Shown: positions 1-64,000, counted from the stretch's first letter. The stretch: DNA of 64,000 nucleotides from Thermoproteota archaeon (GCA_030550585.1 JAUQPB010000001.1:224001-288000), one strand, 5' to 3'. Numbers and translations are program-made. Notes: generated by a model not told the origin, from the letters alone.

Positions 1-2
1 CA

Positions 3-677
3 GGCGTTGGAAAAAGTGTTACTGCAGAAGCTCTGGCAAATGCTCTTGGAAAAAGAGTTGTGAGGATAAATCCTGGTGTATACAGATCGATGTGGTATGG
101 CATGACAGAAAAAATCCTTTCATCAATATTCTCCTCACTAAGAAGAAGAAAAGACATAGTTGTGTTAATCGATGATGCTGATTTTCTCGTCAGCAGATTT
201 AATGCTATACACGAGGCTTTTATAGCTGAGATGAATATTTGGCTAAACATATTGCAAGAAAGACAAAGACCACTTATAATAATGACAACAAATACGCCAG
301 AGGTTATGGATCCAGCGTTAATAAGGCCAGGGAGACTAGACATAGCCATATTCATGGGCTATCCAGACAGAAAAATGAGGGAGAGCATAATATTGAACTT
401 ATGCAGAATTTACAATATCAAGGTGGCAAATGAGACTTTGATTAATGATATTGCATATAGAACAAAATGGTTTAATGCAGCAGAACTCGACTCGCTAGTC
501 AGAATCGCGGCAAGTAAAGGAAAGGGCGTTATAACTGAAGACTCGGTTGAATGGGCTTTAAAGAAGTTCCACATAAACTATAGTGAGAGGAGACTAATTC
601 AGGACAGTATCGAAAGCTATGCATCGAAGATGTCAAATGTTGTGATATCCTATATACCAAAAGAACATGAAATATAG
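3..677 (+). CDS. AAA+ ATPase (Cdc48/FtsH-like), 5' end outside window
   Basis: Frame is open from the window start and includes Walker A remnant GVGKS, Walker B VLIDDAD, and second region of homology TTN..MDPALIRPGRLD. Confidence 0.85.
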   Translation, partial: GVGKSVTAEALANALGKRVVRINPGVYRSMWYGMTEKILSSIFSSLRRRKDIVVLIDDADFLVSRFNAIHEAFIAEMNIWLNILQERQRPLIIMTTNTPEVMDPALIRPGRLDIAIFMGYPDRKMRESIILNLCRIYNIKVANETLINDIAYRTKWFNAAELDSLVRIAASKGKGVITEDSVEWALKKFHINYSERRLIQDSIESYASKMSNVVISYIPKEHEI

Positions 678-701
678 CAATGCAAATCAAATTACCAAAA
701 T

Positions 702-992
702 TCATTCAAAACTATCACTAACCTTAACCTGTATTTCCTGGGGCAAGATATTTAATAGCGAGTCACTAGGCTTCTTCTCGATGACAGCAACAAAAACCAT
801 TGCATCCCCAACATCAACACTATATGCATACCCCTTTTTGATATAGCCACTTTCACCACCCACTATAGAGGATACTATTGCTTTTTCTTTATTTTTCAAT
901 CCTTTAAATCTGATATAATTGTTAAGCGATATTATGAGAGATGCTACTATCAGGAGCATTGTTGAAATTAAGATGATAGTTGTTGACGTCAT
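702..992 (-). CDS. small membrane-anchored hypothetical protein
   Basis: 96-aa ORF with N-terminal hydrophobic helix. Confidence 0.6.
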   Translation of the reverse strand: MTSTTIILISTMLLIVASLIISLNNYIRFKGLKNKEKAIVSSIVGGESGYIKKGYAYSVDVGDAMVFVAVIEKKPSDSLLNILPQEIQVKVSDSFE

Positions 993-1234
993 TTTACTGG
1001 TGGCACCATAAGTATATATTGAAAGTTTTTAACTTATAAAATGGAAGAGAATATAATAGAGTATTACATAGGATCATCGAAAAATATTACCACATCTGTA
1101 TAATACCACTGTATTCCCTAACCTCATCAATTCCACAACTAGTGAACACCCGGTGTTACTGCTTCTAGTGAAACAGGGGTTCTTCCTGTACATGAATTGA
1201 AGATATTAGTTTCGGCCACCACACTCTCTGATAA

Positions 1235-2884
<1,650 letters not shown>

Positions 2885-2923
2885 TTCCGATCTTGCCAAA
2901 GTTTCCGAATTCGTTGGCAATTT

Positions 2924-2984
2924 TAGTGATGAAACTTACAAGGTGTGAGCCTCTATGCGATGATCGATGAACCCGCGACTGAAC
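2924..2984 (+). ncRNA. putative C/D box sRNA
   Basis: GTGATGA (2926-2932), 12 nt, GTGA (D'), ATGATC-like C', CTGA (2979-2982); intergenic. Confidence 0.5.
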
Positions 2985-3006
2985 CAATTATACAGGTGGA
3001 TCAGTC

Positions 3007-4041
3007 TTGACATTAGAGGAGACAAACCTTAGTGCTGAAGAAATACTTGACGAGATTCGTATAGATAAGATATCAGAAAACTCGTTATTCATAGCTAAAA
3101 AATATGGTTATGCACCATACATGATCGAAAGATATATATCAATGCTTGGATATGAAGAGGCTCTAAAGTTGGTTGAGTCTTTCGAGAAATTCAAGAAAAG
3201 ACCTACAATATTATGCAATTATCTGAAGTATGACTGCGACAAACTGATAAAAAATCTTGAAAATCTGGGTTTTAGCGTGAAAAACCTTGAATGGTGCGAC
3301 TACTGCTTCTATATAGATTCTGCACCAGAATCACCTTCTATCGGATCTACACACGAATATCTAAAAGGTTATTACTATGTGTATAGGGATCCTGCATCAC
3401 TAATACCACCACTTATGTTGAACCCGGAAAAAGGTTCAACTGTACTCGATATGTGTGCAGCACCTGGCGGAAAAGCAATCCATATTTTACTGCTGATGGA
3501 AGATGAGGGGCTTCTCATAGCTAATGACATTTCGAGGAGAAGAAGCATTTCAATGCTTTCACACTTTGTTAGAATGGGGTTCAAGTCCTATGTTATAATA
3601 AATGAGGATGGCTTTGAACTTCCTAGAAAAATTGGTTTGGAAAAATTTGATTACATCCTTCTAGACGCTCCTTGTAGCGCCGAGGGAGGCATAATGTTTG
3701 ACCCTAGTAGAAAGACTAAGACTTCTCAACAGGTTCTAGCCCAGCTTGTCAAAAGGGAGATAGAGCTTCTCTATGCCGCTACAAAGCTTGTTAAAAGAGG
3801 TGGTAGAATAGTCTATACTACCTGTAGTATCGCGCCAGAGGAAAACGAGTATGTCATTACAAAGGTTCTGCAATTTAATAGTGAGATAGATGTTGAGGTT
3901 CCACGCTTTAACATATGGTCAAATGGTATAACAAGATTCTCTGATTTGATATTTGATGATAGGGTTGCAAGATGTGTTAGAATTTGGCCTCATAGACATG
4001 GCATGGAGGGTTACTTCATATGCTCTCTTGTTAAAAAATGA
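3007..4041 (+). CDS. RsmB/NOP2-family RNA (cytosine-C5) methyltransferase
   Basis: VLDMCAAPGGK, LLDAPCS and YTTCSIAPEENE motifs. Confidence 0.93.
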   Translation: MTLEETNLSAEEILDEIRIDKISENSLFIAKKYGYAPYMIERYISMLGYEEALKLVESFEKFKKRPTILCNYLKYDCDKLIKNLENLGFSVKNLEWCDYCFYIDSAPESPSIGSTHEYLKGYYYVYRDPASLIPPLMLNPEKGSTVLDMCAAPGGKAIHILLLMEDEGLLIANDISRRRSISMLSHFVRMGFKSYVIINEDGFELPRKIGLEKFDYILLDAPCSAEGGIMFDPSRKTKTSQQVLAQLVKREIELLYAATKLVKRGGRIVYTTCSIAPEENEYVITKVLQFNSEIDVEVPRFNIWSNGITRFSDLIFDDRVARCVRIWPHRHGMEGYFICSLVKK

Positions 4042-4128
4042 GTCAAATTCAAGATAAGATTTATATACTTGGAATTGGAAAGGTTGTATAATACTTTAAA
4101 ATAATTATGAAATGTATGGCGACGTAGT

Positions 4129-5481
4129 ATGAAGTTCGATGTTGTTGTTGTTGGCGGTGGTGTTGGAGGTCTTTACGCATCTTACGCCCTTGCTAAAAAA
4201 GGTTTTAAGGTTGCATTAATCGAGATGAAGGACGAAAAAAACATTGGAGACAAGGTTTGTGGAGATGCCATCGGCGAGCACCACTTTATTGAACTGGGGC
4301 TTGAGCCGCCTGTGCCAGGTTTTGATAAAGATCATGAGTATGATGGTGTTGTGCTATTCTCTCCAGATGAGCAACATAAAATTTTTGTTGAGGGAAGAGG
4401 TTACTCCATCAACAGGAAAAACTTTGGGTTGAAACTATATAGGATGGCTATAAACAATGGAGTTGAAGCGTATCTAGAACACTTCTTTGTCAAGCCAATA
4501 GTTAGTGGCTCAAAAGTTGATGGGATTGTGGCGAAGGATAAAAATGGATTTGAAAAGGAGTTCGAGGCAAAGGTTGTAATTGATGCAACAGGCGTTGCCT
4601 CTGCTGTTAGGAGGAGCCTGCCACGCGAGTGGTGGGTGTCTGTGGAAATACCTAAAGAAGATTATAATATTACATATAGAGAGGTTGTTGTGGGAGATAT
4701 TGATCTGGACAACAAATATGCATATATATACTTGAATGTTGATGTTGCACCTGGAGGCTATTGGTGGCTGTTCCCAAAGGGAGGGGGTGTCTACAATATA
4801 GGGCTTGGAGTTCAGTGGAAGGAGGGCGCACCAAATCCGAGAACACAGTATGTCAAATACATCATGAATAAGCTTGGAAATAGAGTATCAGAGGTTATTC
4901 ATAGCGGAGGTGGCCTTGTCCCAACAAGAAGACCAATACCGTGTATGGTGTGGAATGGGTTTGTGGTTATAGGTGATGCAGCTGCAACTGCCAATCCTGT
5001 GCATGGCGGTGGGATAGGCTCGGCAATGCTAAGCGCCAAGACGGTAGCTGAAGCAATTACTGAGGCGTTGGATAAAGGCGATGCAACTATGGAAAACCTT
5101 TGGAGCTATCACATCAAATTCCATAAGGTTTATGGAGCAAAGCAGGCCTCATTAGACATTCTAAGGATGTTCCTTCAGAGAATGAGTAATAGCGACCTGA
5201 ATTTTGTATTTAGATCGAATCTTGTTAACGGTTCTGAGGTATATGACATGGGTTCTAAAGGCGATTTAAGCATCTCTATCATAAATAGAGTGAAGAGCTT
5301 TTTAACGTTAGCGTCGAGACCATCATTTCTAGCAAAACTGTATAGGCTAAAACAGTTTATGGATAGAGCAAAGGAGCTCTACCTTAACTACCCATCATCG
5401 CCAAGCGGATACCTCAACTGGTTAGCAGAAGAGCAGAGGCTTTTCGATGAATATAGAAAGTGGCTAGCAGAAAAGATGTGA
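4129..5481 (+). CDS. digeranylgeranylglycerophospholipid (geranylgeranyl) reductase
   Basis: GGGVGG FAD motif, KVCGDA, PGGYWWLFP, GDAA..NPVHGGGI. Confidence 0.93.
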   Translation: MKFDVVVVGGGVGGLYASYALAKKGFKVALIEMKDEKNIGDKVCGDAIGEHHFIELGLEPPVPGFDKDHEYDGVVLFSPDEQHKIFVEGRGYSINRKNFGLKLYRMAINNGVEAYLEHFFVKPIVSGSKVDGIVAKDKNGFEKEFEAKVVIDATGVASAVRRSLPREWWVSVEIPKEDYNITYREVVVGDIDLDNKYAYIYLNVDVAPGGYWWLFPKGGGVYNIGLGVQWKEGAPNPRTQYVKYIMNKLGNRVSEVIHSGGGLVPTRRPIPCMVWNGFVVIGDAAATANPVHGGGIGSAMLSAKTVAEAITEALDKGDATMENLWSYHIKFHKVYGAKQASLDILRMFLQRMSNSDLNFVFRSNLVNGSEVYDMGSKGDLSISIINRVKSFLTLASRPSFLAKLYRLKQFMDRAKELYLNYPSSPSGYLNWLAEEQRLFDEYRKWLAEKM

Positions 5482-5544
5482 TATCTCATTTTATCTCACT
5501 ACACCATGTTTTAATGGTGTACTTGCATAGGTGTCCATGTCTAG

Positions 5545-6378
5545 ATGAATCTCAAGAGCGTTAAGGCATGGTTAAGCATAATAAGAATTGGAAACAGCAT
5601 AGCACTTGGGATAGCTGCAGTTGTGGGTTACATTGTTGGTGGAGGTATGAATGTCTATGAAGCTGCCAAGACATTTCTCGCAGCGTTTTTCATTGGTGGC
5701 GGAGGTAATATAATAAATGATTACTTTGATAGAGAGGTTGACGCTATTAATAAACCTTGGAGGCCAATACCATCTGGATTAATAAAGCCTTTTGAGGCAT
5801 ATGTGGCCGCATTAATGTTTTTCTTAATAGGTTTTGCCATAGCGCTGTCCTCTTCATATTTCGCGGGGATTGTAGCTCTTCTTGCAATAGTACTTGTTTA
5901 CTTCTATTCCTATAGTCTCAAACGTGTTCTTCTAGTAGGCAACATATCAATCGCATTTTTAACTGCATTAAGCATAGTATATGGCTCTCTATTCAGCTCT
6001 GTAAATATTCATGTTTTTTTAGCAGCCACCTACGCCTTCTTGTTCAACTTGGGCAGAGAGTTTCTAAAGGGTATAGAAGATGTTGAAGGTGATAAAAGAT
6101 TTGGTATAAAGACTTTGGCAACAGTATATGGAGTTGTAGTAGCCTTCAAAGCCTCGGCACTGATCTACGGTGTTCTGCTTGCAGTAAGTTTGCTACCAAT
6201 AGCCATACTCAGATACAGCATTGTATACACGTTACTAGCGCTCGTAGTAGACGCTGTTATCATATATTCAATTCTAAATGCAAAAACTCTTAGACCTGCT
6301 GATGCACTAAGATCAACCCGCGTTCTGAAGATTGCTGCTTTTGCTGGACTTTTTGCATTTCTTTTCCACAGCATATAG
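5545..6378 (+). CDS. DGGGP synthase (UbiA prenyltransferase)
   Basis: NDYFDREVDAINKPWRPIPSG and REFLKGIEDVEGD motifs; multiple TM helices. Confidence 0.92.
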   Translation: MNLKSVKAWLSIIRIGNSIALGIAAVVGYIVGGGMNVYEAAKTFLAAFFIGGGGNIINDYFDREVDAINKPWRPIPSGLIKPFEAYVAALMFFLIGFAIALSSSYFAGIVALLAIVLVYFYSYSLKRVLLVGNISIAFLTALSIVYGSLFSSVNIHVFLAATYAFLFNLGREFLKGIEDVEGDKRFGIKTLATVYGVVVAFKASALIYGVLLAVSLLPIAILRYSIVYTLLALVVDAVIIYSILNAKTLRPADALRSTRVLKIAAFAGLFAFLFHSI

Positions 6379-6426
6379 CTTAAGCCTCTAGCATAGAGAG
6401 AGTCAAGGCTTTGCCAATTGAAGGTT

Positions 6427-6960
6427 TTACAGTAGATCCTCTTTCACATTGCTGACAGCATTTATGTAAAGTCCTAGCATATAGAGTAGATCTGATAATC
6501 TGTTTAGATATATATACGTTGTTTTATCGAGCACCCCATCTCTAAGCAGTTTAACAGCCCTACGCTCAACCCTCCTACAAACAGCCCTTAGAAAATGTAT
6601 AAGCGCTGAGCTAAGAGACGAACCTGGAACAACAAATTTTGTTGGAAGAGCAACCCTATCGGAAAAATCGTTTATCAGCTTCTCAATCGAGGCTAGATCA
6701 TTATCATCTATCGGAGAAGCCATTCTACCCATAGAAGCCACATAACTTGCTATAAACATGAGCTTTCTCTGTATCCTGTCCAACAATTCAACTATATCAA
6801 GAACTTTGGATTCGCTCAAATATGCCTTTACCACACCCATTAATGAAACAAGCTCATCTAGTTCGCCTATGAATTCAATCACCGGTGAGTCCTTGGAAAC
6901 ACGCTGGCCAACAACATCTGTATAGCCATCATCTCCTCTATGAGCATATTTAAAAACCAT
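6427..6960 (-). CDS. PduO-type ATP:cob(I)alamin adenosyltransferase
   Basis: GDDGYT, RVSKD, GELDEL, RAVCRRVER and YLNRLSDLL; start taken at ATG 6960. Confidence 0.92.
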   Translation of the reverse strand: MVFKYAHRGDDGYTDVVGQRVSKDSPVIEFIGELDELVSLMGVVKAYLSESKVLDIVELLDRIQRKLMFIASYVASMGRMASPIDDNDLASIEKLINDFSDRVALPTKFVVPGSSLSSALIHFLRAVCRRVERRAVKLLRDGVLDKTTYIYLNRLSDLLYMLGLYINAVSNVKEDLL

Positions 6961-7186
6961 GTCAATTCGCCTAGTAGCGACTTTATTGCTAAAAATCCAT
7001 ACTTTATAAACATTTCTATAGTGAAAAACGATATTGTTTATCACATCCTAGATCGCCGCATATAGTGTTTTTAGCAACTATGATTGCATGCAATTATTTT
7101 TAGCTCTACCATCATCTATACATTATGTACTAAACATGGTACATAAGACAATCTGCAGAGTCTCCATGTTTACGTCGTAGTTATGT

Positions 7187-7501
7187 CTATTTTTCAGCAT
7201 TTGACGCTAAGTATCTATCCAAGTAACTGATTTCTTCGTTTACATATCTATAGAGTAGATCTCCTATGCTATACCCACAGTAGTTGCATTTCCAATGTTT
7301 TATCAAATCGATTTCGTTAACCATTGCCATAACTGTGTAGGAGTTTTTCTTGAAGCATACAGGACACTCAATCTCTAGTTCAAGGTAGACCCACTTCTCT
7401 ATCAGGTCTAGCCAGAGAAGCTTTATAGGAGAGATCTCGAAGAAATATTGTGGAATTTCTATCTCGTAATCGTCCATGCCGCAACACTGTGGTGGTAACA
7501 A
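7187..7501 (-). CDS. small Zn-finger hypothetical protein
   Basis: CPVC and CNYC pairs. Confidence 0.6.
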   Translation of the reverse strand: MLPPQCCGMDDYEIEIPQYFFEISPIKLLWLDLIEKWVYLELEIECPVCFKKNSYTVMAMVNEIDLIKHWKCNYCGYSIGDLLYRYVNEEISYLDRYLASNAEK

Positions 7502-7540
7502 AATACACGCTATATTTTTGTTTAGATATCTGGGGGTTAA

Positions 7541-8558
7541 ATGTCTCTAAGCAAATATCTTATTACAAGTTCTACCATTGCTTTTTTGTACACTATCTCT
7601 AGAAAAGGAAATTTTTCTGAGCACATTAGAGCATTAGAGATTGTCAACATCGATGATGTGCAAAGACTCTGTTTCTTGCTTAGAAAATACATTGAATCGC
7701 TGTCATCATTGAAAATGGAGAGGTGTTTGGCTACACCATTAATTGGTGTAGCACCATTTCTTGCAAGAAAATATGGTTTAAAGCTCATCACAAACCAAAT
7801 TATGGTTATTGCTAAAAGACCTCTACCTACAGACCCTCATTGCATAAACTGCCTAGCTTTTGATTCTAGTACATGGATAACAAAAATCTTTAGAGTCTTG
7901 AGCAAATGTCTTAAAGTTAGTGAAATACCGATAAGATTTGCTGTATACTATGACCCTGTTGATCAGTGGCCATTGCTGTTAAATTATATACCCATTATAA
8001 TATCGCTTGATTTCAACTCTTTAATGAGTATTAACAGATGTAGGGAAACACACATAGCTCAATTCACAAATTATAGGCTATTCAAAGGTTTGCTACACGA
8101 TGTTGAATCTGTTGAGAGCGTGGTTATAACCCCTCATAAAATAGATGAAAGCTACTTTCAAAACGGAGACTGCAGCCCTATCACATGTTTGGATCCTTCC
8201 AAAAATACACACTACTCTTATGACTCGGAATACAATTTTTTTCGAGGAACATTTCCCAAGGAATAGCAAAGAAAATGACAACATCGACACGCTAATCATG
8301 GAGTTTTGGAGTTCTCGCATATTCTTTGAAGAGATGAACAGAAAGCTAATGTATATCTGGTCTTTTAAACCAATGCAACATGTTATCACACAAATGGTAG
8401 ATAAAATTAAAGGTATTCGAGTAAAGGAAATCAAAATTGTATTACCACACAAATCCGTTGCCGAGCTCGGGGCTACACATAACGATAGAATCTGGTTATC
8501 AAGCATAATAAAAAACATTATAATGAGCTCCAAACCCAAGGTAATGCTAGTCTCATAG
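7541..8558 (+). CDS. hypothetical protein, probably one gene split into ORFs 7541-8266 and ~8240-8558
   Basis: Overlapping ORFs that join if the T7 run at 8236-8242 is T6. Confidence 0.4.
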
Positions 8559-8741
8559 CTATCAGTGAGGTTCAAAATCATCATGTTATCAGAGCTGAGC
8601 GCCTCATCACAAAACTTTAGTATTGCCCCACGCCTTTGTTTCAACATGTATAGCCTAAAATGTTTTTAAATACTATAAGATATCTTATCTCTTGGAATGA
8701 TTTGTGACAGGCTAAACTAAGTCTCTAAAGCATTTGTCGCG

Positions 8742-9641
8742 GTGATTATAATGATTTCCATGGCTTATATGGGACTACGAGAAATACTCAATAGCCTAGA
8801 CGATCCAAAAAATCTAATCTTTTTGGAACCTCTTGTGAAAGATGTTGTAGAGTATTACATGGAGCAGTTGCTTAGGGATGGTCTCATCAAATCTTGTGGA
8901 GATGGATATCACATAGATATTGAAGCTATTGAAAAACTTGTAGATTCTAATCCACAGATGGAGTATCTGCAAACAAGTCAATATCATCATATTGGATTCG
9001 CTGTGCCAAGTTTCCTCGAGTTTGCGTATAGAATACGCCACAAAGATAAGGTTATTGTGCAGGAGCCGGGGCTTACATCAGCATTTGTATTCTATGTCAG
9101 GAATCTTTTAAACTATTTGTGCAAGATGAAACCCGAGATTATTTTCATTGTTGACACAATACTAGATAAAATCGTCGATAAAAATGGCGAGCTTCTATAT
9201 GGATACAAGGACATGTACATGATAGAATCATACATGTTCTTATCAGATGCATGTAGCAATGTATTGCTGTATGTGAAAGACTTGAGAAAAACTGAAAAAT
9301 TGATTGCGAAGATCCTAAATGAGTCGGACAATATCGGTATCGCAATAGATATTGAAGGCGTGACTAAAAAAGGTATGCCAGCTAATATTGTGGATATAAT
9401 TAAGAGCAGAGTTAAGAGGCCAGCCATAGGAACTGTCATACCTATGCAAGCACAAAAATATGTAGGCGACGGTGAGAAGAGATCTCTGCAAAAGCTATTC
9501 AGCATATATGGAGATGATATGATCGTTATACTGGCAAACACAAGACCAATCACAGAGCCTCTCGCAGAGAAACTAGAGCCAGATTCAATACGCAGATTTA
9601 TAAACTATATAGAGGAGATCCTCAGTCAAGCGAGGTTTTAG
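8742..9641 (+). CDS. hypothetical protein (possibly a degenerate OMP-decarboxylase-like TIM barrel)
   Basis: 299-aa ORF with host-like composition; weak motif resemblance only. Confidence 0.6.
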   Translation: MIIMISMAYMGLREILNSLDDPKNLIFLEPLVKDVVEYYMEQLLRDGLIKSCGDGYHIDIEAIEKLVDSNPQMEYLQTSQYHHIGFAVPSFLEFAYRIRHKDKVIVQEPGLTSAFVFYVRNLLNYLCKMKPEIIFIVDTILDKIVDKNGELLYGYKDMYMIESYMFLSDACSNVLLYVKDLRKTEKLIAKILNESDNIGIAIDIEGVTKKGMPANIVDIIKSRVKRPAIGTVIPMQAQKYVGDGEKRSLQKLFSIYGDDMIVILANTRPITEPLAEKLEPDSIRRFINYIEEILSQARF

Positions 9642-9646
9642 AAACT

Positions 9647-9907
9647 ATGAAAAAGGTTATTGTAAAACCTATTGGGTTCAAAGATCTGCAAGATAGGTAT
9701 ATGGAGATTTTGCTAGATGAAAACTCAACCATTTCTCAGCTTGTCAACAAATTTCTTCAGGTAATGAGCGTGTCTGAAATGAATGGAGATGAAATTATAG
9801 TGATGTGCAATAACAAACAGCTCTACCCCGATGATAAAGTCCCTGAAGATTGCCAAACAATTGAGTTATTCCCATTTGCTAGTGGGGGTAAAACACTTTT
9901 ATATTAA
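9647..9907 (+). CDS. MoaD/ThiS/SAMP ubiquitin-like protein
   Basis: Beta-grasp size; IELFPFASGG motif followed by KTLLY. Confidence 0.8.
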   Translation: MKKVIVKPIGFKDLQDRYMEILLDENSTISQLVNKFLQVMSVSEMNGDEIIVMCNNKQLYPDDKVPEDCQTIELFPFASGGKTLLY

Positions 9908-9928
9908 TGACTTGCACCGTGGTTAGAT

Positions 9929-10744
9929 ATGTCCAACCAGATCAACGTAGATCTTAAAAAAGTTCTTGGAAAAACAGGTGTGAAGGTTTCTCCAATAGGT
10001 TTTGGAACCCTTAATATAAGGGATTTCATAAACGCTGAGAAAGCGATGTTGAAAGCGGTTGAATATGGCATAAACATATTCGAAGTCTCAGAAACATATG
10101 CAAATGGGCTGGCTTTAGACTATTTTGGAAGATTTCTTGCTAAGATTAAAAGAGAGGATGTTTTCATAGTATTTAGAGCCTCGCCACTAATTCTAGCTGA
10201 TCCAGACAGTTTTGAGACAAAATTCAACAAGTTTCTTCAAAAAATGAACACCTCATATGTCGATGCCTTAATGATCGGCTGGTACGAAGATGCAATACCG
10301 TTGGAGACACAGCTAACATCTTTAGAGAGGGCTGCTGAGAGAGGCTATGCTAAGTTTATCGGGGTAAGCGGTTTTAAAGTCAAGCAGATTGCCAGAGTTT
10401 TGAACATGCCAAAGAAGTATGAAATTTCTTTGATTCAGAACAGATATAATGTGATGGACAAGCGCATAGAAAAAGATGTGCTACCATTTGCCATGAAAAA
10501 CAACATCGCTGTGCTAGCCTGTTCAGCTCTTGACGGAGGTCAGGCGATTCGACAGCCAGTAGTTATGCGTATTGCAAGCAAGTATAATGCAACTGGGGCC
10601 CAAATCGCTCTAAGCTATGTTATTTCAAACCCGAATGTCGTTGCTCTTGTAAAAAGCGAGAATATAGATCATGTAGTTGAGGATGTCACAGCCTCCAAGA
10701 CCGTGTTGAAAGAAGAAGATTTAAGTGCTCTAAGGTCAATGTAG
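9929..10744 (+). CDS. aldo/keto reductase
   Basis: LGKTGVKVSPIGFGT, FIGVSGF, QNRYN and AQIALSY. Confidence 0.9.
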   Translation: MSNQINVDLKKVLGKTGVKVSPIGFGTLNIRDFINAEKAMLKAVEYGINIFEVSETYANGLALDYFGRFLAKIKREDVFIVFRASPLILADPDSFETKFNKFLQKMNTSYVDALMIGWYEDAIPLETQLTSLERAAERGYAKFIGVSGFKVKQIARVLNMPKKYEISLIQNRYNVMDKRIEKDVLPFAMKNNIAVLACSALDGGQAIRQPVVMRIASKYNATGAQIALSYVISNPNVVALVKSENIDHVVEDVTASKTVLKEEDLSALRSM

Positions 10745-10761
10745 TGGTAGAGTGATGAGAT

Positions 10762-11670
10762 TTGAACAGAGATGGAGATACTATTAGAGAGCCGCAAGCC
10801 GCTGCATGGGGTTTTTACCCATTCAATAAGAGCCAGCTTATAAAAGAATTGGAAAGAGCTTTCACAAACACTAGATTTGGTCCAGGGGCTCTTCCAAGCA
10901 AAAAACAAGGTGGATTAACAATCATTGGCGGTGTTGTGCCACATGCTGGCTATAGCTATTCGGCTTCCTGTGCAGCATGGTTCTACAAGGAGCTTGCCGA
11001 AAATAAGCCGACTATAGAAACTGTTATTCTTCTTGGAACAAATCATACAGGTTTTGGAAAGACGATAACAACATCAACTTATTACATCACGTGGGCAACA
11101 CCGCTTGGAGCTGTGAATATTGATGTCGAGTTCATCAATAAATTGAAGAAGGAGTACCCACCTCTAGATGATGATGCACTTGCCCATACTAGAGAACACT
11201 CATTAGAAGTTCAACTCCCATTCCTACAGTATGTATACGGGGACAAGTTCAGAATAGTGCCCATAGTAGTAAAGGATCTTACTCATCAAGAGGCTAGAGA
11301 TTTTGCCGAGGCATTGAAAAGAGTTGTAGATGATCTAAAAAGAGATGCTATAGTTATAGCATCATCTGACTTCACACACCACGGCTCTATATATGGTTAT
11401 GTTCTTTTCAATTCAAACATATCTCAAAGTGTTAGAGAATTGGATAAGAGGTTTATAGACGCTATAACAGAGCTTGATACAAGAAGGTTCCTCAAATTGA
11501 TAGAAGATTACAATGCAACTGTATGCGGATTTGGAGCAATAGCTATTGCTATGGAGTATACAAAGCTATTGAATGGAAAGGCAAAGCTATTGAAGTATTA
11601 TCACTCAGCTGATGTTACAGGAGACGAAGATGTTGTTGTTGGATATGCATCAATATTGTTCTACAAATAA
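10762..11670 (+). CDS. MEMO1 family / AmmeMemoRadiSam protein B
   Basis: PHAGYSYS, EHSLEVQLPFLQ, ASSDFTH, TVCG and VGYAS. Confidence 0.95.
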   Translation: MNRDGDTIREPQAAAWGFYPFNKSQLIKELERAFTNTRFGPGALPSKKQGGLTIIGGVVPHAGYSYSASCAAWFYKELAENKPTIETVILLGTNHTGFGKTITTSTYYITWATPLGAVNIDVEFINKLKKEYPPLDDDALAHTREHSLEVQLPFLQYVYGDKFRIVPIVVKDLTHQEARDFAEALKRVVDDLKRDAIVIASSDFTHHGSIYGYVLFNSNISQSVRELDKRFIDAITELDTRRFLKLIEDYNATVCGFGAIAIAMEYTKLLNGKAKLLKYYHSADVTGDEDVVVGYASILFYK

Positions 11671-11673
11671 GAA

Positions 11674-12372
11674 TTACTTTATGTAACATCTATTATCAAT
11701 TCTTTTTATTTCTAGAGAATCAATATAAACATCTATATTGGATAGAAAATCGTTTAAAAATCTTACAGAAACGATTGGAACCCCCTCGAAAACCCATGTT
11801 GATGAAGTATAAAGCGTTATTACTATGGGTATGAAAAGCTTTGTTTTGCGAATTGCAGGAACCTCAGAGGTCACCCACTCACAGTATTTAACCAGTTTGT
11901 CTATTCTAGCCATATGCTCTCTAACAATCTTAGAGACAGAGGATTTTCCAATACGACGCCTCCAATGCTTACACTCAATAATGTACCCCATCTTCTTAAC
12001 CATATCAAGAGCTAGCACATCTATCTGGAACTGCGATATCCTTTTATGTGTATAGCCAGATACATAATCAAGTCCAGCAGACTTTAGCCTTGCCGCTATG
12101 TAATCTTCAAATTCTTTCCACTCTATATAGCTGGCAAACCTCATAACATCTACAGTCATTTTTTCTTCTATCAGCAAGAGAAGTTCAACTGGGTTCACTA
12201 AGTTAATTCGGCTGTTGCTAACAGATATGCATCCTCTTTTCAAACCTTCTACAAAAATCTCCTCTACAAGATTTCTGTCCATAGGCCTCAGAAGCTTTAC
12301 AAACTCTGGTTCAAGTGCTTTATATCTAAACAAGTGTTCTAGCACATCACCAACTGTTATGTAGCTTACCAT
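11674..12372 (-). CDS. PD-(D/E)xK restriction-endonuclease-like protein (Mrr/NERD-like)
   Basis: WKEFEDYI, QIDVLA and IIECKHW. Confidence 0.8.
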   Translation of the reverse strand: MVSYITVGDVLEHLFRYKALEPEFVKLLRPMDRNLVEEIFVEGLKRGCISVSNSRINLVNPVELLLLIEEKMTVDVMRFASYIEWKEFEDYIAARLKSAGLDYVSGYTHKRISQFQIDVLALDMVKKMGYIIECKHWRRRIGKSSVSKIVREHMARIDKLVKYCEWVTSEVPAIRKTKLFIPIVITLYTSSTWVFEGVPIVSVRFLNDFLSNIDVYIDSLEIKRIDNRCYIK

Positions 12373-12376
12373 CTTA

Positions 12377-13399
12377 TCACATTTCCCCTTTCTCTACAAC
12401 CTCTACCCCAGTTGATTCAATACCTGTAGCAACTATTGTGGCACCCAAAGCCTCGGCAACTCTCTTCAATATGTTTGCATGTTCCTCATCTCTTGCAAGA
12501 GCTATAAACGCGCCTCCACCACCAGCACCAGATGTCTTTGCTCCTAGGGCTCCAGCACCCCTAAGGGTGTTTACTATTGTGTGATGCTCTAGGCTAACAA
12601 CACCTAGCGAATCTAAAAGCCCATGGTTCAAGTTCATAAGAATTCCAATTCTTTCAGCATCTCCTTGTAGAATACTACTGCGAGCCTCTTCAACGATACT
12701 GCCAATAGCATCTACAATCTTGCTTGCGCTTATAGAGCTCTTCAAAAGTTTCTTCACATTCGATACTAGAACAGCTGTTGTCGACTTTTTTGGCGTATAT
12801 CCAACAATAAGATTCATTTTTGTTGGCGTTGGCAGAGGCTCTGCCTTGGGGGTAGCAGGATCTATATATCTAATGCCACCAAAAGTTATGGTGTAGGTGT
12901 CCATCGGGCTTGCCACTCCCTGAACAATTTGCTCTGTTCTCCATGAAAGCTTTGCTATAAGGCTTTTCTCAATCTCTGTTGTTGAAAGATATGTTGATAG
13001 ACATAATGTGGTTGTGGCAACAGATACCGCTGCTGATGTTCCTAACCCTACGCCTGTTGGAACAGGACTCTTTAGGTACATTATAAAGCCTCTTCTTCTA
13101 CCTGGTTTAACCTCATCCTCGCACAATCCAATAGCTGTTGCAATATAGCTGACAAATCTTTTTGCAACATCGTTGTCTACCTCAGTTTTGCTAAAAAGAT
13201 TGTCTTCTCTGTTAAACTCTATTTTTCTTATGGGTAGCAACACATTGTTGAATTCTACAACAATTTTCTGCTCATGAACATCCATAGCCTCGACAAGAAT
13301 GTGTAATGGTAGTGTAAATGCTATTGCAGGCTTTCCATAGACTACAGCATGCTCGCCAAACAATGTTGCCTTCAGCGGCACTTTGATAAGCATTTTCAA
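12377..13399 (-). CDS. mvk: mevalonate kinase
   Basis: LFGEHAVVYG, PTGVGLGTSAA and KTSGAGGGG GHMP motifs. Confidence 0.93.
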   Translation of the reverse strand: MKMLIKVPLKATLFGEHAVVYGKPAIAFTLPLHILVEAMDVHEQKIVVEFNNVLLPIRKIEFNREDNLFSKTEVDNDVAKRFVSYIATAIGLCEDEVKPGRRRGFIMYLKSPVPTGVGLGTSAAVSVATTTLCLSTYLSTTEIEKSLIAKLSWRTEQIVQGVASPMDTYTITFGGIRYIDPATPKAEPLPTPTKMNLIVGYTPKKSTTAVLVSNVKKLLKSSISASKIVDAIGSIVEEARSSILQGDAERIGILMNLNHGLLDSLGVVSLEHHTIVNTLRGAGALGAKTSGAGGGGAFIALARDEEHANILKRVAEALGATIVATGIESTGVEVVEKGEM

Positions 13400-13442
13400 A
13401 TGTTTTGCACCAGTCGATTTGGGTTAAAGCCGGTTTTGATCA

Positions 13443-13497
13443 TGTCAGAGGAGGTTCATAACATCATCGCATCAGTGTGGGCAACAGATCATCATTG
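13443..13497 (-). ncRNA. C/D box sRNA overlapping the thrS stop codon
   Basis: Minus strand ATGATGA-tctgttgcccaca-CTGA-tgcg-ATGATGT-tatgaacctcct-CTGA: all four boxes with 12-13 nt guides. Confidence 0.85.
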
Positions 13498-15354
13498 TGA
13501 TTTCACTGGCTGTAGATAGCTTAGCGACGGTCTCTTACTCACATATATAGGCATGGCCATGTCTATTTTTGGGTATCCTTCTAATTCCTTCTCAAGCATT
13601 TTAATAAGCTCTTCTACATTCATGCTCTTTTGGACTCCTGTAGCTCTTATTCTGACATTCACTGTACCCGTACTCACTTCTCTTTCACCAACTACAATCA
13701 CATATGGTATCCACTCAACCCCTGCATCACGAATCTTTTTACCAAGGCTCTCATCTCTGTCGTCGACGTCTACCCTGATACCATATGACAACAGTTTTTG
13801 TGCAATCTGTGTGGCATACTCCAGATACTCTTTTGACACGGGGATTACCCTTACTTGTATTGGTGAAAGCCAGAGTGGTAGTGTTGGAGGTACACCCTCC
13901 TTCTCCTTCTTTGCTATGGTATCGAAAACCATGTATATATATCTCTCTACAGATCCTATGATGGCTGTGTGTATTATAACAGGATACTTCTCATTTCCAT
14001 TCTCATCAACGTATTTGATGTTGAATCTCTTCGCATTTCCAACATCTATTTGCCACGTGGCTATTTCTCTTGGTCTGTTAAGCTCGTCGATAATCACATA
14101 CTCAACATTTATGACCCAGTAGTACATCCCTGCTGGATATACTGTTACCAGAACCGGCCTGCCCTCGCTTTTGACTAGCTCCACAATGTAGTCAAAGTTT
14201 GTTTTGAGGAAATCCTCTGTGATGTTATATATCGCTAGATACTCCCTTCCAATCTTCTTTGCCTCCTCAACGATCTTGCTCCTCACTAGAAGAGCTATTT
14301 TCTTTGCCTCCTCAAGATCTTTGGTCAATATGTGCAGATCTGGCATGTGAAATCTTCTCAATCTGAATCCTAGTACCAGCTCACCGCTTTGCTCATATCT
14401 GTAGCTGTCAGCCACTTCAAACATGCCCAGCGGCAAGTCTTTATAGCTTAGAACCCAGTCTTTTAATATGGAGAACTGCTGATAGCATGCAGCAAATCTT
14501 AGAATGAATCTGTCTGTATCCATTCTGACCTCGTACATTCTCTCGCCAAACAACTCAGCATGTTGCCTCACAGGCTCCGCCACTAGACTAAACATGTTTG
14601 TTCCCTTAACTCTGAAGACCGGTATACCGAGACTGCTTGCGGTTTTCCATGAGTACTGAGATACAGCCTCGAATATCACAGTTGCATGTGGTTCAAACCT
14701 CATGTGACCTCTATCCGATAGCTCCTCCCATTCAAAACCAAATTTCTTGAGGTATTGATATACCCTGCCCTGGCCACCCTCAGCCTCTTTTCTAAAAACC
14801 TCTTTCTCAACAAGAACTTTGAATTCATCGTCTTTGAATTCGTACTCCTCAGGCTTTACAAGTTTACCATCAGGTGTTAGAATATAATATTTTTTCTCTA
14901 TAGTCCTCCTAGCACCCTCTTCAACAGGTTTTATTGTCTTTGACAACTCGCTTAGGGGATGGCCATAGCAGTGAAGCTTAAACTCCTTGTACCAGCCAAA
15001 GGCCGCTCTATAAACTTTTTCAACTCCAATGGACGATCTAAGCCTATCTGCTAAGGCATTTAGAATCTTTTTTGCGGCCCCAGGTGGAGCTAGAGATTGT
15101 GATAGATGTGCATATGGATAGACAAGAATAGCTTGTGCATTAACATTCTTGTAAACGTTTAAGATTTCGTTTGCAGCCTTTTCAACAACTACTTCAATGT
15201 TTTTCTCGTCACCTTCTTCAACACTTGTAAACACAACGAGAACATTTTCAAGATGCTTCTCTGCAATATCATCCGACAACTCATCGGCGTTTTCAACAGC
15301 TTTTTCTTTTGCTTTGAACCAAAAATCCTTAGCGTGTATAAGCAGTAGACGCAA
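13492..15354 (-). CDS. thrS: threonyl-tRNA synthetase with fused archaeal N-terminal editing domain
   Basis: MRLLLIH, YPYAHLS, GHPLSELS, LRFAAC, RLRRFHMPDLH, IIHTAIIGSVER and anticodon-binding domain. Confidence 0.97.
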   Translation of the reverse strand: MRLLLIHAKDFWFKAKEKAVENADELSDDIAEKHLENVLVVFTSVEEGDEKNIEVVVEKAANEILNVYKNVNAQAILVYPYAHLSQSLAPPGAAKKILNALADRLRSSIGVEKVYRAAFGWYKEFKLHCYGHPLSELSKTIKPVEEGARRTIEKKYYILTPDGKLVKPEEYEFKDDEFKVLVEKEVFRKEAEGGQGRVYQYLKKFGFEWEELSDRGHMRFEPHATVIFEAVSQYSWKTASSLGIPVFRVKGTNMFSLVAEPVRQHAELFGERMYEVRMDTDRFILRFAACYQQFSILKDWVLSYKDLPLGMFEVADSYRYEQSGELVLGFRLRRFHMPDLHILTKDLEEAKKIALLVRSKIVEEAKKIGREYLAIYNITEDFLKTNFDYIVELVKSEGRPVLVTVYPAGMYYWVINVEYVIIDELNRPREIATWQIDVGNAKRFNIKYVDENGNEKYPVIIHTAIIGSVERYIYMVFDTIAKKEKEGVPPTLPLWLSPIQVRVIPVSKEYLEYATQIAQKLLSYGIRVDVDDRDESLGKKIRDAGVEWIPYVIVVGEREVSTGTVNVRIRATGVQKSMNVEELIKMLEKELEGYPKIDMAMPIYVSKRPSLSYLQPVKSQ

Positions 15355-15501
15355 GTATGTTGCACCACATTGTTTAGGTGGGTGTATGCTAGCTTAAGCA
15401 ACTCTTCTAGACTCAATATAAGGTTTTTTGGAGATTCTGTTTCGGGCTAGACTCTAACAATATATTAGCTTTTTTCGAATGTATAAAACTCAGAAATTTG
15501 G

Positions 15502-16467
15502 GTGAAAATAGTGGTAACAGAAGAGAAGAAGGTGAAGAGCCTAGAGGAGCTTGGCATATCATCGACCATACTGAAAAAGCTTCAGGAAATGGGGATAACC
15601 ACCGTAGAGGCCTTGGCAGCTGCTAACCCGCAAGAGCTTAGCCAAAACCTTGCCATACCCCTTCCAACAATACAGAAGCTGGTCTCCCAGGCTAGAGCAG
15701 CTCTTGGACTTGGATTCAAAACTGCTTTAGAGATAAAGAAAGAGAGAATGAGCCTACCGAAGATAACCACTGGAAGCAAGAATCTAGATAATCTACTCGG
15801 TGGGGGTGTGGAGGTGAAGACAATAACAGAGTTCTTCGGAGAGTTTGGAAGTGGCAAAACCCAGTTGTGCCACCAGCTAGCAGTGAATGTGCAGCTACCG
15901 CTTGAGAAAGGCGGCTTAGGTAAAAAGGCTATATATATAGATACTGAGGGGACGTTCAGATGGGAGAGAATAGAGGCTATGGCCAGAGGGCTTGGCCTTG
16001 ACCCGGATAAGACCATGGAGAACATACTCTATGTCAGAGCTGTTAACAGCGACCACCAAATGGCTGTTGTTGAAGAGCTGAAGGATTTGATACCAAAAGA
16101 GGACATTGGGCTTGTAGTTGTAGACTCCGTAACAGGTCACTTCAGAGCTGAGTATCCAGGCCGAGAAAACCTTGCTGTTAGACAGCAAAAACTCAATAGA
16201 CATCTGCATCAGTTAATGTCGTTGGCAGAGCTATTCGATGTTGCTGTTGTTATAACCAACCAGGTTATGGCAAGACCAGATGTATTCTATGGAGATCCAA
16301 CAACTGCTATAGGAGGCCATGTGCTATATCATGCGCCTGGAATCAGAGTCCAGCTGAAGAAGAGTAGGGGCAATAGAAGAATAGCTAGAATAGTTGATGC
16401 ACCCCACCTACCAGAGAGCGAAGCTGTTTTCGCAATAACTGAGGTTGGTGTGAGAGACCCAGAATAA
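15502..16467 (+). CDS. radA: DNA repair and recombination protein RadA
   Basis: FKTA polymerisation motif, [31 protein letters not shown] and DAPHLPE. Confidence 0.98.
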
Positions 16468-16518
16468 ATCGCTTTGTCCAAGACCCATATAAGATCATGT
16501 ATAGTGTGAGATTCAACA

Positions 16519-17286
16519 TTGCAGACAGGTATTTTGGAGGAAATCGTCATAGCTTCTATCGCAATACTAACCTTTGTTGTTGCAGGCGTTTTTGATTGGA
16601 GGAATAGAGAAGTTGATCCAAGGATATGGATAGCACCAATAGTTGTGGGCATAATCTTCAATTTCTTCTACATTACCTTCCAAGCCTACGATAAAACAAT
16701 TCTGCTGTTCCAAATAGGCATTGCAGTATTTTTTGTTTTAACAATAGCTATTCTGGTTTTTGTTGTGAACTTGCTTGGTGGTGCAGACTTCATGGCTATA
16801 TCAACATTTGTTGCTTTATACCCATTCAACAGACTTGCTATAGCTAAGAGTGTTGTGCTTGGAAATAGATGTGTTTTTCTATTCAACTTGTTTCCACCTG
16901 TTCTATGGCTTCTAGCAATATATTCTATGATCATGCTATTCATCATTATAAGGAATGTTATACACAATCTGTTTGTATATAGGAGCATTAAGGAGATGAG
17001 AATTCCCATCCATAAAAAGGTTTTTTATATGGCGTTCAACAGGTTTATGACTGTTGATGAATATATGAGGAAGAGGTTCTATTACCCTGTCTATGTTCCG
17101 GGGGTTGTTGACAGAGTTACTTTTGATATATATGAGGATGATGCTGATTGGAAAAAGAAGTTAGGGGTGCTACCCAAAGACACTATAATTGTTGTTTCGT
17201 GGGGGATACCAATGGTTTCCTTCCTGTCTATTTCAGCAACAATCTATATAGTGATGTATGTTCTGTTTTATCTATCTATTGCTTGA
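16519..17286 (+). CDS. A24 family prepilin/prearchaellin peptidase (PibD/FlaK-like)
   Basis: FDWRNREV, LGGADF and C-terminal VSWGIPMV; TM helices. Confidence 0.82.
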   Translation: MQTGILEEIVIASIAILTFVVAGVFDWRNREVDPRIWIAPIVVGIIFNFFYITFQAYDKTILLFQIGIAVFFVLTIAILVFVVNLLGGADFMAISTFVALYPFNRLAIAKSVVLGNRCVFLFNLFPPVLWLLAIYSMIMLFIIIRNVIHNLFVYRSIKEMRIPIHKKVFYMAFNRFMTVDEYMRKRFYYPVYVPGVVDRVTFDIYEDDADWKKKLGVLPKDTIIVVSWGIPMVSFLSISATIYIVMYVLFYLSIA

Positions 17287-17379
17287 TTTGTGATAAAGCT
17301 TTAATAGTTGCTTTGACTATTGTTGCAAACTGAGAAATAGTTTGGCCTAGGGTGGCTACAGGTAGTGTTTAGTGGAAGA

Positions 17380-17865
17380 ATGGTTTTGTGGGCTCCTTGG
17401 AGAGAATCCTATGTGGTACAGCAATATAGTGGTGAGTGCATATTTTGTAAAGCTGTAAACCAAGATGATCTGGCCAACTATGTTGTTTACAGATCCAAGC
17501 ATAGCATAGCTCTTCTCAACAAGTATCCTTATAACAATGGGCATGTGATGGTTGCCCCAATAAAGCATGTACCAAGTCTTGAGATGCTTTCCGACGATGA
17601 GTTGCTCGATCTTGCAAAAACTGTGTCAATTGTTTTAAAGGCTCTTAGAAAGTGTTATAATCCACATGGCTTTAATATTGGAGCCAACATTGGGAGGGCT
17701 GCTGGAGCAGGTATAGAGGGGCATCTACACATACACATAGTTCCTAGGTGGAACGGAGACACAAACTTCATGCCTGTTATAGCAAATACCAAGGTCATTC
17801 CAGAAGACCTCAACGTAAGCTGGAAGAAAATTAGAAGTTGCTTAGAGGATGTATCCTCAGATTAG
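17380..17865 (+). CDS. HIT family hydrolase (Ap4A hydrolase/phosphorylase-like)
   Basis: LWAPWR, CIFC, NKYPYNNGH and HLHIHIVPRW. Confidence 0.93.
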   Translation: MVLWAPWRESYVVQQYSGECIFCKAVNQDDLANYVVYRSKHSIALLNKYPYNNGHVMVAPIKHVPSLEMLSDDELLDLAKTVSIVLKALRKCYNPHGFNIGANIGRAAGAGIEGHLHIHIVPRWNGDTNFMPVIANTKVIPEDLNVSWKKIRSCLEDVSSD

Positions 17866-17907
17866 AGCCCATCATCACACATCAGATTTGCTACATAACA
17901 TCATCTA
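17855..17907 (-). ncRNA. C/D box sRNA
   Basis: Minus strand ATGATGT-tatgtagcaaat-CTGA-tgt-GTGATGA-tgggctctaat-CTGA. Confidence 0.8.
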
Positions 17908-18039
17908 TAGTTAACTGCATTTTCGTCCAACCTCTTCTAACAGTTCATTGATTAAAATTCTTATCTGATCCAAAGTATTTGAGCCTCTTTATAAAAAATT
18001 TATAAGGATATGCATGGGATATTATAACGGTGTATAGCT

Positions 18040-18672
18040 GTGGCCCAGACACAACAGCTATCAACTAGCGAAATTGTTAAGAAGACTTCAGCGGCATTAG
18101 TAAGTGTTGTGCTCTATGTAGTACTCTACGTACTAGTCTCAGCCCTCGCCCACTACCTGATGACCGAACTATTACCAAGATACGGAATAGCTGTTGCCAA
18201 TTACGAGGTCTATGTACAGATCCTGCTAGCACTTGCATTCGGCTATATGATAGTAAACGGTGTAGCAACATTCTTCTACTGGTCAACAAGAGCAAAATAC
18301 GATCATCCGACGGCGGCCGCTATTAGAAACGTTGTTAGAATTATTGGCGTTGGCGCAATGATCGCAGCAATAGCTGGTGGTGTCGCCGGGGGAGCAGCTG
18401 GAGTAGCACTAGGAGGCTTCCTAGGCATGGTAATAGGCTTTGCATCCCAGCAGGTACTCGGACAAGCAATTGCAGGACTCTTCCTACTAATCTCAAGACC
18501 CTTCAGAATAGGTGATGCTGTCGTCATAGCCGGTGAAGATGGTGTAGTAGACGATGTTGCAACACTATTCACAACAGTAATCAAAGCAGATGGAACAAAG
18601 GTTCTAATACCAAACAATTCAATAGTAGGAAGCAAAATATATCTAAAGCCAAAACAACAACCAAAACAATAA
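18040..18672 (+). CDS. small-conductance mechanosensitive channel (MscS family)
   Basis: GFASQQVLGQAIAGLFL, RPFRIGD and VLIPN. Confidence 0.9.
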   Translation: MAQTQQLSTSEIVKKTSAALVSVVLYVVLYVLVSALAHYLMTELLPRYGIAVANYEVYVQILLALAFGYMIVNGVATFFYWSTRAKYDHPTAAAIRNVVRIIGVGAMIAAIAGGVAGGAAGVALGGFLGMVIGFASQQVLGQAIAGLFLLISRPFRIGDAVVIAGEDGVVDDVATLFTTVIKADGTKVLIPNNSIVGSKIYLKPKQQPKQ

Positions 18673-18796
18673 CAAAACATTTTTTAATCTTCTAATCCTC
18701 AAACCCATTCTCCATCAGAACAACTAAAATCCACTTCATAGAAAACACAACACTGAAATAACCCACAAAACAAGTAAAACTAGGATAAATCACTAA

Positions 18797-18874
18797 GGGC
18801 CCGTAGCCCAGCCAGGACAGGGCGCCGGCCTCCGGAGCCGGAGGTCCCGGGTTCAAATCCCGGCGGGCCCGCCA
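18797..18874 (+). tRNA. tRNA-Arg(CCG), intronless, CCA encoded
   Basis: Acceptor stem GGGCCCG/CGGGCCC, anticodon arm CCGGC-CT-CCG-GA-GCCGG, T-arm CCGGG-TTCAAAT-CCCGG, 3' GCCA. Confidence 0.96.
18830..18874 (+). repeat. attL (tRNA 3' half)
   Basis: ctccggagccggaggtcccgggttcaaatcccggcgggcccgcca. Confidence 0.92.
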
Positions 18875-18915
18875 GTTTTTAATCACTCAAGTAAAAAAGC
18901 TTATTAACTCTCCTA

Positions 18916-18947
18916 ATGTTTCAGTTTCATGGTGCAGGCTGAAACAT
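18916..18947. promoter_or_regulatory. palindromic site TGTTTCAG-N14-CTGAAACA over the integrase start
   Basis: Same arms and spacing recur at 35896-35925. Confidence 0.7.
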
Positions 18948-20236
18948 CAGGCGTGATAGCTTTGAGTGATGGTAGTTCTGAATGGTGGAATAGGATAAAT
19001 GTCTCAAAGATTGATGAAGACTCACGCTACAAGATTCTCTCCTATTTAGTCGAGAAATATGGGAGGAAGAAGGTAATGGAGGAAGCAGGTATTAGCCGTG
19101 TGACGCTGTGGAGATTGCTAAACCGGGTATCCCCGGTAGACCCAGAGTACATAGTCCCACTCCTCAAGCTCCTCACGCAGACAGAGTTTGAGAGTTTAGT
19201 ATCGGCGAAGAACAGACTCAGATCCCTCGGCATAATGAGAGACGATGGAACTGTAGACTACAGTCTGGTCTTGGAAATACTATCCATAGCTAGGAGCGAT
19301 GAATATCTTAAGAACGCTGTACTGAGGTTTGTCGTCCAAGAGTTTAAGGAAGATATTAGGAAAATGCTCGGGATAAGCTTCACAGGTATAAAGCTTGAGT
19401 GGAGTGAAGACTTCGAAAACTTTCTTGTGGAACGTAAGAAGCGTAGAAAGGTGAGAGACCCAGAGACCGTAAAGTACTACAGAAACCTCTTCAAGAGATA
19501 CCTAGAAGGAAAAGAACTCTCCGAAGAACTAATAGACTACATTGTTAGACACCAGAACAAATGGCTTAGGAACGTGTTCAGACACTACGTACAGTACCTA
19601 TACCATAAGAGAAGAATTCCCCCAGAAACCTTCGGCTGGATAATGGAGGTAGTCCCCTCAAGAGGGTATAGACTAGACGTAAGACCCTACCAGATCTCCA
19701 TAGAAGATGTTAGGAAGACCCTAGAGTTCTTGAAGGAGAACCACAAGACATACTACACAGTATACAGAGCAATGCTTGAGTCTGGAGCAAGGTTCGAACA
19801 CGTACTGGAGATGATAAGGACGTGGAACCCTAGAGAAACTGTAGTTATAGAGTCCATAGACCTAGAGGTGGAGAGGTTAGTGTGCTTCGATAGGTTCTGC
19901 AGGTACTACCTAGGTCTCAGAGGTCACCAGAAACCGTGTGAATGGATATACATGTCTAGAGGTACTATAGAGCTCTTGAAAACACTAGCACCCAAAGATA
20001 TTGATAGGAATAGTGTTAGAAGGTATGCCAGGAGGTATAGCCTAACCCTGCCGAAGATGTTTAGGAAAGTCTCATGGAGGATAATGGTTCAGACTATGCC
20101 TAGGGAGGTAGCGAGGTTTATCCAGAGCAGGTTCGGAGAACTAAGGGTAAGTGAGGCGAGGTACGAAGACCTCCTATCAGAGGCAGATGAACACTACCCA
20201 AAATACCTAGAAAAATTGGGAGAAGCTCAATTTTAG
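18929..20236 (+). CDS. int: tyrosine integrase with N-terminal HTH
   Basis: GISRVTLWRLL HTH; catalytic ESGAR, KMFR, FIQSR and SEARY; adjacent to att. Confidence 0.92.
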   Translation: MVQAETSGVIALSDGSSEWWNRINVSKIDEDSRYKILSYLVEKYGRKKVMEEAGISRVTLWRLLNRVSPVDPEYIVPLLKLLTQTEFESLVSAKNRLRSLGIMRDDGTVDYSLVLEILSIARSDEYLKNAVLRFVVQEFKEDIRKMLGISFTGIKLEWSEDFENFLVERKKRRKVRDPETVKYYRNLFKRYLEGKELSEELIDYIVRHQNKWLRNVFRHYVQYLYHKRRIPPETFGWIMEVVPSRGYRLDVRPYQISIEDVRKTLEFLKENHKTYYTVYRAMLESGARFEHVLEMIRTWNPRETVVIESIDLEVERLVCFDRFCRYYLGLRGHQKPCEWIYMSRGTIELLKTLAPKDIDRNSVRRYARRYSLTLPKMFRKVSWRIMVQTMPREVARFIQSRFGELRVSEARYEDLLSEADEHYPKYLEKLGEAQF

Positions 20237-20238
20237 TA

Positions 20239-20445
20239 TGACCCCTCCCTACCCTAGGGTGCGAGGATCCGGGGAAGTTTAGAGCTACACTCTCGGTTCA
20301 GTCTGCGTCTGGTTTCAGGCGCATTACCGTTCCTGCATAGAGCTGAGCCCGGAGGTGTGGCTTTGTTTTCTCGATGCATAGTAGAGGATACATAGCTTAA
20401 ACCTTACCACACCATCCCCCGCCCTAAAGTGCGAGGCTTTCAGGT
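20239..20445 (-). mobile_element. IS200/IS605-derived non-autonomous element (PATE/MITE)
   Basis: Two related sub-terminal hairpin motifs, ccctaccctagggtgcgagg (20247-20266) and ccccgccctaaagtgcgagg (20417-20436); no ORF between them. Confidence 0.6.
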
Positions 20446-20470
20446 TGCAATATAAATGTATTAATAACAT

Positions 20471-21115
20471 TCATAGGTCGCAGATAGACCCCTTCACAAC
20501 CACCAAAAGAAAACTCTTAATCTCTTCCAATCCATTGATGAGGTAAATACTAACACGAGACTTATCCTCCATTTGTAGAGCTAGTAGCGCTGGAAGAATA
20601 TACATGTCCAGAGAAGTAAATACACCATCCCCCTCAAGATATACCAACCCGGCAAGATTACCAGGAAACCACGGAGCAGACCACCGATACACCCCCAAAT
20701 CCACCCTAGTATCCAACTTTCTACCAAACGAGATAAGATCATCCACAGAATACTTCCATAACACACCACCAACCTCCCCCCTAAGATATCCGTACTCCAA
20801 CACGTCCTCAACCCTACCAACCTCCCTCACCCTCCTAACCACAACCTCGGGAATCTTCTGAACCATTATTCTCTTAGGAGAGAGATAATAACAAAAAACC
20901 GGATCGCAACTTGGAAACTGAGGAAGAACCCTAACCCCATCCAAAGAAAGGAATCTGGATGGGACGTACACCACCTCCCAACCATTAAAAACACGATAAA
21001 GAATTACATAGGTAGACAGAAAACCACCATGACCAAAGTACACATACGGAAACCACACCCCCCTGACCTCCCTAACCACCACACCCACCCACACCAACCC
21101 TATATACACCGACAA
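20471..21115 (-). CDS. hypothetical element protein
   Basis: 214-aa ORF, no recognised motif. Confidence 0.55.
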   Translation of the reverse strand: MSVYIGLVWVGVVVREVRGVWFPYVYFGHGGFLSTYVILYRVFNGWEVVYVPSRFLSLDGVRVLPQFPSCDPVFCYYLSPKRIMVQKIPEVVVRRVREVGRVEDVLEYGYLRGEVGGVLWKYSVDDLISFGRKLDTRVDLGVYRWSAPWFPGNLAGLVYLEGDGVFTSLDMYILPALLALQMEDKSRVSIYLINGLEEIKSFLLVVVKGSICDL

Positions 21116-21122
21116 CTACTGC

Positions 21123-21479
21123 CATGCCGTTATGAGATCCCCCGACATACTGTTATGAGACCCACATCACCCGCCACATCACCCGCCACGGGGCGGCTCA
21201 TGATTACATTTATTATTATGATCAAATAGTATATGTATAGCACACCGTTATGACACCCACAGTTTTCCCACCATCGATTCTTGATCAGGAAATAATTAAA
21301 ATAGTTGAAAACAGACAATACCATGCCGTTATGAGACCCCTAGATATATATACACAATAACAATATTTAGTGAATACTGACATGCCCTTATGAGACCTAC
21401 TGTCATCCGCTTACGAGACCCTACTGATGAACCATTGCCATGCCGTTATGAGACCTTTTGACATACAGTTATGAGACCC
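21123..21479. repeat. iteron-like direct repeats (consensus CATGCCGTTATGAGACCC, about 8 copies) with AT-rich spacer; putative ori
   Basis: Copies near 21123, 21146, 21241, 21322, 21381, 21404, 21439 and 21462, all in the same orientation. Confidence 0.8.
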
Positions 21480-22294
21480 TAGCGATGAGATACTACACCA
21501 CCCTCCACAACTTCATCCCCGAGAAAACCATACCTCTGATGAGGAACATAGCTATTGAGAGAACTGAACATATCCCTCATCGTGATGAAGGGAATATTGG
21601 AAACAGTAATCACGGTAATCCTCCCATTCCTATCACATCGAACAATAAATCTATCAGATAACTGACTCCAAGGAAAACGGAGAACCCCACTCTTATCGAT
21701 TTCGTAAAGCTTCATCCCGAGCTGATTACCAACAACCTGGAGTATGAGAACCCCACATACACTATAGTTCATGGACTGAAGAATATTTTCAAGAGATCTA
21801 ACTGTAACCCATCCATTCTTTAATGTCTTCAACCTCATCAACAACCTTTCGGGTATTGTTCCATTCTTACCCGTCAACCTTTTAAGATTCTCTACATCGT
21901 AAATATACGATATCTTATCAACATCTTTAGATTTTATAACAACCCTAGTATTCCCTCCACACTTCCTAACTACTATGAATTTCCTCTTTCTCATATCTCT
22001 ATGGAGATACTCTAGCAGATCCCTAGAAACAAGAACATCAATTATCCTGAAACCGCTAAGAACAATACCCGGATACCTATAGTAGACACCTCTCCCAGTC
22101 CTTATCTCCCGTCCAGAACCATACACCTCAAAATACACAAGATTGCGCAATTCTCTACTATAGCTTTCACCTAAATTACTAACAATAACATTACTAGTAC
22201 TAACACTTTTACTAAAACTTAAATTTCCACTACTAACACTAGTAATTCGGTTAGCAGAACTCTTAGCCCAGCCCTTTAACTTCCTCCTCCCCAA
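21479..22294 (-). CDS. basic hypothetical protein, candidate replication initiator
   Basis: 271 aa, K/R-rich; stop codon abuts the last iteron. Confidence 0.6.
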   Translation of the reverse strand: MGRRKLKGWAKSSANRITSVSSGNLSFSKSVSTSNVIVSNLGESYSRELRNLVYFEVYGSGREIRTGRGVYYRYPGIVLSGFRIIDVLVSRDLLEYLHRDMRKRKFIVVRKCGGNTRVVIKSKDVDKISYIYDVENLKRLTGKNGTIPERLLMRLKTLKNGWVTVRSLENILQSMNYSVCGVLILQVVGNQLGMKLYEIDKSGVLRFPWSQLSDRFIVRCDRNGRITVITVSNIPFITMRDMFSSLNSYVPHQRYGFLGDEVVEGGVVSHR

Positions 22295-22334
22295 CTCCTA
22301 AACCCCTCAGGTAAGAGCTAGGAGTATGAGATGG

Positions 22335-22535
22335 TTAGCCGTGTCTACCCTCAACTACTTGTATGTATATCCTTACCTTCAAGCCTCTGCGCTTTATTTC
22401 CTCCCAAACGGCGTTGAAGTCTCTCGGTAGGTAGATTATCCATCGGTCCCTACCTAGCTTCACTACCTCCCGAGCTGGAACGTATATGTCCCTTGGAAGT
22501 ATATGCAGGCGTGCTTCTTCAGCCATCGACTTCAC
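22335..22535 (-). CDS. small AbrB-like DNA-binding protein
   Basis: VVKLGRDRWIIYLPRD swapped-hairpin-like pattern; upstream of the candidate Rep. Confidence 0.55.
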   Translation of the reverse strand: MKSMAEEARLHILPRDIYVPAREVVKLGRDRWIIYLPRDFNAVWEEIKRRGLKVRIYIQVVEGRHG

Positions 22536-22606
22536 CAGTGAATATATACTGTTAATTGATAATATGTATGTGGCTAACAGATCGACGATGACCCGGAGGA
22601 AGAACT

Positions 22607-23410
22607 ATGAGGTTGGCTAACGCTACCAGAAGTCTTATCCAAGTCATGGGGACCTCGGTAGTGGTGAGGAGAAGCAGACTCCGAAGGTACGCGAGGGAAG
22701 TCGGTAGGTCTGACTCCCTCCTTCGCCTAATACTACACAAGCTTGGGAAGAAGGGACTGGTCTACGTGCGCGGAGACCTCGTCGTTAACGTCCCCCTACT
22801 CATACTCCACTACTCTGTGGCACGTTATCTAAATCTCGGGAAAGAGGATGAAGCGGTAGCAGAGGTAGCCAAAAACCTGTTGGAGGTGGGTATAGATGAG
22901 GTAGTAGCAAAAGACCTGGTATTTAAAGTAGTTGTTCAGATGCTTCCTAAGTATAAGCAATTCGTCAATTCCATCTATCGGTACTATGAGTGCTGGCGCG
23001 AAATTGTAGATTCACTTAAAGAGAATGGAGAAATAGACCACGTGGTCAACCTCTTCCTAATATATCTAGGTTTCCTTATTTCTGAGTCGGTCTCTCTAAC
23101 CCGCATAGAGCTCCAAGGTGAAACACTCCTAAATGAAGAGTTCATCGGCACCAGACTCTTCCTACACTCCCTATCAAGGTACGTAAGAAGTAAGCACATT
23201 GAAGAGCTAAGTAAGGCAAAGGAGAAACTAGTTAAGGAAATAGAGAGGCTCAAAACAGATGAAGACAGACACACACGGTTTTACGCAACACTACTCCTCG
23301 AACACACACTCTCAACAGCTATGGACAAGATACTCCCAAAGCTCTACACCCCAATCACACTCATACTCTACAAAAAACAAGAACAACGTACGGGGCAAGA
23401 ACCCCAATGA
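22607..23410 (+). CDS. hypothetical protein, possible N-terminal wHTH
   Basis: 267 aa; LRLILHKLGKKGLVYVRGD wing-like segment. Confidence 0.55.
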   Translation: MRLANATRSLIQVMGTSVVVRRSRLRRYAREVGRSDSLLRLILHKLGKKGLVYVRGDLVVNVPLLILHYSVARYLNLGKEDEAVAEVAKNLLEVGIDEVVAKDLVFKVVVQMLPKYKQFVNSIYRYYECWREIVDSLKENGEIDHVVNLFLIYLGFLISESVSLTRIELQGETLLNEEFIGTRLFLHSLSRYVRSKHIEELSKAKEKLVKEIERLKTDEDRHTRFYATLLLEHTLSTAMDKILPKLYTPITLILYKKQEQRTGQEPQ

Positions 23411-23530
23411 TAGGTAGTGCGGTGGTGCCCCGACTCCTGCGGTCTGCGTTTGTTTGGGGATGGGTTCTCGTGATATCAGGGTTGATATGCTCCTGCTTTT
23501 AAACTGTCTCCCTATTATTTAGGTGGGTCT

Positions 23531-24799
23531 ATGTCTACTTCCGTAAGACAGCGTAGTTCGTTTGAGGAGGTAGTTGAGTTTAGTGTTGAGCGTCCAACTG
23601 TCTACGTTAAGCGGGGGTCTGGAGCTAAGGTAGCCGTTAACCTGTTTGGGGCCGGGGTCAAGGTCCTACTATCCTCTAGTTCGGACCCAGGGCTACACAC
23701 CGACATCAGACCTAGCGCTGGTGTCGTACCGCTCACCGCCTTAGTGACCGTACATGCGGGACCTACGGCAGAACTCGGAGTCCGTAGTGTGAGGATCTCA
23801 GCGCTAGATAGAGAGAGGAGGGTAGTGCTAGCTTCGGCCAGTCTCCAAGTGGTCGTGGTTGATGACAAGCTGTTAGACGTTGTTAAGAAAGTCGGTGAGT
23901 ATAGGTTGCTGTACAGAGAGAAAGGGACTCAGTACACTCTACTAAAGGTACTTTGGGACTGGAGAAATACGGTATTCACCTTCGCAGAGATCAAAGCGAT
24001 ATACGAAATGTTGGTGGCGAGAAGTCTATCCAAGGGAACAGTACACGAAGTTCTAAAGAGAATGCTTAGAAAGGGGCTAGTAATTCGCAGACCAGAGGGA
24101 TATGCATTCAATCCAAAGATCACTATGCACGAGGCGTTGAGAGCCATAGACATCAAGAGATCGTTAAACGGGAAGCGAGGAGCGATGAGTAGTCAGCAGA
24201 GGGAAGCCACTAACACAGTTGATGTGGATAGCCCGAAGACCCCTCACGAGGTTAGAGAGCTCATGGAGAGAGCTTCACAACTCGCTAAACAAGACTACTG
24301 GAAGGCTGTCGACCTAATCGCACATACATTGGTAGGGGCTCGGGAAACTGGGATCTGGTTCCTCTGGGTAAACGACCTCTTCATATACCGTGAGGAGAAG
24401 ACAGGGTTCTTCCACTACTTCAAGTCCCGCAGACTCTCGGAATTCCTAAAGGAGTTGGGGTTTGTGGAGGGACTCATGTTCAATCACACAAAACACTCTG
24501 CTAAAGACCTCATCCACGACCTCTATTGGTCGTACCCAAATGCTAGACGACTACACTACCTACTCAAGCAACATGGATGGTTTGAGTACCCAAACGACAT
24601 TCTCCTAATAGAGTTCTACTACGACTCGGGAAAAATCGCGTACATAGCGGTAAGAGAACTCAACAACGACACCGTACTATGGGGTTACGGCAACTCAGAG
24701 CACTCCGAGGAAGTAGAGAGGTTCCCAGTAATACCCGGCGAACACGTAGACAGAGAGAATGAGGAAACATACTTCTACAGACCGGCGGGGATATTCTAA
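23531..24799 (+). CDS. hypothetical protein with beta-rich N-terminus and central wHTH
   Basis: TFAEIKAIY..LSKGTVHEVLKRMLRKGLVIRRPEGY. Confidence 0.7.
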   Translation: MSTSVRQRSSFEEVVEFSVERPTVYVKRGSGAKVAVNLFGAGVKVLLSSSSDPGLHTDIRPSAGVVPLTALVTVHAGPTAELGVRSVRISALDRERRVVLASASLQVVVVDDKLLDVVKKVGEYRLLYREKGTQYTLLKVLWDWRNTVFTFAEIKAIYEMLVARSLSKGTVHEVLKRMLRKGLVIRRPEGYAFNPKITMHEALRAIDIKRSLNGKRGAMSSQQREATNTVDVDSPKTPHEVRELMERASQLAKQDYWKAVDLIAHTLVGARETGIWFLWVNDLFIYREEKTGFFHYFKSRRLSEFLKELGFVEGLMFNHTKHSAKDLIHDLYWSYPNARRLHYLLKQHGWFEYPNDILLIEFYYDSGKIAYIAVRELNNDTVLWGYGNSEHSEEVERFPVIPGEHVDRENEETYFYRPAGIF

Positions 24800-24954
24800 C
24801 AAAGACTCAGGTCTCCCCACTTCTATATGGAGAGCGAGTAGTTAGAGAAAACCTCTAAAAACAGTTCACTTCCCGAATAGACCTGCGAACAATCTTTAGT
24901 ACTCAAGTTTTTTATATTCTCTTAGAGAATTCTGTAGTAGGTGCTATAGAGCTT

Positions 24955-25116
24955 ATGCCCGTTATGGCTCGCACCAGGATTGGTAGGTATTATAGGACGA
25001 CTATTCCCAGGGAGGTCCGCAAGCTACTGGAACTAAGGGAGAACGACGAGGTCGAGTGGGTCTTTGAGAACGGAGTAGTCTACGTTAGAAAAGCAGGGGG
25101 TGAACAACATGGTTAG
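24955..25116 (+). CDS. AbrB/MazE/SpoVT family DNA-binding protein (53 aa, not in ORF track)
   Basis: MPVMARTRIGRYYRTTIPREVRKLLELRENDEVEWVFENGVVYVRKAGGEQHG; overlaps next start. Confidence 0.85.
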   Translation: MPVMARTRIGRYYRTTIPREVRKLLELRENDEVEWVFENGVVYVRKAGGEQHG

Positions 25117-25312
25117 ATGTCCGTTCTGCGGATTTGAATCGAGCCTGGAGGATTTCAAGAAGCTAAGAGAACCCTGGAGATTCAGGTTCTACGAGGTTAA
25201 AATGCTGGAGTGTCCTAAGTGTAAAGGTGTGTTCAACTACTACGAGGGTTTTTCACCAAGAGGTAAGCGTTCCTCGTTCATGATTAAAATGAGACCGCGG
25301 GCTAGAGCATGA
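25109..25312 (+). CDS. Zn-ribbon protein
   Basis: CPFCG and CPKCK pairs; ATGA overlap with the downstream RM gene. Confidence 0.75.
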   Translation: MVRCPFCGFESSLEDFKKLREPWRFRFYEVKMLECPKCKGVFNYYEGFSPRGKRSSFMIKMRPRARA

Positions 25313-28300
25313 GTAGTAGAATTCCTGTGCCTCAAATAGATATAGATGATGTAGTGAACTGCTTTAAGCAGAGTGTTAGAACAGCTAGAAATGAGGAGGA
25401 GGTTAGAGCAAGGGTTTCAGTAAGGTGCATTGAGGAGAAGATACTGAAGCCCCTGGGTATAACCCAGTACGGTCACTACGAATACACCCTTGTCTCGGGT
25501 GCTAGGGTAGACGCGCTGTACGGTCACGTGATAGTTGAGTACAAGGCTCCCGGTAAGCTCTCATCAGCATCCGACATAGCTAAAGCTAAGGAGCAAGTAA
25601 TTAGATACATCACTAAGGAGGCACCCAGTAAAGCTGAGTGGGATAGGTACCTGGGAGTCATAATAAGCGATAGAATAGCCTTCGTGAGGTACTATAAGCC
25701 CCAGGATACATGGATACTCAGAGGACCCTACGAGATCACCAGGGAAAGCGTTGTTAAGCTCATAGAGGCAATCAGAGGACTAAGGAGAAAAGCTCTCAAA
25801 GTAGACCCCCTACTCACCGACTTCGGTCCTCAGTCAGTAATAGCTAGAAGAGCCGTGAACACTCTCTATAGGAAGTTGCTGAACAGTAAAAACCCTAGAG
25901 CCAGGATGCTCTTCGAGGACTGGATGAGGCTCTTCAAGCAAGCAACTGGTTACGACCCCGAGAAACTCAAAGAGCTTCGTCAACTAGCCTCGGAGTACGG
26001 CATAGTAGGTAGTGTTAATTGCGATGCTCTGATATTCGCTATTCAAACGTACTACGCCTTCATAATGAAGCTACTAGCTGCAGAAGTCGTTTACCTATAC
26101 GGTGGTGGCAGGTTCTACAAATCCTACATCGCTGAGCTAGACGACAAGTACACAAGCGGTGGAGTTGAAGCCCTAAGGGGTGCCCTAGCAGAGCTCGAGA
26201 GCGGAGGTATCTTCAAGACCTTCGGTTACGAGAACTTCCTTGAGGGAGACTACTTCTCCTGGTACCTCGGTGAGCTGGATAAGGAGCTAGCCGACGTACT
26301 AGCTGAGATCGTCAGGAGGCTAGAAGACTACGAGCCTGCAACACCACAGCTGGAACCAGAGTACGCTAGAGACCTGCTGAAGAGGCTTTACCAAAACATT
26401 GTTCCCAGAGACATAAGACACAAGCTGGGAGAGTACTACACACCAGACTGGCTGGCGGACTTCCTCCTAGACGAGGCGGGACTCACACTCGAAAACCTGG
26501 AGAAAATGGGAGCTGAAGACCCGCTAAAACCATTTCAGATAAGGGTTCTCGACCCAGCCTGCGGGTCGGGGACCTTCCTCGTGAGGTACATTGCGAGGCT
26601 TAGAGCTTACGCTAGAGAGCACTACCTTGAGGATGTTCTCGTAGACTACTTGCTAAGCAACGTCGTAGGATACGACTTAAACCCTATAGCCGTGCTAACA
26701 GCTAGAACCAACTACTTGCTCATGATAGCTGACTTACCCAAGAGAGGGACAATAGAAATACCTGTGTACTTAGCCGACTCCCTCATGGTTGAGAGGAAGA
26801 CAACGCTCACCGGAAACGTCTACGTGCTCAAAACTGTTGTCGGAGAGTTCCAAGTACCCGTGAGGATCGTGGATAGTGGACTCCTACCGAGGATCCTATC
26901 GGAGGTAACCAGTACGCTGAAGAACAGGTACACACCCGATGACTTCAAGAATAGGATTAAGTACGTCTTCAAGGACATATCGAACAGCGAGCTAGAGGTA
27001 TTAACAGGGTTCTACGCTACCCTGCTAAAGCTCGAGGTAGAGGGGAAGAACGATGTCTGGGTTTCCATAATAAGAAACGCCTTCGCACCAATGCTCAAAG
27101 GCAAGTTCGACTACGTGGTGGGCAACCCACCGTGGGTGAACTGGGAAAACCTACCAGAAGAGTACAGAAAGATTAGCAAACTACTATGGTCTCAGTATGG
27201 GTTAATGGAGGCAAGAGGTAGAGGTTTAGGGAAGGTTAAAAGAGACTTAGCAATGCTGTTCCTAGCTAGGTGCTTTGACCTATACCTGAAGTCCGGTGGA
27301 AAACACGCTTTTCTAATGCCGTTCACAGTGTTCAAAACCCAAGCTGGTGCGGGATTCAGAAGGTTCCTAGCGACCAAAACAAGAGTGCATGTTGTACACG
27401 ACATGGTGTTAACAAAACCGTTTGAGGGAGCAGTGAACAGAACTTCAGCCATAGTTGTCGAAAAGATCTGCGAGCTAAAGGACATCAGCAATACAAAGAA
27501 ATGCCCTGACACGGTTAAACTGGTGGAGGAGAACAAGAAGATAAGGCACGTGGTATGGGTTAGCGAAAAACCCGTTCCAACCGATACGCCACTAGAAGAG
27601 GTCCTGAAAACCGTTGAGAGGTACAGAGCAGTAATGACGCCGTTAATGGAGAGAGATCCTTCGAGTCCCTGGATGCAGGTAACGGAAAGAGTGCTACCGC
27701 ACGTCAGGAAGCTAGTTGGCGAATCACAATACGAAGCACATGAGGGTGTGAATACGGCGTTAAACCAGGTTTACTTTGTAGAAATCAAGGAGAGACTACC
27801 CGATGGAAAGCTAGTGATAACGAATCCGCCAGAAGCTGGTCAAAAGAAGAGAATTAAGCAAGTAGAAGCCGTAGTTGAGCCAGACTACGTTTACCCGCTG
27901 ATCAGGGGACGGGATATAAAGAGGTGGTACGTGGACTTCAGGGACAGATACATCATTGTACCTCACGACCCAAAGACTGGAAAACCTCTACAGGAGCTGG
28001 TAGTAAAGACAGAATATCCACATACATACCAGTACTTCTCGATTTTCAGCAAGGAGCTAATGAACAGATCTATTCACAAGTTATGGGGCAAAGGAAACCC
28101 GTTCTACGCGGTATACGATATAGGTTCATACACTTTCGCTCCATACAAGGTCGTCTGGAAAGAAGTGTCGTCAAGGATGGGAGCTGGAGGATTCCATGTA
28201 GCGGTCATAGGGACTCTTAGTGGTAAATACCTGGGGGAAAAAGTAGTAGTGCCGGATCACACGGTTGTATTGGTACCGTTGAACGACGAGAAGGAGGCAC

Positions 28301-28974
28301 ACTACCTTAGTGCCATATTGAACTCCAGCATAGTAGCATTTGTTGGAACCTACATGCCTGTTAAGGGCTTAGAGAACCTGGCTATTCCCAAGTTCAACCC
28401 GAATAATCCTGTTCATGGAGAGCTCTACCAGCTCTCCATGAGAGCTCACAAGCTTGCCATGTGCGTTTACGCCGAAGTTGATCCTGATTATTGCGGAGAG
28501 TTCAGGAACCCGAAGGAGGAACTTGCACAAGTTGAGGAGCAGATAGATAGATTAGTTGCAGAGCTCTATGGTATGCCCGAGGACGCGCTACAGGACATCA
28601 GGAGGCTGTTAGCTATCTTAAAGGCTGAGGAGGCTCCAGAGGGAGATGAAGTAGAGGAAGAAGCATTGGAACCATCCATAGAGTTTCTCAAGACTGATGT
28701 AGCTGCTGGTCAAAGAGACTACGTAGAGTTCAACGTTGTAACTGTGGAGGAGTGTGATAAGGCGAGGATTACTCTGCAAGGCCCATGGGGCGTCAAAGAT
28801 CTCAGCTTAGGTGAGGGTAGACATAAACTAGAAGTAGTCCTTCCCGAGGGTGTCTACGAGGTTAAGTACACGTTTATCTGCGGAGAGCACAGTTACGAGG
28901 GCTCATTCAAGGTTACATCCTCTAAGTCTCTACCAACAGGTCCTAAGAGGCCTAGCACGCTGAAGCTCGGGTAG
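25309..28974 (+). CDS. type IIG-like restriction-modification enzyme (nuclease, N6-MTase, TRD) with C-terminal Ig-like extension
   Basis: E..RVDALY..IVEYKAP nuclease motif; GEYYTP, VLDPACGSGTF (motif I), VGNPPW (motif IV); TaqI-C-like YKVVWKE..HYLSAILNS. Confidence 0.9.
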   Translation: MSSRIPVPQIDIDDVVNCFKQSVRTARNEEEVRARVSVRCIEEKILKPLGITQYGHYEYTLVSGARVDALYGHVIVEYKAPGKLSSASDIAKAKEQVIRYITKEAPSKAEWDRYLGVIISDRIAFVRYYKPQDTWILRGPYEITRESVVKLIEAIRGLRRKALKVDPLLTDFGPQSVIARRAVNTLYRKLLNSKNPRARMLFEDWMRLFKQATGYDPEKLKELRQLASEYGIVGSVNCDALIFAIQTYYAFIMKLLAAEVVYLYGGGRFYKSYIAELDDKYTSGGVEALRGALAELESGGIFKTFGYENFLEGDYFSWYLGELDKELADVLAEIVRRLEDYEPATPQLEPEYARDLLKRLYQNIVPRDIRHKLGEYYTPDWLADFLLDEAGLTLENLEKMGAEDPLKPFQIRVLDPACGSGTFLVRYIARLRAYAREHYLEDVLVDYLLSNVVGYDLNPIAVLTARTNYLLMIADLPKRGTIEIPVYLADSLMVERKTTLTGNVYVLKTVVGEFQVPVRIVDSGLLPRILSEVTSTLKNRYTPDDFKNRIKYVFKDISNSELEVLTGFYATLLKLEVEGKNDVWVSIIRNAFAPMLKGKFDYVVGNPPWVNWENLPEEYRKISKLLWSQYGLMEARGRGLGKVKRDLAMLFLARCFDLYLKSGGKHAFLMPFTVFKTQAGAGFRRFLATKTRVHVVHDMVLTKPFEGAVNRTSAIVVEKICELKDISNTKKCPDTVKLVEENKKIRHVVWVSEKPVPTDTPLEEVLKTVERYRAVMTPLMERDPSSPWMQVTERVLPHVRKLVGESQYEAHEGVNTALNQVYFVEIKERLPDGKLVITNPPEAGQKKRIKQVEAVVEPDYVYPLIRGRDIKRWYVDFRDRYIIVPHDPKTGKPLQELVVKTEYPHTYQYFSIFSKELMNRSIHKLWGKGNPFYAVYDIGSYTFAPYKVVWKEVSSRMGAGGFHVAVIGTLSGKYLGEKVVVPDHTVVLVPLNDEKEAHYLSAILNSSIVAFVGTYMPVKGLENLAIPKFNPNNPVHGELYQLSMRAHKLAMCVYAEVDPDYCGEFRNPKEELAQVEEQIDRLVAELYGMPEDALQDIRRLLAILKAEEAPEGDEVEEEALEPSIEFLKTDVAAGQRDYVEFNVVTVEECDKARITLQGPWGVKDLSLGEGRHKLEVVLPEGVYEVKYTFICGEHSYEGSFKVTSSKSLPTGPKRPSTLKLG

Positions 28975-28978
28975 CCTT

Positions 28979-30412
28979 ATGAGCGACTTGTTCGCGAAGA
29001 TTAGGAGGGTTTTCGCGGAATACGCGGTCGACAAGAGCCTGCTTCAGGTAGCTGAAGTATCTAAGTTGCCCGGCTTCGTAGCAGAATACTTGATGACTGA
29101 GTTCTCCCAGATGTACCCAAGCGACTGGCAGGAGAGGCTGAGGGAGTTCATACGCCAGCACTACTTCGAGGCTAGCGAGAAGGAGTACGTAAAGCACCTA
29201 CTCGTCGAGAGGAGGAGGGTCTCACTAATCGATGAACTAGTGGTATGGGTAGACCTAGAGTCAGGTGAGCACAAGGGCATACTCCAGTCTATAGGGGAGC
29301 GTGACGTTAGGGTTCCAGCTGAGATAGCTAGGAGCTACCCAATGACCATGATCACGGGTATGTGGGGGCTGGTAGAGCTGGAGTACTCACCTGAGACTGC
29401 TAAGAGAGATTTAAACGGTAACTTGCTCGAGAACCCTGTAGTTGTTACGGATTTTAAACCTTTTCAAGCACCTGTCAGAGACCCTAAGTTACTTAGAGAC
29501 GCTAGGAGTTTCTTCACCTTTGATGAGTGGTTAGACGTGTTGATAAACACTATTGGTTACAACCATAATGTCTACCGAGATACGAGGAGGAAGCTGGTGC
29601 TGTTGTCCAGGCTCCTACCAATAGTCGAGGAGAACCTCCACCTAGCTGAGTTCGGTCCTAAGGCTACGGGTAAGACCTACGTTTTCAGGAACGTGAGTAG
29701 GTACTCCAGGATTATAGTCGGGGGCACGATATCTCCAGCAGCACTATTCTACAACCTTAGGACGGGTATGCCTGGTGAGCTTGCTGTGAGAGACTGTGTG
29801 GTGTTCGACGAGATATCTAAGGTCAGGTTTCCGAACCCGGACGAAGTCGTCGCTAAACTGAAGGACTTCATGGAGAGTAGTCAGTATGAGAGGGGGAAGC
29901 AGAGAGTAACCTCCGGTGCTTCAATAGTCATGCTAGGCAACGTCGAAGTCGAGGAGAGGGAGGGGACCTACATACCGGTAGAGGACCTAACTTACCTACT
30001 GCCCAAGCCCATGAGGGACTCAGCGTTGATCGACAGAATTAGTGGTGTTATACCTGGGTGGGAGCTGCCGAAGATAGGGCGGGCAAGGTACCATCTATCA
30101 CAGGGATACGGTATCGCGTTAGACTACTTCTCCGAGGTGCTACATGAGCTAAGGAAGGAGAGCCTCTTAGGTGAGGTAGGCAAGCACGTAGAGCTCTTCG
30201 GCAACGTGACGATTAGGGACGAGAGGGCCGTGAAGAAGATTGTAAGCGCCTTCACGAAGCTCCTCTTCCCAGACCTAGAGTTCGATAAGAGAGAGCTACA
30301 AGTAGTAGTCCAATACGCAGTAGAGCTGAGGCAGAGAGTTAGAGACTGGCTACACAAGCTATCACCGGGGGAGTTCCCTAGGGAAGCACTCTCCTTTAAG
30401 CTACGTGGATAA
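28979..30412 (+). CDS. brxL: BrxL-family MCM-like AAA+ ATPase lacking the Lon protease domain
   Basis: LPGFVAEYL, RSFFTFDEWLDVLINTIG, LSRLLPIVEEN, GPKATGKT, VVFDEI, LKDFMES, DSALIDRI and IRDERAV; ends at 477 aa. Confidence 0.88.
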   Translation: MSDLFAKIRRVFAEYAVDKSLLQVAEVSKLPGFVAEYLMTEFSQMYPSDWQERLREFIRQHYFEASEKEYVKHLLVERRRVSLIDELVVWVDLESGEHKGILQSIGERDVRVPAEIARSYPMTMITGMWGLVELEYSPETAKRDLNGNLLENPVVVTDFKPFQAPVRDPKLLRDARSFFTFDEWLDVLINTIGYNHNVYRDTRRKLVLLSRLLPIVEENLHLAEFGPKATGKTYVFRNVSRYSRIIVGGTISPAALFYNLRTGMPGELAVRDCVVFDEISKVRFPNPDEVVAKLKDFMESSQYERGKQRVTSGASIVMLGNVEVEEREGTYIPVEDLTYLLPKPMRDSALIDRISGVIPGWELPKIGRARYHLSQGYGIALDYFSEVLHELRKESLLGEVGKHVELFGNVTIRDERAVKKIVSAFTKLLFPDLEFDKRELQVVVQYAVELRQRVRDWLHKLSPGEFPREALSFKLRG

Positions 30413-30606
30413 CCCTATCCCGCAGTCTTGATCGGTGGTGCGGATGAGAGTGAGAACGTTAAGAAGCTTTAAGATATCACGACTTAGAAAATAGATAAAG
30501 GGGTCGCTCCTCAACGATCCCCATCCCCTCCGTAGTTTACCCACTACACCATATTTTACTGAGTAAAGCCTATAAGCCTGCTAAGAGGGCGTAGCTTGGT
30601 GAAGCT

Positions 30607-31008
30607 ATGCCGATAGTCATGCGCCCACTAGATAGGATCGCAGAGAAGTGGAGGAGAAGGTCCTTGGCTGCCGCCGGGGACTACGCCGAGGGTGTTGCAG
30701 CATCTAGGAGACCGTGGCGGGAGCAGATACTGGCGTCAGCCGATAAGTGGGTGAGGGGAGTAGTAGAGGCCGTAGCTGTGAACTCGTACGCAAGGGGTGT
30801 GGCCGCTATCCCCAGTGAGCTCTGGAGGTCTAGAGCCCTAACCACCGGCGTCACCAGGTACGCTGAGGGGGTAGACAGGTCGGTAAGAGTTTACGAGGCA
30901 TTCAGGGCCCTCTCCGAGCTGATGCTACCCCCGCGTGCTCCGCGTGGAGACCCAAGGAACCTGGAGAGAGTAGTAGTGGTCGTCAAGGCGCTGAAGCGGG
31001 TGAAGTAG
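30607..31008 (+). CDS. basic alpha-helical protein with internal repeats, possibly viral nucleocapsid-like
   Basis: KW..R..A..DYAEGV and LW..RA..G..RYAEGV repeats; LPPRAPRGDPRN tail. Confidence 0.6.
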   Translation: MPIVMRPLDRIAEKWRRRSLAAAGDYAEGVAASRRPWREQILASADKWVRGVVEAVAVNSYARGVAAIPSELWRSRALTTGVTRYAEGVDRSVRVYEAFRALSELMLPPRAPRGDPRNLERVVVVVKALKRVK

Positions 31009-31345
31009 CCTAGGTTTCCAACGACGTAATGCCGATAGATCAGTAACCGCAGAGGAAATAGTAGCCGAAGCCTTCGACTTAAAGCATTGTGTCAGGCTTT
31101 CGTAAATTTGCAGAAACCTAATACAATTATTATGCTAGGACTCGGCGATTGCGGTAGCCTTAAGAACCTAATAACCCCCTTCTCCTCAACGAGCTTTCCT
31201 GCATTTTCAACCACCTTTTCAAGTTACTGTTAAGCGTATTGGATGACGTAGTAATTCCGAGTATTTTATAGTAAATTTGAAGAAGGTATCTATTTTCAAA
31301 AAAGTTTAAAAAGCACTTAAAATAGTGATATGCCAAGGGGTTTAA

Positions 31346-34300
31346 ATGAGGAGAAATTCGGTTTTAGTCTTAGTTCTGCTGACCTTAGCCTTAGGCCTAA
31401 TGGTTTCCTCCGGATCAGCTCAGCTTAGGCGATCAACGCAACTGAGTCTCACGCCAGAAAACTTCACAGCTACTTCAGGCGGTAGCCTCACGTTTACAGC
31501 CACCCTGCTTTCAGATGGTAAACCCTTAGCTGGAAAAACCATTATCTTCTCGGCTACTCTCGGAACAGTTGATCCGCCTATGGGTGTGACAGATGCCAAC
31601 GGCAAAGTTTCGTTTGTCTACACGGCTCCGCAAACACCAGTTAGGATCTATGTGAAGATCACAGCCACCTTTGCCGGTGATTTGCTATACGAAGGCAGTA
31701 GTGCGGTCGCCTCAGGAGTCGTTGAGCCTGTGCCTTCGCCAATTCTTCCGTCGATATCCCTTGTAGGAGCCTCATTCACCATTCCTGAGACGCTAAAGGA
31801 TGATGTATCCTTGTATAGGAACTCCATTCCAAGCGATATCATGAAGACGCTGCCAACTGGTTTGCCATCAGAGGCCTTCCTGCTGGCAACTAATGAAAGC
31901 CTCTACTTGGTTTTTGCTGAGCAAAGTGATAAGGGCTTAGCCAAAGTGGAGGGTTGGCTTTTGCCGACGCACATTCAGCTTGCAGGTTTAAACATAGCTG
32001 TTGTTATTGCTAAGCAGGTCACCTTTGTGAAAGAAGGTTCGCCAACAGTTCTTAGTGATATCTTAGCCAATCCAGAAGCCTACAAGTTCAAACTTGTTAA
32101 GGTCGATGCCTATAGAAGGCAGATTTCGGTGCTCTATGATCCAGATGAGCCGCCGTACATCGAGTTTCCACTAACAATTGGATACCTCTCTGAGAGGCCC
32201 ATTGAGCCATTGGTGATTGTCCGTAAGGCTTTGGAGAGAGCTAAAGAGATAACCTTCAGAATTGATGAGGGGGTTATAAGAGACCTCCTGGAGCTTAGAG
32301 AACATCAAATACTCTGGGTCTTCAACTTCGAATATGAATATTGGTATGACTCTAAAGCTGTAACTAACGGGATAGTAATTCCACTTAACCACTCAATATT
32401 CACATTACTTGAGCAGTCCATGCCAGTCTTAGGAGGGCTCCTAAAAGCTAGGGGCCCAATAATTCTCTACGATGTTAAGACAGACCTACTTTATGAAGGT
32501 GTGCAGTCTGTAGTGGAGTTGATGAAGGACAGTAAAAGGTATCTAGGTAAAGTCGTTAAGTTGACTGCAAATTGCTATGGCGGTTACATTAGCGTTCAGG
32601 AGGTTATAGAGCATAATACTCCATGCGGTGAGGACTATGTTTACGTCCCAGATGTTGGATGCGTGAACCTCGCGACTGATGTGAGGTTCGAGGGCTTCGT
32701 TGCCTGGAATAATGTGAGTGTGCCCCCGAAGCGTGATGAACTCCTACTCGCGGTCGGCGTCTCAAGCTTCCATCAGGATGAGCAATTCGTTAAGGCCTCT
32801 GGAATCTTCGAACTGGTAGGCAAAGTGGTCTCAACTAAAGAGGTGAGCGATTCTCTACCCGAAGGCATTGCCCTCATAATTTATAGTGCTAGAAAGGTTG
32901 GTGAGATAGACTTTGAGAAGTTAGCTGCCCAAGTTAAGGACGAGGTTAAAAGGCAGGTAGGAGAGCTTCTCTGGAACCTCCAAGACATTTACCCGTATCA
33001 GAGGCCACCTGAAATACCATTCAAGGTTCCAAGGAAGGTCTTCTGGCCGAAGGCCCCAATCTCCGTTACCACGCCCAAGGAGCTCCCCGAAATAGTTATT
33101 GAGAGGAACTTCACGGTTATAATTGATGTGGCTGATGCGCCCATCAACCTAAACATAAGCAACTCCATCATCTCAAACATATCCATAAGGCTAAGGGAGA
33201 TTGTCAGGAACGTCACAATATACTTCGAGAAGCTCATTGAGAAGCCTCCAGAGGTGCCTAGCCCGCCGGGATTAGTTTACGCCTATCATAAGATCGATGT
33301 AAATATCCCTGAAGCCTCCATCGAGAAGGCAGATATAACGTTCTGGGTTATGAAGGAGTGGCTGGCAATCCATGGAGCCACCAAAGATGATGTAGTTATG
33401 CTCAGATACCATGGCGGAGAATGGTTAAGACTCCCAACAAAGGCTATAGGTGAAAACGTAACACACTTCGAGTTCACGGCCGAGACTCCCAGCTTCTCGA
33501 TATTCGCAATAGCGATAACAGCACCTGTTAGAGTTATGGAGACCGGTGTTGAGGGCTACGTCTTTGACAACGCTACCGGAAAACCGATTAAGGGCGTTAG
33601 AATAATAGCGTTGTCAAAGGTTATTACGTCAGTGCGTACTGAGGCTACAACGGACGATATGGGTCACTACTCGCTTTCCCTGACACCCGGGAGCTACGTT
33701 TTAGTTGTTTTAGCTAACGGTTATGCTGATGTATCGGCGGAGGTTTCGCTGGCGCTTGGAGAGGTTAAGCGGGTGGACTTTAAGCTTGAAAAGGCTCTGG
33801 CGGAATTCTCTGAGGATTGGTACGGCGTGAAGTTCGAGATCGCCATCTTAGGCAACCTCACATGGAAGATTGGAGACAATACATCGATTAAAGCCTCGGT
33901 GACAGTAGGTGATATGGGCGGAAACCAGAAAATTGAGTTTAGGCAGCTCACTCTAGAATTAGCGGAAGCAAATGTGAAAGTTTCTGTTCCAATAAACCTC
34001 GCTACATCAATCGGTGGGACTGTCTTCAGCAAACCCATCAGCATCGGGGTGCTAGATGGATTCGGCCTCCACGCTCCCGGAGAGACCAAAGGATACTCCC
34101 TCCAAGTTATCTTGGAGGGTTCTGTCATCGATAAATTTGGTATCGAATGGCCAGGATCAACGTTTAAAACTGTTAGCGTTAGCATCTACGCACCTGAGTC
34201 TCCGGTCTCGGTCGAGTTCACGGCCCCTTCAAAGGTTAAGATAGGCGACGAGTTTGATGTAAAGTTTAGGTTCAGGAATGAGGGGAAGCATCCTATATCA

Positions 34301-35197
34301 GACTTGAGGGTCTCGCTTTCATTGCCCTTCGGCACCTCTGCCATCGGGCCAATCGAAACAACGGTAAAAGTTGTTAATCCGAAGGAGGCTGCGGAGGCGG
34401 TGTTTAGGCTCAGAGCTGAAAATGCCACAACTAGCTTAATAACAGTAACGTATTCTTACAGGACCCTCTGGGGGTATGTTGTGTTAGAGCCCTTGAAGAC
34501 ATTGGGGTCGATAACTATAACTAAGATCCCAGTGAGCCTAACGATCTCTGCTGAGCCTAGGGAGGTTACTGTTGGTGAAGAGGTTGTGGTTAAAGGGTCA
34601 ATAAGCCCGGCCATGAGCAAGACTATAGAACTGGTCATTAAGAGGCCTGATGGAACAACAGATACGCAGACAACTACGTCTACACCCGATGGAAGCTTCG
34701 GCTTTAGGATTAAGCTCGATAAGGAGGGTGAATGGAGCTTTACAGCGAGGTTTGCGGAAGATTTAACCCATGAGGAAGCAGTGAGCCAGTCTGTAAACAT
34801 CGTCGCATTACCCGTCAAGACAGTACTTACGATTCAGGCGCCGAGCATGGTTAGCGTTGGTGAGGAGTTCGTGGTAAGTGGTAAGTTGACTAGGCTTGAC
34901 ACAGGTGCTGGACTAGCCGGTAAGAAGGTCGAGCTCTACATCAACGGCTCAAAGACCTCTGAGACGACTTCGAATGCTACTGGTGACTACAGCTTCAAAA
35001 TAAGGATAGAAAGTATAGGTAGGTACGCATTGAGGGTGTACTTCTCGGGCGATGGCTTCCTACCAAGCGAGGTAGTAACAACAGTCGTAGTAGAAGCTCC
35101 TAAAGCATCAGCAATAACCTGGAGTGTAGTAGTGATCGTGTTAGGAGTTCTGGGCTTGGGCATAGGCTTATACATGTATAGGAGGAGACGTTTGTGA
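31346..35197 (+). CDS. large cell-surface protein: signal peptide, Ig/invasin-like repeats, PGF-pre-PGF domain, carboxypeptidase-regulatory-like domain, C-terminal TM anchor
   Basis: Signal peptide; GKPLAGKTI..TDANGKVSFVYTAP; AETPSFSIFAI; TGKPIKG..TTDDMGHY; TM followed by RRRRL. Confidence 0.85.
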   Translation: MRRNSVLVLVLLTLALGLMVSSGSAQLRRSTQLSLTPENFTATSGGSLTFTATLLSDGKPLAGKTIIFSATLGTVDPPMGVTDANGKVSFVYTAPQTPVRIYVKITATFAGDLLYEGSSAVASGVVEPVPSPILPSISLVGASFTIPETLKDDVSLYRNSIPSDIMKTLPTGLPSEAFLLATNESLYLVFAEQSDKGLAKVEGWLLPTHIQLAGLNIAVVIAKQVTFVKEGSPTVLSDILANPEAYKFKLVKVDAYRRQISVLYDPDEPPYIEFPLTIGYLSERPIEPLVIVRKALERAKEITFRIDEGVIRDLLELREHQILWVFNFEYEYWYDSKAVTNGIVIPLNHSIFTLLEQSMPVLGGLLKARGPIILYDVKTDLLYEGVQSVVELMKDSKRYLGKVVKLTANCYGGYISVQEVIEHNTPCGEDYVYVPDVGCVNLATDVRFEGFVAWNNVSVPPKRDELLLAVGVSSFHQDEQFVKASGIFELVGKVVSTKEVSDSLPEGIALIIYSARKVGEIDFEKLAAQVKDEVKRQVGELLWNLQDIYPYQRPPEIPFKVPRKVFWPKAPISVTTPKELPEIVIERNFTVIIDVADAPINLNISNSIISNISIRLREIVRNVTIYFEKLIEKPPEVPSPPGLVYAYHKIDVNIPEASIEKADITFWVMKEWLAIHGATKDDVVMLRYHGGEWLRLPTKAIGENVTHFEFTAETPSFSIFAIAITAPVRVMETGVEGYVFDNATGKPIKGVRIIALSKVITSVRTEATTDDMGHYSLSLTPGSYVLVVLANGYADVSAEVSLALGEVKRVDFKLEKALAEFSEDWYGVKFEIAILGNLTWKIGDNTSIKASVTVGDMGGNQKIEFRQLTLELAEANVKVSVPINLATSIGGTVFSKPISIGVLDGFGLHAPGETKGYSLQVILEGSVIDKFGIEWPGSTFKTVSVSIYAPESPVSVEFTAPSKVKIGDEFDVKFRFRNEGKHPISDLRVSLSLPFGTSAIGPIETTVKVVNPKEAAEAVFRLRAENATTSLITVTYSYRTLWGYVVLEPLKTLGSITITKIPVSLTISAEPREVTVGEEVVVKGSISPAMSKTIELVIKRPDGTTDTQTTTSTPDGSFGFRIKLDKEGEWSFTARFAEDLTHEEAVSQSVNIVALPVKTVLTIQAPSMVSVGEEFVVSGKLTRLDTGAGLAGKKVELYINGSKTSETTSNATGDYSFKIRIESIGRYALRVYFSGDGFLPSEVVTTVVVEAPKASAITWSVVVIVLGVLGLGIGLYMYRRRRL

Positions 35198-35895
35198 TGG
35201 TGAAGGGACCATACCTTCCACTGCTAGTTTTCCTAGGCGCCCTTCTATACGTTCTAGTATGATCTAAGGGGTGGAGGACCTGACTAGATTTCTAATACAT
35301 AAACGTAAGACAGCTTGAAATAGTCTGTGAAACACTTCATGACCACGACTTAATATGGTCTGCGGCTATAGTTAACTCAAAATTATATTGTACTATAGTT
35401 TTCCGGCCTCTTCTCCTCTCCGGAAACGCAGGCTCTAGGCATCCTTAGTTCTTTCTGGTAGAGTCGTAGTTCTCAAGCTCTGCTGGGTTTCTCATTAGCA
35501 TTGGAGGACGTGGTCTCAAGTCTTTAAGAGATGTAGCATCTGAGTCCAGTTTGCCTATAAGTGCTGGGAGGTGTTTACACTAAGAGTCTCTAATGCTTGC
35601 TTTGTCAAAAGTGCTTCGGGAACTTAAGCTTTAACAACGCTTTTCAGTAGTTGTGTAGAGTTTTCTTCTTACCCCATGTCTTGAAGGAAGAGATTCTTAG
35701 CCATGGCGATTATTTTACACATTTCATTGCTTAAGACTTACTCTATGGGTACATACACCTGGATTGCTACGCTTCACTATATGCATAACGACTTTAAGTA
35801 GCTGACTTGAAGCTCCATGCTGGTATTCACCAGTCAGCCTTAACGTTTCAGTTTTCAAAGAAGAATATCGTTATTCACCTTCAGCTATGCATTGA

Positions 35896-35925
35896 TGTTT
35901 CAGTTTTACTTAGCTTACTGAAACA
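35896..35925. promoter_or_regulatory. palindromic site TGTTTCAG-N14-CTGAAACA just inside attR
   Basis: Matches 18917-18946; extra half-site near 35845. Confidence 0.7.
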
Positions 35926-35945
35926 GATCTACGGGCATCCCAGGA

Positions 35946-35990
35946 CTCCGGAGCCGGTGGACCCGGGTTCAAATCCCGGCGGGCCCGCCA
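35946..35990 (+). repeat. attR (tRNA-Arg 3' half, 2 mismatches to attL)
   Basis: ctccggagccggtggacccgggttcaaatcccggcgggcccgcca. Confidence 0.92.
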
Positions 35991-36246
35991 AAACAAAATG
36001 TAAACAATTACATTGTCTCATGATCTTGTGAGACCCCGTGAAACAGCTAAGAAATATGGGTGCTACTGAAGATATTTCTTACAGGGTCTTAGATGAAATT
36101 CGGCTCTGGTATCATGATCCAAAACCTTTACATATCTACTAAGGAGTTCCTCAGTTCATACCCTTTCTGCCTATTAGGTTGCTAACCTTTTAAGCTCCTC
36201 CACTTCTTCGTTTCTTCTCAAGGCGTATATCTCCAGCTTCATTAAA

Positions 36247-37041
36247 TTATCTCACCTCTCTCCTTGTGTAGAGGAGGTAGCATATGGTTAAGCACACCAG
36301 AATATATGCGGAGCTCACTAGGACCAAATACTCAATTGGGGGAACTTGGATGGTTACTTCCCCTATACTGCTTGCGAAAGTTACTGAGGATATGCTACTG
36401 TTTGATAAGATTGTGTAGATTGGGTAGTACATGTAGTTCAGGATAGACCATGGTTGGATACCTGTTTTAGCTATGACAGATCCTAGGGTATTTAGAATGA
36501 AGAAGTTGAATAGTGCAGCGATAATAATGGCATTTCTAGAGTTTCTGCTTATACTTCCTATGGCTGCTGATAGGAATAGCCATGCCCCAGCATATAGTAG
36601 CTGTAGGACGTAGCTCAGAGCTAATGAGCTGACAACGCTTTTATAATATGTTAGTGCGAACACTACTGCCACTATGTTGTAGAGAGATACTACTGTGAAT
36701 GCTATGAGAATGGCGGCGAGAGCCTTTGAAAAGTAGACCAGCTTTCTTTGTAGTGGTAGAACGTATACGAAGTATGCCTTGCTCTTCTCAAATTCTTCAG
36801 CAACCAAATCGCCTGCGAAGAGAGCGAACAAAATAGGGTACAATAGGCCTGTAAAGATGGCGACAGTTGAGGAGAGGTAGTCGTTAACAGAGTTATGCAC
36901 GCCATAGACTGCGTCAACAATGCTAATTGCTGATAATACTACTAATGGTGTCAGCAATAAAATGTAGAATCTCTTGCTATGCAAGTAGCACTTCACAAAA
37001 TATCTTGTGGTTTCTACAAGCCTTTTCAAGGTTCCATCCAT
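36247..37041 (-). CDS. ABC-2 type permease
   Basis: About six TM helices; GDLVAEEFE..LPLQRKLVYFSK. Confidence 0.85.
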   Translation of the reverse strand: MDGTLKRLVETTRYFVKCYLHSKRFYILLLTPLVVLSAISIVDAVYGVHNSVNDYLSSTVAIFTGLLYPILFALFAGDLVAEEFEKSKAYFVYVLPLQRKLVYFSKALAAILIAFTVVSLYNIVAVVFALTYYKSVVSSLALSYVLQLLYAGAWLFLSAAIGSISRNSRNAIIIAALFNFFILNTLGSVIAKTGIQPWSILNYMYYPIYTILSNSSISSVTFASSIGEVTIQVPPIEYLVLVSSAYILVCLTICYLLYTRREVR

Positions 37042-37047
37042 AACCTA

Positions 37048-37944
37048 TCACCCATAGAGATCTGAATACAATTGCACTAGATCTTCCTCTCTCTCCTTGA
37101 TAGAGACTATGTCAATGCTTGCAAGGATCTTGAGCACATCAAGCTCTCTTCTAGTATCGTAAAGTACTTCGTATATCCTATCACCTATCTTCTTAACTTC
37201 GATTACGCCTGTCCCTACATACTTATTCACATCTATTTCGCTTCTAGTTTCAATTACTATTCTCCTACGCTTGATTATTTCTGCTAGCTGCTCTTTCCCA
37301 TACTCTCTATATATGCTACCATCCCTTAGGAGAACCACCCTATCTGACAACGAGCTAGCGATATGTAGGCTGTGTGTGGCCAATATAATCATAGATTTCT
37401 TACTCAATTCTTTAAGGTATTCAGATAAGCGAAACGTTGTTGGCATGTCTAATCCTTCGAATGGCTCATCTAGTAGAATTATCCTTGGCCTCCCCATTAA
37501 CGCACATGCGAGAATAACTTTTTTGTAAAGCCCTTTTGATAGCTCATCTAGTCTCTTGCCAAGGTTAGCCTCTATGTTTAGCAAAGAGACAACTTCACGT
37601 AGATCCTCCATCCCCAATCCTTTGACCTTGCACGCAAAATCAAGTAGCTCTCTTACAGAAAGCTTATTGCTATGAGGCACGGGATTCTCGATAACAGCAG
37701 ACATGTATGTAGCTACTTTATCTCTCTCATAAGGCATTCTATAGGAATCCACATAGACCTCACCCTCTGAAGGCTTCGCCAAACCCGCAATCAGCTTCAA
37801 AATCGTGCTCTTGCCAGATCCGTTGGGGCCAAGTATACTGACAATAGCTTCGCCCTCAATATCAATAGACACGTTTCTTACACCGATAATGTTCCTAGAA
37901 TACCTCTTAGTGACGTTCTTCAATAATATTCGCATCTCCACCAT
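37048..37944 (-). CDS. ABC transporter ATP-binding protein
   Basis: GPNGSGKST, LSKG, LLDEPF and ATH. Confidence 0.93.
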   Translation of the reverse strand: MVEMRILLKNVTKRYSRNIIGVRNVSIDIEGEAIVSILGPNGSGKSTILKLIAGLAKPSEGEVYVDSYRMPYERDKVATYMSAVIENPVPHSNKLSVRELLDFACKVKGLGMEDLREVVSLLNIEANLGKRLDELSKGLYKKVILACALMGRPRIILLDEPFEGLDMPTTFRLSEYLKELSKKSMIILATHSLHIASSLSDRVVLLRDGSIYREYGKEQLAEIIKRRRIVIETRSEIDVNKYVGTGVIEVKKIGDRIYEVLYDTRRELDVLKILASIDIVSIKEREEDLVQLYSDLYG

Positions 37945-39430
37945 CCTCCACTCATCTTTGTCTTTCCCGCTTAAATCTATATAAATTTATGTGTTTTTAT
38001 AGAATCCCTCCGCCTCCTCCAGAGTCTTATTTAGCTTATGAAATATATAGTATTCGCCATCCTCAGTTTCAAGATCGCAGATCCCCTAAGTACTCAAATC
38101 CGCACATAATGTAAGCCTACTAAGACACTACAGTTCATAGAGACTATCGATCCTGGTCATTCCATATTAAACTAAGCTTTAATAGCAAATCCCTATCACA
38201 CTGCAGCATATACTAGGTAGTGGGTATGGATTCTTATCAGATTTGCCCGAAACGATATCACTTAGCGGAACATAAGCTTATAGAGAAAAGCAGATAAATA
38301 GAGTATTGTCTACATGTTTGAAAACCATATTAAAGAGACATAGGGTAACGTTAACAAGACTATCGTTGTTCTACATCACATACCACTCCGTAAACTTTTT
38401 CACTCTAAGTTTATTTCTGAATGGAATTGTTTCAATACGTTTGTGGACACCGAGACATTTGGATGCACAATCAAGAGATACTAAAGAGAAAATTAGGCTA
38501 ATGCTATACGCAGTTGGTCTTAGCCACAATAATGTAGACAAAGGATTCTACAAAGAGTTAATTTAGCACGGTAGTTGCAGCATTGAAAAATAAATATTTA
38601 TAATATGATTCTCGAGCCTGTTATGCAATATCTAGGTGGATCCATCTAAAAACAAAAGCTTAGTGTACTCCCTGCCAATTCAGATATGCGTACCGAAAAC
38701 CTTCCACCTATAAGAATTTGAGGTAAATTTAGCCGTTTGGGTGGTAAAGCTATAATCATGCTAGCCCATACTACCTGCAAAACATATATCGCTTATAATA
38801 ATGGTCTCTCCATAAGCAGTGTACATCTGAGTTTTCGACGAGGCTGATAAACATTGCTAGTTTGAGTGGCAGGTTAAATCCTCTCTTTACTTCCTCATCT
38901 ACAATATATATCATGGTTTTCAGGAACGACAGTTACATGTACATCGCTCTCTAAAGCATCCTTAACAGTTCTCAAAACATCTTCTACACAACCTAGGCAC
39001 ACGCTAGAAGTTAGGTTGACAACAATACATACAGCATTTACATCAACAACAATTCTCCTTACTATCAGCTAATCTCTCCAAATCCTCCCGATACCCATAT
39101 TAGTGTAGATCCTCCAAAGTAGCAGATCCTCACATCCCCCCACCACCTCCGCTCTTTAAGGCGTTTAGGAATAGCATTCTAAAAGTTGCAAGTACGTAGC
39201 CAATAGATAACATTGTATTGTCAACACATATTTTCACTGAAAACACCTCTGTCATGCACTAGTAAGATTAGATGCCGTAACACCATAGCAATGCCTACCA
39301 AAATTTTCGAACTGACATATTGACATTTTAAAGAGATAAAGGTTTTGCATGGGTATTAAAAAGTAAAATTTAATAAAATAAAATTTATATATTGCAGTAT
39401 AAACCAAATTAAAAATAGGGGTTACATACT

Positions 39431-40288
39431 ATGAACCTGTCAAAGTATCTGTTCGCTGGACTGGTAACACTAGTGATAGCAGTCTCCGTAGCAGAAATAA
39501 TAGCTTCAGCATTAACATTTGAGAGCTTCTATCAAGTTTCGCCTGGTTTACCACTACTGCAAGAGAGAATTGAAAATAGCAATTACATCTCTGCTGTAGC
39601 AACAACAGGGTATGTCATATATTCATACTCACCAAGCCATCCAAACTACTATAACTTCATCATGCAACCACCTGTGGCTTCATACATAGATAAGGTTGGA
39701 TACTGGGAAGGATTGACTTATTGGTATGCTAGAAGTCCTATGACGTTTTCATGGCTGGCACCTAATGAAGTATCGGTTTATGTAAAATGGAATTATAGAG
39801 ATATGAGCAGCTCGGATATCCAAAACATTGACTACCATGGATGGCTCATTGACGCCGAGGCGCCATCTAAGAGTGCCAGTTTTTCACTATCTGTTAGTGG
39901 TGGAACGAATTATGTGCAAGGCGGAATTACGGTTACATTCTATGATGTAACAGAAACAAACACAGCAACAGATAAGAAGATTGAAAACGGATGGTTGCGA
40001 ATATCAACAGCCAGGGTAGACTATAGGTCGTGGGCTAGATGGGAATGGGGAAATGAATGGAAGATGACTGCCGCAATAGTGCCATTAGTGAAGAACTCTT
40101 ATCTATATGATAACAGAGCTTACAGGATACAGTATATGATATGCCATGATATAAGTTATTGGACAGATATGACGTTATTGGGGATAACTATAAGGCATGT
40201 GAAGATACAATACACTCTAGGTGATAATATCGCAAACGGAGATGGCGTAATTACTGTCGCACGAGGAGTTTGGGGAAGTTCACAATGA
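39431..40288 (+). CDS. secreted aromatic-rich beta protein
   Basis: Signal peptide MNLSKYLFAGLVTLVIAVSVA; W/Y-rich; ATGA-coupled to the permease. Confidence 0.75.
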   Translation: MNLSKYLFAGLVTLVIAVSVAEIIASALTFESFYQVSPGLPLLQERIENSNYISAVATTGYVIYSYSPSHPNYYNFIMQPPVASYIDKVGYWEGLTYWYARSPMTFSWLAPNEVSVYVKWNYRDMSSSDIQNIDYHGWLIDAEAPSKSASFSLSVSGGTNYVQGGITVTFYDVTETNTATDKKIENGWLRISTARVDYRSWARWEWGNEWKMTAAIVPLVKNSYLYDNRAYRIQYMICHDISYWTDMTLLGITIRHVKIQYTLGDNIANGDGVITVARGVWGSSQ

Positions 40289-42852
40289 ATATTGAAAAAT
40301 ATAACTACTTTTTTCCCGCTTTGCCGTTAGTTCTTATCATTTTATTGCATGTAGGCGTTTTTTATCTTTATAATAGTTTTATCGTAGATTACAATAGCTT
40401 GTTTTCTTCGCGAAAAATACATTTGATAATAGGTTATTCTGGTGATATAGAGAAAAACGTGTTCACTAATTTGTCTAAGGATATCGTTTCTTTGGCAAGC
40501 GAATATGGTAGTAAAGGAATACTGCTCTTTGGCTACATAGGCTGGCTTATAGGCGTTGAAGCGGAGATAAATGATTCACGCTCACTTGTACTCTTCCCAG
40601 ACCAGTTCTTCCATCTATGGCTAGCTAACTTTGGAAAGCCCTCGTGGCTAGACTATATAGAAAAACACTATGGATACGAAAATACATTCTACTTGATCTA
40701 CTTATCCGAATCTGAGAATAGAACTGAAGTCTATAGAGCTTTGCTCTCGATACCTGGGAGTGTTTCTAGTCAGAGCGTTATGGTTGTGAAAACAAACGTT
40801 GATGATTTAAAGGAGATGTTCCCGAGTATTTTGTATGGACGTGGCGATGTCTACTTGTTTCTACCAGTTTCCGCGCCTGCTACAGAGCTGTATCGGCAAA
40901 TAATGCTAGATGTATCCGCTGTAAATAGTGAAAAACCTAAATCCATACTTTACTTGTTCATGTTTGCATTCTCAACGCATACGAATAATGGGCAAATACT
41001 AATCGATCCTGAAGCCATAAGATCATTCCTTAGTAACGCATCACGTATAACAGCCAGATACGGATATAACCCTGTGATAATCGACCGTGTATCGCAAAAG
41101 CTACAGTCTTATATATTATCTCTTCAGACCATGCTTATTGTCTACACCATTGTGTTTTTAGCGTTTTCTGTAGCTATACTCGCATATACGTACCTAGTTT
41201 ACCGCTCAAAGTGGCTACCAAGCTACTACAAGTACATACGATTGATTTCAAGTATGGGATATTCTCCAAAACACATTAAGAAGAAGGCATTACTTTCTAC
41301 GATAACAGTGTTGACAGCTACTATCTTATCGATTTTCGCCACGTATAACACGTTGCTTAGAAAAATCGCGTTCTACGAATACAACTCTGCTATCCTGCCC
41401 ATATTAATAGCAATATCCTTGACAATTGTACTATACAGTTTATTCCTCTATAAAGCATTAGCTGACACAATAAAGTATGGATCAACTGGTTCTTCAACTA
41501 AAATTAAGTTCCTTCTGTTTACAGTACCACTTTTCCTAGTGTTCTTACTAAGATCATACCATATAACTGGTGTTGTTGTAAGGATATTCGGTGCCGCTAT
41601 TCTATTAAATCTCGCTTTATTGTTTATCCTGCTACTGGTATACGACAATAGATTCTTCAGTAGACTTATATACAGGACTGCTAGGGTTTCAAGCATTGCA
41701 AGCGCAACATTCTTAACCACAATAGTATTTTTCTCTGCCCTGTCCCCTGTTATCGGTACATATACACTCACGATCGGTTCGGAAGAGTTAATCAGGTTTT
41801 ACTTTCCTTTAGACAAGGGTATCGACAGGGTACTGATTATACCAAGTCATACGAGTCTGGGAGATCTTGCTGGTTTAGAGGAGAATTTGGAGTCTAGCAA
41901 ATGGTACCTCACAACAGAGTTACATATACAAAGAATTGATGATAAAGAGTTTATACAGATAAAAATAGAGAAAGATGCTGGTCGCTTCATTGCTGAAATG
42001 ACCTTTAAGATGAAGATTCCACTAATCATTGTTTCCGATGAATTAATGGATTCACTTGGCTATAAAGACTACAATTACCTTTTATTTGTATCCCGGTACT
42101 CGCCATATGCTGACGAGCTATCCAAGCTTATAAACGGCAAAGATTATGTAAATGTCTCGCTGATTCCCATTGAATCTCCACTGTGGGAATATCCGGTAAT
42201 CGACATAGTTGTTGAAAGAGGAACTCTTGTTAATACCGGTTTTCCCCTATGGATAATAGAATACAATCCCGAGGGAGAATCGATAGAGTCATACACTGCT
42301 CTAATGGATTACTTTAATAATGCTTTCGTTGTTAGAGATAGCTACTTCAAAGAAAAGCTGGGTGCGAATTTATCTTCGTGGTATGTAGAGATTATAGGTG
42401 TAGTTAACCCCCGTTATATTTGTGAGGGGAGTTTCGTGGTTGACTACAGGGCTTTGGCGAAGAGTTTTGCAGAGGAGCTTGGTGGCTTAACACCTAGCAT
42501 TATACCTCTACTCTTCATACTGAGTTTTCTGTTGATGTTGCTTGCCAGCTACCTTTACTATCACGATATAAATATGGTTATTCAGAAGAAAGTAAAACTC
42601 TTGATATCGCATGGGGTTACTGGTAGGGATATCGTTAAAGGAGAGCTTCTAGGCAATATAATTGGTGCTGCCATAGCGTTCTCCATTGTGGTTGGGTATG
42701 TGTATAGTGTTGGGAGAGCAATATTGTTCCCCATATTGAATACCTTTACCTTGTTTTTAATCATATCTATTGCTCTATCTATTTTTGTCTTGGGTATAGC
42801 ATTCTGTTTGAAAACAACCACTAGGCTGATTAAAACCGTGTCAGGTGGTTAG
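40285..42852 (+). CDS. FtsX/MacB-like duplicated ABC permease
   Basis: Two extracellular domains each followed by a TM bundle; ISSMGYS and LISHGVT FtsX-like motifs. Confidence 0.7.
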   Translation: MNIEKYNYFFPALPLVLIILLHVGVFYLYNSFIVDYNSLFSSRKIHLIIGYSGDIEKNVFTNLSKDIVSLASEYGSKGILLFGYIGWLIGVEAEINDSRSLVLFPDQFFHLWLANFGKPSWLDYIEKHYGYENTFYLIYLSESENRTEVYRALLSIPGSVSSQSVMVVKTNVDDLKEMFPSILYGRGDVYLFLPVSAPATELYRQIMLDVSAVNSEKPKSILYLFMFAFSTHTNNGQILIDPEAIRSFLSNASRITARYGYNPVIIDRVSQKLQSYILSLQTMLIVYTIVFLAFSVAILAYTYLVYRSKWLPSYYKYIRLISSMGYSPKHIKKKALLSTITVLTATILSIFATYNTLLRKIAFYEYNSAILPILIAISLTIVLYSLFLYKALADTIKYGSTGSSTKIKFLLFTVPLFLVFLLRSYHITGVVVRIFGAAILLNLALLFILLLVYDNRFFSRLIYRTARVSSIASATFLTTIVFFSALSPVIGTYTLTIGSEELIRFYFPLDKGIDRVLIIPSHTSLGDLAGLEENLESSKWYLTTELHIQRIDDKEFIQIKIEKDAGRFIAEMTFKMKIPLIIVSDELMDSLGYKDYNYLLFVSRYSPYADELSKLINGKDYVNVSLIPIESPLWEYPVIDIVVERGTLVNTGFPLWIIEYNPEGESIESYTALMDYFNNAFVVRDSYFKEKLGANLSSWYVEIIGVVNPRYICEGSFVVDYRALAKSFAEELGGLTPSIIPLLFILSFLLMLLASYLYYHDINMVIQKKVKLLISHGVTGRDIVKGELLGNIIGAAIAFSIVVGYVYSVGRAILFPILNTFTLFLIISIALSIFVLGIAFCLKTTTRLIKTVSGG

Positions 42853-42854
42853 GT

Positions 42855-43562
42855 ATGAGTAAAAGGGAGTCACCCATAGTTAGAATCGCCAGCATAAAAC
42901 TCGAGAATATAACTGTAAGGTACCCTAGAAATGTTGAGGCATTAAAGTTGCTATCTCTCGTCTTCGAGCCAGGGATATACATATTAGTAGGGCCTAATGG
43001 TAGCGGGAAGACAACATTACTAGATGTTGTTGCCGGTATTCGAAAGCCTTCTGTAGGGAGGGTTGTGGTTAACGACACAATCAATCTTTATGGACTGGAT
43101 GAAGAGACTCGAGCAAGTATAAGGAGAGAAACAATAGCATATATGCTCCAAGAAGATATTTTCCTCGATCACCTGAACGTAATTGAGAACTTGAAATTCT
43201 TTTTCAAGACCATAGATGAGAATGAAGTAATGACACTCATGAAGAAATTAGGGGTAGAGTCGCTTGCCAACCGCTACCCAGCCACCTTAAGCGGTGGTGA
43301 AAAACGAAAAATCAGCTTCATAAGAACCTACCTAAAAGCTGTTAATTCATCGCTAATATTGTTAGACGAACCAACTTCTCATATAGATGCAGATAGTGTT
43401 AATGTAATCAAAGATATGATACTTAAGCTTTGGGAATACGATAAAAAGAAAATTATTATAATAGCTACACACGATCTTGAACTAAAGAGCATTGCACACA
43501 TACTTATAGAATTAAGAGCTGGACACCTCGAAAAAGTAGAAAAAATAGCAAATACAACCTAG
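42855..43562 (+). CDS. LolD/MacB-type ABC ATPase
   Basis: GPNGSGKTT, LSGGE, LLDEPT and ATHD. Confidence 0.93.
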   Translation: MSKRESPIVRIASIKLENITVRYPRNVEALKLLSLVFEPGIYILVGPNGSGKTTLLDVVAGIRKPSVGRVVVNDTINLYGLDEETRASIRRETIAYMLQEDIFLDHLNVIENLKFFFKTIDENEVMTLMKKLGVESLANRYPATLSGGEKRKISFIRTYLKAVNSSLILLDEPTSHIDADSVNVIKDMILKLWEYDKKKIIIIATHDLELKSIAHILIELRAGHLEKVEKIANTT

Positions 43563-43614
43563 CCTCATCCTCATCCCAAAGAGCTGGATCCCCATAGAGC
43601 AAGGAGATTTTGAG

Positions 43615-43800
43615 GAGTTTACATTCTCAGCACATACCATGTTAAGCCCCTACCTCACCTAGGGCAGATCCAAAGTTATGGACATCTTCTTTGGGAGCAT
43701 GATACATGCTGTACACATCCTCGACATGCTCACCTCATCTGCATATTTAACCTCTATCCCATACTTCTCCACAATCTTTTTCAGCCTCCCCACACCTCTT
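43615..43800 (-). pseudogene. tnpB (IS200/IS605 OrfB) C-terminal remnant
   Basis: EKYGIEVKYADEVSMSRMCTAC, then frameshifted LWICPR*G. Confidence 0.5.
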
Positions 43801-44684
43801 AATCCTCACACAAACTTCTTCTCCCTCTTACAGCTCCAGAAACTCCAAGGACTTTAAAACATCCTTCTCCTGCGAACATTATATATTATGCGTGTTGAGA
43901 ATAATGTGGTTTAGCGTCATTTGCTTTCAAGTTTTATCCTCTAATAATAGGTCTATACGACAATGGACTAAAATTTATTAACTAAACCAGAAAAGCTTGT
44001 GAATGAGACTGTGTTTGGAATAAAATGCCTGATGAGGGTGGGGCTCTACGGATTTGGTCCATGCTTTGTTGCGTTCCCTCATTGTTACTGTGGTTGTTGT
44101 CAGCGTCTATGTTCTTGGTGCTGTTCGCCGGAGTAAGCCTAAGGTCTGTAGTTCAGTAGTGTTCTACAAGCTGGATGAGTCGGGTAACTTAACCAGAGCC
44201 ACTCCCGAGTCTCTTGAAATCCCACTAGAAAGGTTGAAGGCGATACAGGAAGAGCTCACTAAGAAGCTTCAGCATCAAAACTGCTTAGCAAGAAATACAT
44301 AGCCCTTGTCGCCATAACAACATTTACTTCAATGCTAATATTCAATCTTCTGATAATTAAATAAATTTTCAAAATACAAAACTATTTTTGTTTAAAAATC
44401 AACTCAGTGAGGATTTGTGGCACTGTCTTTTAGAGTTAACCAAGCCCACCGCTTCTCTAGCTTATTGCCAAGCCAGCGGTCTTTAACAATGTAACGGCTA
44501 TATTACACCCGTGATATTGTATGAGCCTCTAACATTTGGTTTGCTAGCCAAGCCTTTTTGTAGTCTATAACAATTGTGCTCGTGGTGGCCGGGCATACTG
44601 TAGCTACAAAAATATAAGCTTTCTATCGAAGATTATATGGATAGCATCTCATATAGATTAAAGATGTAGTTTAGTTGATGTAGG

Positions 44685-45545
44685 ATGAGTAGCATAGTAG
44701 ATGCTGAGTATCTAAAGAAGGAAATTCTCAAGCTTTTGAGGGAGGATGAGGAGTTTCGACTAGCTGTTGCTGGTCTTATTGGCTTTGGGGAGGTTTTGAA
44801 GAGGCTTGATAGGCATGAGGAGGAGTTGAAGAGGCTTAGAGAAGACTTTCTTGTTTTTGTAAAGGAGCAGGAGAGGAAATGGGAGGAGAATAATAGGAGA
44901 TGGGAAGAGAACAGCAAAAGGTGGGAAGAGGCTTACAGGAGGTTCGAGAGTATAGAGCTAGAGCTGAAAAAGCTTAGGGAAGACTTTAACAAATTCGTCG
45001 AGCTAGAAGAAAAGAGGTGGGAGGAGAACAATAGAAGATGGGAAGAGAATAATAAGAGATGGGAGGAAAATAACCGAAGATGGGAGGAGGCGTACAAGAG
45101 GTTTGAAGCAATTGAGCGGAGGTTAGAAGAGCATACGAAGATAATTATGGAGCTGGTTAGCAGAGTTGAGTCTCTAGAGCATAGGGTTAGCAATATTGAG
45201 CTTGCTTTGGGGGCTTTGACAGAGGCTTCTATTGCTAGATATCTATATGAGGATCTGGTTGAGGAACTTAGTGCTAGAGGAGAGAAGGTGTTGCATAGGA
45301 TAAGGAATCACAGAGTTGATAACATCGACATAGACTTGTTTATCGAGACAGACAAGACTGTCTATGTGGTAGAGATCAAGGTTAAGCCGAGGTACAGCGA
45401 TGTCGGGTCGCTTATAGCTAAGGTAGACGTTGTCAAGTCCAAATATCCAAACAAAAATGTTGTCGGGATTCTGGCAGCTACATTGAATGGCAGAGAAGTT
45501 GAGGAATATGCTAAGCAGAAAGGAGTAGATGTGTACAGATTCTGA
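44685..45545 (+). CDS. coiled-coil heptad-repeat protein with C-terminal PD-(D/E)xK nuclease-like domain (DUF3782-like)
   Basis: LLREDEEFRLAVAG, repeated (RWEENNR)n, DIDLFI..VVEIK. Confidence 0.85.
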   Translation: MSSIVDAEYLKKEILKLLREDEEFRLAVAGLIGFGEVLKRLDRHEEELKRLREDFLVFVKEQERKWEENNRRWEENSKRWEEAYRRFESIELELKKLREDFNKFVELEEKRWEENNRRWEENNKRWEENNRRWEEAYKRFEAIERRLEEHTKIIMELVSRVESLEHRVSNIELALGALTEASIARYLYEDLVEELSARGEKVLHRIRNHRVDNIDIDLFIETDKTVYVVEIKVKPRYSDVGSLIAKVDVVKSKYPNKNVVGILAATLNGREVEEYAKQKGVDVYRF

Positions 45546-45732
45546 TACAGCTACACAAGTTCTGTCCCTGATGGCTGTATAGAGCCATAGCCTTTGGTGG
45601 ACAATAAACGTTCAACGTAATAATGCTAACCTTATAGAGGTTCTGTTGCCAACATAAGCTACCTCCCATGTCAAGAAATTCTTCGAAAATCTGTTTGTGA
45701 CAACATTTAATGGGTAGAAGATCTGATTATCT

Positions 45733-46080
45733 CTAGTCTATTCTCAGCACATATCCCCCTGATCTCTCTATGAATCGCTTGGCCTCCTCTGGACTTAGAA
45801 TGTGCATCTCGAATGGGTGATAGTATGGCAGATCCAGCCTCTCCTCTATAAAGGCTTTCAGCTTGGCTATCTCCATAGGTTTTTTCGGCACATATTCCGA
45901 CACTATCAGTATATCCACATCGCTTCCACCAACACTATCACCTCTAGCCACACTTCCAATGACATAGACTTCTGCATCTGAAATAACCTCCTTGGCCACC
46001 CCAGCTATTCTGAGAGCCCACAGCCTCCACTCGCTTACCAGTTTAGCACGCTTAGCTGAGGTATCCATAAACATGCTCAT
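45733..46080 (-). CDS. minimal nucleotidyltransferase (MNT antitoxin)
   Basis: VYVIGSVARGD..SDVDILIV, HPFEMH. Confidence 0.9.
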   Translation of the reverse strand: MSMFMDTSAKRAKLVSEWRLWALRIAGVAKEVISDAEVYVIGSVARGDSVGGSDVDILIVSEYVPKKPMEIAKLKAFIEERLDLPYYHPFEMHILSPEEAKRFIERSGGYVLRID

Positions 46081-46320
46081 TGCCTGCCACCCAGGATCTT
46101 TTTGAATAGAGACAGCACCTCATCTACAAGCCTTATCATATCCTATATACATCTCCCTTATCATACTCTCTAACACAGTATTTAGACACTGGATATATGT
46201 CTTCGAGAGCCAAAAGCCCAGTTTCCTGTAGAAAATCTCTTAGATGCTTAAATACACCATTCTCATGTCGGCTACCTTAAGAGATCAGAACTTGTTGAAG
46301 TGGAGCACTACTTGTGATAG
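46077..46320 (-). pseudogene. degraded HEPN gene upstream of the MNT
   Basis: LEDIYPVSKY..REY fragment, then frameshifted tail MIRLVDEVL..RQ whose stop overlaps the MNT ATG. Confidence 0.55.
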
Positions 46321-46382
46321 GATTCTTTATATTATCATCCCTATCCTAGCATGAAACGCGATGAGCAGTGGTGATGCTGGAC

Positions 46383-47090
46383 TCAAACCTTCATCTCACT
46401 TCTTCTAAACAATAGCATGAATAATATGTAGAAGCATAACATGGTAATGATGTCAATGAGTATGCCGTCAAAGTGGTTAAGTTGCACGAACCCTGGATAC
46501 GCTATGTCGTACCAATATGTTAGCATAGGATTGAAGATGTATGAAATGGCTGAGAGAGCTGGGTCAAGCCTCGTATTGAACATTATGTAGTTGCTGATTA
46601 TAATGCTTATTGATAGGGGGGCTATGAAAAGCGCTACTGCAGATGTTAATAGAGTCGCAATTCTGCTCTTGACCAGCGATAAAAGTATAGCCAGTCCAGT
46701 ATATAGATAAATAGATAGCACTAGATATGCTATTATCAAATGGTTTAGCGATGTTGTAGAAGAGAATAGATAGACTATGACAGACTGAAATACCGTGTAT
46801 GGAATCATATAGATTATTATAGAGACTAACTTTGCAATAGCTATATTCAGCCATCCTCCAAACATCGAAATTTCAAAAACTGTCATATCCCACGACCTAA
46901 CAACATGTGCCATCCCGGAGATCATATAGACTGGATTTAAGAAACATGTTATCAAGAGAATGAGCATAATCAACATGTTCATCCTTTCGTTGACCGGCAC
47001 CCCTAAGACGAAATAGTACAGCGATAACTCGATAAATAGCATTAGAAGAAAAAGGGGTATCAACAGCTTTGGTATGAACAGCCCTTTCAA
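46383..47090 (-). CDS. ABC-2-like permease
   Basis: About six TM helices, downstream of ABC ATPase. Confidence 0.75.
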   Translation of the reverse strand: MKGLFIPKLLIPLFLLMLFIELSLYYFVLGVPVNERMNMLIMLILLITCFLNPVYMISGMAHVVRSWDMTVFEISMFGGWLNIAIAKLVSIIIYMIPYTVFQSVIVYLFSSTTSLNHLIIAYLVLSIYLYTGLAILLSLVKSRIATLLTSAVALFIAPLSISIIISNYIMFNTRLDPALSAISYIFNPMLTYWYDIAYPGFVQLNHFDGILIDIITMLCFYILFMLLFRRSEMKV

Positions 47091-47097
47091 ATACCAT

Positions 47098-47913
47098 TTA
47101 ATCGCTAAAATATCTCCTCACCCCAAGTTTCTTGAAGCCTCTAATCCTGTTCTCATTAAGAAGCTCTAACAATTCTTCATAGCTGGATCTCACAATAGCG
47201 ACATAGCCTAGCTTAGAATATACACTAAGAGAGCTTGGTACACGGTACCTCAAATACACCTCATAAATATCTTCTCCGCCTATATCCTCTACCCTACCTT
47301 GCCACACAAGCTTCCCCTCTCTCAACATCACAAAGTAGTCACCAATCCACTCAGCTTCTTCGGGGAGATGAGTAGTTAGAACAACCTCAAGATCCCTTTC
47401 GAGAATATACTCGCCAATCAATTCAACATTTTTGACATCAAGATGTGAAAAAGGCTCGTCTAAAACCTTGATTCTGCTATCCCTGCATATCGCCTGCATC
47501 AACTGCACCAATTGCTTCTGCCCAGATGAGAGGTCGGGAAGAAACGTCTCAGCAAAATTCTTGACACCTATACGTTCCCAGAACAATTCGATGCAATCAC
47601 CATCACCATTTTCTCTAACAATCTTGTAGACATCCCTAACCCTTACGTTAACATCGAAACGAGGTCTCTCAAACGCTATAGTCATTTCCCGCGCAGCCTT
47701 TTCCCTCATCCTATAAGGTTCATATCCATTGATTTTTAGAACACCTTTAGAGGGGTGCAACAAACCATATAATATACTCAAGAGTGTGCTCTTGCCAGAG
47801 CCATTCTGACCAATTATAACAACCCTCTTAGCATCTATATTGAAACTGACATCCGCTAGAGCTGCCACCCTGCCGAAGTATTTTGATAGATTTTCTGCAT
47901 AGATATTCATCAT
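47098..47913 (-). CDS. ABC transporter ATP-binding protein
   Basis: GQNGSGKST, LSSGQ, VLDEPF and TTH. Confidence 0.92.
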   Translation of the reverse strand: MMNIYAENLSKYFGRVAALADVSFNIDAKRVVIIGQNGSGKSTLLSILYGLLHPSKGVLKINGYEPYRMREKAAREMTIAFERPRFDVNVRVRDVYKIVRENGDGDCIELFWERIGVKNFAETFLPDLSSGQKQLVQLMQAICRDSRIKVLDEPFSHLDVKNVELIGEYILERDLEVVLTTHLPEEAEWIGDYFVMLREGKLVWQGRVEDIGGEDIYEVYLRYRVPSSLSVYSKLGYVAIVRSSYEELLELLNENRIRGFKKLGVRRYFSD

Positions 47914-48797
47914 ATCCTCCTCCTATGCAACAGCACAAGGCCTATAAGACCTATAGCTATCAAAGCAATATTTAGTGGAAAGTATGTGACAGTAAAATCA
48001 AATAGTATTCTACCAAGCAAATCGTTTCTGACACGCAGATTAGTATCGCTAGTTCCCATGTAAAGTATCACATTGCTCAACTTGTCAATATGCTCTTCAA
48101 TCAGGTTCATAATGTCTGATTCGCCACTAAAAATCATTTTCAGTAGTTGAATGGCTATACTATCTATTGGAGCTTGAGTTTCTAAATAGAAAAACAGTGC
48201 TAATAGAAGATCCCCTTTTCCCAGTTCCCAGTACCCAAGCTCCACCACAGTTTTATTATCCTCAGATATTTTTTCCCCATGATAACCTATTGGTTTAAGA
48301 TAAAAAGTTGGGTTTAACAATGTTTCGAAATTGACTACATTTGGCGGAATCTTTTCCAGCTTGACAGCCATATGCGACACATTAACCGTGTCTACACCAG
48401 CTGGCAATACTAGCAATTTTGCCAACGGAGAATCTATAGATACGAGGCCCTCAGACCTCAGTTCTCTACTAAGAGTTGTTCCATTGAAAGGAAAGACTAT
48501 CCTAATGCTTGCCCTTGAATCATATTTTAGCGCAGATTTATTAACAGGTTCAAGACGTATCTTACAACTGTCTATAACTACTGTAGTCCTCCCCAAAGCA
48601 TCTGAAATGTTAACAAGAGCAAACATTCCACTTACACCATACTCGAGAAAAGTACCATTAGAAAATAGATCAACCTTCAAACGAGGGTTGACAACCAAAT
48701 AATATCTTATCGTCGGCAAAAAATTAATTAAAATTCCAAACAACAACAATATGATTAAAGCAACACTTCCAATTGTCCTTCCCATAGCCATAACCAT
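47910..48797 (-). CDS. membrane-anchored extracellular protein
   Basis: N- and C-terminal TM helices; HRRRI tail. Confidence 0.75.
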   Translation of the reverse strand: MVMAMGRTIGSVALIILLLFGILINFLPTIRYYLVVNPRLKVDLFSNGTFLEYGVSGMFALVNISDALGRTTVVIDSCKIRLEPVNKSALKYDSRASIRIVFPFNGTTLSRELRSEGLVSIDSPLAKLLVLPAGVDTVNVSHMAVKLEKIPPNVVNFETLLNPTFYLKPIGYHGEKISEDNKTVVELGYWELGKGDLLLALFFYLETQAPIDSIAIQLLKMIFSGESDIMNLIEEHIDKLSNVILYMGTSDTNLRVRNDLLGRILFDFTVTYFPLNIALIAIGLIGLVLLHRRRI

Positions 48798-48857
48798 ACA
48801 CCCAGATAAGCAACCGAGATAGTACTTTAATAAAAAATAAATACTTTTAAAACAATA

Positions 48858-49377
48858 TCATGATAGTACTAACTCGACAAGTGGTCCAAGATTAATGGCT
48901 ATATTTATTGTATCAGATTTTGCCCTGCCATTACCTGCCGTTCCTATAAACACTGTGTGTACATACACAGTAGTACCCCCGTAGTACTCTACGTAGTTAT
49001 ATAGATCACCTTCTAGACACCAGATTGGTGAGTATATCTTAAACCATATCTTTACCACACCATACGAGTTGCCTGGAGCTGTAGAATAGCTCCACCAAGG
49101 ATTGCCCCAGTCAGCATTCCAGAGCCATGCTGTAGGATAGGCTCCAAGAGAGCCAGCGGTAGCTCGTACAATTCTATTCTGATTTGTATCAATAGTTATG
49201 ACATGCCCTGCTATAGCATAACCTACTAAGACTCCGAACAAATTTCTGACTTCAAGCCTTGAGCGGTATTCTTTTTGGCTAACCATAGCCGTTACTGTGT
49301 TTGGAGCAACCATGCTAATTATCGATACTAGTACTAGTACTAGGGATACTATTTTTTAGAGCTGTTTTACATCTCAT
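48858..49377 (-). CDS. secreted W/Y/G-rich protein; signal peptide out of frame at an A6 run
   Basis: With A5 at 49352-49357 the gene reads MRCKTALKIVSLVLVLVSIISMVAPNTVTA into the 151-aa ORF. Confidence 0.65.
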
Positions 49378-49727
49378 TGCTTTCATCCACATTAGATTCC
49401 TGCATGTAGCCCCCTAAAAACTTTTCTATCATTGCTATGCTAGAATTAATTAGTACGCTATTCAAGAAGGTGTCTTGGTTGGAGGTAGGCTCTGGCATTG
49501 TTGTAACACAATAGTGGTTCGCGCATGGGTTAGTGAAAACTGTGGGGTTTAGACACACTTTAAAATTGTGGATGGTTATAATGGATTGAGAGCCTCTGCT
49601 TCTAACCTTTGTATTGGATTTGGCTTGCAAGTTGCCTGTATCTATAGAAGAATATATAGGTAGTGCTGTAGGCGATGTTGATAAGTGTTTCCCTGTCAGT
49701 TTTTTAGCTGTGTAGGGCAATCTATTT

Positions 49728-50978
49728 TTGTGTTATGTAATGTGGAACAGAGTTAGTGCTAGGCTTTGTATTGTTTGCAAGGGGCACAAGCTTTTGTGTG
49801 GGTTGTCTAGGTGTCCTCTTCTGTCTGCTTATTCTAAGAGGGTTTCTATTGCAGAGAAGTTGGAGGGTAGTGTGTTGGGTGGGTCTACCCCGCCGACTGC
49901 TGTTGTGGGGGAGTTTGGCTATCCGCATGTCACGGTGTATGTTGGTGTTCCACCAGATGTCTATGGGGATGAGGCCAAGTTTTATGATGACCCCCAGTCG
50001 TGGCATCTTAGGCTTGGTCTAGAGGATATTGTTGAGCTTAGAAGCGGTCTGGCTATGCTCACTTTGCCAAGGGTTTTGGTAACAGATGTTAACAGGCTTT
50101 ACGATAGTGAGATAGGGCTTGCTGTAGTGTCTTCGAGGCCTGTTGATGCCGAGGCTAGGGTTAGGAAGAGGCTTAGCCCTGTTGTCAGCTTCGACTATCT
50201 CCTCCCTCCAATGGGTCCAAAGCTACAGGTGGAGACTATAAACATTGTTGGCTCTGCCAAAATGCCTAGGAAGCTAGAGGAGATTATATTCGACGATGCT
50301 AAGGCTTCAGAGGCTATCGCAGAGCTCTACAGGTCTGGGGTAGAGTTCTACACAATTGTTAGAGCACTGTCAATAGGGTTTCTAGGCAGGAAATCGTCTA
50401 GAAAGTTGGTGCCAACAAGATGGGCTATAACAGCTGTCGACACAGCTATAGGCAATATGCTGCTTGAGCGTATAAGAAGCTGTCAAATGGTGTCCGAGAC
50501 CATGGTGTTTTACTCAGAGTATCTATACAACAAATACATAGTTGTTCTATCGCCAGGGTCATACAAAGCGCAGTGGATAGAGGTCTGGCATCCAAAAGCC
50601 GTCTACAACCCGAGCAATGCAATAGACTATCTAGAGATTAGAGAGGTTGTCCCAGGCAAGTTCACAGACATGGACGGGGGATACATAGCAGCCAGAACAA
50701 GCGTTCTAGAATATCTCCATAAAATTGGCAGACAGGCTAGAGTATCTATCCTAAGAGAGATACTACCACAATATATATACCCCGTTGGAAACTGGCAAAT
50801 AAGACAAACAGTTGCACACGCCTTGAACAAAGGACCAATACTCACAAGCCCCTCAGAACAAGAACTAAGAGAATTCATAGCAAGAAAGACCTCCATACCG
50901 CAGCCAATCATAGAAAAAGCCATAGAATTCATATACGAAAAGAAGACAAAGACCCTCGATACATGGTTCAAACACTAG
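49728..50978 (+). CDS. nreA: DNA repair protein Nre (DUF650/DUF651)
   Basis: LCIVCKG..LCG..RCP, GSTPP..VGEFGYP, LVPTRWAITAVD, PVGNWQIR and C-terminal PIP-like KTLDTWF. Confidence 0.93.
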   Translation: MCYVMWNRVSARLCIVCKGHKLLCGLSRCPLLSAYSKRVSIAEKLEGSVLGGSTPPTAVVGEFGYPHVTVYVGVPPDVYGDEAKFYDDPQSWHLRLGLEDIVELRSGLAMLTLPRVLVTDVNRLYDSEIGLAVVSSRPVDAEARVRKRLSPVVSFDYLLPPMGPKLQVETINIVGSAKMPRKLEEIIFDDAKASEAIAELYRSGVEFYTIVRALSIGFLGRKSSRKLVPTRWAITAVDTAIGNMLLERIRSCQMVSETMVFYSEYLYNKYIVVLSPGSYKAQWIEVWHPKAVYNPSNAIDYLEIREVVPGKFTDMDGGYIAARTSVLEYLHKIGRQARVSILREILPQYIYPVGNWQIRQTVAHALNKGPILTSPSEQELREFIARKTSIPQPIIEKAIEFIYEKKTKTLDTWFKH

Positions 50979-51030
50979 GCAACAATTGCCGATGGCAGTC
51001 CTTGGCGACTCCAAGAGTTTTAATGCCTAC

Positions 51031-52059
51031 TCAATTATACATCTCCAATACCTTTCTAACTGCTTCTCTGTGAAGAGGTGTTTGCCAAGCTACATATCTG
51101 CCAATGCCAAGCTCAAGATCCTTCTCAGGCGGTGGGGTGTCCACCCAAAACCATGGATCTCTCTTAGACAGCAGGTATACTATTAAATTCCTCTCAATAA
51201 GTTCATCAACAAGCTCTTGGGGGGTATCCGGCTCCCACAAAACATCGGGATCCTCAACCGCTTTTTCAAGTAACCTCTTCCATTTAGCCACAAAACTAGG
51301 GGTTATGTTTTTTCCCTCAACAATTTTCTCAACAACCTTATCGATAATCCAATTGGCTTTGTATAATTGCTCTAGATATCTTGGGTTTCCTCCTGTCATT
51401 CTCCAAATATATTCGAAGTCCGGTTTTGGATCTGGCAACAGGTTATAGAGCTGTTCAAAGCTGTCCCTCCCCATATTCCACATTGGTTTCAGATCTGCCC
51501 AGTCGTGTTTGCCTATCTCCCTTCTTGAAATGCCCTCGCTAGTAGCAACAACTGACACAATTCTCTCATATTCTCTAGGAGGGTGTTCAAGCAAACCGAG
51601 AAGCCCTTTTACATATGTGGCCGATTTACTTATCCCTATATCCTGAAAAATATCATCTACTAGGATAGCTATTCTTTTTGACCCATGCTCGACTGCTCTT
51701 CTGGCAAAGTCTATTACGCTCCAAGCAATATTTGCAACCATATGCTGTCTGCTAAGCTCCTCAACTAATCTCAGAAAATCCCTCTTTAGATCATGGAGTC
51801 CAAGCTCAACAAGAACATCTCTCTCAACAGGGTTAAAGTATATGACATCAAAGCCCATATCCTTTAAAAGCTCTGCTGATTGTCTAAGCCAAGCAGTTTT
51901 ACCACAACCCTCGGGACCAAAAACAACTTGAACAGGGTAAGTACCCCTTTCAGCCCACTCAAAAACTCTTTTCAAAGCCGACTCCCTATCAACAAAATCG
52001 ATTGTCAAGCCGGCAAAGGGAAGCTTAATCCTCCTCATGACTGCAAAACCGCTTTGCAC
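51031..52059 (-). CDS. archaeal ATPase (ATPase_2-like crenarchaeal paralog family)
   Basis: FVDRE, GPEGCGKT, LVDDIFQ, TGGNPR and AWQTPLHREAV. Confidence 0.85.
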   Translation of the reverse strand: MQSGFAVMRRIKLPFAGLTIDFVDRESALKRVFEWAERGTYPVQVVFGPEGCGKTAWLRQSAELLKDMGFDVIYFNPVERDVLVELGLHDLKRDFLRLVEELSRQHMVANIAWSVIDFARRAVEHGSKRIAILVDDIFQDIGISKSATYVKGLLGLLEHPPREYERIVSVVATSEGISRREIGKHDWADLKPMWNMGRDSFEQLYNLLPDPKPDFEYIWRMTGGNPRYLEQLYKANWIIDKVVEKIVEGKNITPSFVAKWKRLLEKAVEDPDVLWEPDTPQELVDELIERNLIVYLLSKRDPWFWVDTPPPEKDLELGIGRYVAWQTPLHREAVRKVLEMYN

Positions 52060-52236
52060 TACTCCTATACTCCATAACTTTAAATACTACACAAATTTAT
52101 AAAGTATTTCTATGGGTGCCAAGAGCCTCAAGCTCACGGCTTCTAAGAGTAGCTCAACCTCTTCAAGAAGTTCTTTGAATAAATCAAAAGCCTTCTCACA
52201 ATACTTTATATGCTATAGCTTATTAGCAAATAATAA

Positions 52237-52737
52237 TCATTTAATATGCCCTACATGAACTGTGCTACTAATTTGTAGAATGGCTGGTTGTAGGCCAAGA
52301 AGTTCGAATGATTTTAGGACGTGTTCTATACATTGTGTTTCACTGCAAACGCATTTCAGTAAATGTGAAGGGGTCTTCTTATCTGTTGAACCAAAGCGTG
52401 GAACTGCAACCTGCCAGCATCCTATGTCAATGAGTGTTTCCGCGAATATTCTTTCCACATCATCCAATGTATTGACATAGATCGTCAGAAGGGGTACCAC
52501 CTCCTGCTTCGTGGTTAGGTAGTCTATGTGCCACCAGAGCCTCTTTTTATCTCTTCTAAGATGGTGCTCCAGCCTTGCTCTAATGCCTCCAGGGCCTCTG
52601 GCAGAGCCGACATATCCGTAGAGACCAGAGTCTATGCAAGGTCTGTTGAGAGACTCTATATCTAGGCAGATGCGCTTTGAGACATTGATAACTAGGATGT
52701 AGATTCCAGGGGCACTCAGATCGCTCACTATCCTCAC
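52237..52737 (-). CDS. DUF123 / GIY-YIG (Uri) superfamily endonuclease
   Basis: GIYIL, YVGSA, WHIDYL and FGSTD. Confidence 0.88.
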   Translation of the reverse strand: MRIVSDLSAPGIYILVINVSKRICLDIESLNRPCIDSGLYGYVGSARGPGGIRARLEHHLRRDKKRLWWHIDYLTTKQEVVPLLTIYVNTLDDVERIFAETLIDIGCWQVAVPRFGSTDKKTPSHLLKCVCSETQCIEHVLKSFELLGLQPAILQISSTVHVGHIK

Positions 52738-52795
52738 ACCAAAGATTTTGGCAATGTTGAAGCTATATTAGCAGAGAAAATGTTTTATACATATG

Positions 52796-52849
52796 AGATG
52801 ATGAGTGACTTCAAATCGGATAGGTGAAGAGCTCCATCCCTTACTGAAA
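52796..52849 (+). ncRNA. C/D box sRNA
   Basis: ATGATGA-gtgacttcaaat-CGGA-tag-GTGAAGA-gctccatccctta-CTGA. Confidence 0.8.
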
Positions 52850-52882
52850 AACTTTTATACTCTGAAAACAATAATTATGGTT

Positions 52883-52964
52883 GCCCCGGTTGCCCGTGCA
52901 AAGCCCCCGATGTCCCGGGGATGTGATGCGCACGGAGCGGGTCACCCCCGGCATTCTACCCACA
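52883..52964 (+). ncRNA. GC-rich structured ncRNA candidate (H/ACA-like?)
   Basis: GC island with nested stems ccgtgc/gcacgg and ccccg/cgggg; TTTTATA 24 nt upstream; ends in ACA. Confidence 0.5.
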
Positions 52965-52980
52965 AAACTACTGCTCTAGC

Positions 52981-53808
52981 TCATGCCACTGCTTTGCATA
53001 TTCTGATAGCATCTCTTTTTCCAATTCCAAGAACGTTCTTCGCAGATCCTTTGTTCACCGCCAGTTCGGCTAGATGAAAACTGTTTTCATATAGCACAAT
53101 CTCACCCTCTTTAACTACGGAAAACACTTTCTCTACCCTAGCCTCAAATCTCCTATTACCTATGAAAATCGATACCGTGTCCCCCAAGCTTAGGCCAAGA
53201 GCCTTAGACAAGTCGTCGAAGAATGCTGACAGCATTACATTGCCAAACTTGTCTATGTATATCGCCTCCAATTCCAGGCATCTCTCATCCATTTTCTTTA
53301 TTTTCATTGCTATTCCAGGTTCTTTTAAGCTATCAACCGGTTGTGGAGAGCCAAAAGAATTTGGAGGTGTGCCGCATGCTAACCATGAGGCAACGGGTGT
53401 GAATATGTCTCTTCCGTGGAATGAACTTGAAACAGGTTTTCTGAAATACAAATCGTTTTCAAGAGCAAAGACAGCCTCTATACCATCATCTCTAGCCGCT
53501 AGAACTAAAACGCCGTTGTCTGGGCCAATAAAGTAGTAGTTTCTGGTTACTATGAGTAGAGGTCTTCTGGGGCTACCAACACCCGGATCTACAACAACGA
53601 CAAATATCGTTCCAGCTGGGTAATACTTGTACGCCATAAAGAGGGTTAGAGCGGCATGGTCTATGTCAAAGCTCGGAATAGAGTGTGTTATATCAACAAC
53701 TCTTACATGGGGGCAGATATCTAGGGCAACGCCCTTCATAGCAGCTACATATGGATCCTCGTATCCGAAGTCTGTCATCAAGGCTATTACTCCACATGAC
53801 CTCCTCAA
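52981..53808 (-). CDS. SAM hydroxide adenosyltransferase (DUF62, chlorinase/fluorinase family)
   Basis: MTDFG..YVAAMKG, VVDPGVG, GPDNG, FHGRDIF and IDKFGN. Confidence 0.95.
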   Translation of the reverse strand: MRRSCGVIALMTDFGYEDPYVAAMKGVALDICPHVRVVDITHSIPSFDIDHAALTLFMAYKYYPAGTIFVVVVDPGVGSPRRPLLIVTRNYYFIGPDNGVLVLAARDDGIEAVFALENDLYFRKPVSSSFHGRDIFTPVASWLACGTPPNSFGSPQPVDSLKEPGIAMKIKKMDERCLELEAIYIDKFGNVMLSAFFDDLSKALGLSLGDTVSIFIGNRRFEARVEKVFSVVKEGEIVLYENSFHLAELAVNKGSAKNVLGIGKRDAIRICKAVA

Positions 53809-53810
53809 CT

Positions 53811-54404
53811 TTATGCACCAACAAAGAGCTCTCTTTCAAGCCCCTCTATAAGCGCTGCTATAAACAATATTGCCATGGATACGGCTACTAGGAAGAGGTA
53901 GTACTTAACCCTCTCCTTATCAATATTTCTCTTGAACATGTATATCATTAGCTTTGACGAGGCTACAAACGTTATTGAATAAGATAAAAACTCGATGTAT
54001 GTATGAGGAGAAATAAGAAGTATTGCAAGGGCTGTAGCAAGAGCTGTAAAGAGATCTACACCACCAATGCCCACAGTGGTTAGTTGCATCTCCACAGCTA
54101 TTCTAAGAGCCCATGCAGTTGATAGCAACATCATAGGATATACAATAATGTTTAGAACAGGTATAGCAAGCATGACATTAACTTGTGCATTGTTACTAAA
54201 TATAGCTAATGTGATTTCCCCCAAGCTACTAATATTGGCTATGCCCTCCATCCTCTTTATCTCATCCCTTAGCGCATCTACAAGCTGTGGAGGAACATCT
54301 ATGAAGAGGACAGCTATAGAGAAGAAGATTATTGTGGCCACCAAAACCGCTCCAATTATAGGCAAGTCATTTGCAAAATAACTTAAAATACCCATGCCAC
54401 ACAC
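53811..54404 (-). CDS. SpoIIM/DUF95 family membrane protein
   Basis: IFSNNA, PHTYIE and IAALIE. Confidence 0.8.
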   Translation of the reverse strand: MCGMGILSYFANDLPIIGAVLVATIIFFSIAVLFIDVPPQLVDALRDEIKRMEGIANISSLGEITLAIFSNNAQVNVMLAIPVLNIIVYPMMLLSTAWALRIAVEMQLTTVGIGGVDLFTALATALAILLISPHTYIEFLSYSITFVASSKLMIYMFKRNIDKERVKYYLFLVAVSMAILFIAALIEGLERELFVGA

Positions 54405-54445
54405 TCATTGACTGTTAAAAGCATTCAAAAGGTTTATATACTATC

Positions 54446-54781
54446 ATGGCTTGCTCATACAAAGAAAAGATGAGGATATTCAAGGACTTTTGCCTTAAAA
54501 ACCTTGATAAGATTGGTATCGGCGAAAAGGCATTTTACTATATATGGAGATATATAGTGATAGAACTTGACAAACTAATACAGATATGCAAAATCGAAGA
54601 TGATATAGCTGATAATTGCGGTAGAGAAAATTTAGCGAAGTTGCACAACGCAGGTAACAAACTCTTGTACGCTCAATACTCCTCTGTAAGCAATAAGGAG
54701 GTCATTGAAATTCTCCAAACTATTTGTAGATGTGTTGAAGAGTCTTGGCATAGGATAGAAGGTAAGTTAGAGATGTGCTAA
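54446..54781 (+). CDS. hypothetical protein
   Basis: 111-aa ORF preceded by TTTATATA. Confidence 0.5.
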   Translation: MACSYKEKMRIFKDFCLKNLDKIGIGEKAFYYIWRYIVIELDKLIQICKIEDDIADNCGRENLAKLHNAGNKLLYAQYSSVSNKEVIEILQTICRCVEESWHRIEGKLEMC

Positions 54782-55185
54782 CTTTTCTTTCTAAATCTTG
54801 TCTGGCCTATCTCAATAGCCTTTGCAATGTCGCCACCAGCCTCAACAAGGAGTTTCCTAGCCTCCTCAGCCCCGATGCCAAGGTACTCAGCAACAAATTG
54901 AACATCTTCGCTCGAAATATTTACTATAGCTTGCTGGCTTGTGCCCTGGCCCATTACCTGGTTTGCTACTTGTGGCAATTGCTCCTCCCTAGCCTTGCCA
55001 GCTATGTAAAACATTTTCTGCCCGCTAAACTCCATTACCATAACCTCTGGATCTTCTATAACAATCCTCTTATCCTGCAACTCTATAACAGCTCTTTGAG
55101 CATTTTGTAACTGGTCTATCTTTATACCCATTCTCTTGAGTTGCCTCAACTGCTTTTGGAGCTCCCTTGGATTGACTGGAAACAT
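54778..55185 (-). CDS. nac: nascent polypeptide-associated complex protein
   Basis: NPRELQKQLRQLKRMGI and UBA-like EDVQFV..GDIAKAI; start at ATG 55185. Confidence 0.92.
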   Translation of the reverse strand: MFPVNPRELQKQLRQLKRMGIKIDQLQNAQRAVIELQDKRIVIEDPEVMVMEFSGQKMFYIAGKAREEQLPQVANQVMGQGTSQQAIVNISSEDVQFVAEYLGIGAEEARKLLVEAGGDIAKAIEIGQTRFRKKS

Positions 55186-55284
55186 TTTTCTCTCCTCATA
55201 ATACTTAAATATTGTGAGAGTAAAATAACTTTGTTTAACTGCTTTAGCCACATCTAAATCTACTGTGATGGCGGTAAGAACATC

Positions 55285-56565
55285 ATGAGGCTAGAGCTAC
55301 TGGTACTTGGGAGTGGTAGAGAGGTTGGCAGAGCTGCTATAGCTATTAAAAGAGATTCTGACAATCAGTATCTTCTCTTTGACTATGGAATAAACTTTGA
55401 TTTGGATGACAAGCCGGTTATGCCCCTGCCCATACAGCCAAATAAAATCAGGGCTATATTTATTTCGCATGCCCACCTAGACCATGTTGGCGCTGCACCA
55501 ATATTCTATGTATCGTCGACTCCCGCTATCTACTCAACTCTTTTAACAGCTCTACTAAGCAAAATAATGATTGCTGATATGCTTAGGCTCTCTGGATATT
55601 ATTTACCATTTGAGTATCTAGAGCTAGATACAATGATAAACAACATAAAAAACATTTCCTATGGCGATACCATAGAGATAGACAGCGCCTTGGTCAAGGT
55701 CTTTAATGCTGGTCACATCCCTGGAAGTGCAATGTTTAGGGTAGAGTTCAAAGACGGGGGCTCGGTGCTGTATACAGGAGATGTTAATACAATTGACACT
55801 AGAGTGACCAAAGGTGCTCAGCTAAGTGGTTTAGAAGCTGATCTACTTATCATGGAGTCTACTTATGGTCTATACGACCATCCTTCTAGGAACAGAGTAG
55901 AGGAGCTATTCATAGAGACTGTGAAAAGCGTTGTTGAAGATGGTGGGATAGTGCTCATACCGGCATTCTCGCTTGGCAGAGCACAAGAGATTCTGGCTAT
56001 TCTTGCAGATAGGATGCCACATTCAAATGTTTACTATGATGGGATGGCAAGAGATATTCTAGAGCTGTTTCTGCAATTCAAAGAGTATGTGAATCAGTAT
56101 CAACTCCTAGAAAAAGCTATGAGAATATTCACAGCTGTTAAAGGTTCTGATATGAGGAAGCAGATATGCAAAGAGAATGGCAGCATAATTGTAACGCCAG
56201 CGGGGATGCTAAAGGGTGGCCCGGCACAATACTATGTTAAGAGGCTTTACAGCAATCCGAAGAACGCCATAATTCTTGTTAGCTACCAAGCACCACAAAC
56301 ACCTGGCAGAAAACTTTTGACGGAAGGTGTTCTCGAGGATGGGGGTCCGAGGGTAAAGGCAAAGGTATTCTGGTTTGATTTCTCAAGCCATGCTGGGTCA
56401 TCTAATCTAGTTGAGATTGTCAAGAGCATCAAGAACTTGAAGAAGGTTGTTCTGGTACATGGAGGAGAAGACTCTGCTTACACACTTGGCTATAAAATAA
56501 AGGAGGCTACTGGAATAGATTTTGAGGTGCCTAAAACAGGTGATAACCTAGTGCTCGAGTTCTAA
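55285..56565 (+). CDS. beta-CASP metallo-beta-lactamase ribonuclease (aCPSF2-like)
   Basis: EVGR, SHAHLDH, AGHIPG, YTGD, MESTYG, FSSHA and LVHG. Confidence 0.92.
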   Translation: MRLELLVLGSGREVGRAAIAIKRDSDNQYLLFDYGINFDLDDKPVMPLPIQPNKIRAIFISHAHLDHVGAAPIFYVSSTPAIYSTLLTALLSKIMIADMLRLSGYYLPFEYLELDTMINNIKNISYGDTIEIDSALVKVFNAGHIPGSAMFRVEFKDGGSVLYTGDVNTIDTRVTKGAQLSGLEADLLIMESTYGLYDHPSRNRVEELFIETVKSVVEDGGIVLIPAFSLGRAQEILAILADRMPHSNVYYDGMARDILELFLQFKEYVNQYQLLEKAMRIFTAVKGSDMRKQICKENGSIIVTPAGMLKGGPAQYYVKRLYSNPKNAIILVSYQAPQTPGRKLLTEGVLEDGGPRVKAKVFWFDFSSHAGSSNLVEIVKSIKNLKKVVLVHGGEDSAYTLGYKIKEATGIDFEVPKTGDNLVLEF

Positions 56566-56568
56566 ATG

Positions 56569-57432
56569 CTATACAACAACATATTCTAGACCATGGCTCT
56601 TGGCAGCAGCTATGATGGCGTTCTTCATCTCACTCCTCATCTTCTCGATAACAACAAGCTGTGCATTAGGCGTCATCTCAATAGCCATTTCTGCAACGAG
56701 TTTCAAGTCTTCTACACTAAGCTCCTTTATAGCATAATTTGGAATCATATGCCCATAACACTCGCCTTTTTCCAACGCTCTTCTGGTAAATAGTGGTGCA
56801 TAGTGAGAGCCTCCAAATCCTATGGCTATTCTACATGGGGGCTTATCCTTTAAGGAATAGAACACCTTAATATTATTTCCAATAGCTTTTGCAACAACCT
56901 CCTGCGCCACAACATCTCTCCATTCATTCTCGCTACTGCCAATCTCAACAAACGTTATTGGTGTGCCTCTAACTGTTGGACCATGGTGTGTAACCTCATA
57001 GCTTACCGAGAACTTTGAGAGTGTGTTGTGGCTGTTCTTAGCTTTGTAGAGATCTTGTAGTATAAGCCACATTAGAACTGGGTTGGAAAGCGATAGCGTC
57101 ATTGGCTCACCGCCAAAATCGCTTCTCCTCCAGGGGTTTCCCGTCACATGGACAGTCAGACTTGGGATCCTGGCCTCCGATTGATGACGTGATGGAGCAA
57201 TAAACATGTCGAAGCCTTTTAGACTCTCTAGACTATTTAGGTATACTATCTCATCATCGAAACCTAGGAAGAGAGCTTCAACATTGCCTAAAACACATTG
57301 CTTAGACACTTTGGCTCCATATACCCCTCCACCAAGATCGGTACACATAGCATTTTCAATAAGCTTCTCTACTATACCGATAGCTGCTAAATCGCTGAGC
57401 GAATATATTATAGCTATTTTCATTAGCCACAC
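56569..57432 (-). CDS. dtdA: D-aminoacyl-tRNA deacylase (archaeal DTD2)
   Basis: SRHQS, LTVHVTGN, EVTHHGP, FVEIGS, GFGGSHYAP and GHMIP. Confidence 0.93.
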   Translation of the reverse strand: MWLMKIAIIYSLSDLAAIGIVEKLIENAMCTDLGGGVYGAKVSKQCVLGNVEALFLGFDDEIVYLNSLESLKGFDMFIAPSRHQSEARIPSLTVHVTGNPWRRSDFGGEPMTLSLSNPVLMWLILQDLYKAKNSHNTLSKFSVSYEVTHHGPTVRGTPITFVEIGSSENEWRDVVAQEVVAKAIGNNIKVFYSLKDKPPCRIAIGFGGSHYAPLFTRRALEKGECYGHMIPNYAIKELSVEDLKLVAEMAIEMTPNAQLVVIEKMRSEMKNAIIAAAKSHGLEYVVV

Positions 57433-57521
57433 ACTCTATAGACAAATAGACATAGGTTTAAAAACTGATAGACTACTGTGTAAAACCTCTTGATCAGTGC
57501 TTTGAGGCTGATGCCTACTCT

Positions 57522-58160
57522 ATGAACTATCAGGACATTGTCAGCGACTCTCTATCGATTTTATTGCGCTATGCATCAAAACTTGGAATACCGCCTGAGA
57601 GTGCCTATGTTGCAAAGGCTATGAGGATGCTTAGAGATAAGGGAGTTTCTCTAACCCATCTACTGGCCGAGATTCTGCTATGCAAATATCTTGTTGAAAA
57701 GGGTTTCTCATGTGACATAGAGTCTACTGTAGGTGATATGAAGTGCGATGTTTATGCCAAGAAAGACTCTGTTGACATATGCATAGAAATAATGTATTAT
57801 ACACTACCCCTAGATAGTATTGGTGAGTGGAGTAAATCAATAGTCTCTTCGCATATCAGAAAAATTATTAAGATATCGAGGAATAGAATAGCATTTGCAG
57901 CATTTGCATATCCAATTGGTCTTGTACCCATGATACCGCCGGAGGTAATAGATTCCCCGACAAAAGATGCTGTCAATAGGATTCTAACCAAATATGGTCT
58001 ATATGATGAAGCGCCAAATGCAAAAGACCTAGACTTTATCTCACCAATATACAAGATATATCTATTCGATTTACATACAAGAGAAGTGTATGAGCTTCTG
58101 CCAACGGCAGCAAAAAATCTTCTTTTATTCTACGAGTCTATAACCGGGTTCAGTATTTGA
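57522..58160 (+). CDS. hypothetical PD-(D/E)xK-like protein
   Basis: H..AE, DIE, CDVYA..CIEI pattern. Confidence 0.65.
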   Translation: MNYQDIVSDSLSILLRYASKLGIPPESAYVAKAMRMLRDKGVSLTHLLAEILLCKYLVEKGFSCDIESTVGDMKCDVYAKKDSVDICIEIMYYTLPLDSIGEWSKSIVSSHIRKIIKISRNRIAFAAFAYPIGLVPMIPPEVIDSPTKDAVNRILTKYGLYDEAPNAKDLDFISPIYKIYLFDLHTREVYELLPTAAKNLLLFYESITGFSI

Positions 58161-59808
58161 ATATAGCACCTGTATTTGCCGAGGTTACAAGCATTGAATA
58201 TCTTGATAGATAGCCACTAAGCTTCTTCTCTATGGGTCTAAATCTGGATAGTCTTTCTCTAAGCTCATCCTCTGTTATCAACAAATCTATTCTTTTGTTC
58301 TTCAAATCAATTCTTATCCTATCCCCATTCTCAACAACTCCTATGGGCCCACCCTCAGCTGCTTCTGGAGACACATGTCCGACTGCAATACCTCTTGTAG
58401 CGCCAGAGAATCTTCCATCAGTAACGAGAGCTACATCCCTGTCGAGGCCCATTCCAACAAGTACAGATGTTGCTGTTAGCATTTCTCTCATTCCAGGCCC
58501 TCCCTTTGGACCCTCATATCTGATCACAACAACATCTCCTTTAGATATATCACCATTCAATATAGCTTTAACAGCATCCTCTTCACAGTTAAACACCTTT
58601 GCAGTACCTTCAAAGAGGTAAAGATCTTCTGGCACTGCAGAGATCTTTATCACAGCACCCTTCGGCGCTAAACTGCCCTTCAATATCATTATCCCTCCTC
58701 TACTCATATACGGATTCTCAACAGGTCTCACAACATCTTCTCTTCTGTTGATGGCAGATGCTATTATTTCTCTAACCGTTTTTAAGGAAACTGTTAATCT
58801 ATCTAGGTGTATGAGACCCTTCTTGGAAAGCTCCTTCATAACTACTGGAACTCCCCCAGCCTCGTGAAGATCTTGTACATGATATGGCCCTGCAGGACTT
58901 AGCTTGGCAATTGTTGGTGTTTTCTCGCTAATCTCATCAAAGTCCTCTAAAGATAGTTCAACCCCTGCCTCATTCGCTATGGCTGTTAAATGTAGTACAG
59001 TGTTTGTTGAGCCTCCGAGAGCCATGTCAACTGCTATAGCGTCTAAGAATGCCTCTCTAGTCAATATCCTCCTCGCTGTTACCCCTCTCTTGACTAGCTC
59101 TACAATCATCATCCCAGTATATTTAGCTATTCTAATTCTCTCTGCCGAAACAGCGGGTGCTGTTCCGTTCCCTGGTAGAGATATTCCCATAGCCTCTGAG
59201 AGAATATTCAAAGTGTTTGCCGTGAACATTCCAGCACAAGATCCTACCCCAGGACATGCAACATTCTCCAACTCGATAAGATCGTTATACGAGATTTTAC
59301 CGCTTTTATAAGAGCCAACAGCTTCAAATACATCATGCAAATCGACATCTCTACCCCTATATCTTCCAGCAAGCATAGGGCCTCCGGAAATGAATATAGC
59401 CGGTATGTCAAGTCTGGCTGCAGCCATTAGCATACCGGGTATAATCTTGTCGCATGAAGCTATCAAGACAAGGCCATCGAATTGGTAAGCCTTTGCCATA
59501 ATCTCAACAGAATCGGCTATAAGTTCTCTGGATGGGAGAGAATACTTCATACCTTCATGTCCCATTGCAATACCGTCACAAAGTCCAATAGTATTGAATT
59601 CCAGGGGGGTTCCACCAGCGATCCTAACACCAATTTTTACAGCTTCTGCTATCTCCCTCAAGTGCTTGTGGCCCGGTATCACCTCATTCCAAGAGTTTGC
59701 AATGCCTATGATAGGTTTGGAAAGCTCCTCGTCTGTTAGCCCAAGAGCCTTGTATAAACATCTATGTGGCGTTCTTTCAATGCCTTCAACAGTTATCCTA
59801 CTTCTCAT
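58150..59808 (-). CDS. ilvD: dihydroxy-acid dehydratase
   Basis: CDGIAMGHEGM, CDKIIPG, GGSTN, GPGMREM, TDGRFSG and HVSPEA. Confidence 0.98.
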   Translation of the reverse strand: MRSRITVEGIERTPHRCLYKALGLTDEELSKPIIGIANSWNEVIPGHKHLREIAEAVKIGVRIAGGTPLEFNTIGLCDGIAMGHEGMKYSLPSRELIADSVEIMAKAYQFDGLVLIASCDKIIPGMLMAAARLDIPAIFISGGPMLAGRYRGRDVDLHDVFEAVGSYKSGKISYNDLIELENVACPGVGSCAGMFTANTLNILSEAMGISLPGNGTAPAVSAERIRIAKYTGMMIVELVKRGVTARRILTREAFLDAIAVDMALGGSTNTVLHLTAIANEAGVELSLEDFDEISEKTPTIAKLSPAGPYHVQDLHEAGGVPVVMKELSKKGLIHLDRLTVSLKTVREIIASAINRREDVVRPVENPYMSRGGIMILKGSLAPKGAVIKISAVPEDLYLFEGTAKVFNCEEDAVKAILNGDISKGDVVVIRYEGPKGGPGMREMLTATSVLVGMGLDRDVALVTDGRFSGATRGIAVGHVSPEAAEGGPIGVVENGDRIRIDLKNKRIDLLITEDELRERLSRFRPIEKKLSGYLSRYSMLVTSANTGAIFKY

Positions 59809-61395
59809 GGTCAGCCCCACCTGACCACTGTCTACCATGTTTTATGGTCTTTAAAACACTATAGTATTCTATACCGTCTATAAATGCTTTTGCAATAGCA
59901 TCGAATATGTTTAGTGAAAGTGCTTGGGTAGACCATGTGTATAGACTGTTGCTAAAGTTTATTGTAACTCTAAACATCTTGTCTTGGATAAGCATGATCT
60001 CCATATTCATCTTAAGCTCATCATCTATGGCATAAATCCTCTTCAACACATCGAATAGTGCGCTAACCAGAGCTCTCACAGGGTCCACATCAATAGCCTT
60101 ACCCACAACATTATCAACATCAGCTATGCCTATCGAGGTTCCAGCAGAGCTTGAGAATATTGTCCAACTGATTTTGTTAATACCATCGCTTTTATAGCCA
60201 AGCTCTTTAAGAGCTATTAGAAGTGCTGATGCTGATGCCTTATCGAATGTGTAGCCCTGCTTTTCAAGGTCTTTGATCCTTGTAATAATCCTCTTTATCC
60301 GTTCATCCCTCTTGTCAACCTCTATTCCAAATTCCTTAAGGAGAGCAACAATGTTGGCGGCCCCACTAAGCTCTGAAACAATAAATTTTCTTGTGTTGCC
60401 CACAAGCCCAGGATCTATGTGCTCATATGCTCTCGGGTTCTTCAAAACAGCGTCAACGTGGACCCCAGCTTTATGTGCAAATGCGAACTCCCCTACATAG
60501 GGCTGATATGGATTGGGAGAAATGCCAGTTATTCTATAGACAAGCTGAGAGAGCTCTCTAAGCCTCTTCAAGTTATCATCATTTTTAAGTATGTGTAGAC
60601 CCAGCTTATATCGAATAGATGGGATTATCTGGATCAGATCTGCATTACCTGTCCTCTCTCCAATGCCGTTGATAGTGCCTTGAACATGTCTAGCACCAGC
60701 GTATACAGCTATCAGCGTATTTGCAACAGCGCACCCCGAATCGTTGTGCATATGAACACCGACAACAGTTTTCACATTTCTAATAACATGCTTTACAATG
60801 TCGTAGACATCCCACGGCATCATACCCCCATTGGTATCGGCAAGGACTAACACCCTAGCACCAGCCTCTTCAGCCACCTTAAGCACGCTCATTGCATATT
60901 CTGGATCCTCTTTGAACCCCTGGAAAAAGTGTTCAGCATCAAATATAACCTCTATTCCATGTCTCTTCAGATAGTCTATAGTATCGTAAATCATATCCAG
61001 ATTCTCTTCCTTACTAGCCCTCAGAACCTCAAACACATGAAGAGTCCATGACTTGCCAAAAATGACAGCTGTATCGACATCGGCTTTTATTATAGCCTCA
61101 ACACTCTTATCTTGCGAAACAGGAACATCCTTTCTACGTGTACTGCCAAAGGCTGCTATTCTAGAGTTTCTCAATCCATATTTCTTTATCTCCTTGAAGA
61201 ACTCCTCATCCTTTGGATTGGAGCCTGGCCACCCACCCTCTATATAGTCAAAGCCTAGGTCATCAAGGGCTAAAGCAATTCTTATCTTATCTTCTAGTGA
61301 AATAGATACACCTGCTGCTTGAGCACCATCTCTGAGTGTTGTATCTAGTACCTCAACCTTGGATTTCTAAACCACCATTCACCCACGCTCACCAT
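59798..61395 (-). CDS. cimA: citramalate synthase (CimA/LeuA family); 5' end interrupted
   Basis: VLDTTLRDGAQ, EGGWPGSNPKD, FDAEHFF, HMHNDSGCA and FAHKAGVH; no in-frame start between TAG 61367-61369 and the DRE-TIM motif. Confidence 0.88.
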
Positions 61396-61450
61396 ACAAA
61401 ATTTTACGTTTTTTAAATGTTTAAATAGTATGATATTATGTTAGGGGCTT

Positions 61451-62766
<1,316 letters not shown>

Positions 62767-62789
<23 letters not shown>

Positions 62790-63999
62790 TGACTATCATC
62801 TCTCTGAAGCTACCGCCTGGAGGAAGTGTTGGAAGAGCTTTTTCGTCCCTTTGAACGGGAACCCTGATAACCGCAGGCATATTCTCTCTAATAGCATTTT
62901 TCAAAGCTATCTCAAGATCTTCATATGACTGGGCATCAAAGCCTAGCGCTCCAAAGCCTTGTGCAAGCTTCACAAAATCTGTTGCAGGCCCTATGTCCAC
63001 AGCTATTATCCTCTTATTGAAGAAGAGGTCTTGAACTTGTCTAACTAAGCCAAGCGTCCTATTATCGAACACAACAGCTATCACAGGTATGTTTTCGTCA
63101 ACAGCTGTGCCAAGATTGTTCATCGTCATTAAGAACGAGCCATCTCCATCTAGGTCAACAACAATTTTATCCGGCCTAGCAACCTTAGCGCCGATGGCTG
63201 CTGGTAAGCCGAATCCCATTGTACCCATCCCACCAGATGTTAAGAATGTTCTCGGTTCAAATACTTCCCAGAAGACCCCGGCCCACATCTGATGAGAGCC
63301 CACACCTGTTGTGACTATGGCGTCTCTTGGCAAAATGTTTCTAATTGTCTTCATTATCTTCCATGGCTTCAAACCCTTTCCATCATCACGATAGTATATC
63401 TGCGAGTAGTACTCTTTGTATTCTATAACCTTTCTCAGCCATTCACTTCTATCTTTTTGGGAGCCCAACATGTTCACAGCTTTTATGAGTTCTCTTAGAC
63501 CCTTTCTAACATCGGCTACAATATATGATTCTACAGGTAGATAGGAAGATAGCTTGTAGATGTCTGTAGGGTCGATGTTGATCAGTATCAACTTCTTTTT
63601 AGTGTCTATAACATCTCTGATATTCGGAATGGTTCTGTCGCTTAACCTAGCACCAACAACTAGAACCACATCAGCATCCATAAACGCTTTATTTGCTTCC
63701 GCCCTTCCGTAATAGCCCATCATACCTATGTACAGTGGGTAGTCATTGGGTATAGCTGATTTGCCTAGCAATGTTGAGACTATGGGCATTCTAAGCATTT
63801 CAGCCAAAGTGATTATCTCCTCTGTTGCAGGTGACCAAACTGCCCCTGCCCCAACAAGCATTAAAGGTCTTTCAGCTTCGATCAATAGCCTCGCCGCTTT
63901 TTTAACCTTTTCAGGGTCTATAACCTCTGGAAACTCTCTATAGCCGTTAAACGATGTGCCATCGAACCATTCTATTTTATTTTCATCAACCTCTTCATT
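62767..63999 (-). CDS. ilvB: acetolactate synthase large subunit, 5' end outside window
   Basis: VGARLSDR, VGSHQMW, SGGMGTMGFGLPAAIGA and GDGSFLM..N TPP motif. Confidence 0.96.
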
Positions 64000-64000
64000 A

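Follow-up and report, generated by a model that had tools for sequence, protein, structure and literature searches.

According to two published papers, BrxL occurs in BREX types 1 and 4 only. It forms ATP-dependent rings on double-stranded DNA, and restriction was lost only in mutants of the ATPase site (PMC10164562). BREX has been reported without a classical nuclease fused to the methylase (PMC9122589). A protease-less BrxL, represented by model TIGR02688, has been described for type 4 BREX, and in Thermomicrobium roseum such a short BrxL was seen adjoining PglZ in the type 4 layout, with BrxP (PAPS-reductase) and DUF4007 beside them.

Type IIG and IIL enzymes (profile PDLC03630; structures of BpuSI, 3S1S, DrdV, 7LO5, and MmeI, 5HR4) share a single-chain order of N-terminal PD-(D/E)XK nuclease, helical domain, gamma-class N6-adenine methyltransferase and target-recognition region. 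To our knowledge, the known type IIG enzymes require neither ATP nor a partner. In the type ISP enzymes LlaGI and LlaBIII, as we read them, nuclease, ATP motor, methyltransferase and target recognition cooperate on asymmetric sites. McrBC joins an AAA+ ring NTPase to a PD-(D/E)XK nuclease and cleaves over long distances in an NTP-dependent manner.

Here, a window of 64,000 nucleotides from the genome of a hot-spring archaeon (Thermoproteota; 1.76 Mb, 7 contigs, 99.92% complete) was analysed, in which a type IIG enzyme gene is directly followed by a short brxL gene. A coupling of the two was not found in the literature searched, and the pair has the appearance of a two-part defence system not described before. 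It likewise seems a simple model for the role of the BrxL ATPase, which is otherwise reported only in BREX.

The operon and the element that carries it

The operon is located on a 17.1-kb element integrated at a tRNA-Arg gene, and the GC content is raised over approximately 18-36 kb of the window. The att-bounded element assumed in the original prediction was recovered as a 48-nt repeat of the tRNA-Arg (94% identity) together with an integrase gene (Table 1). The four-ORF operon claimed there was likewise found with all its parts: the TTTTTATA box precedes the first ATG by 38 nt, the AbrB and zinc-ribbon ORFs overlap, the zinc-ribbon ORF and the type IIG gene overlap by 4 nt, and a gap of 4 nt separates the latter from brxL.

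Table 1. Positions of the operon, its domains and the surrounding element in the window.
Feature	Position	Strand	Basis
tRNA-Arg (CCG)	18797..18874	+	ARAGORN
attL, last 48 nt of tRNA-Arg	18827..18874	+	direct repeat D2
Integrase, archaeal phage type	18929..20236	+	PF16795, 95 bits; phrog_5127 integrase
TTTTTATA, TATA-box-like element (putative promoter)	24909..24916	+	direct reading of sequence
AbrB/SpoVT-type small DNA-binding protein, 53 aa	24955..25116	+	PF04014, TIGR01439
Four-cysteine zinc-ribbon protein, 70 aa from GTG	25100..25312	+	CPFC...CPKC
Type IIG enzyme gene, 1221 aa	25309..28974	+	PADLOC PDLC03630, Pfam Eco57I
IIG residues 1-160, PD-(D/E)XK nuclease domain (D68, E77, K79)	25309..25788	+	invariant triad; structure match
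IIG residues 161-349, helical domain before methyltransferase	25789..26355	+	VIA matches
IIG residues 350-720, N6-adenine methyltransferase domain	26356..27468	+	Eco57I, N6_Mtase, MmeI_Mtase; DPACGSGTF, NPPW
IIG residues 721-1100, target-recognition region	27469..28608	+	PDLC03630 to residue 1105; TaqI_C weak
IIG residues 1101-1221, acidic linker, predicted FnIII/Ig-like beta-sandwich and basic tail	28609..28971	+	clade-specific; fold prediction
Short BrxL gene, 477 aa	28979..30412	+	TIGR02688; PF20442 and PF13337
attR, 48-nt copy of tRNA-Arg 3' end, 94% identical	35943..35990	+	direct repeat D2

The AbrB/MazE protein (PF04014, 39.2 bits, cut-off 24.7; TIGR01439, 31 bits) is likely to be a transcriptional controller. 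The zinc-ribbon ORF, which from an alternative ATG at 25110 would encode 67 aa, matched Pfam zinc-ribbon models below threshold only, its four cysteines being arranged as CPFC...CPKC. Directly upstream of the type IIG gene, 23 of 40 metagenome loci carry a homologue of it, as do L003, L037, L040 and L041, which makes it a frequent accessory. The AbrB homologue is a rare one (3/40, and weakly in L040 and L041). The predicted four-gene unit stands for this locus, but the conserved unit is two genes, the type IIG gene and brxL.

The type IIG enzyme and the short BrxL

The 1221-aa protein matched the PADLOC model REase_MTase_IIG (PDLC03630) with 1228 bits over residues 16-1105, nearly the full profile (positions 12-1099 of 1100), as expected from the type IIG-like identity first proposed. 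Nuclease, methyltransferase and an own target-recognition region are contained in one polypeptide, the same architecture as in the type IIG/IIL enzymes. The N-terminal nuclease fold has intact PD-(D/E)XK catalytic residues, D68, E77 and K79 being invariant in 12/12 BrxL-linked homologues, and the triad is degenerate in the single archaeal relative without BrxL. In VIA comparisons the model of residues 1-360 aligned with DrdV residues 2-282 (Z 8.9, rmsd 13.1, 237 aligned) and BpuSI residues 6-167 (Z 8.2, rmsd 4.0, 127 aligned), and McrBC was among the weak fold matches of the nuclease domain (Z 4.8). Foldseek alone gave no significant match for this domain, the best being DrdV (E 0.033). The helical domain matched the helical coupler of LlaBIII (residues 714-848, aligned with residues 163-360; Z 6.7), PglX (1-374, Z 5.8) and MmeI (156-428, Z 5.6), all Z values in the range that the tool labels common. 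The SAM-binding and catalytic motifs DPACGSGTF and NPPW of the methyltransferase are invariant in 13/13 sequences. The target-recognition region is more variable, with conservation falling to 0.43-0.68, and contains a weak TaqI_C match at residues 863-1011.

The 477-aa protein is a true BrxL by TIGR02688 (500.6 bits, cut-off 329.3, profile positions 1-449 of 449), with BrxL_N (PF20442, 90 bits) and BrxL_ATPase (PF13337, 379 bits) in the BrxL layout of an N-terminal DNA-binding or partner domain and an MCM-like AAA+ ATPase. Walker A (G226, P227, T230, G231, K232) and Walker B (D277, E278) are invariant in 12/12 BrxL sequences. The protein aligned to residues 15-463 of the solved 679-aa Acinetobacter BrxL (8EMC, 229 bits) and stops at residue 477, so that the C-terminal Lon-like (or HKD) domain of the long type 1 BrxL is absent; the long-form model TIGR02653 (675 positions) gave 288 bits, under its cut-off of 628. 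The predicted lack of the protease was hence confirmed, but the form is not new, being that of TIGR02688 and type 4 BREX. The missing domain is the one that joins the two rings in the solved structure, so that any ring of the short BrxL is putative.

Recurrence of the pair and its relation to BREX

A pairing unique to this locus, through chance or deletion within a BREX operon, had been named beforehand as the outcome that would speak against a coupled system. Instead, 17 of 401 Thermoproteota genomes, from 9 GTDB families, carried the pair, at 19 places in all; the survey covers one phylum plus hot-spring metagenomes, and related genomes in it are not independent. The metagenome set consisted of 80 loci picked by BrxL similarity, 73 of them informative (at least 500 nt upstream); a type IIG homologue ends beside brxL in 71 of these 73 contigs, and a remnant of one in 1 more. 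Removal of C-terminal sequences at least 90% identical left 46 of the 71. Junctions measured -11 to +4 nt in 10/12 intact pairs, the remaining 2 being longest-ORF artefacts. Pairwise identities of the enzyme and of BrxL correlated with r = 0.90 (66 pairs from 12 loci; the pairs are not independent). The recurrence excludes a chance pairing, and the conservation of the BrxL partner suggests that this clade is an exception among type IIG enzymes, which as a rule act alone. In decayed copies one gene has outlived the other: G011 and G224 retain an intact BrxL with a broken type IIG gene, and in G208 it is BrxL that is disrupted.

A second, diverged pair is present in the same genome (65% identity for the type IIG enzyme, 57% for BrxL), and the two BrxL copies belong to different BrxL subclades. 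Both copies are found in a defence context, the one in the window on the integrated element and the second adjoining a pAgo-like gene, a DrmA/BrxH-like helicase and a PLD nuclease.

The locus resembles BREX types 1 and 4 in that a true BrxL accompanies an Eco57I-superfamily adenine methylase with a presumed asymmetric site. It differs in that the methylase partner is distinct from PglX and bears a conserved nuclease domain, and in that PglZ, BrxC, BrxA and BrxB were not found in the genome. The original prediction had noted none of their genes in the element, and this holds for the whole genome, where PglZ (PF08665) and BrxB (PF08747) gave 0 matches. BrxA (PF08849) also gave 0, a weak negative as the model matched nothing in control genomes either, and so did BrxC_BrxD (PF10923), for which sensitivity is uncertain, the control being matched only below cut-off in one genome. 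The scanned genes of the operon and the element yielded no Pfam matches to the type 4 genes for BrxP and DUF4007. PglX was rejected as an identity of the 1221-aa protein, since the NCBIfam PglX models scored 17-50 bits against cut-offs of 400-900 and the PADLOC PglX model 57 bits against 1228 for type IIG.

It is accordingly very hard to credit that the pair is what remained of a type 1 operon after loss of brxA, brxB, brxC and pglZ. In type 1 BREX the genes run pglX ... brxL, so that loss of pglZ would yield the adjacency, and weak PglX-model matches do fall on the methyltransferase region. The low PglX scores, the N-terminal nuclease domain and the conservation of the pair over 9 families nevertheless contradict a deletion remnant, as does the survey of PglZ in the 401 genomes, where all matches were partial (at most 35 bits, ORFs of approximately 230-550 aa) and none lay near brxL.

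Predicted docking and mode of action

The BrxL-linked clade differs from the known type IIG enzymes by approximately 120 extra C-terminal residues and a near-constant downstream AAA+ ATPase gene. The extension, which lies beyond the end of the PDLC03630 profile at residue 1105, was found only in the BrxL-linked archaeal clade; its predicted FnIII/Ig-like beta-sandwich covers residues 1123-1205 and is followed by the basic tail GPKR.... Stand-alone relatives stop near residue 1090-1100 without it, namely the 1070-aa protein of an archaeal genome without BrxL (G003) and plasmid-borne genes of Phaeobacter and Bacillus thuringiensis (1051 aa, 28-31% identity, no brxL nearby). Bacterial members of the family are stand-alone genes of approximately 1050 aa. 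Conservation within the enzyme is lowest in the extension (identity to the window sequence 0.36-0.41), which is unusual for a fixed interface, though two residues of its tail, P1212 and R1214, reach at least 90% conservation (56 sequences).

A complex of residues 700-1221 (522 residues) with BrxL was modelled from shallow alignments (13 and 12 rows). It scored an ipSAE, the model's own confidence, of 0.71 (runs 0.71, 0.72 and 0.67) against 0.00 for the best of 3 controls; the mark used was passed by 58/80 solved complexes and 2/110 mismatched pairs in a benchmark, a rough guide here given the self-made alignments. The runs had at least 72% of contacts in common, with partner pLDDT of at least 85. 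PDB sequence searches found no similar complex, so recall of a known structure is an unlikely source of the score. Of the 522 residues supplied, the modelled interface was confined to 1118-1220, i.e. to the extension, and on BrxL it comprised residues 1-15, 37-45, 57, 131, 160-171, 197-198 and 364-383. The conserved tail residues in the model contact a conserved N-terminal F-x-x-Y-A-V-D-K stretch of BrxL. The model supports direct docking of the enzyme onto BrxL, with residues 1101-1221 as the predicted docking module.

The locus is probably a two-component restriction-modification type defence module on a tRNA-integrated element, which may work as follows. The type IIG enzyme would methylate an asymmetric site in host DNA and cleave DNA that lacks the mark. 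Its C-terminal module would dock on the N-terminal three-helix domain of BrxL and the adjoining ATPase surface, and a single DNA-loaded BrxL ring could thereby hold several copies of the enzyme. With the use of ATP, it might bring these to or between unmethylated sites, and this delivery would license cleavage, block replication of the invader, or both; AbrB, perhaps also the zinc-ribbon protein, would control expression. BrxL would then be a motor, loader or activator, enzyme and BrxL would depend on each other in this manner, and an ATP-dependent coupling, restriction dependent on BrxL and a role against viruses would be expected. The minimal RM/BREX hybrid originally envisaged draws support from the recurrence of the pair, the lack of PglZ beside BrxL, the distinction from PglX and the docking model. 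Beside ATP-dependent single-chain (type ISP) or McrBC-type restriction, the module might be regarded as an equivalent that is split and driven by an AAA+ protein. The likeness to type ISP is functional and not one of family, as the motor here is a separate MCM-like AAA+ ring rather than a fused SF2 helicase, and McrBC differs in being modification-dependent, lacking a methylase and using GTP.

The predicted docking would fit equally well with recruitment in a BREX-like mode, where the type IIG enzyme is mainly a site sensor and methylase like PglX, and BrxL is the effector that clamps unmethylated invader DNA and blocks its replication, cleavage being secondary or dispensable. This we consider unlikely: the invariance of the PD-ExK triad in linked enzymes and its degeneration in the relative without BrxL argue for a role of cleavage where enzyme and BrxL are paired. 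As bacterial members of the family appear to work alone, the nuclease should in principle need no motor, and BrxL could be a remodeller or safety device that strips, recycles or restrains the enzyme on DNA without driving restriction, e.g. by lessening self-cleavage or by letting an enzyme that would otherwise act only once turn over. Remodelling of protein-DNA complexes is common among AAA+ rings, and the predicted contact is one between proteins through a flexible tether. We regard such a role as rather improbable. The intact BrxL in the two genomes with a broken enzyme gene, where a pure safety factor would be needless, speaks against it, though it is weak evidence either way. That two independent defence genes merely travel together, with an autonomous enzyme and a BrxL acting alone or with something else, seems very improbable. 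Defence genes do generally cluster, and other genes of this phylum precede short BrxL as well, either a DUF1156/HmaB methylase with a 1087-aa protein or a member of a ~285-aa protein family. Against it stand the fixed order and overlapping junctions, the adjacency and co-divergence of the two genes, the restriction of the extension to the BrxL-linked clade and the complex score relative to controls.

The HmaB-type arrangement, seen at L046 and L047, corresponds to the Hma/DUF1156-DUF499 systems called 'BREX-related'. With three genes and another methylase family, its architecture differs from that in the window; BrxL thus also joins other methylase-based modules in this phylum.

Organisation of the operon and its element

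The four-gene operon, its junctions, the upstream box and the att-bounded element described in the original prediction were borne out in every detail. The zinc-ribbon and type IIG (IIG) genes overlap by 4 nt and a gap of 4 nt separates the IIG gene from brxL. The PADLOC model PDLC03630 matched the IIG protein end to end (residues 16-1105, 1228 bits), and the short BrxL scored 500.6 bits with TIGR02688 (cut-off 329.3). The latter aligned with residues 15-463 only of the 679-aa Acinetobacter BrxL (8EMC), and the Lon-like domain is therefore absent from it. The 17.1-kb element holding the operon ends in the 3′ 48 nt of tRNA-Arg and a 94% copy of this sequence, contains an archaeal integrase and has a raised GC content. 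With PHROGs the integrase was the sole match among the element genes, which marks the element as neither virus nor plasmid.

Four direct-repeat copies of ~50 nt (62-100% identity; spacing 199, 59 and 58 nt) are located in the element between two divergent ORFs of unknown kind. They are iteron-like and may represent a replication or regulatory site. A 31-nt repeat with self-complementary ends, ATGTTTCAG...CTGAAACA, was found in two copies of 74% identity, one immediately inside attL and the other immediately before attR; the two copies are candidate arm sites of the integrase. Of the large genes in the element, the last encodes a protein of 1283 aa that has Big_1/Big_3 and CarboxypepD_reg domains and looks like surface/adhesin-like cargo.

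Coordinates of features in the window and in the other loci discussed
Feature	Position	Evidence or content
tRNA-Arg, 3′ 48 nt (element end)	18827-18874	
31-nt repeat, first copy	18916-18946	
Direct repeats, four copies	21114-21479	
TTTTTATA box	24909-24916	Read from sequence
AbrB/SpoVT-type protein	24955-25116	Co-directional with the other three ORFs; PF04014, 39 bits
Four-cysteine zinc ribbon, CPFC...CPKC	25100-25312	Co-directional; motif read directly, Pfam zinc-ribbon matches sub-threshold only
Type IIG enzyme, 1221 aa	25309-28974	Co-directional; PADLOC PDLC03630 and Pfam Eco57I, N6_Mtase, MmeI_Mtase
IIG C-terminal tail	28936-28971	
Short BrxL, 477 aa	28979-30412	Co-directional; TIGR02688, BrxL_N and BrxL_ATPase
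1283-aa protein	31346-35197	
31-nt repeat, second copy	35895-35925	
Copy of tRNA-Arg 3′ end (element end)	35943-35990	
Second IIG-BrxL module, own genome (L003)	G000:C6:142000-161999, 1-16500	Inside a defence island
Decayed module (L148)	G208:C1:662000-681999, 9513-15425	
Methylase context	L046:3072-10752 and L047:9273-17027	DUF1156/HmaB-type methylase (989 or 1002 aa), 1087- or 1100-aa protein without match, short BrxL
240-293-aa family context	L007, L054-L058, L060, ~8400-10800 in each	Family upstream of short BrxL, 24-48% identity among members
Meiothermus taiwanensis plasmid (L063)	NZ_CP021131.1 70740-96032	

Recurrence of the IIG-BrxL pair

A search with TIGR02688 revealed a second copy of the pair on another contig of the same genome, where the gene for a 1219-aa IIG protein, preceded by a zinc-ribbon gene, overlaps the gene for a 474-aa BrxL by 8 nt. 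The encoded proteins were 65% (IIG) and 57% (BrxL) identical to those of the window, and the two copies are placed in different subclades of the BrxL tree; they are therefore separate acquisitions and not a recent duplication. Two genes follow this second module directly, one for a 291-aa protein that matched no family and one for a 730-aa protein that matched pAgo/PIWI weakly (31 bits). The opposite strand encodes a DrmA/BrxH-like DEAD helicase of 993 aa and a PLD-domain protein of 746 aa.

Among 401 Thermoproteota genomes, TIGR02688 had a match in 36 and a match above cut-off in 25, and all full-length frames were ~440-507 aa. In 17 genomes from nine GTDB families, and at 19 places in all, brxL was directly preceded by an IIG gene, a count that takes in decayed copies and copies cut by contig ends (G058, G206:C102, G372 and G387); nine more BrxL fragments at contig ends had a context that was not judgeable. 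In 10 of 12 intact pairs the IIG/brxL junction measured −11 to +4 nt. Among the decayed copies, the IIG gene was split in genomes G011 and G224. In G208, ~5.4 kb of inserted genes interrupt brxL, of which the parts encoding residues 1-65 and 373-477 remain, and the neighbouring IIG gene is frameshifted close to the C-terminus; both genes of this module thus decayed together.

The metagenome scan with a 12-sequence BrxL alignment identified 80 loci with 53-95% identity, and an IIG homologue ended beside brxL in 71 of the 73 loci with at least 500 nt upstream. These contigs partly duplicate each other or the genome set, and 46 of the 71 C-terminal sequences were left after dropping those at least 90% identical. 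Locus L073 has kept IIG residues 1-106 alone, 2.8 kb from brxL, and L070 displays a truncated brxL and no IIG. When viral contigs were scanned with the same alignment, none of the 136 pattern matches coded for a relative. Part of the stretch was contained in 20 of the 22 sequencing runs listed, from nine studies, and all except the RNA run carried the source label hot-springs metagenome. Of these runs, X1, X5, X6 and X18 were placed against the stretch. In the metatranscriptomic run X18, contigs 90-99% alike were found across all 30 bins of 24700-30700, and none of the contigs listed spans the IIG/brxL junction; these contigs belong to relatives and may stem from DNA carry-over, and hence they are not evidence of transcription.

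The original prediction described a four-gene unit, and all four ORFs are present in the window. Elsewhere a zinc-ribbon gene was directly upstream in 23 of 40 judgeable loci and AbrB in 3 of 40, and the conserved core therefore consists of two genes. The divergence of IIG correlated with that of BrxL (r = 0.90, 66 non-independent pairs). Together with the invariant Walker motifs of BrxL, this co-divergence in the aligned sequences fits a working pair.

The pairing might have been unique to this locus, as a remnant of BREX, the anti-virus system that in its type 1 form combines BrxL with PglZ, PglX, BrxA, BrxB and BrxC, or as a product of chance. Its recurrence speaks against both, and chance neighbourhood was rejected on the genome and metagenome counts. 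The remnant reading was rejected because PglZ matches in the 401 genomes were partial (at most 35 bits, ORFs of ~230-550 aa) with none near brxL, and because the NCBIfam PglX models scored 17-50 bits on IIG, far below their cut-offs of 400-900. As originally noted for the element, PglZ, BrxA, BrxB and BrxC are missing: the whole genome (1.76 Mb, 99.92% complete) had zero matches to the PglZ, BrxA, BrxB and BrxC_BrxD profiles, of which the BrxA negative is weak since the control of that profile gave no signal anywhere.

The IIG enzyme and its predicted docking to BrxL

For the AlphaFold model of IIG residues 1-360 (pLDDT 74.8, low confidence near residues 57-72), the best VIA-align match was DrdV, a type IIL enzyme, at its N-terminus (Z 8.9, rmsd 13.1, 237 aligned). 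The model also matched BpuSI, a type IIG enzyme, in the nuclease domain (Z 8.2, rmsd 4.0, 127 aligned), and its helical part resembled LlaBIII, PglX and MmeI (Z 5.6-6.7). Since Z values of 8-9 are typical of any best match in VIA-align, the fold assignment leans also on the identity of the matching enzymes and on the regions matched. A Foldseek search of the PDB with the N-terminal model gave nothing at E ≤0.001, the best being DrdV (E 0.033). Residues D68, E77 and K79 make up a D...ExK motif that was invariant in 12 BrxL-linked homologues, and the methylase motifs were invariant in all 13 sequences.

Members of the IIG family also stand alone. On plasmids of Phaeobacter and Bacillus thuringiensis, relatives of 1051 aa (28-31% identity) have their D...EFK motif intact, and no brxL lies close to their genes. 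The archaeal genome G003, in which no BrxL was found, encodes a 1070-aa relative (46% identity) with a degenerate nuclease motif, V and E replacing E77 and K79. The more divergent IIG genes in the phylum (33-41% identity, ~1030-1215 aa) had no brxL neighbour either. The stand-alone relatives all end near window residue 1090-1100, and the PADLOC profile at 1105, whereas the BrxL-linked enzymes run ~120 residues further. A model of IIG 1057-1221 based on 56 sequences (pLDDT 82) displayed two helices, an acidic linker of low confidence, a beta-sandwich at 1123-1205 (pLDDT >90) and a tail of low confidence. With the beta-sandwich, Foldseek found FnIII/Ig-like domains (best E 2.4e-4).

The complex of IIG 700-1221 and full-length BrxL, with alignments of 13 and 12 rows respectively, was predicted with a score of 0.71 (runs 0.71, 0.72 and 0.67), and the best of three controls scored 0.00; the score mark, which 58 of 80 solved complexes attained as against 2 of 110 mismatched pairs, is a rough guide only, own alignments having been used. 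The runs had at least 72% of contacts in common and pLDDT of the partner was at least 85. The confident predicted interface falls wholly within IIG 1118-1220, that is, the extension, and involves BrxL residues 1-15, 37-45, 57, 131, 160-171, 197-198 and 364-383. In the model, P1212 and R1214 of the IIG tail, at least 90% conserved, contact the conserved N-terminal F-x-x-Y-A-V-D-K stretch of BrxL. Sequence searches of the PDB found BrxL only by itself and no close relative of the IIG enzyme, so that a score derived from model memory is unlikely. The modelled complex supports binding of the IIG extension to BrxL.

Proposed mode of action and other contexts of short BrxL

BrxL is described as an AAA+ protein of the MCM-like kind whose rings form round dsDNA in an ATP-dependent manner, with an N-terminal three-helix domain proposed to bind DNA or proteins, and in E. 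coli and Acinetobacter it was required for restriction and dispensable for methylation (PMC12839542, PMC10164562, PMC12707154). Restriction was lost only in mutants of the BrxL ATPase site (PMC10164562). From this published work on the ring, the ATPase mutants and the N-terminal domain, we infer ring formation by the short form, and ATP and BrxL dependence of restriction. The IIG enzyme would recognise and methylate an asymmetric site, and its flexible C-terminal module would tether it to a BrxL ring loaded on DNA, at the N-terminal face of the ring. Driven by ATP, the ring would move or clamp and so gather several IIG molecules at or between unmethylated sites, by which cleavage would be licensed and replication of the invader obstructed. 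Type IIG/IIL enzymes, MmeI and DrdV among them, are generally known to need several cooperating molecules or sites for efficient cleavage. In that case, a ring tethering up to six copies would supply this cooperation. The pair has a functional likeness to a split version of a type ISP enzyme and to McrBC, and is a member of neither.

The short BrxL and the IIG family are both already known. The literature searched had no report of the coupling of the two, of the docking extension or of a BrxL that works in the absence of PglZ and BrxC, though the supplementary gene neighbourhoods of PMC12839542 might list such loci; the defence-system database comparison was made with PADLOC models. BrxL is said to be confined to BREX types 1 and 4 (PMC10164562, PMC12839542), and its role is openly stated to be a gap in BREX biology (PMC12707154). 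This conserved thermophilic two-gene system couples BrxL to one well-understood partner, and the predicted docking site (IIG 1101-1221 and the BrxL N-terminal domain) is specific and mutable, which turns a six-protein problem into a binary one fit for biochemistry and cryo-EM. If restriction is ATP- and BrxL-dependent, the pair would constitute a new class of restriction enzyme, and databases calling 'RM type IIG plus orphan BrxL' would overlook a system.

Canonically, the short BrxL belongs to type 4 BREX, as on the Thermomicrobium roseum plasmid, where the gene order is PAPS reductase, DUF4007, 1400-aa protein, PglZ, BrxL and cysteine desulfurase. Two further contexts were detected in the phylum. 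At two loci the short BrxL follows a DUF1156/HmaB-type methylase and a protein of the 1087-aa kind, possibly as the ATPase of a system that is related to BREX or similar to Hma. At seven loci it follows a protein family without Pfam or PADLOC match; PEPCK-like and QueT genes are common to the flanks of several of these, and the context therefore has the look of ordinary chromosome and not of an island. At locus L051 the same position is taken by a 293-aa protein unrelated to this family. In the BrxL tree the forms from both contexts make up one clade (support 100), and the IIG-linked forms are found both in the core clade (support 98) and on deeper branches.

The C-terminal 150 residues of IIG showed no similarity in hhalign to the proteins upstream of brxL in these two contexts (probability ≤0.2%). 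The upstream proteins (IIG, L007, L046, L047 and L054-L060) all end in a short basic-then-hydrophobic tail, such as GPKR..TL..G in IIG, R-N-R-I-E-R-L-L in the 285-aa family and RR.WDRLL in the 1087-aa proteins. Judged by these endings, the tail may be a common BrxL-docking peptide. A wider reading, which we regard as rather unlikely, is that the short BrxL forms an AAA+ ring loaded on DNA that is indifferent to the kind of partner, recruited when the tail of the upstream protein binds its N-terminal three-helix domain, with type IIG enzymes, the DUF1156-methylase system, the ~285-aa family and perhaps PglZ in BREX as partners. If true, IIG-BrxL would be the minimal form of this principle besides a new ATP-dependent class of restriction enzyme, and it would point to an effector-tethering clamp or motor as the long-sought role of BrxL in BREX.

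A further non-canonical context of BrxL is found on the Meiothermus taiwanensis plasmid, where a BrxL annotated with the short-form name and 542 aa is preceded by DUF1156, Swt1-HEPN, ATP-binding, vWA, tubulin-like and hypothetical genes, with no annotated PglZ.
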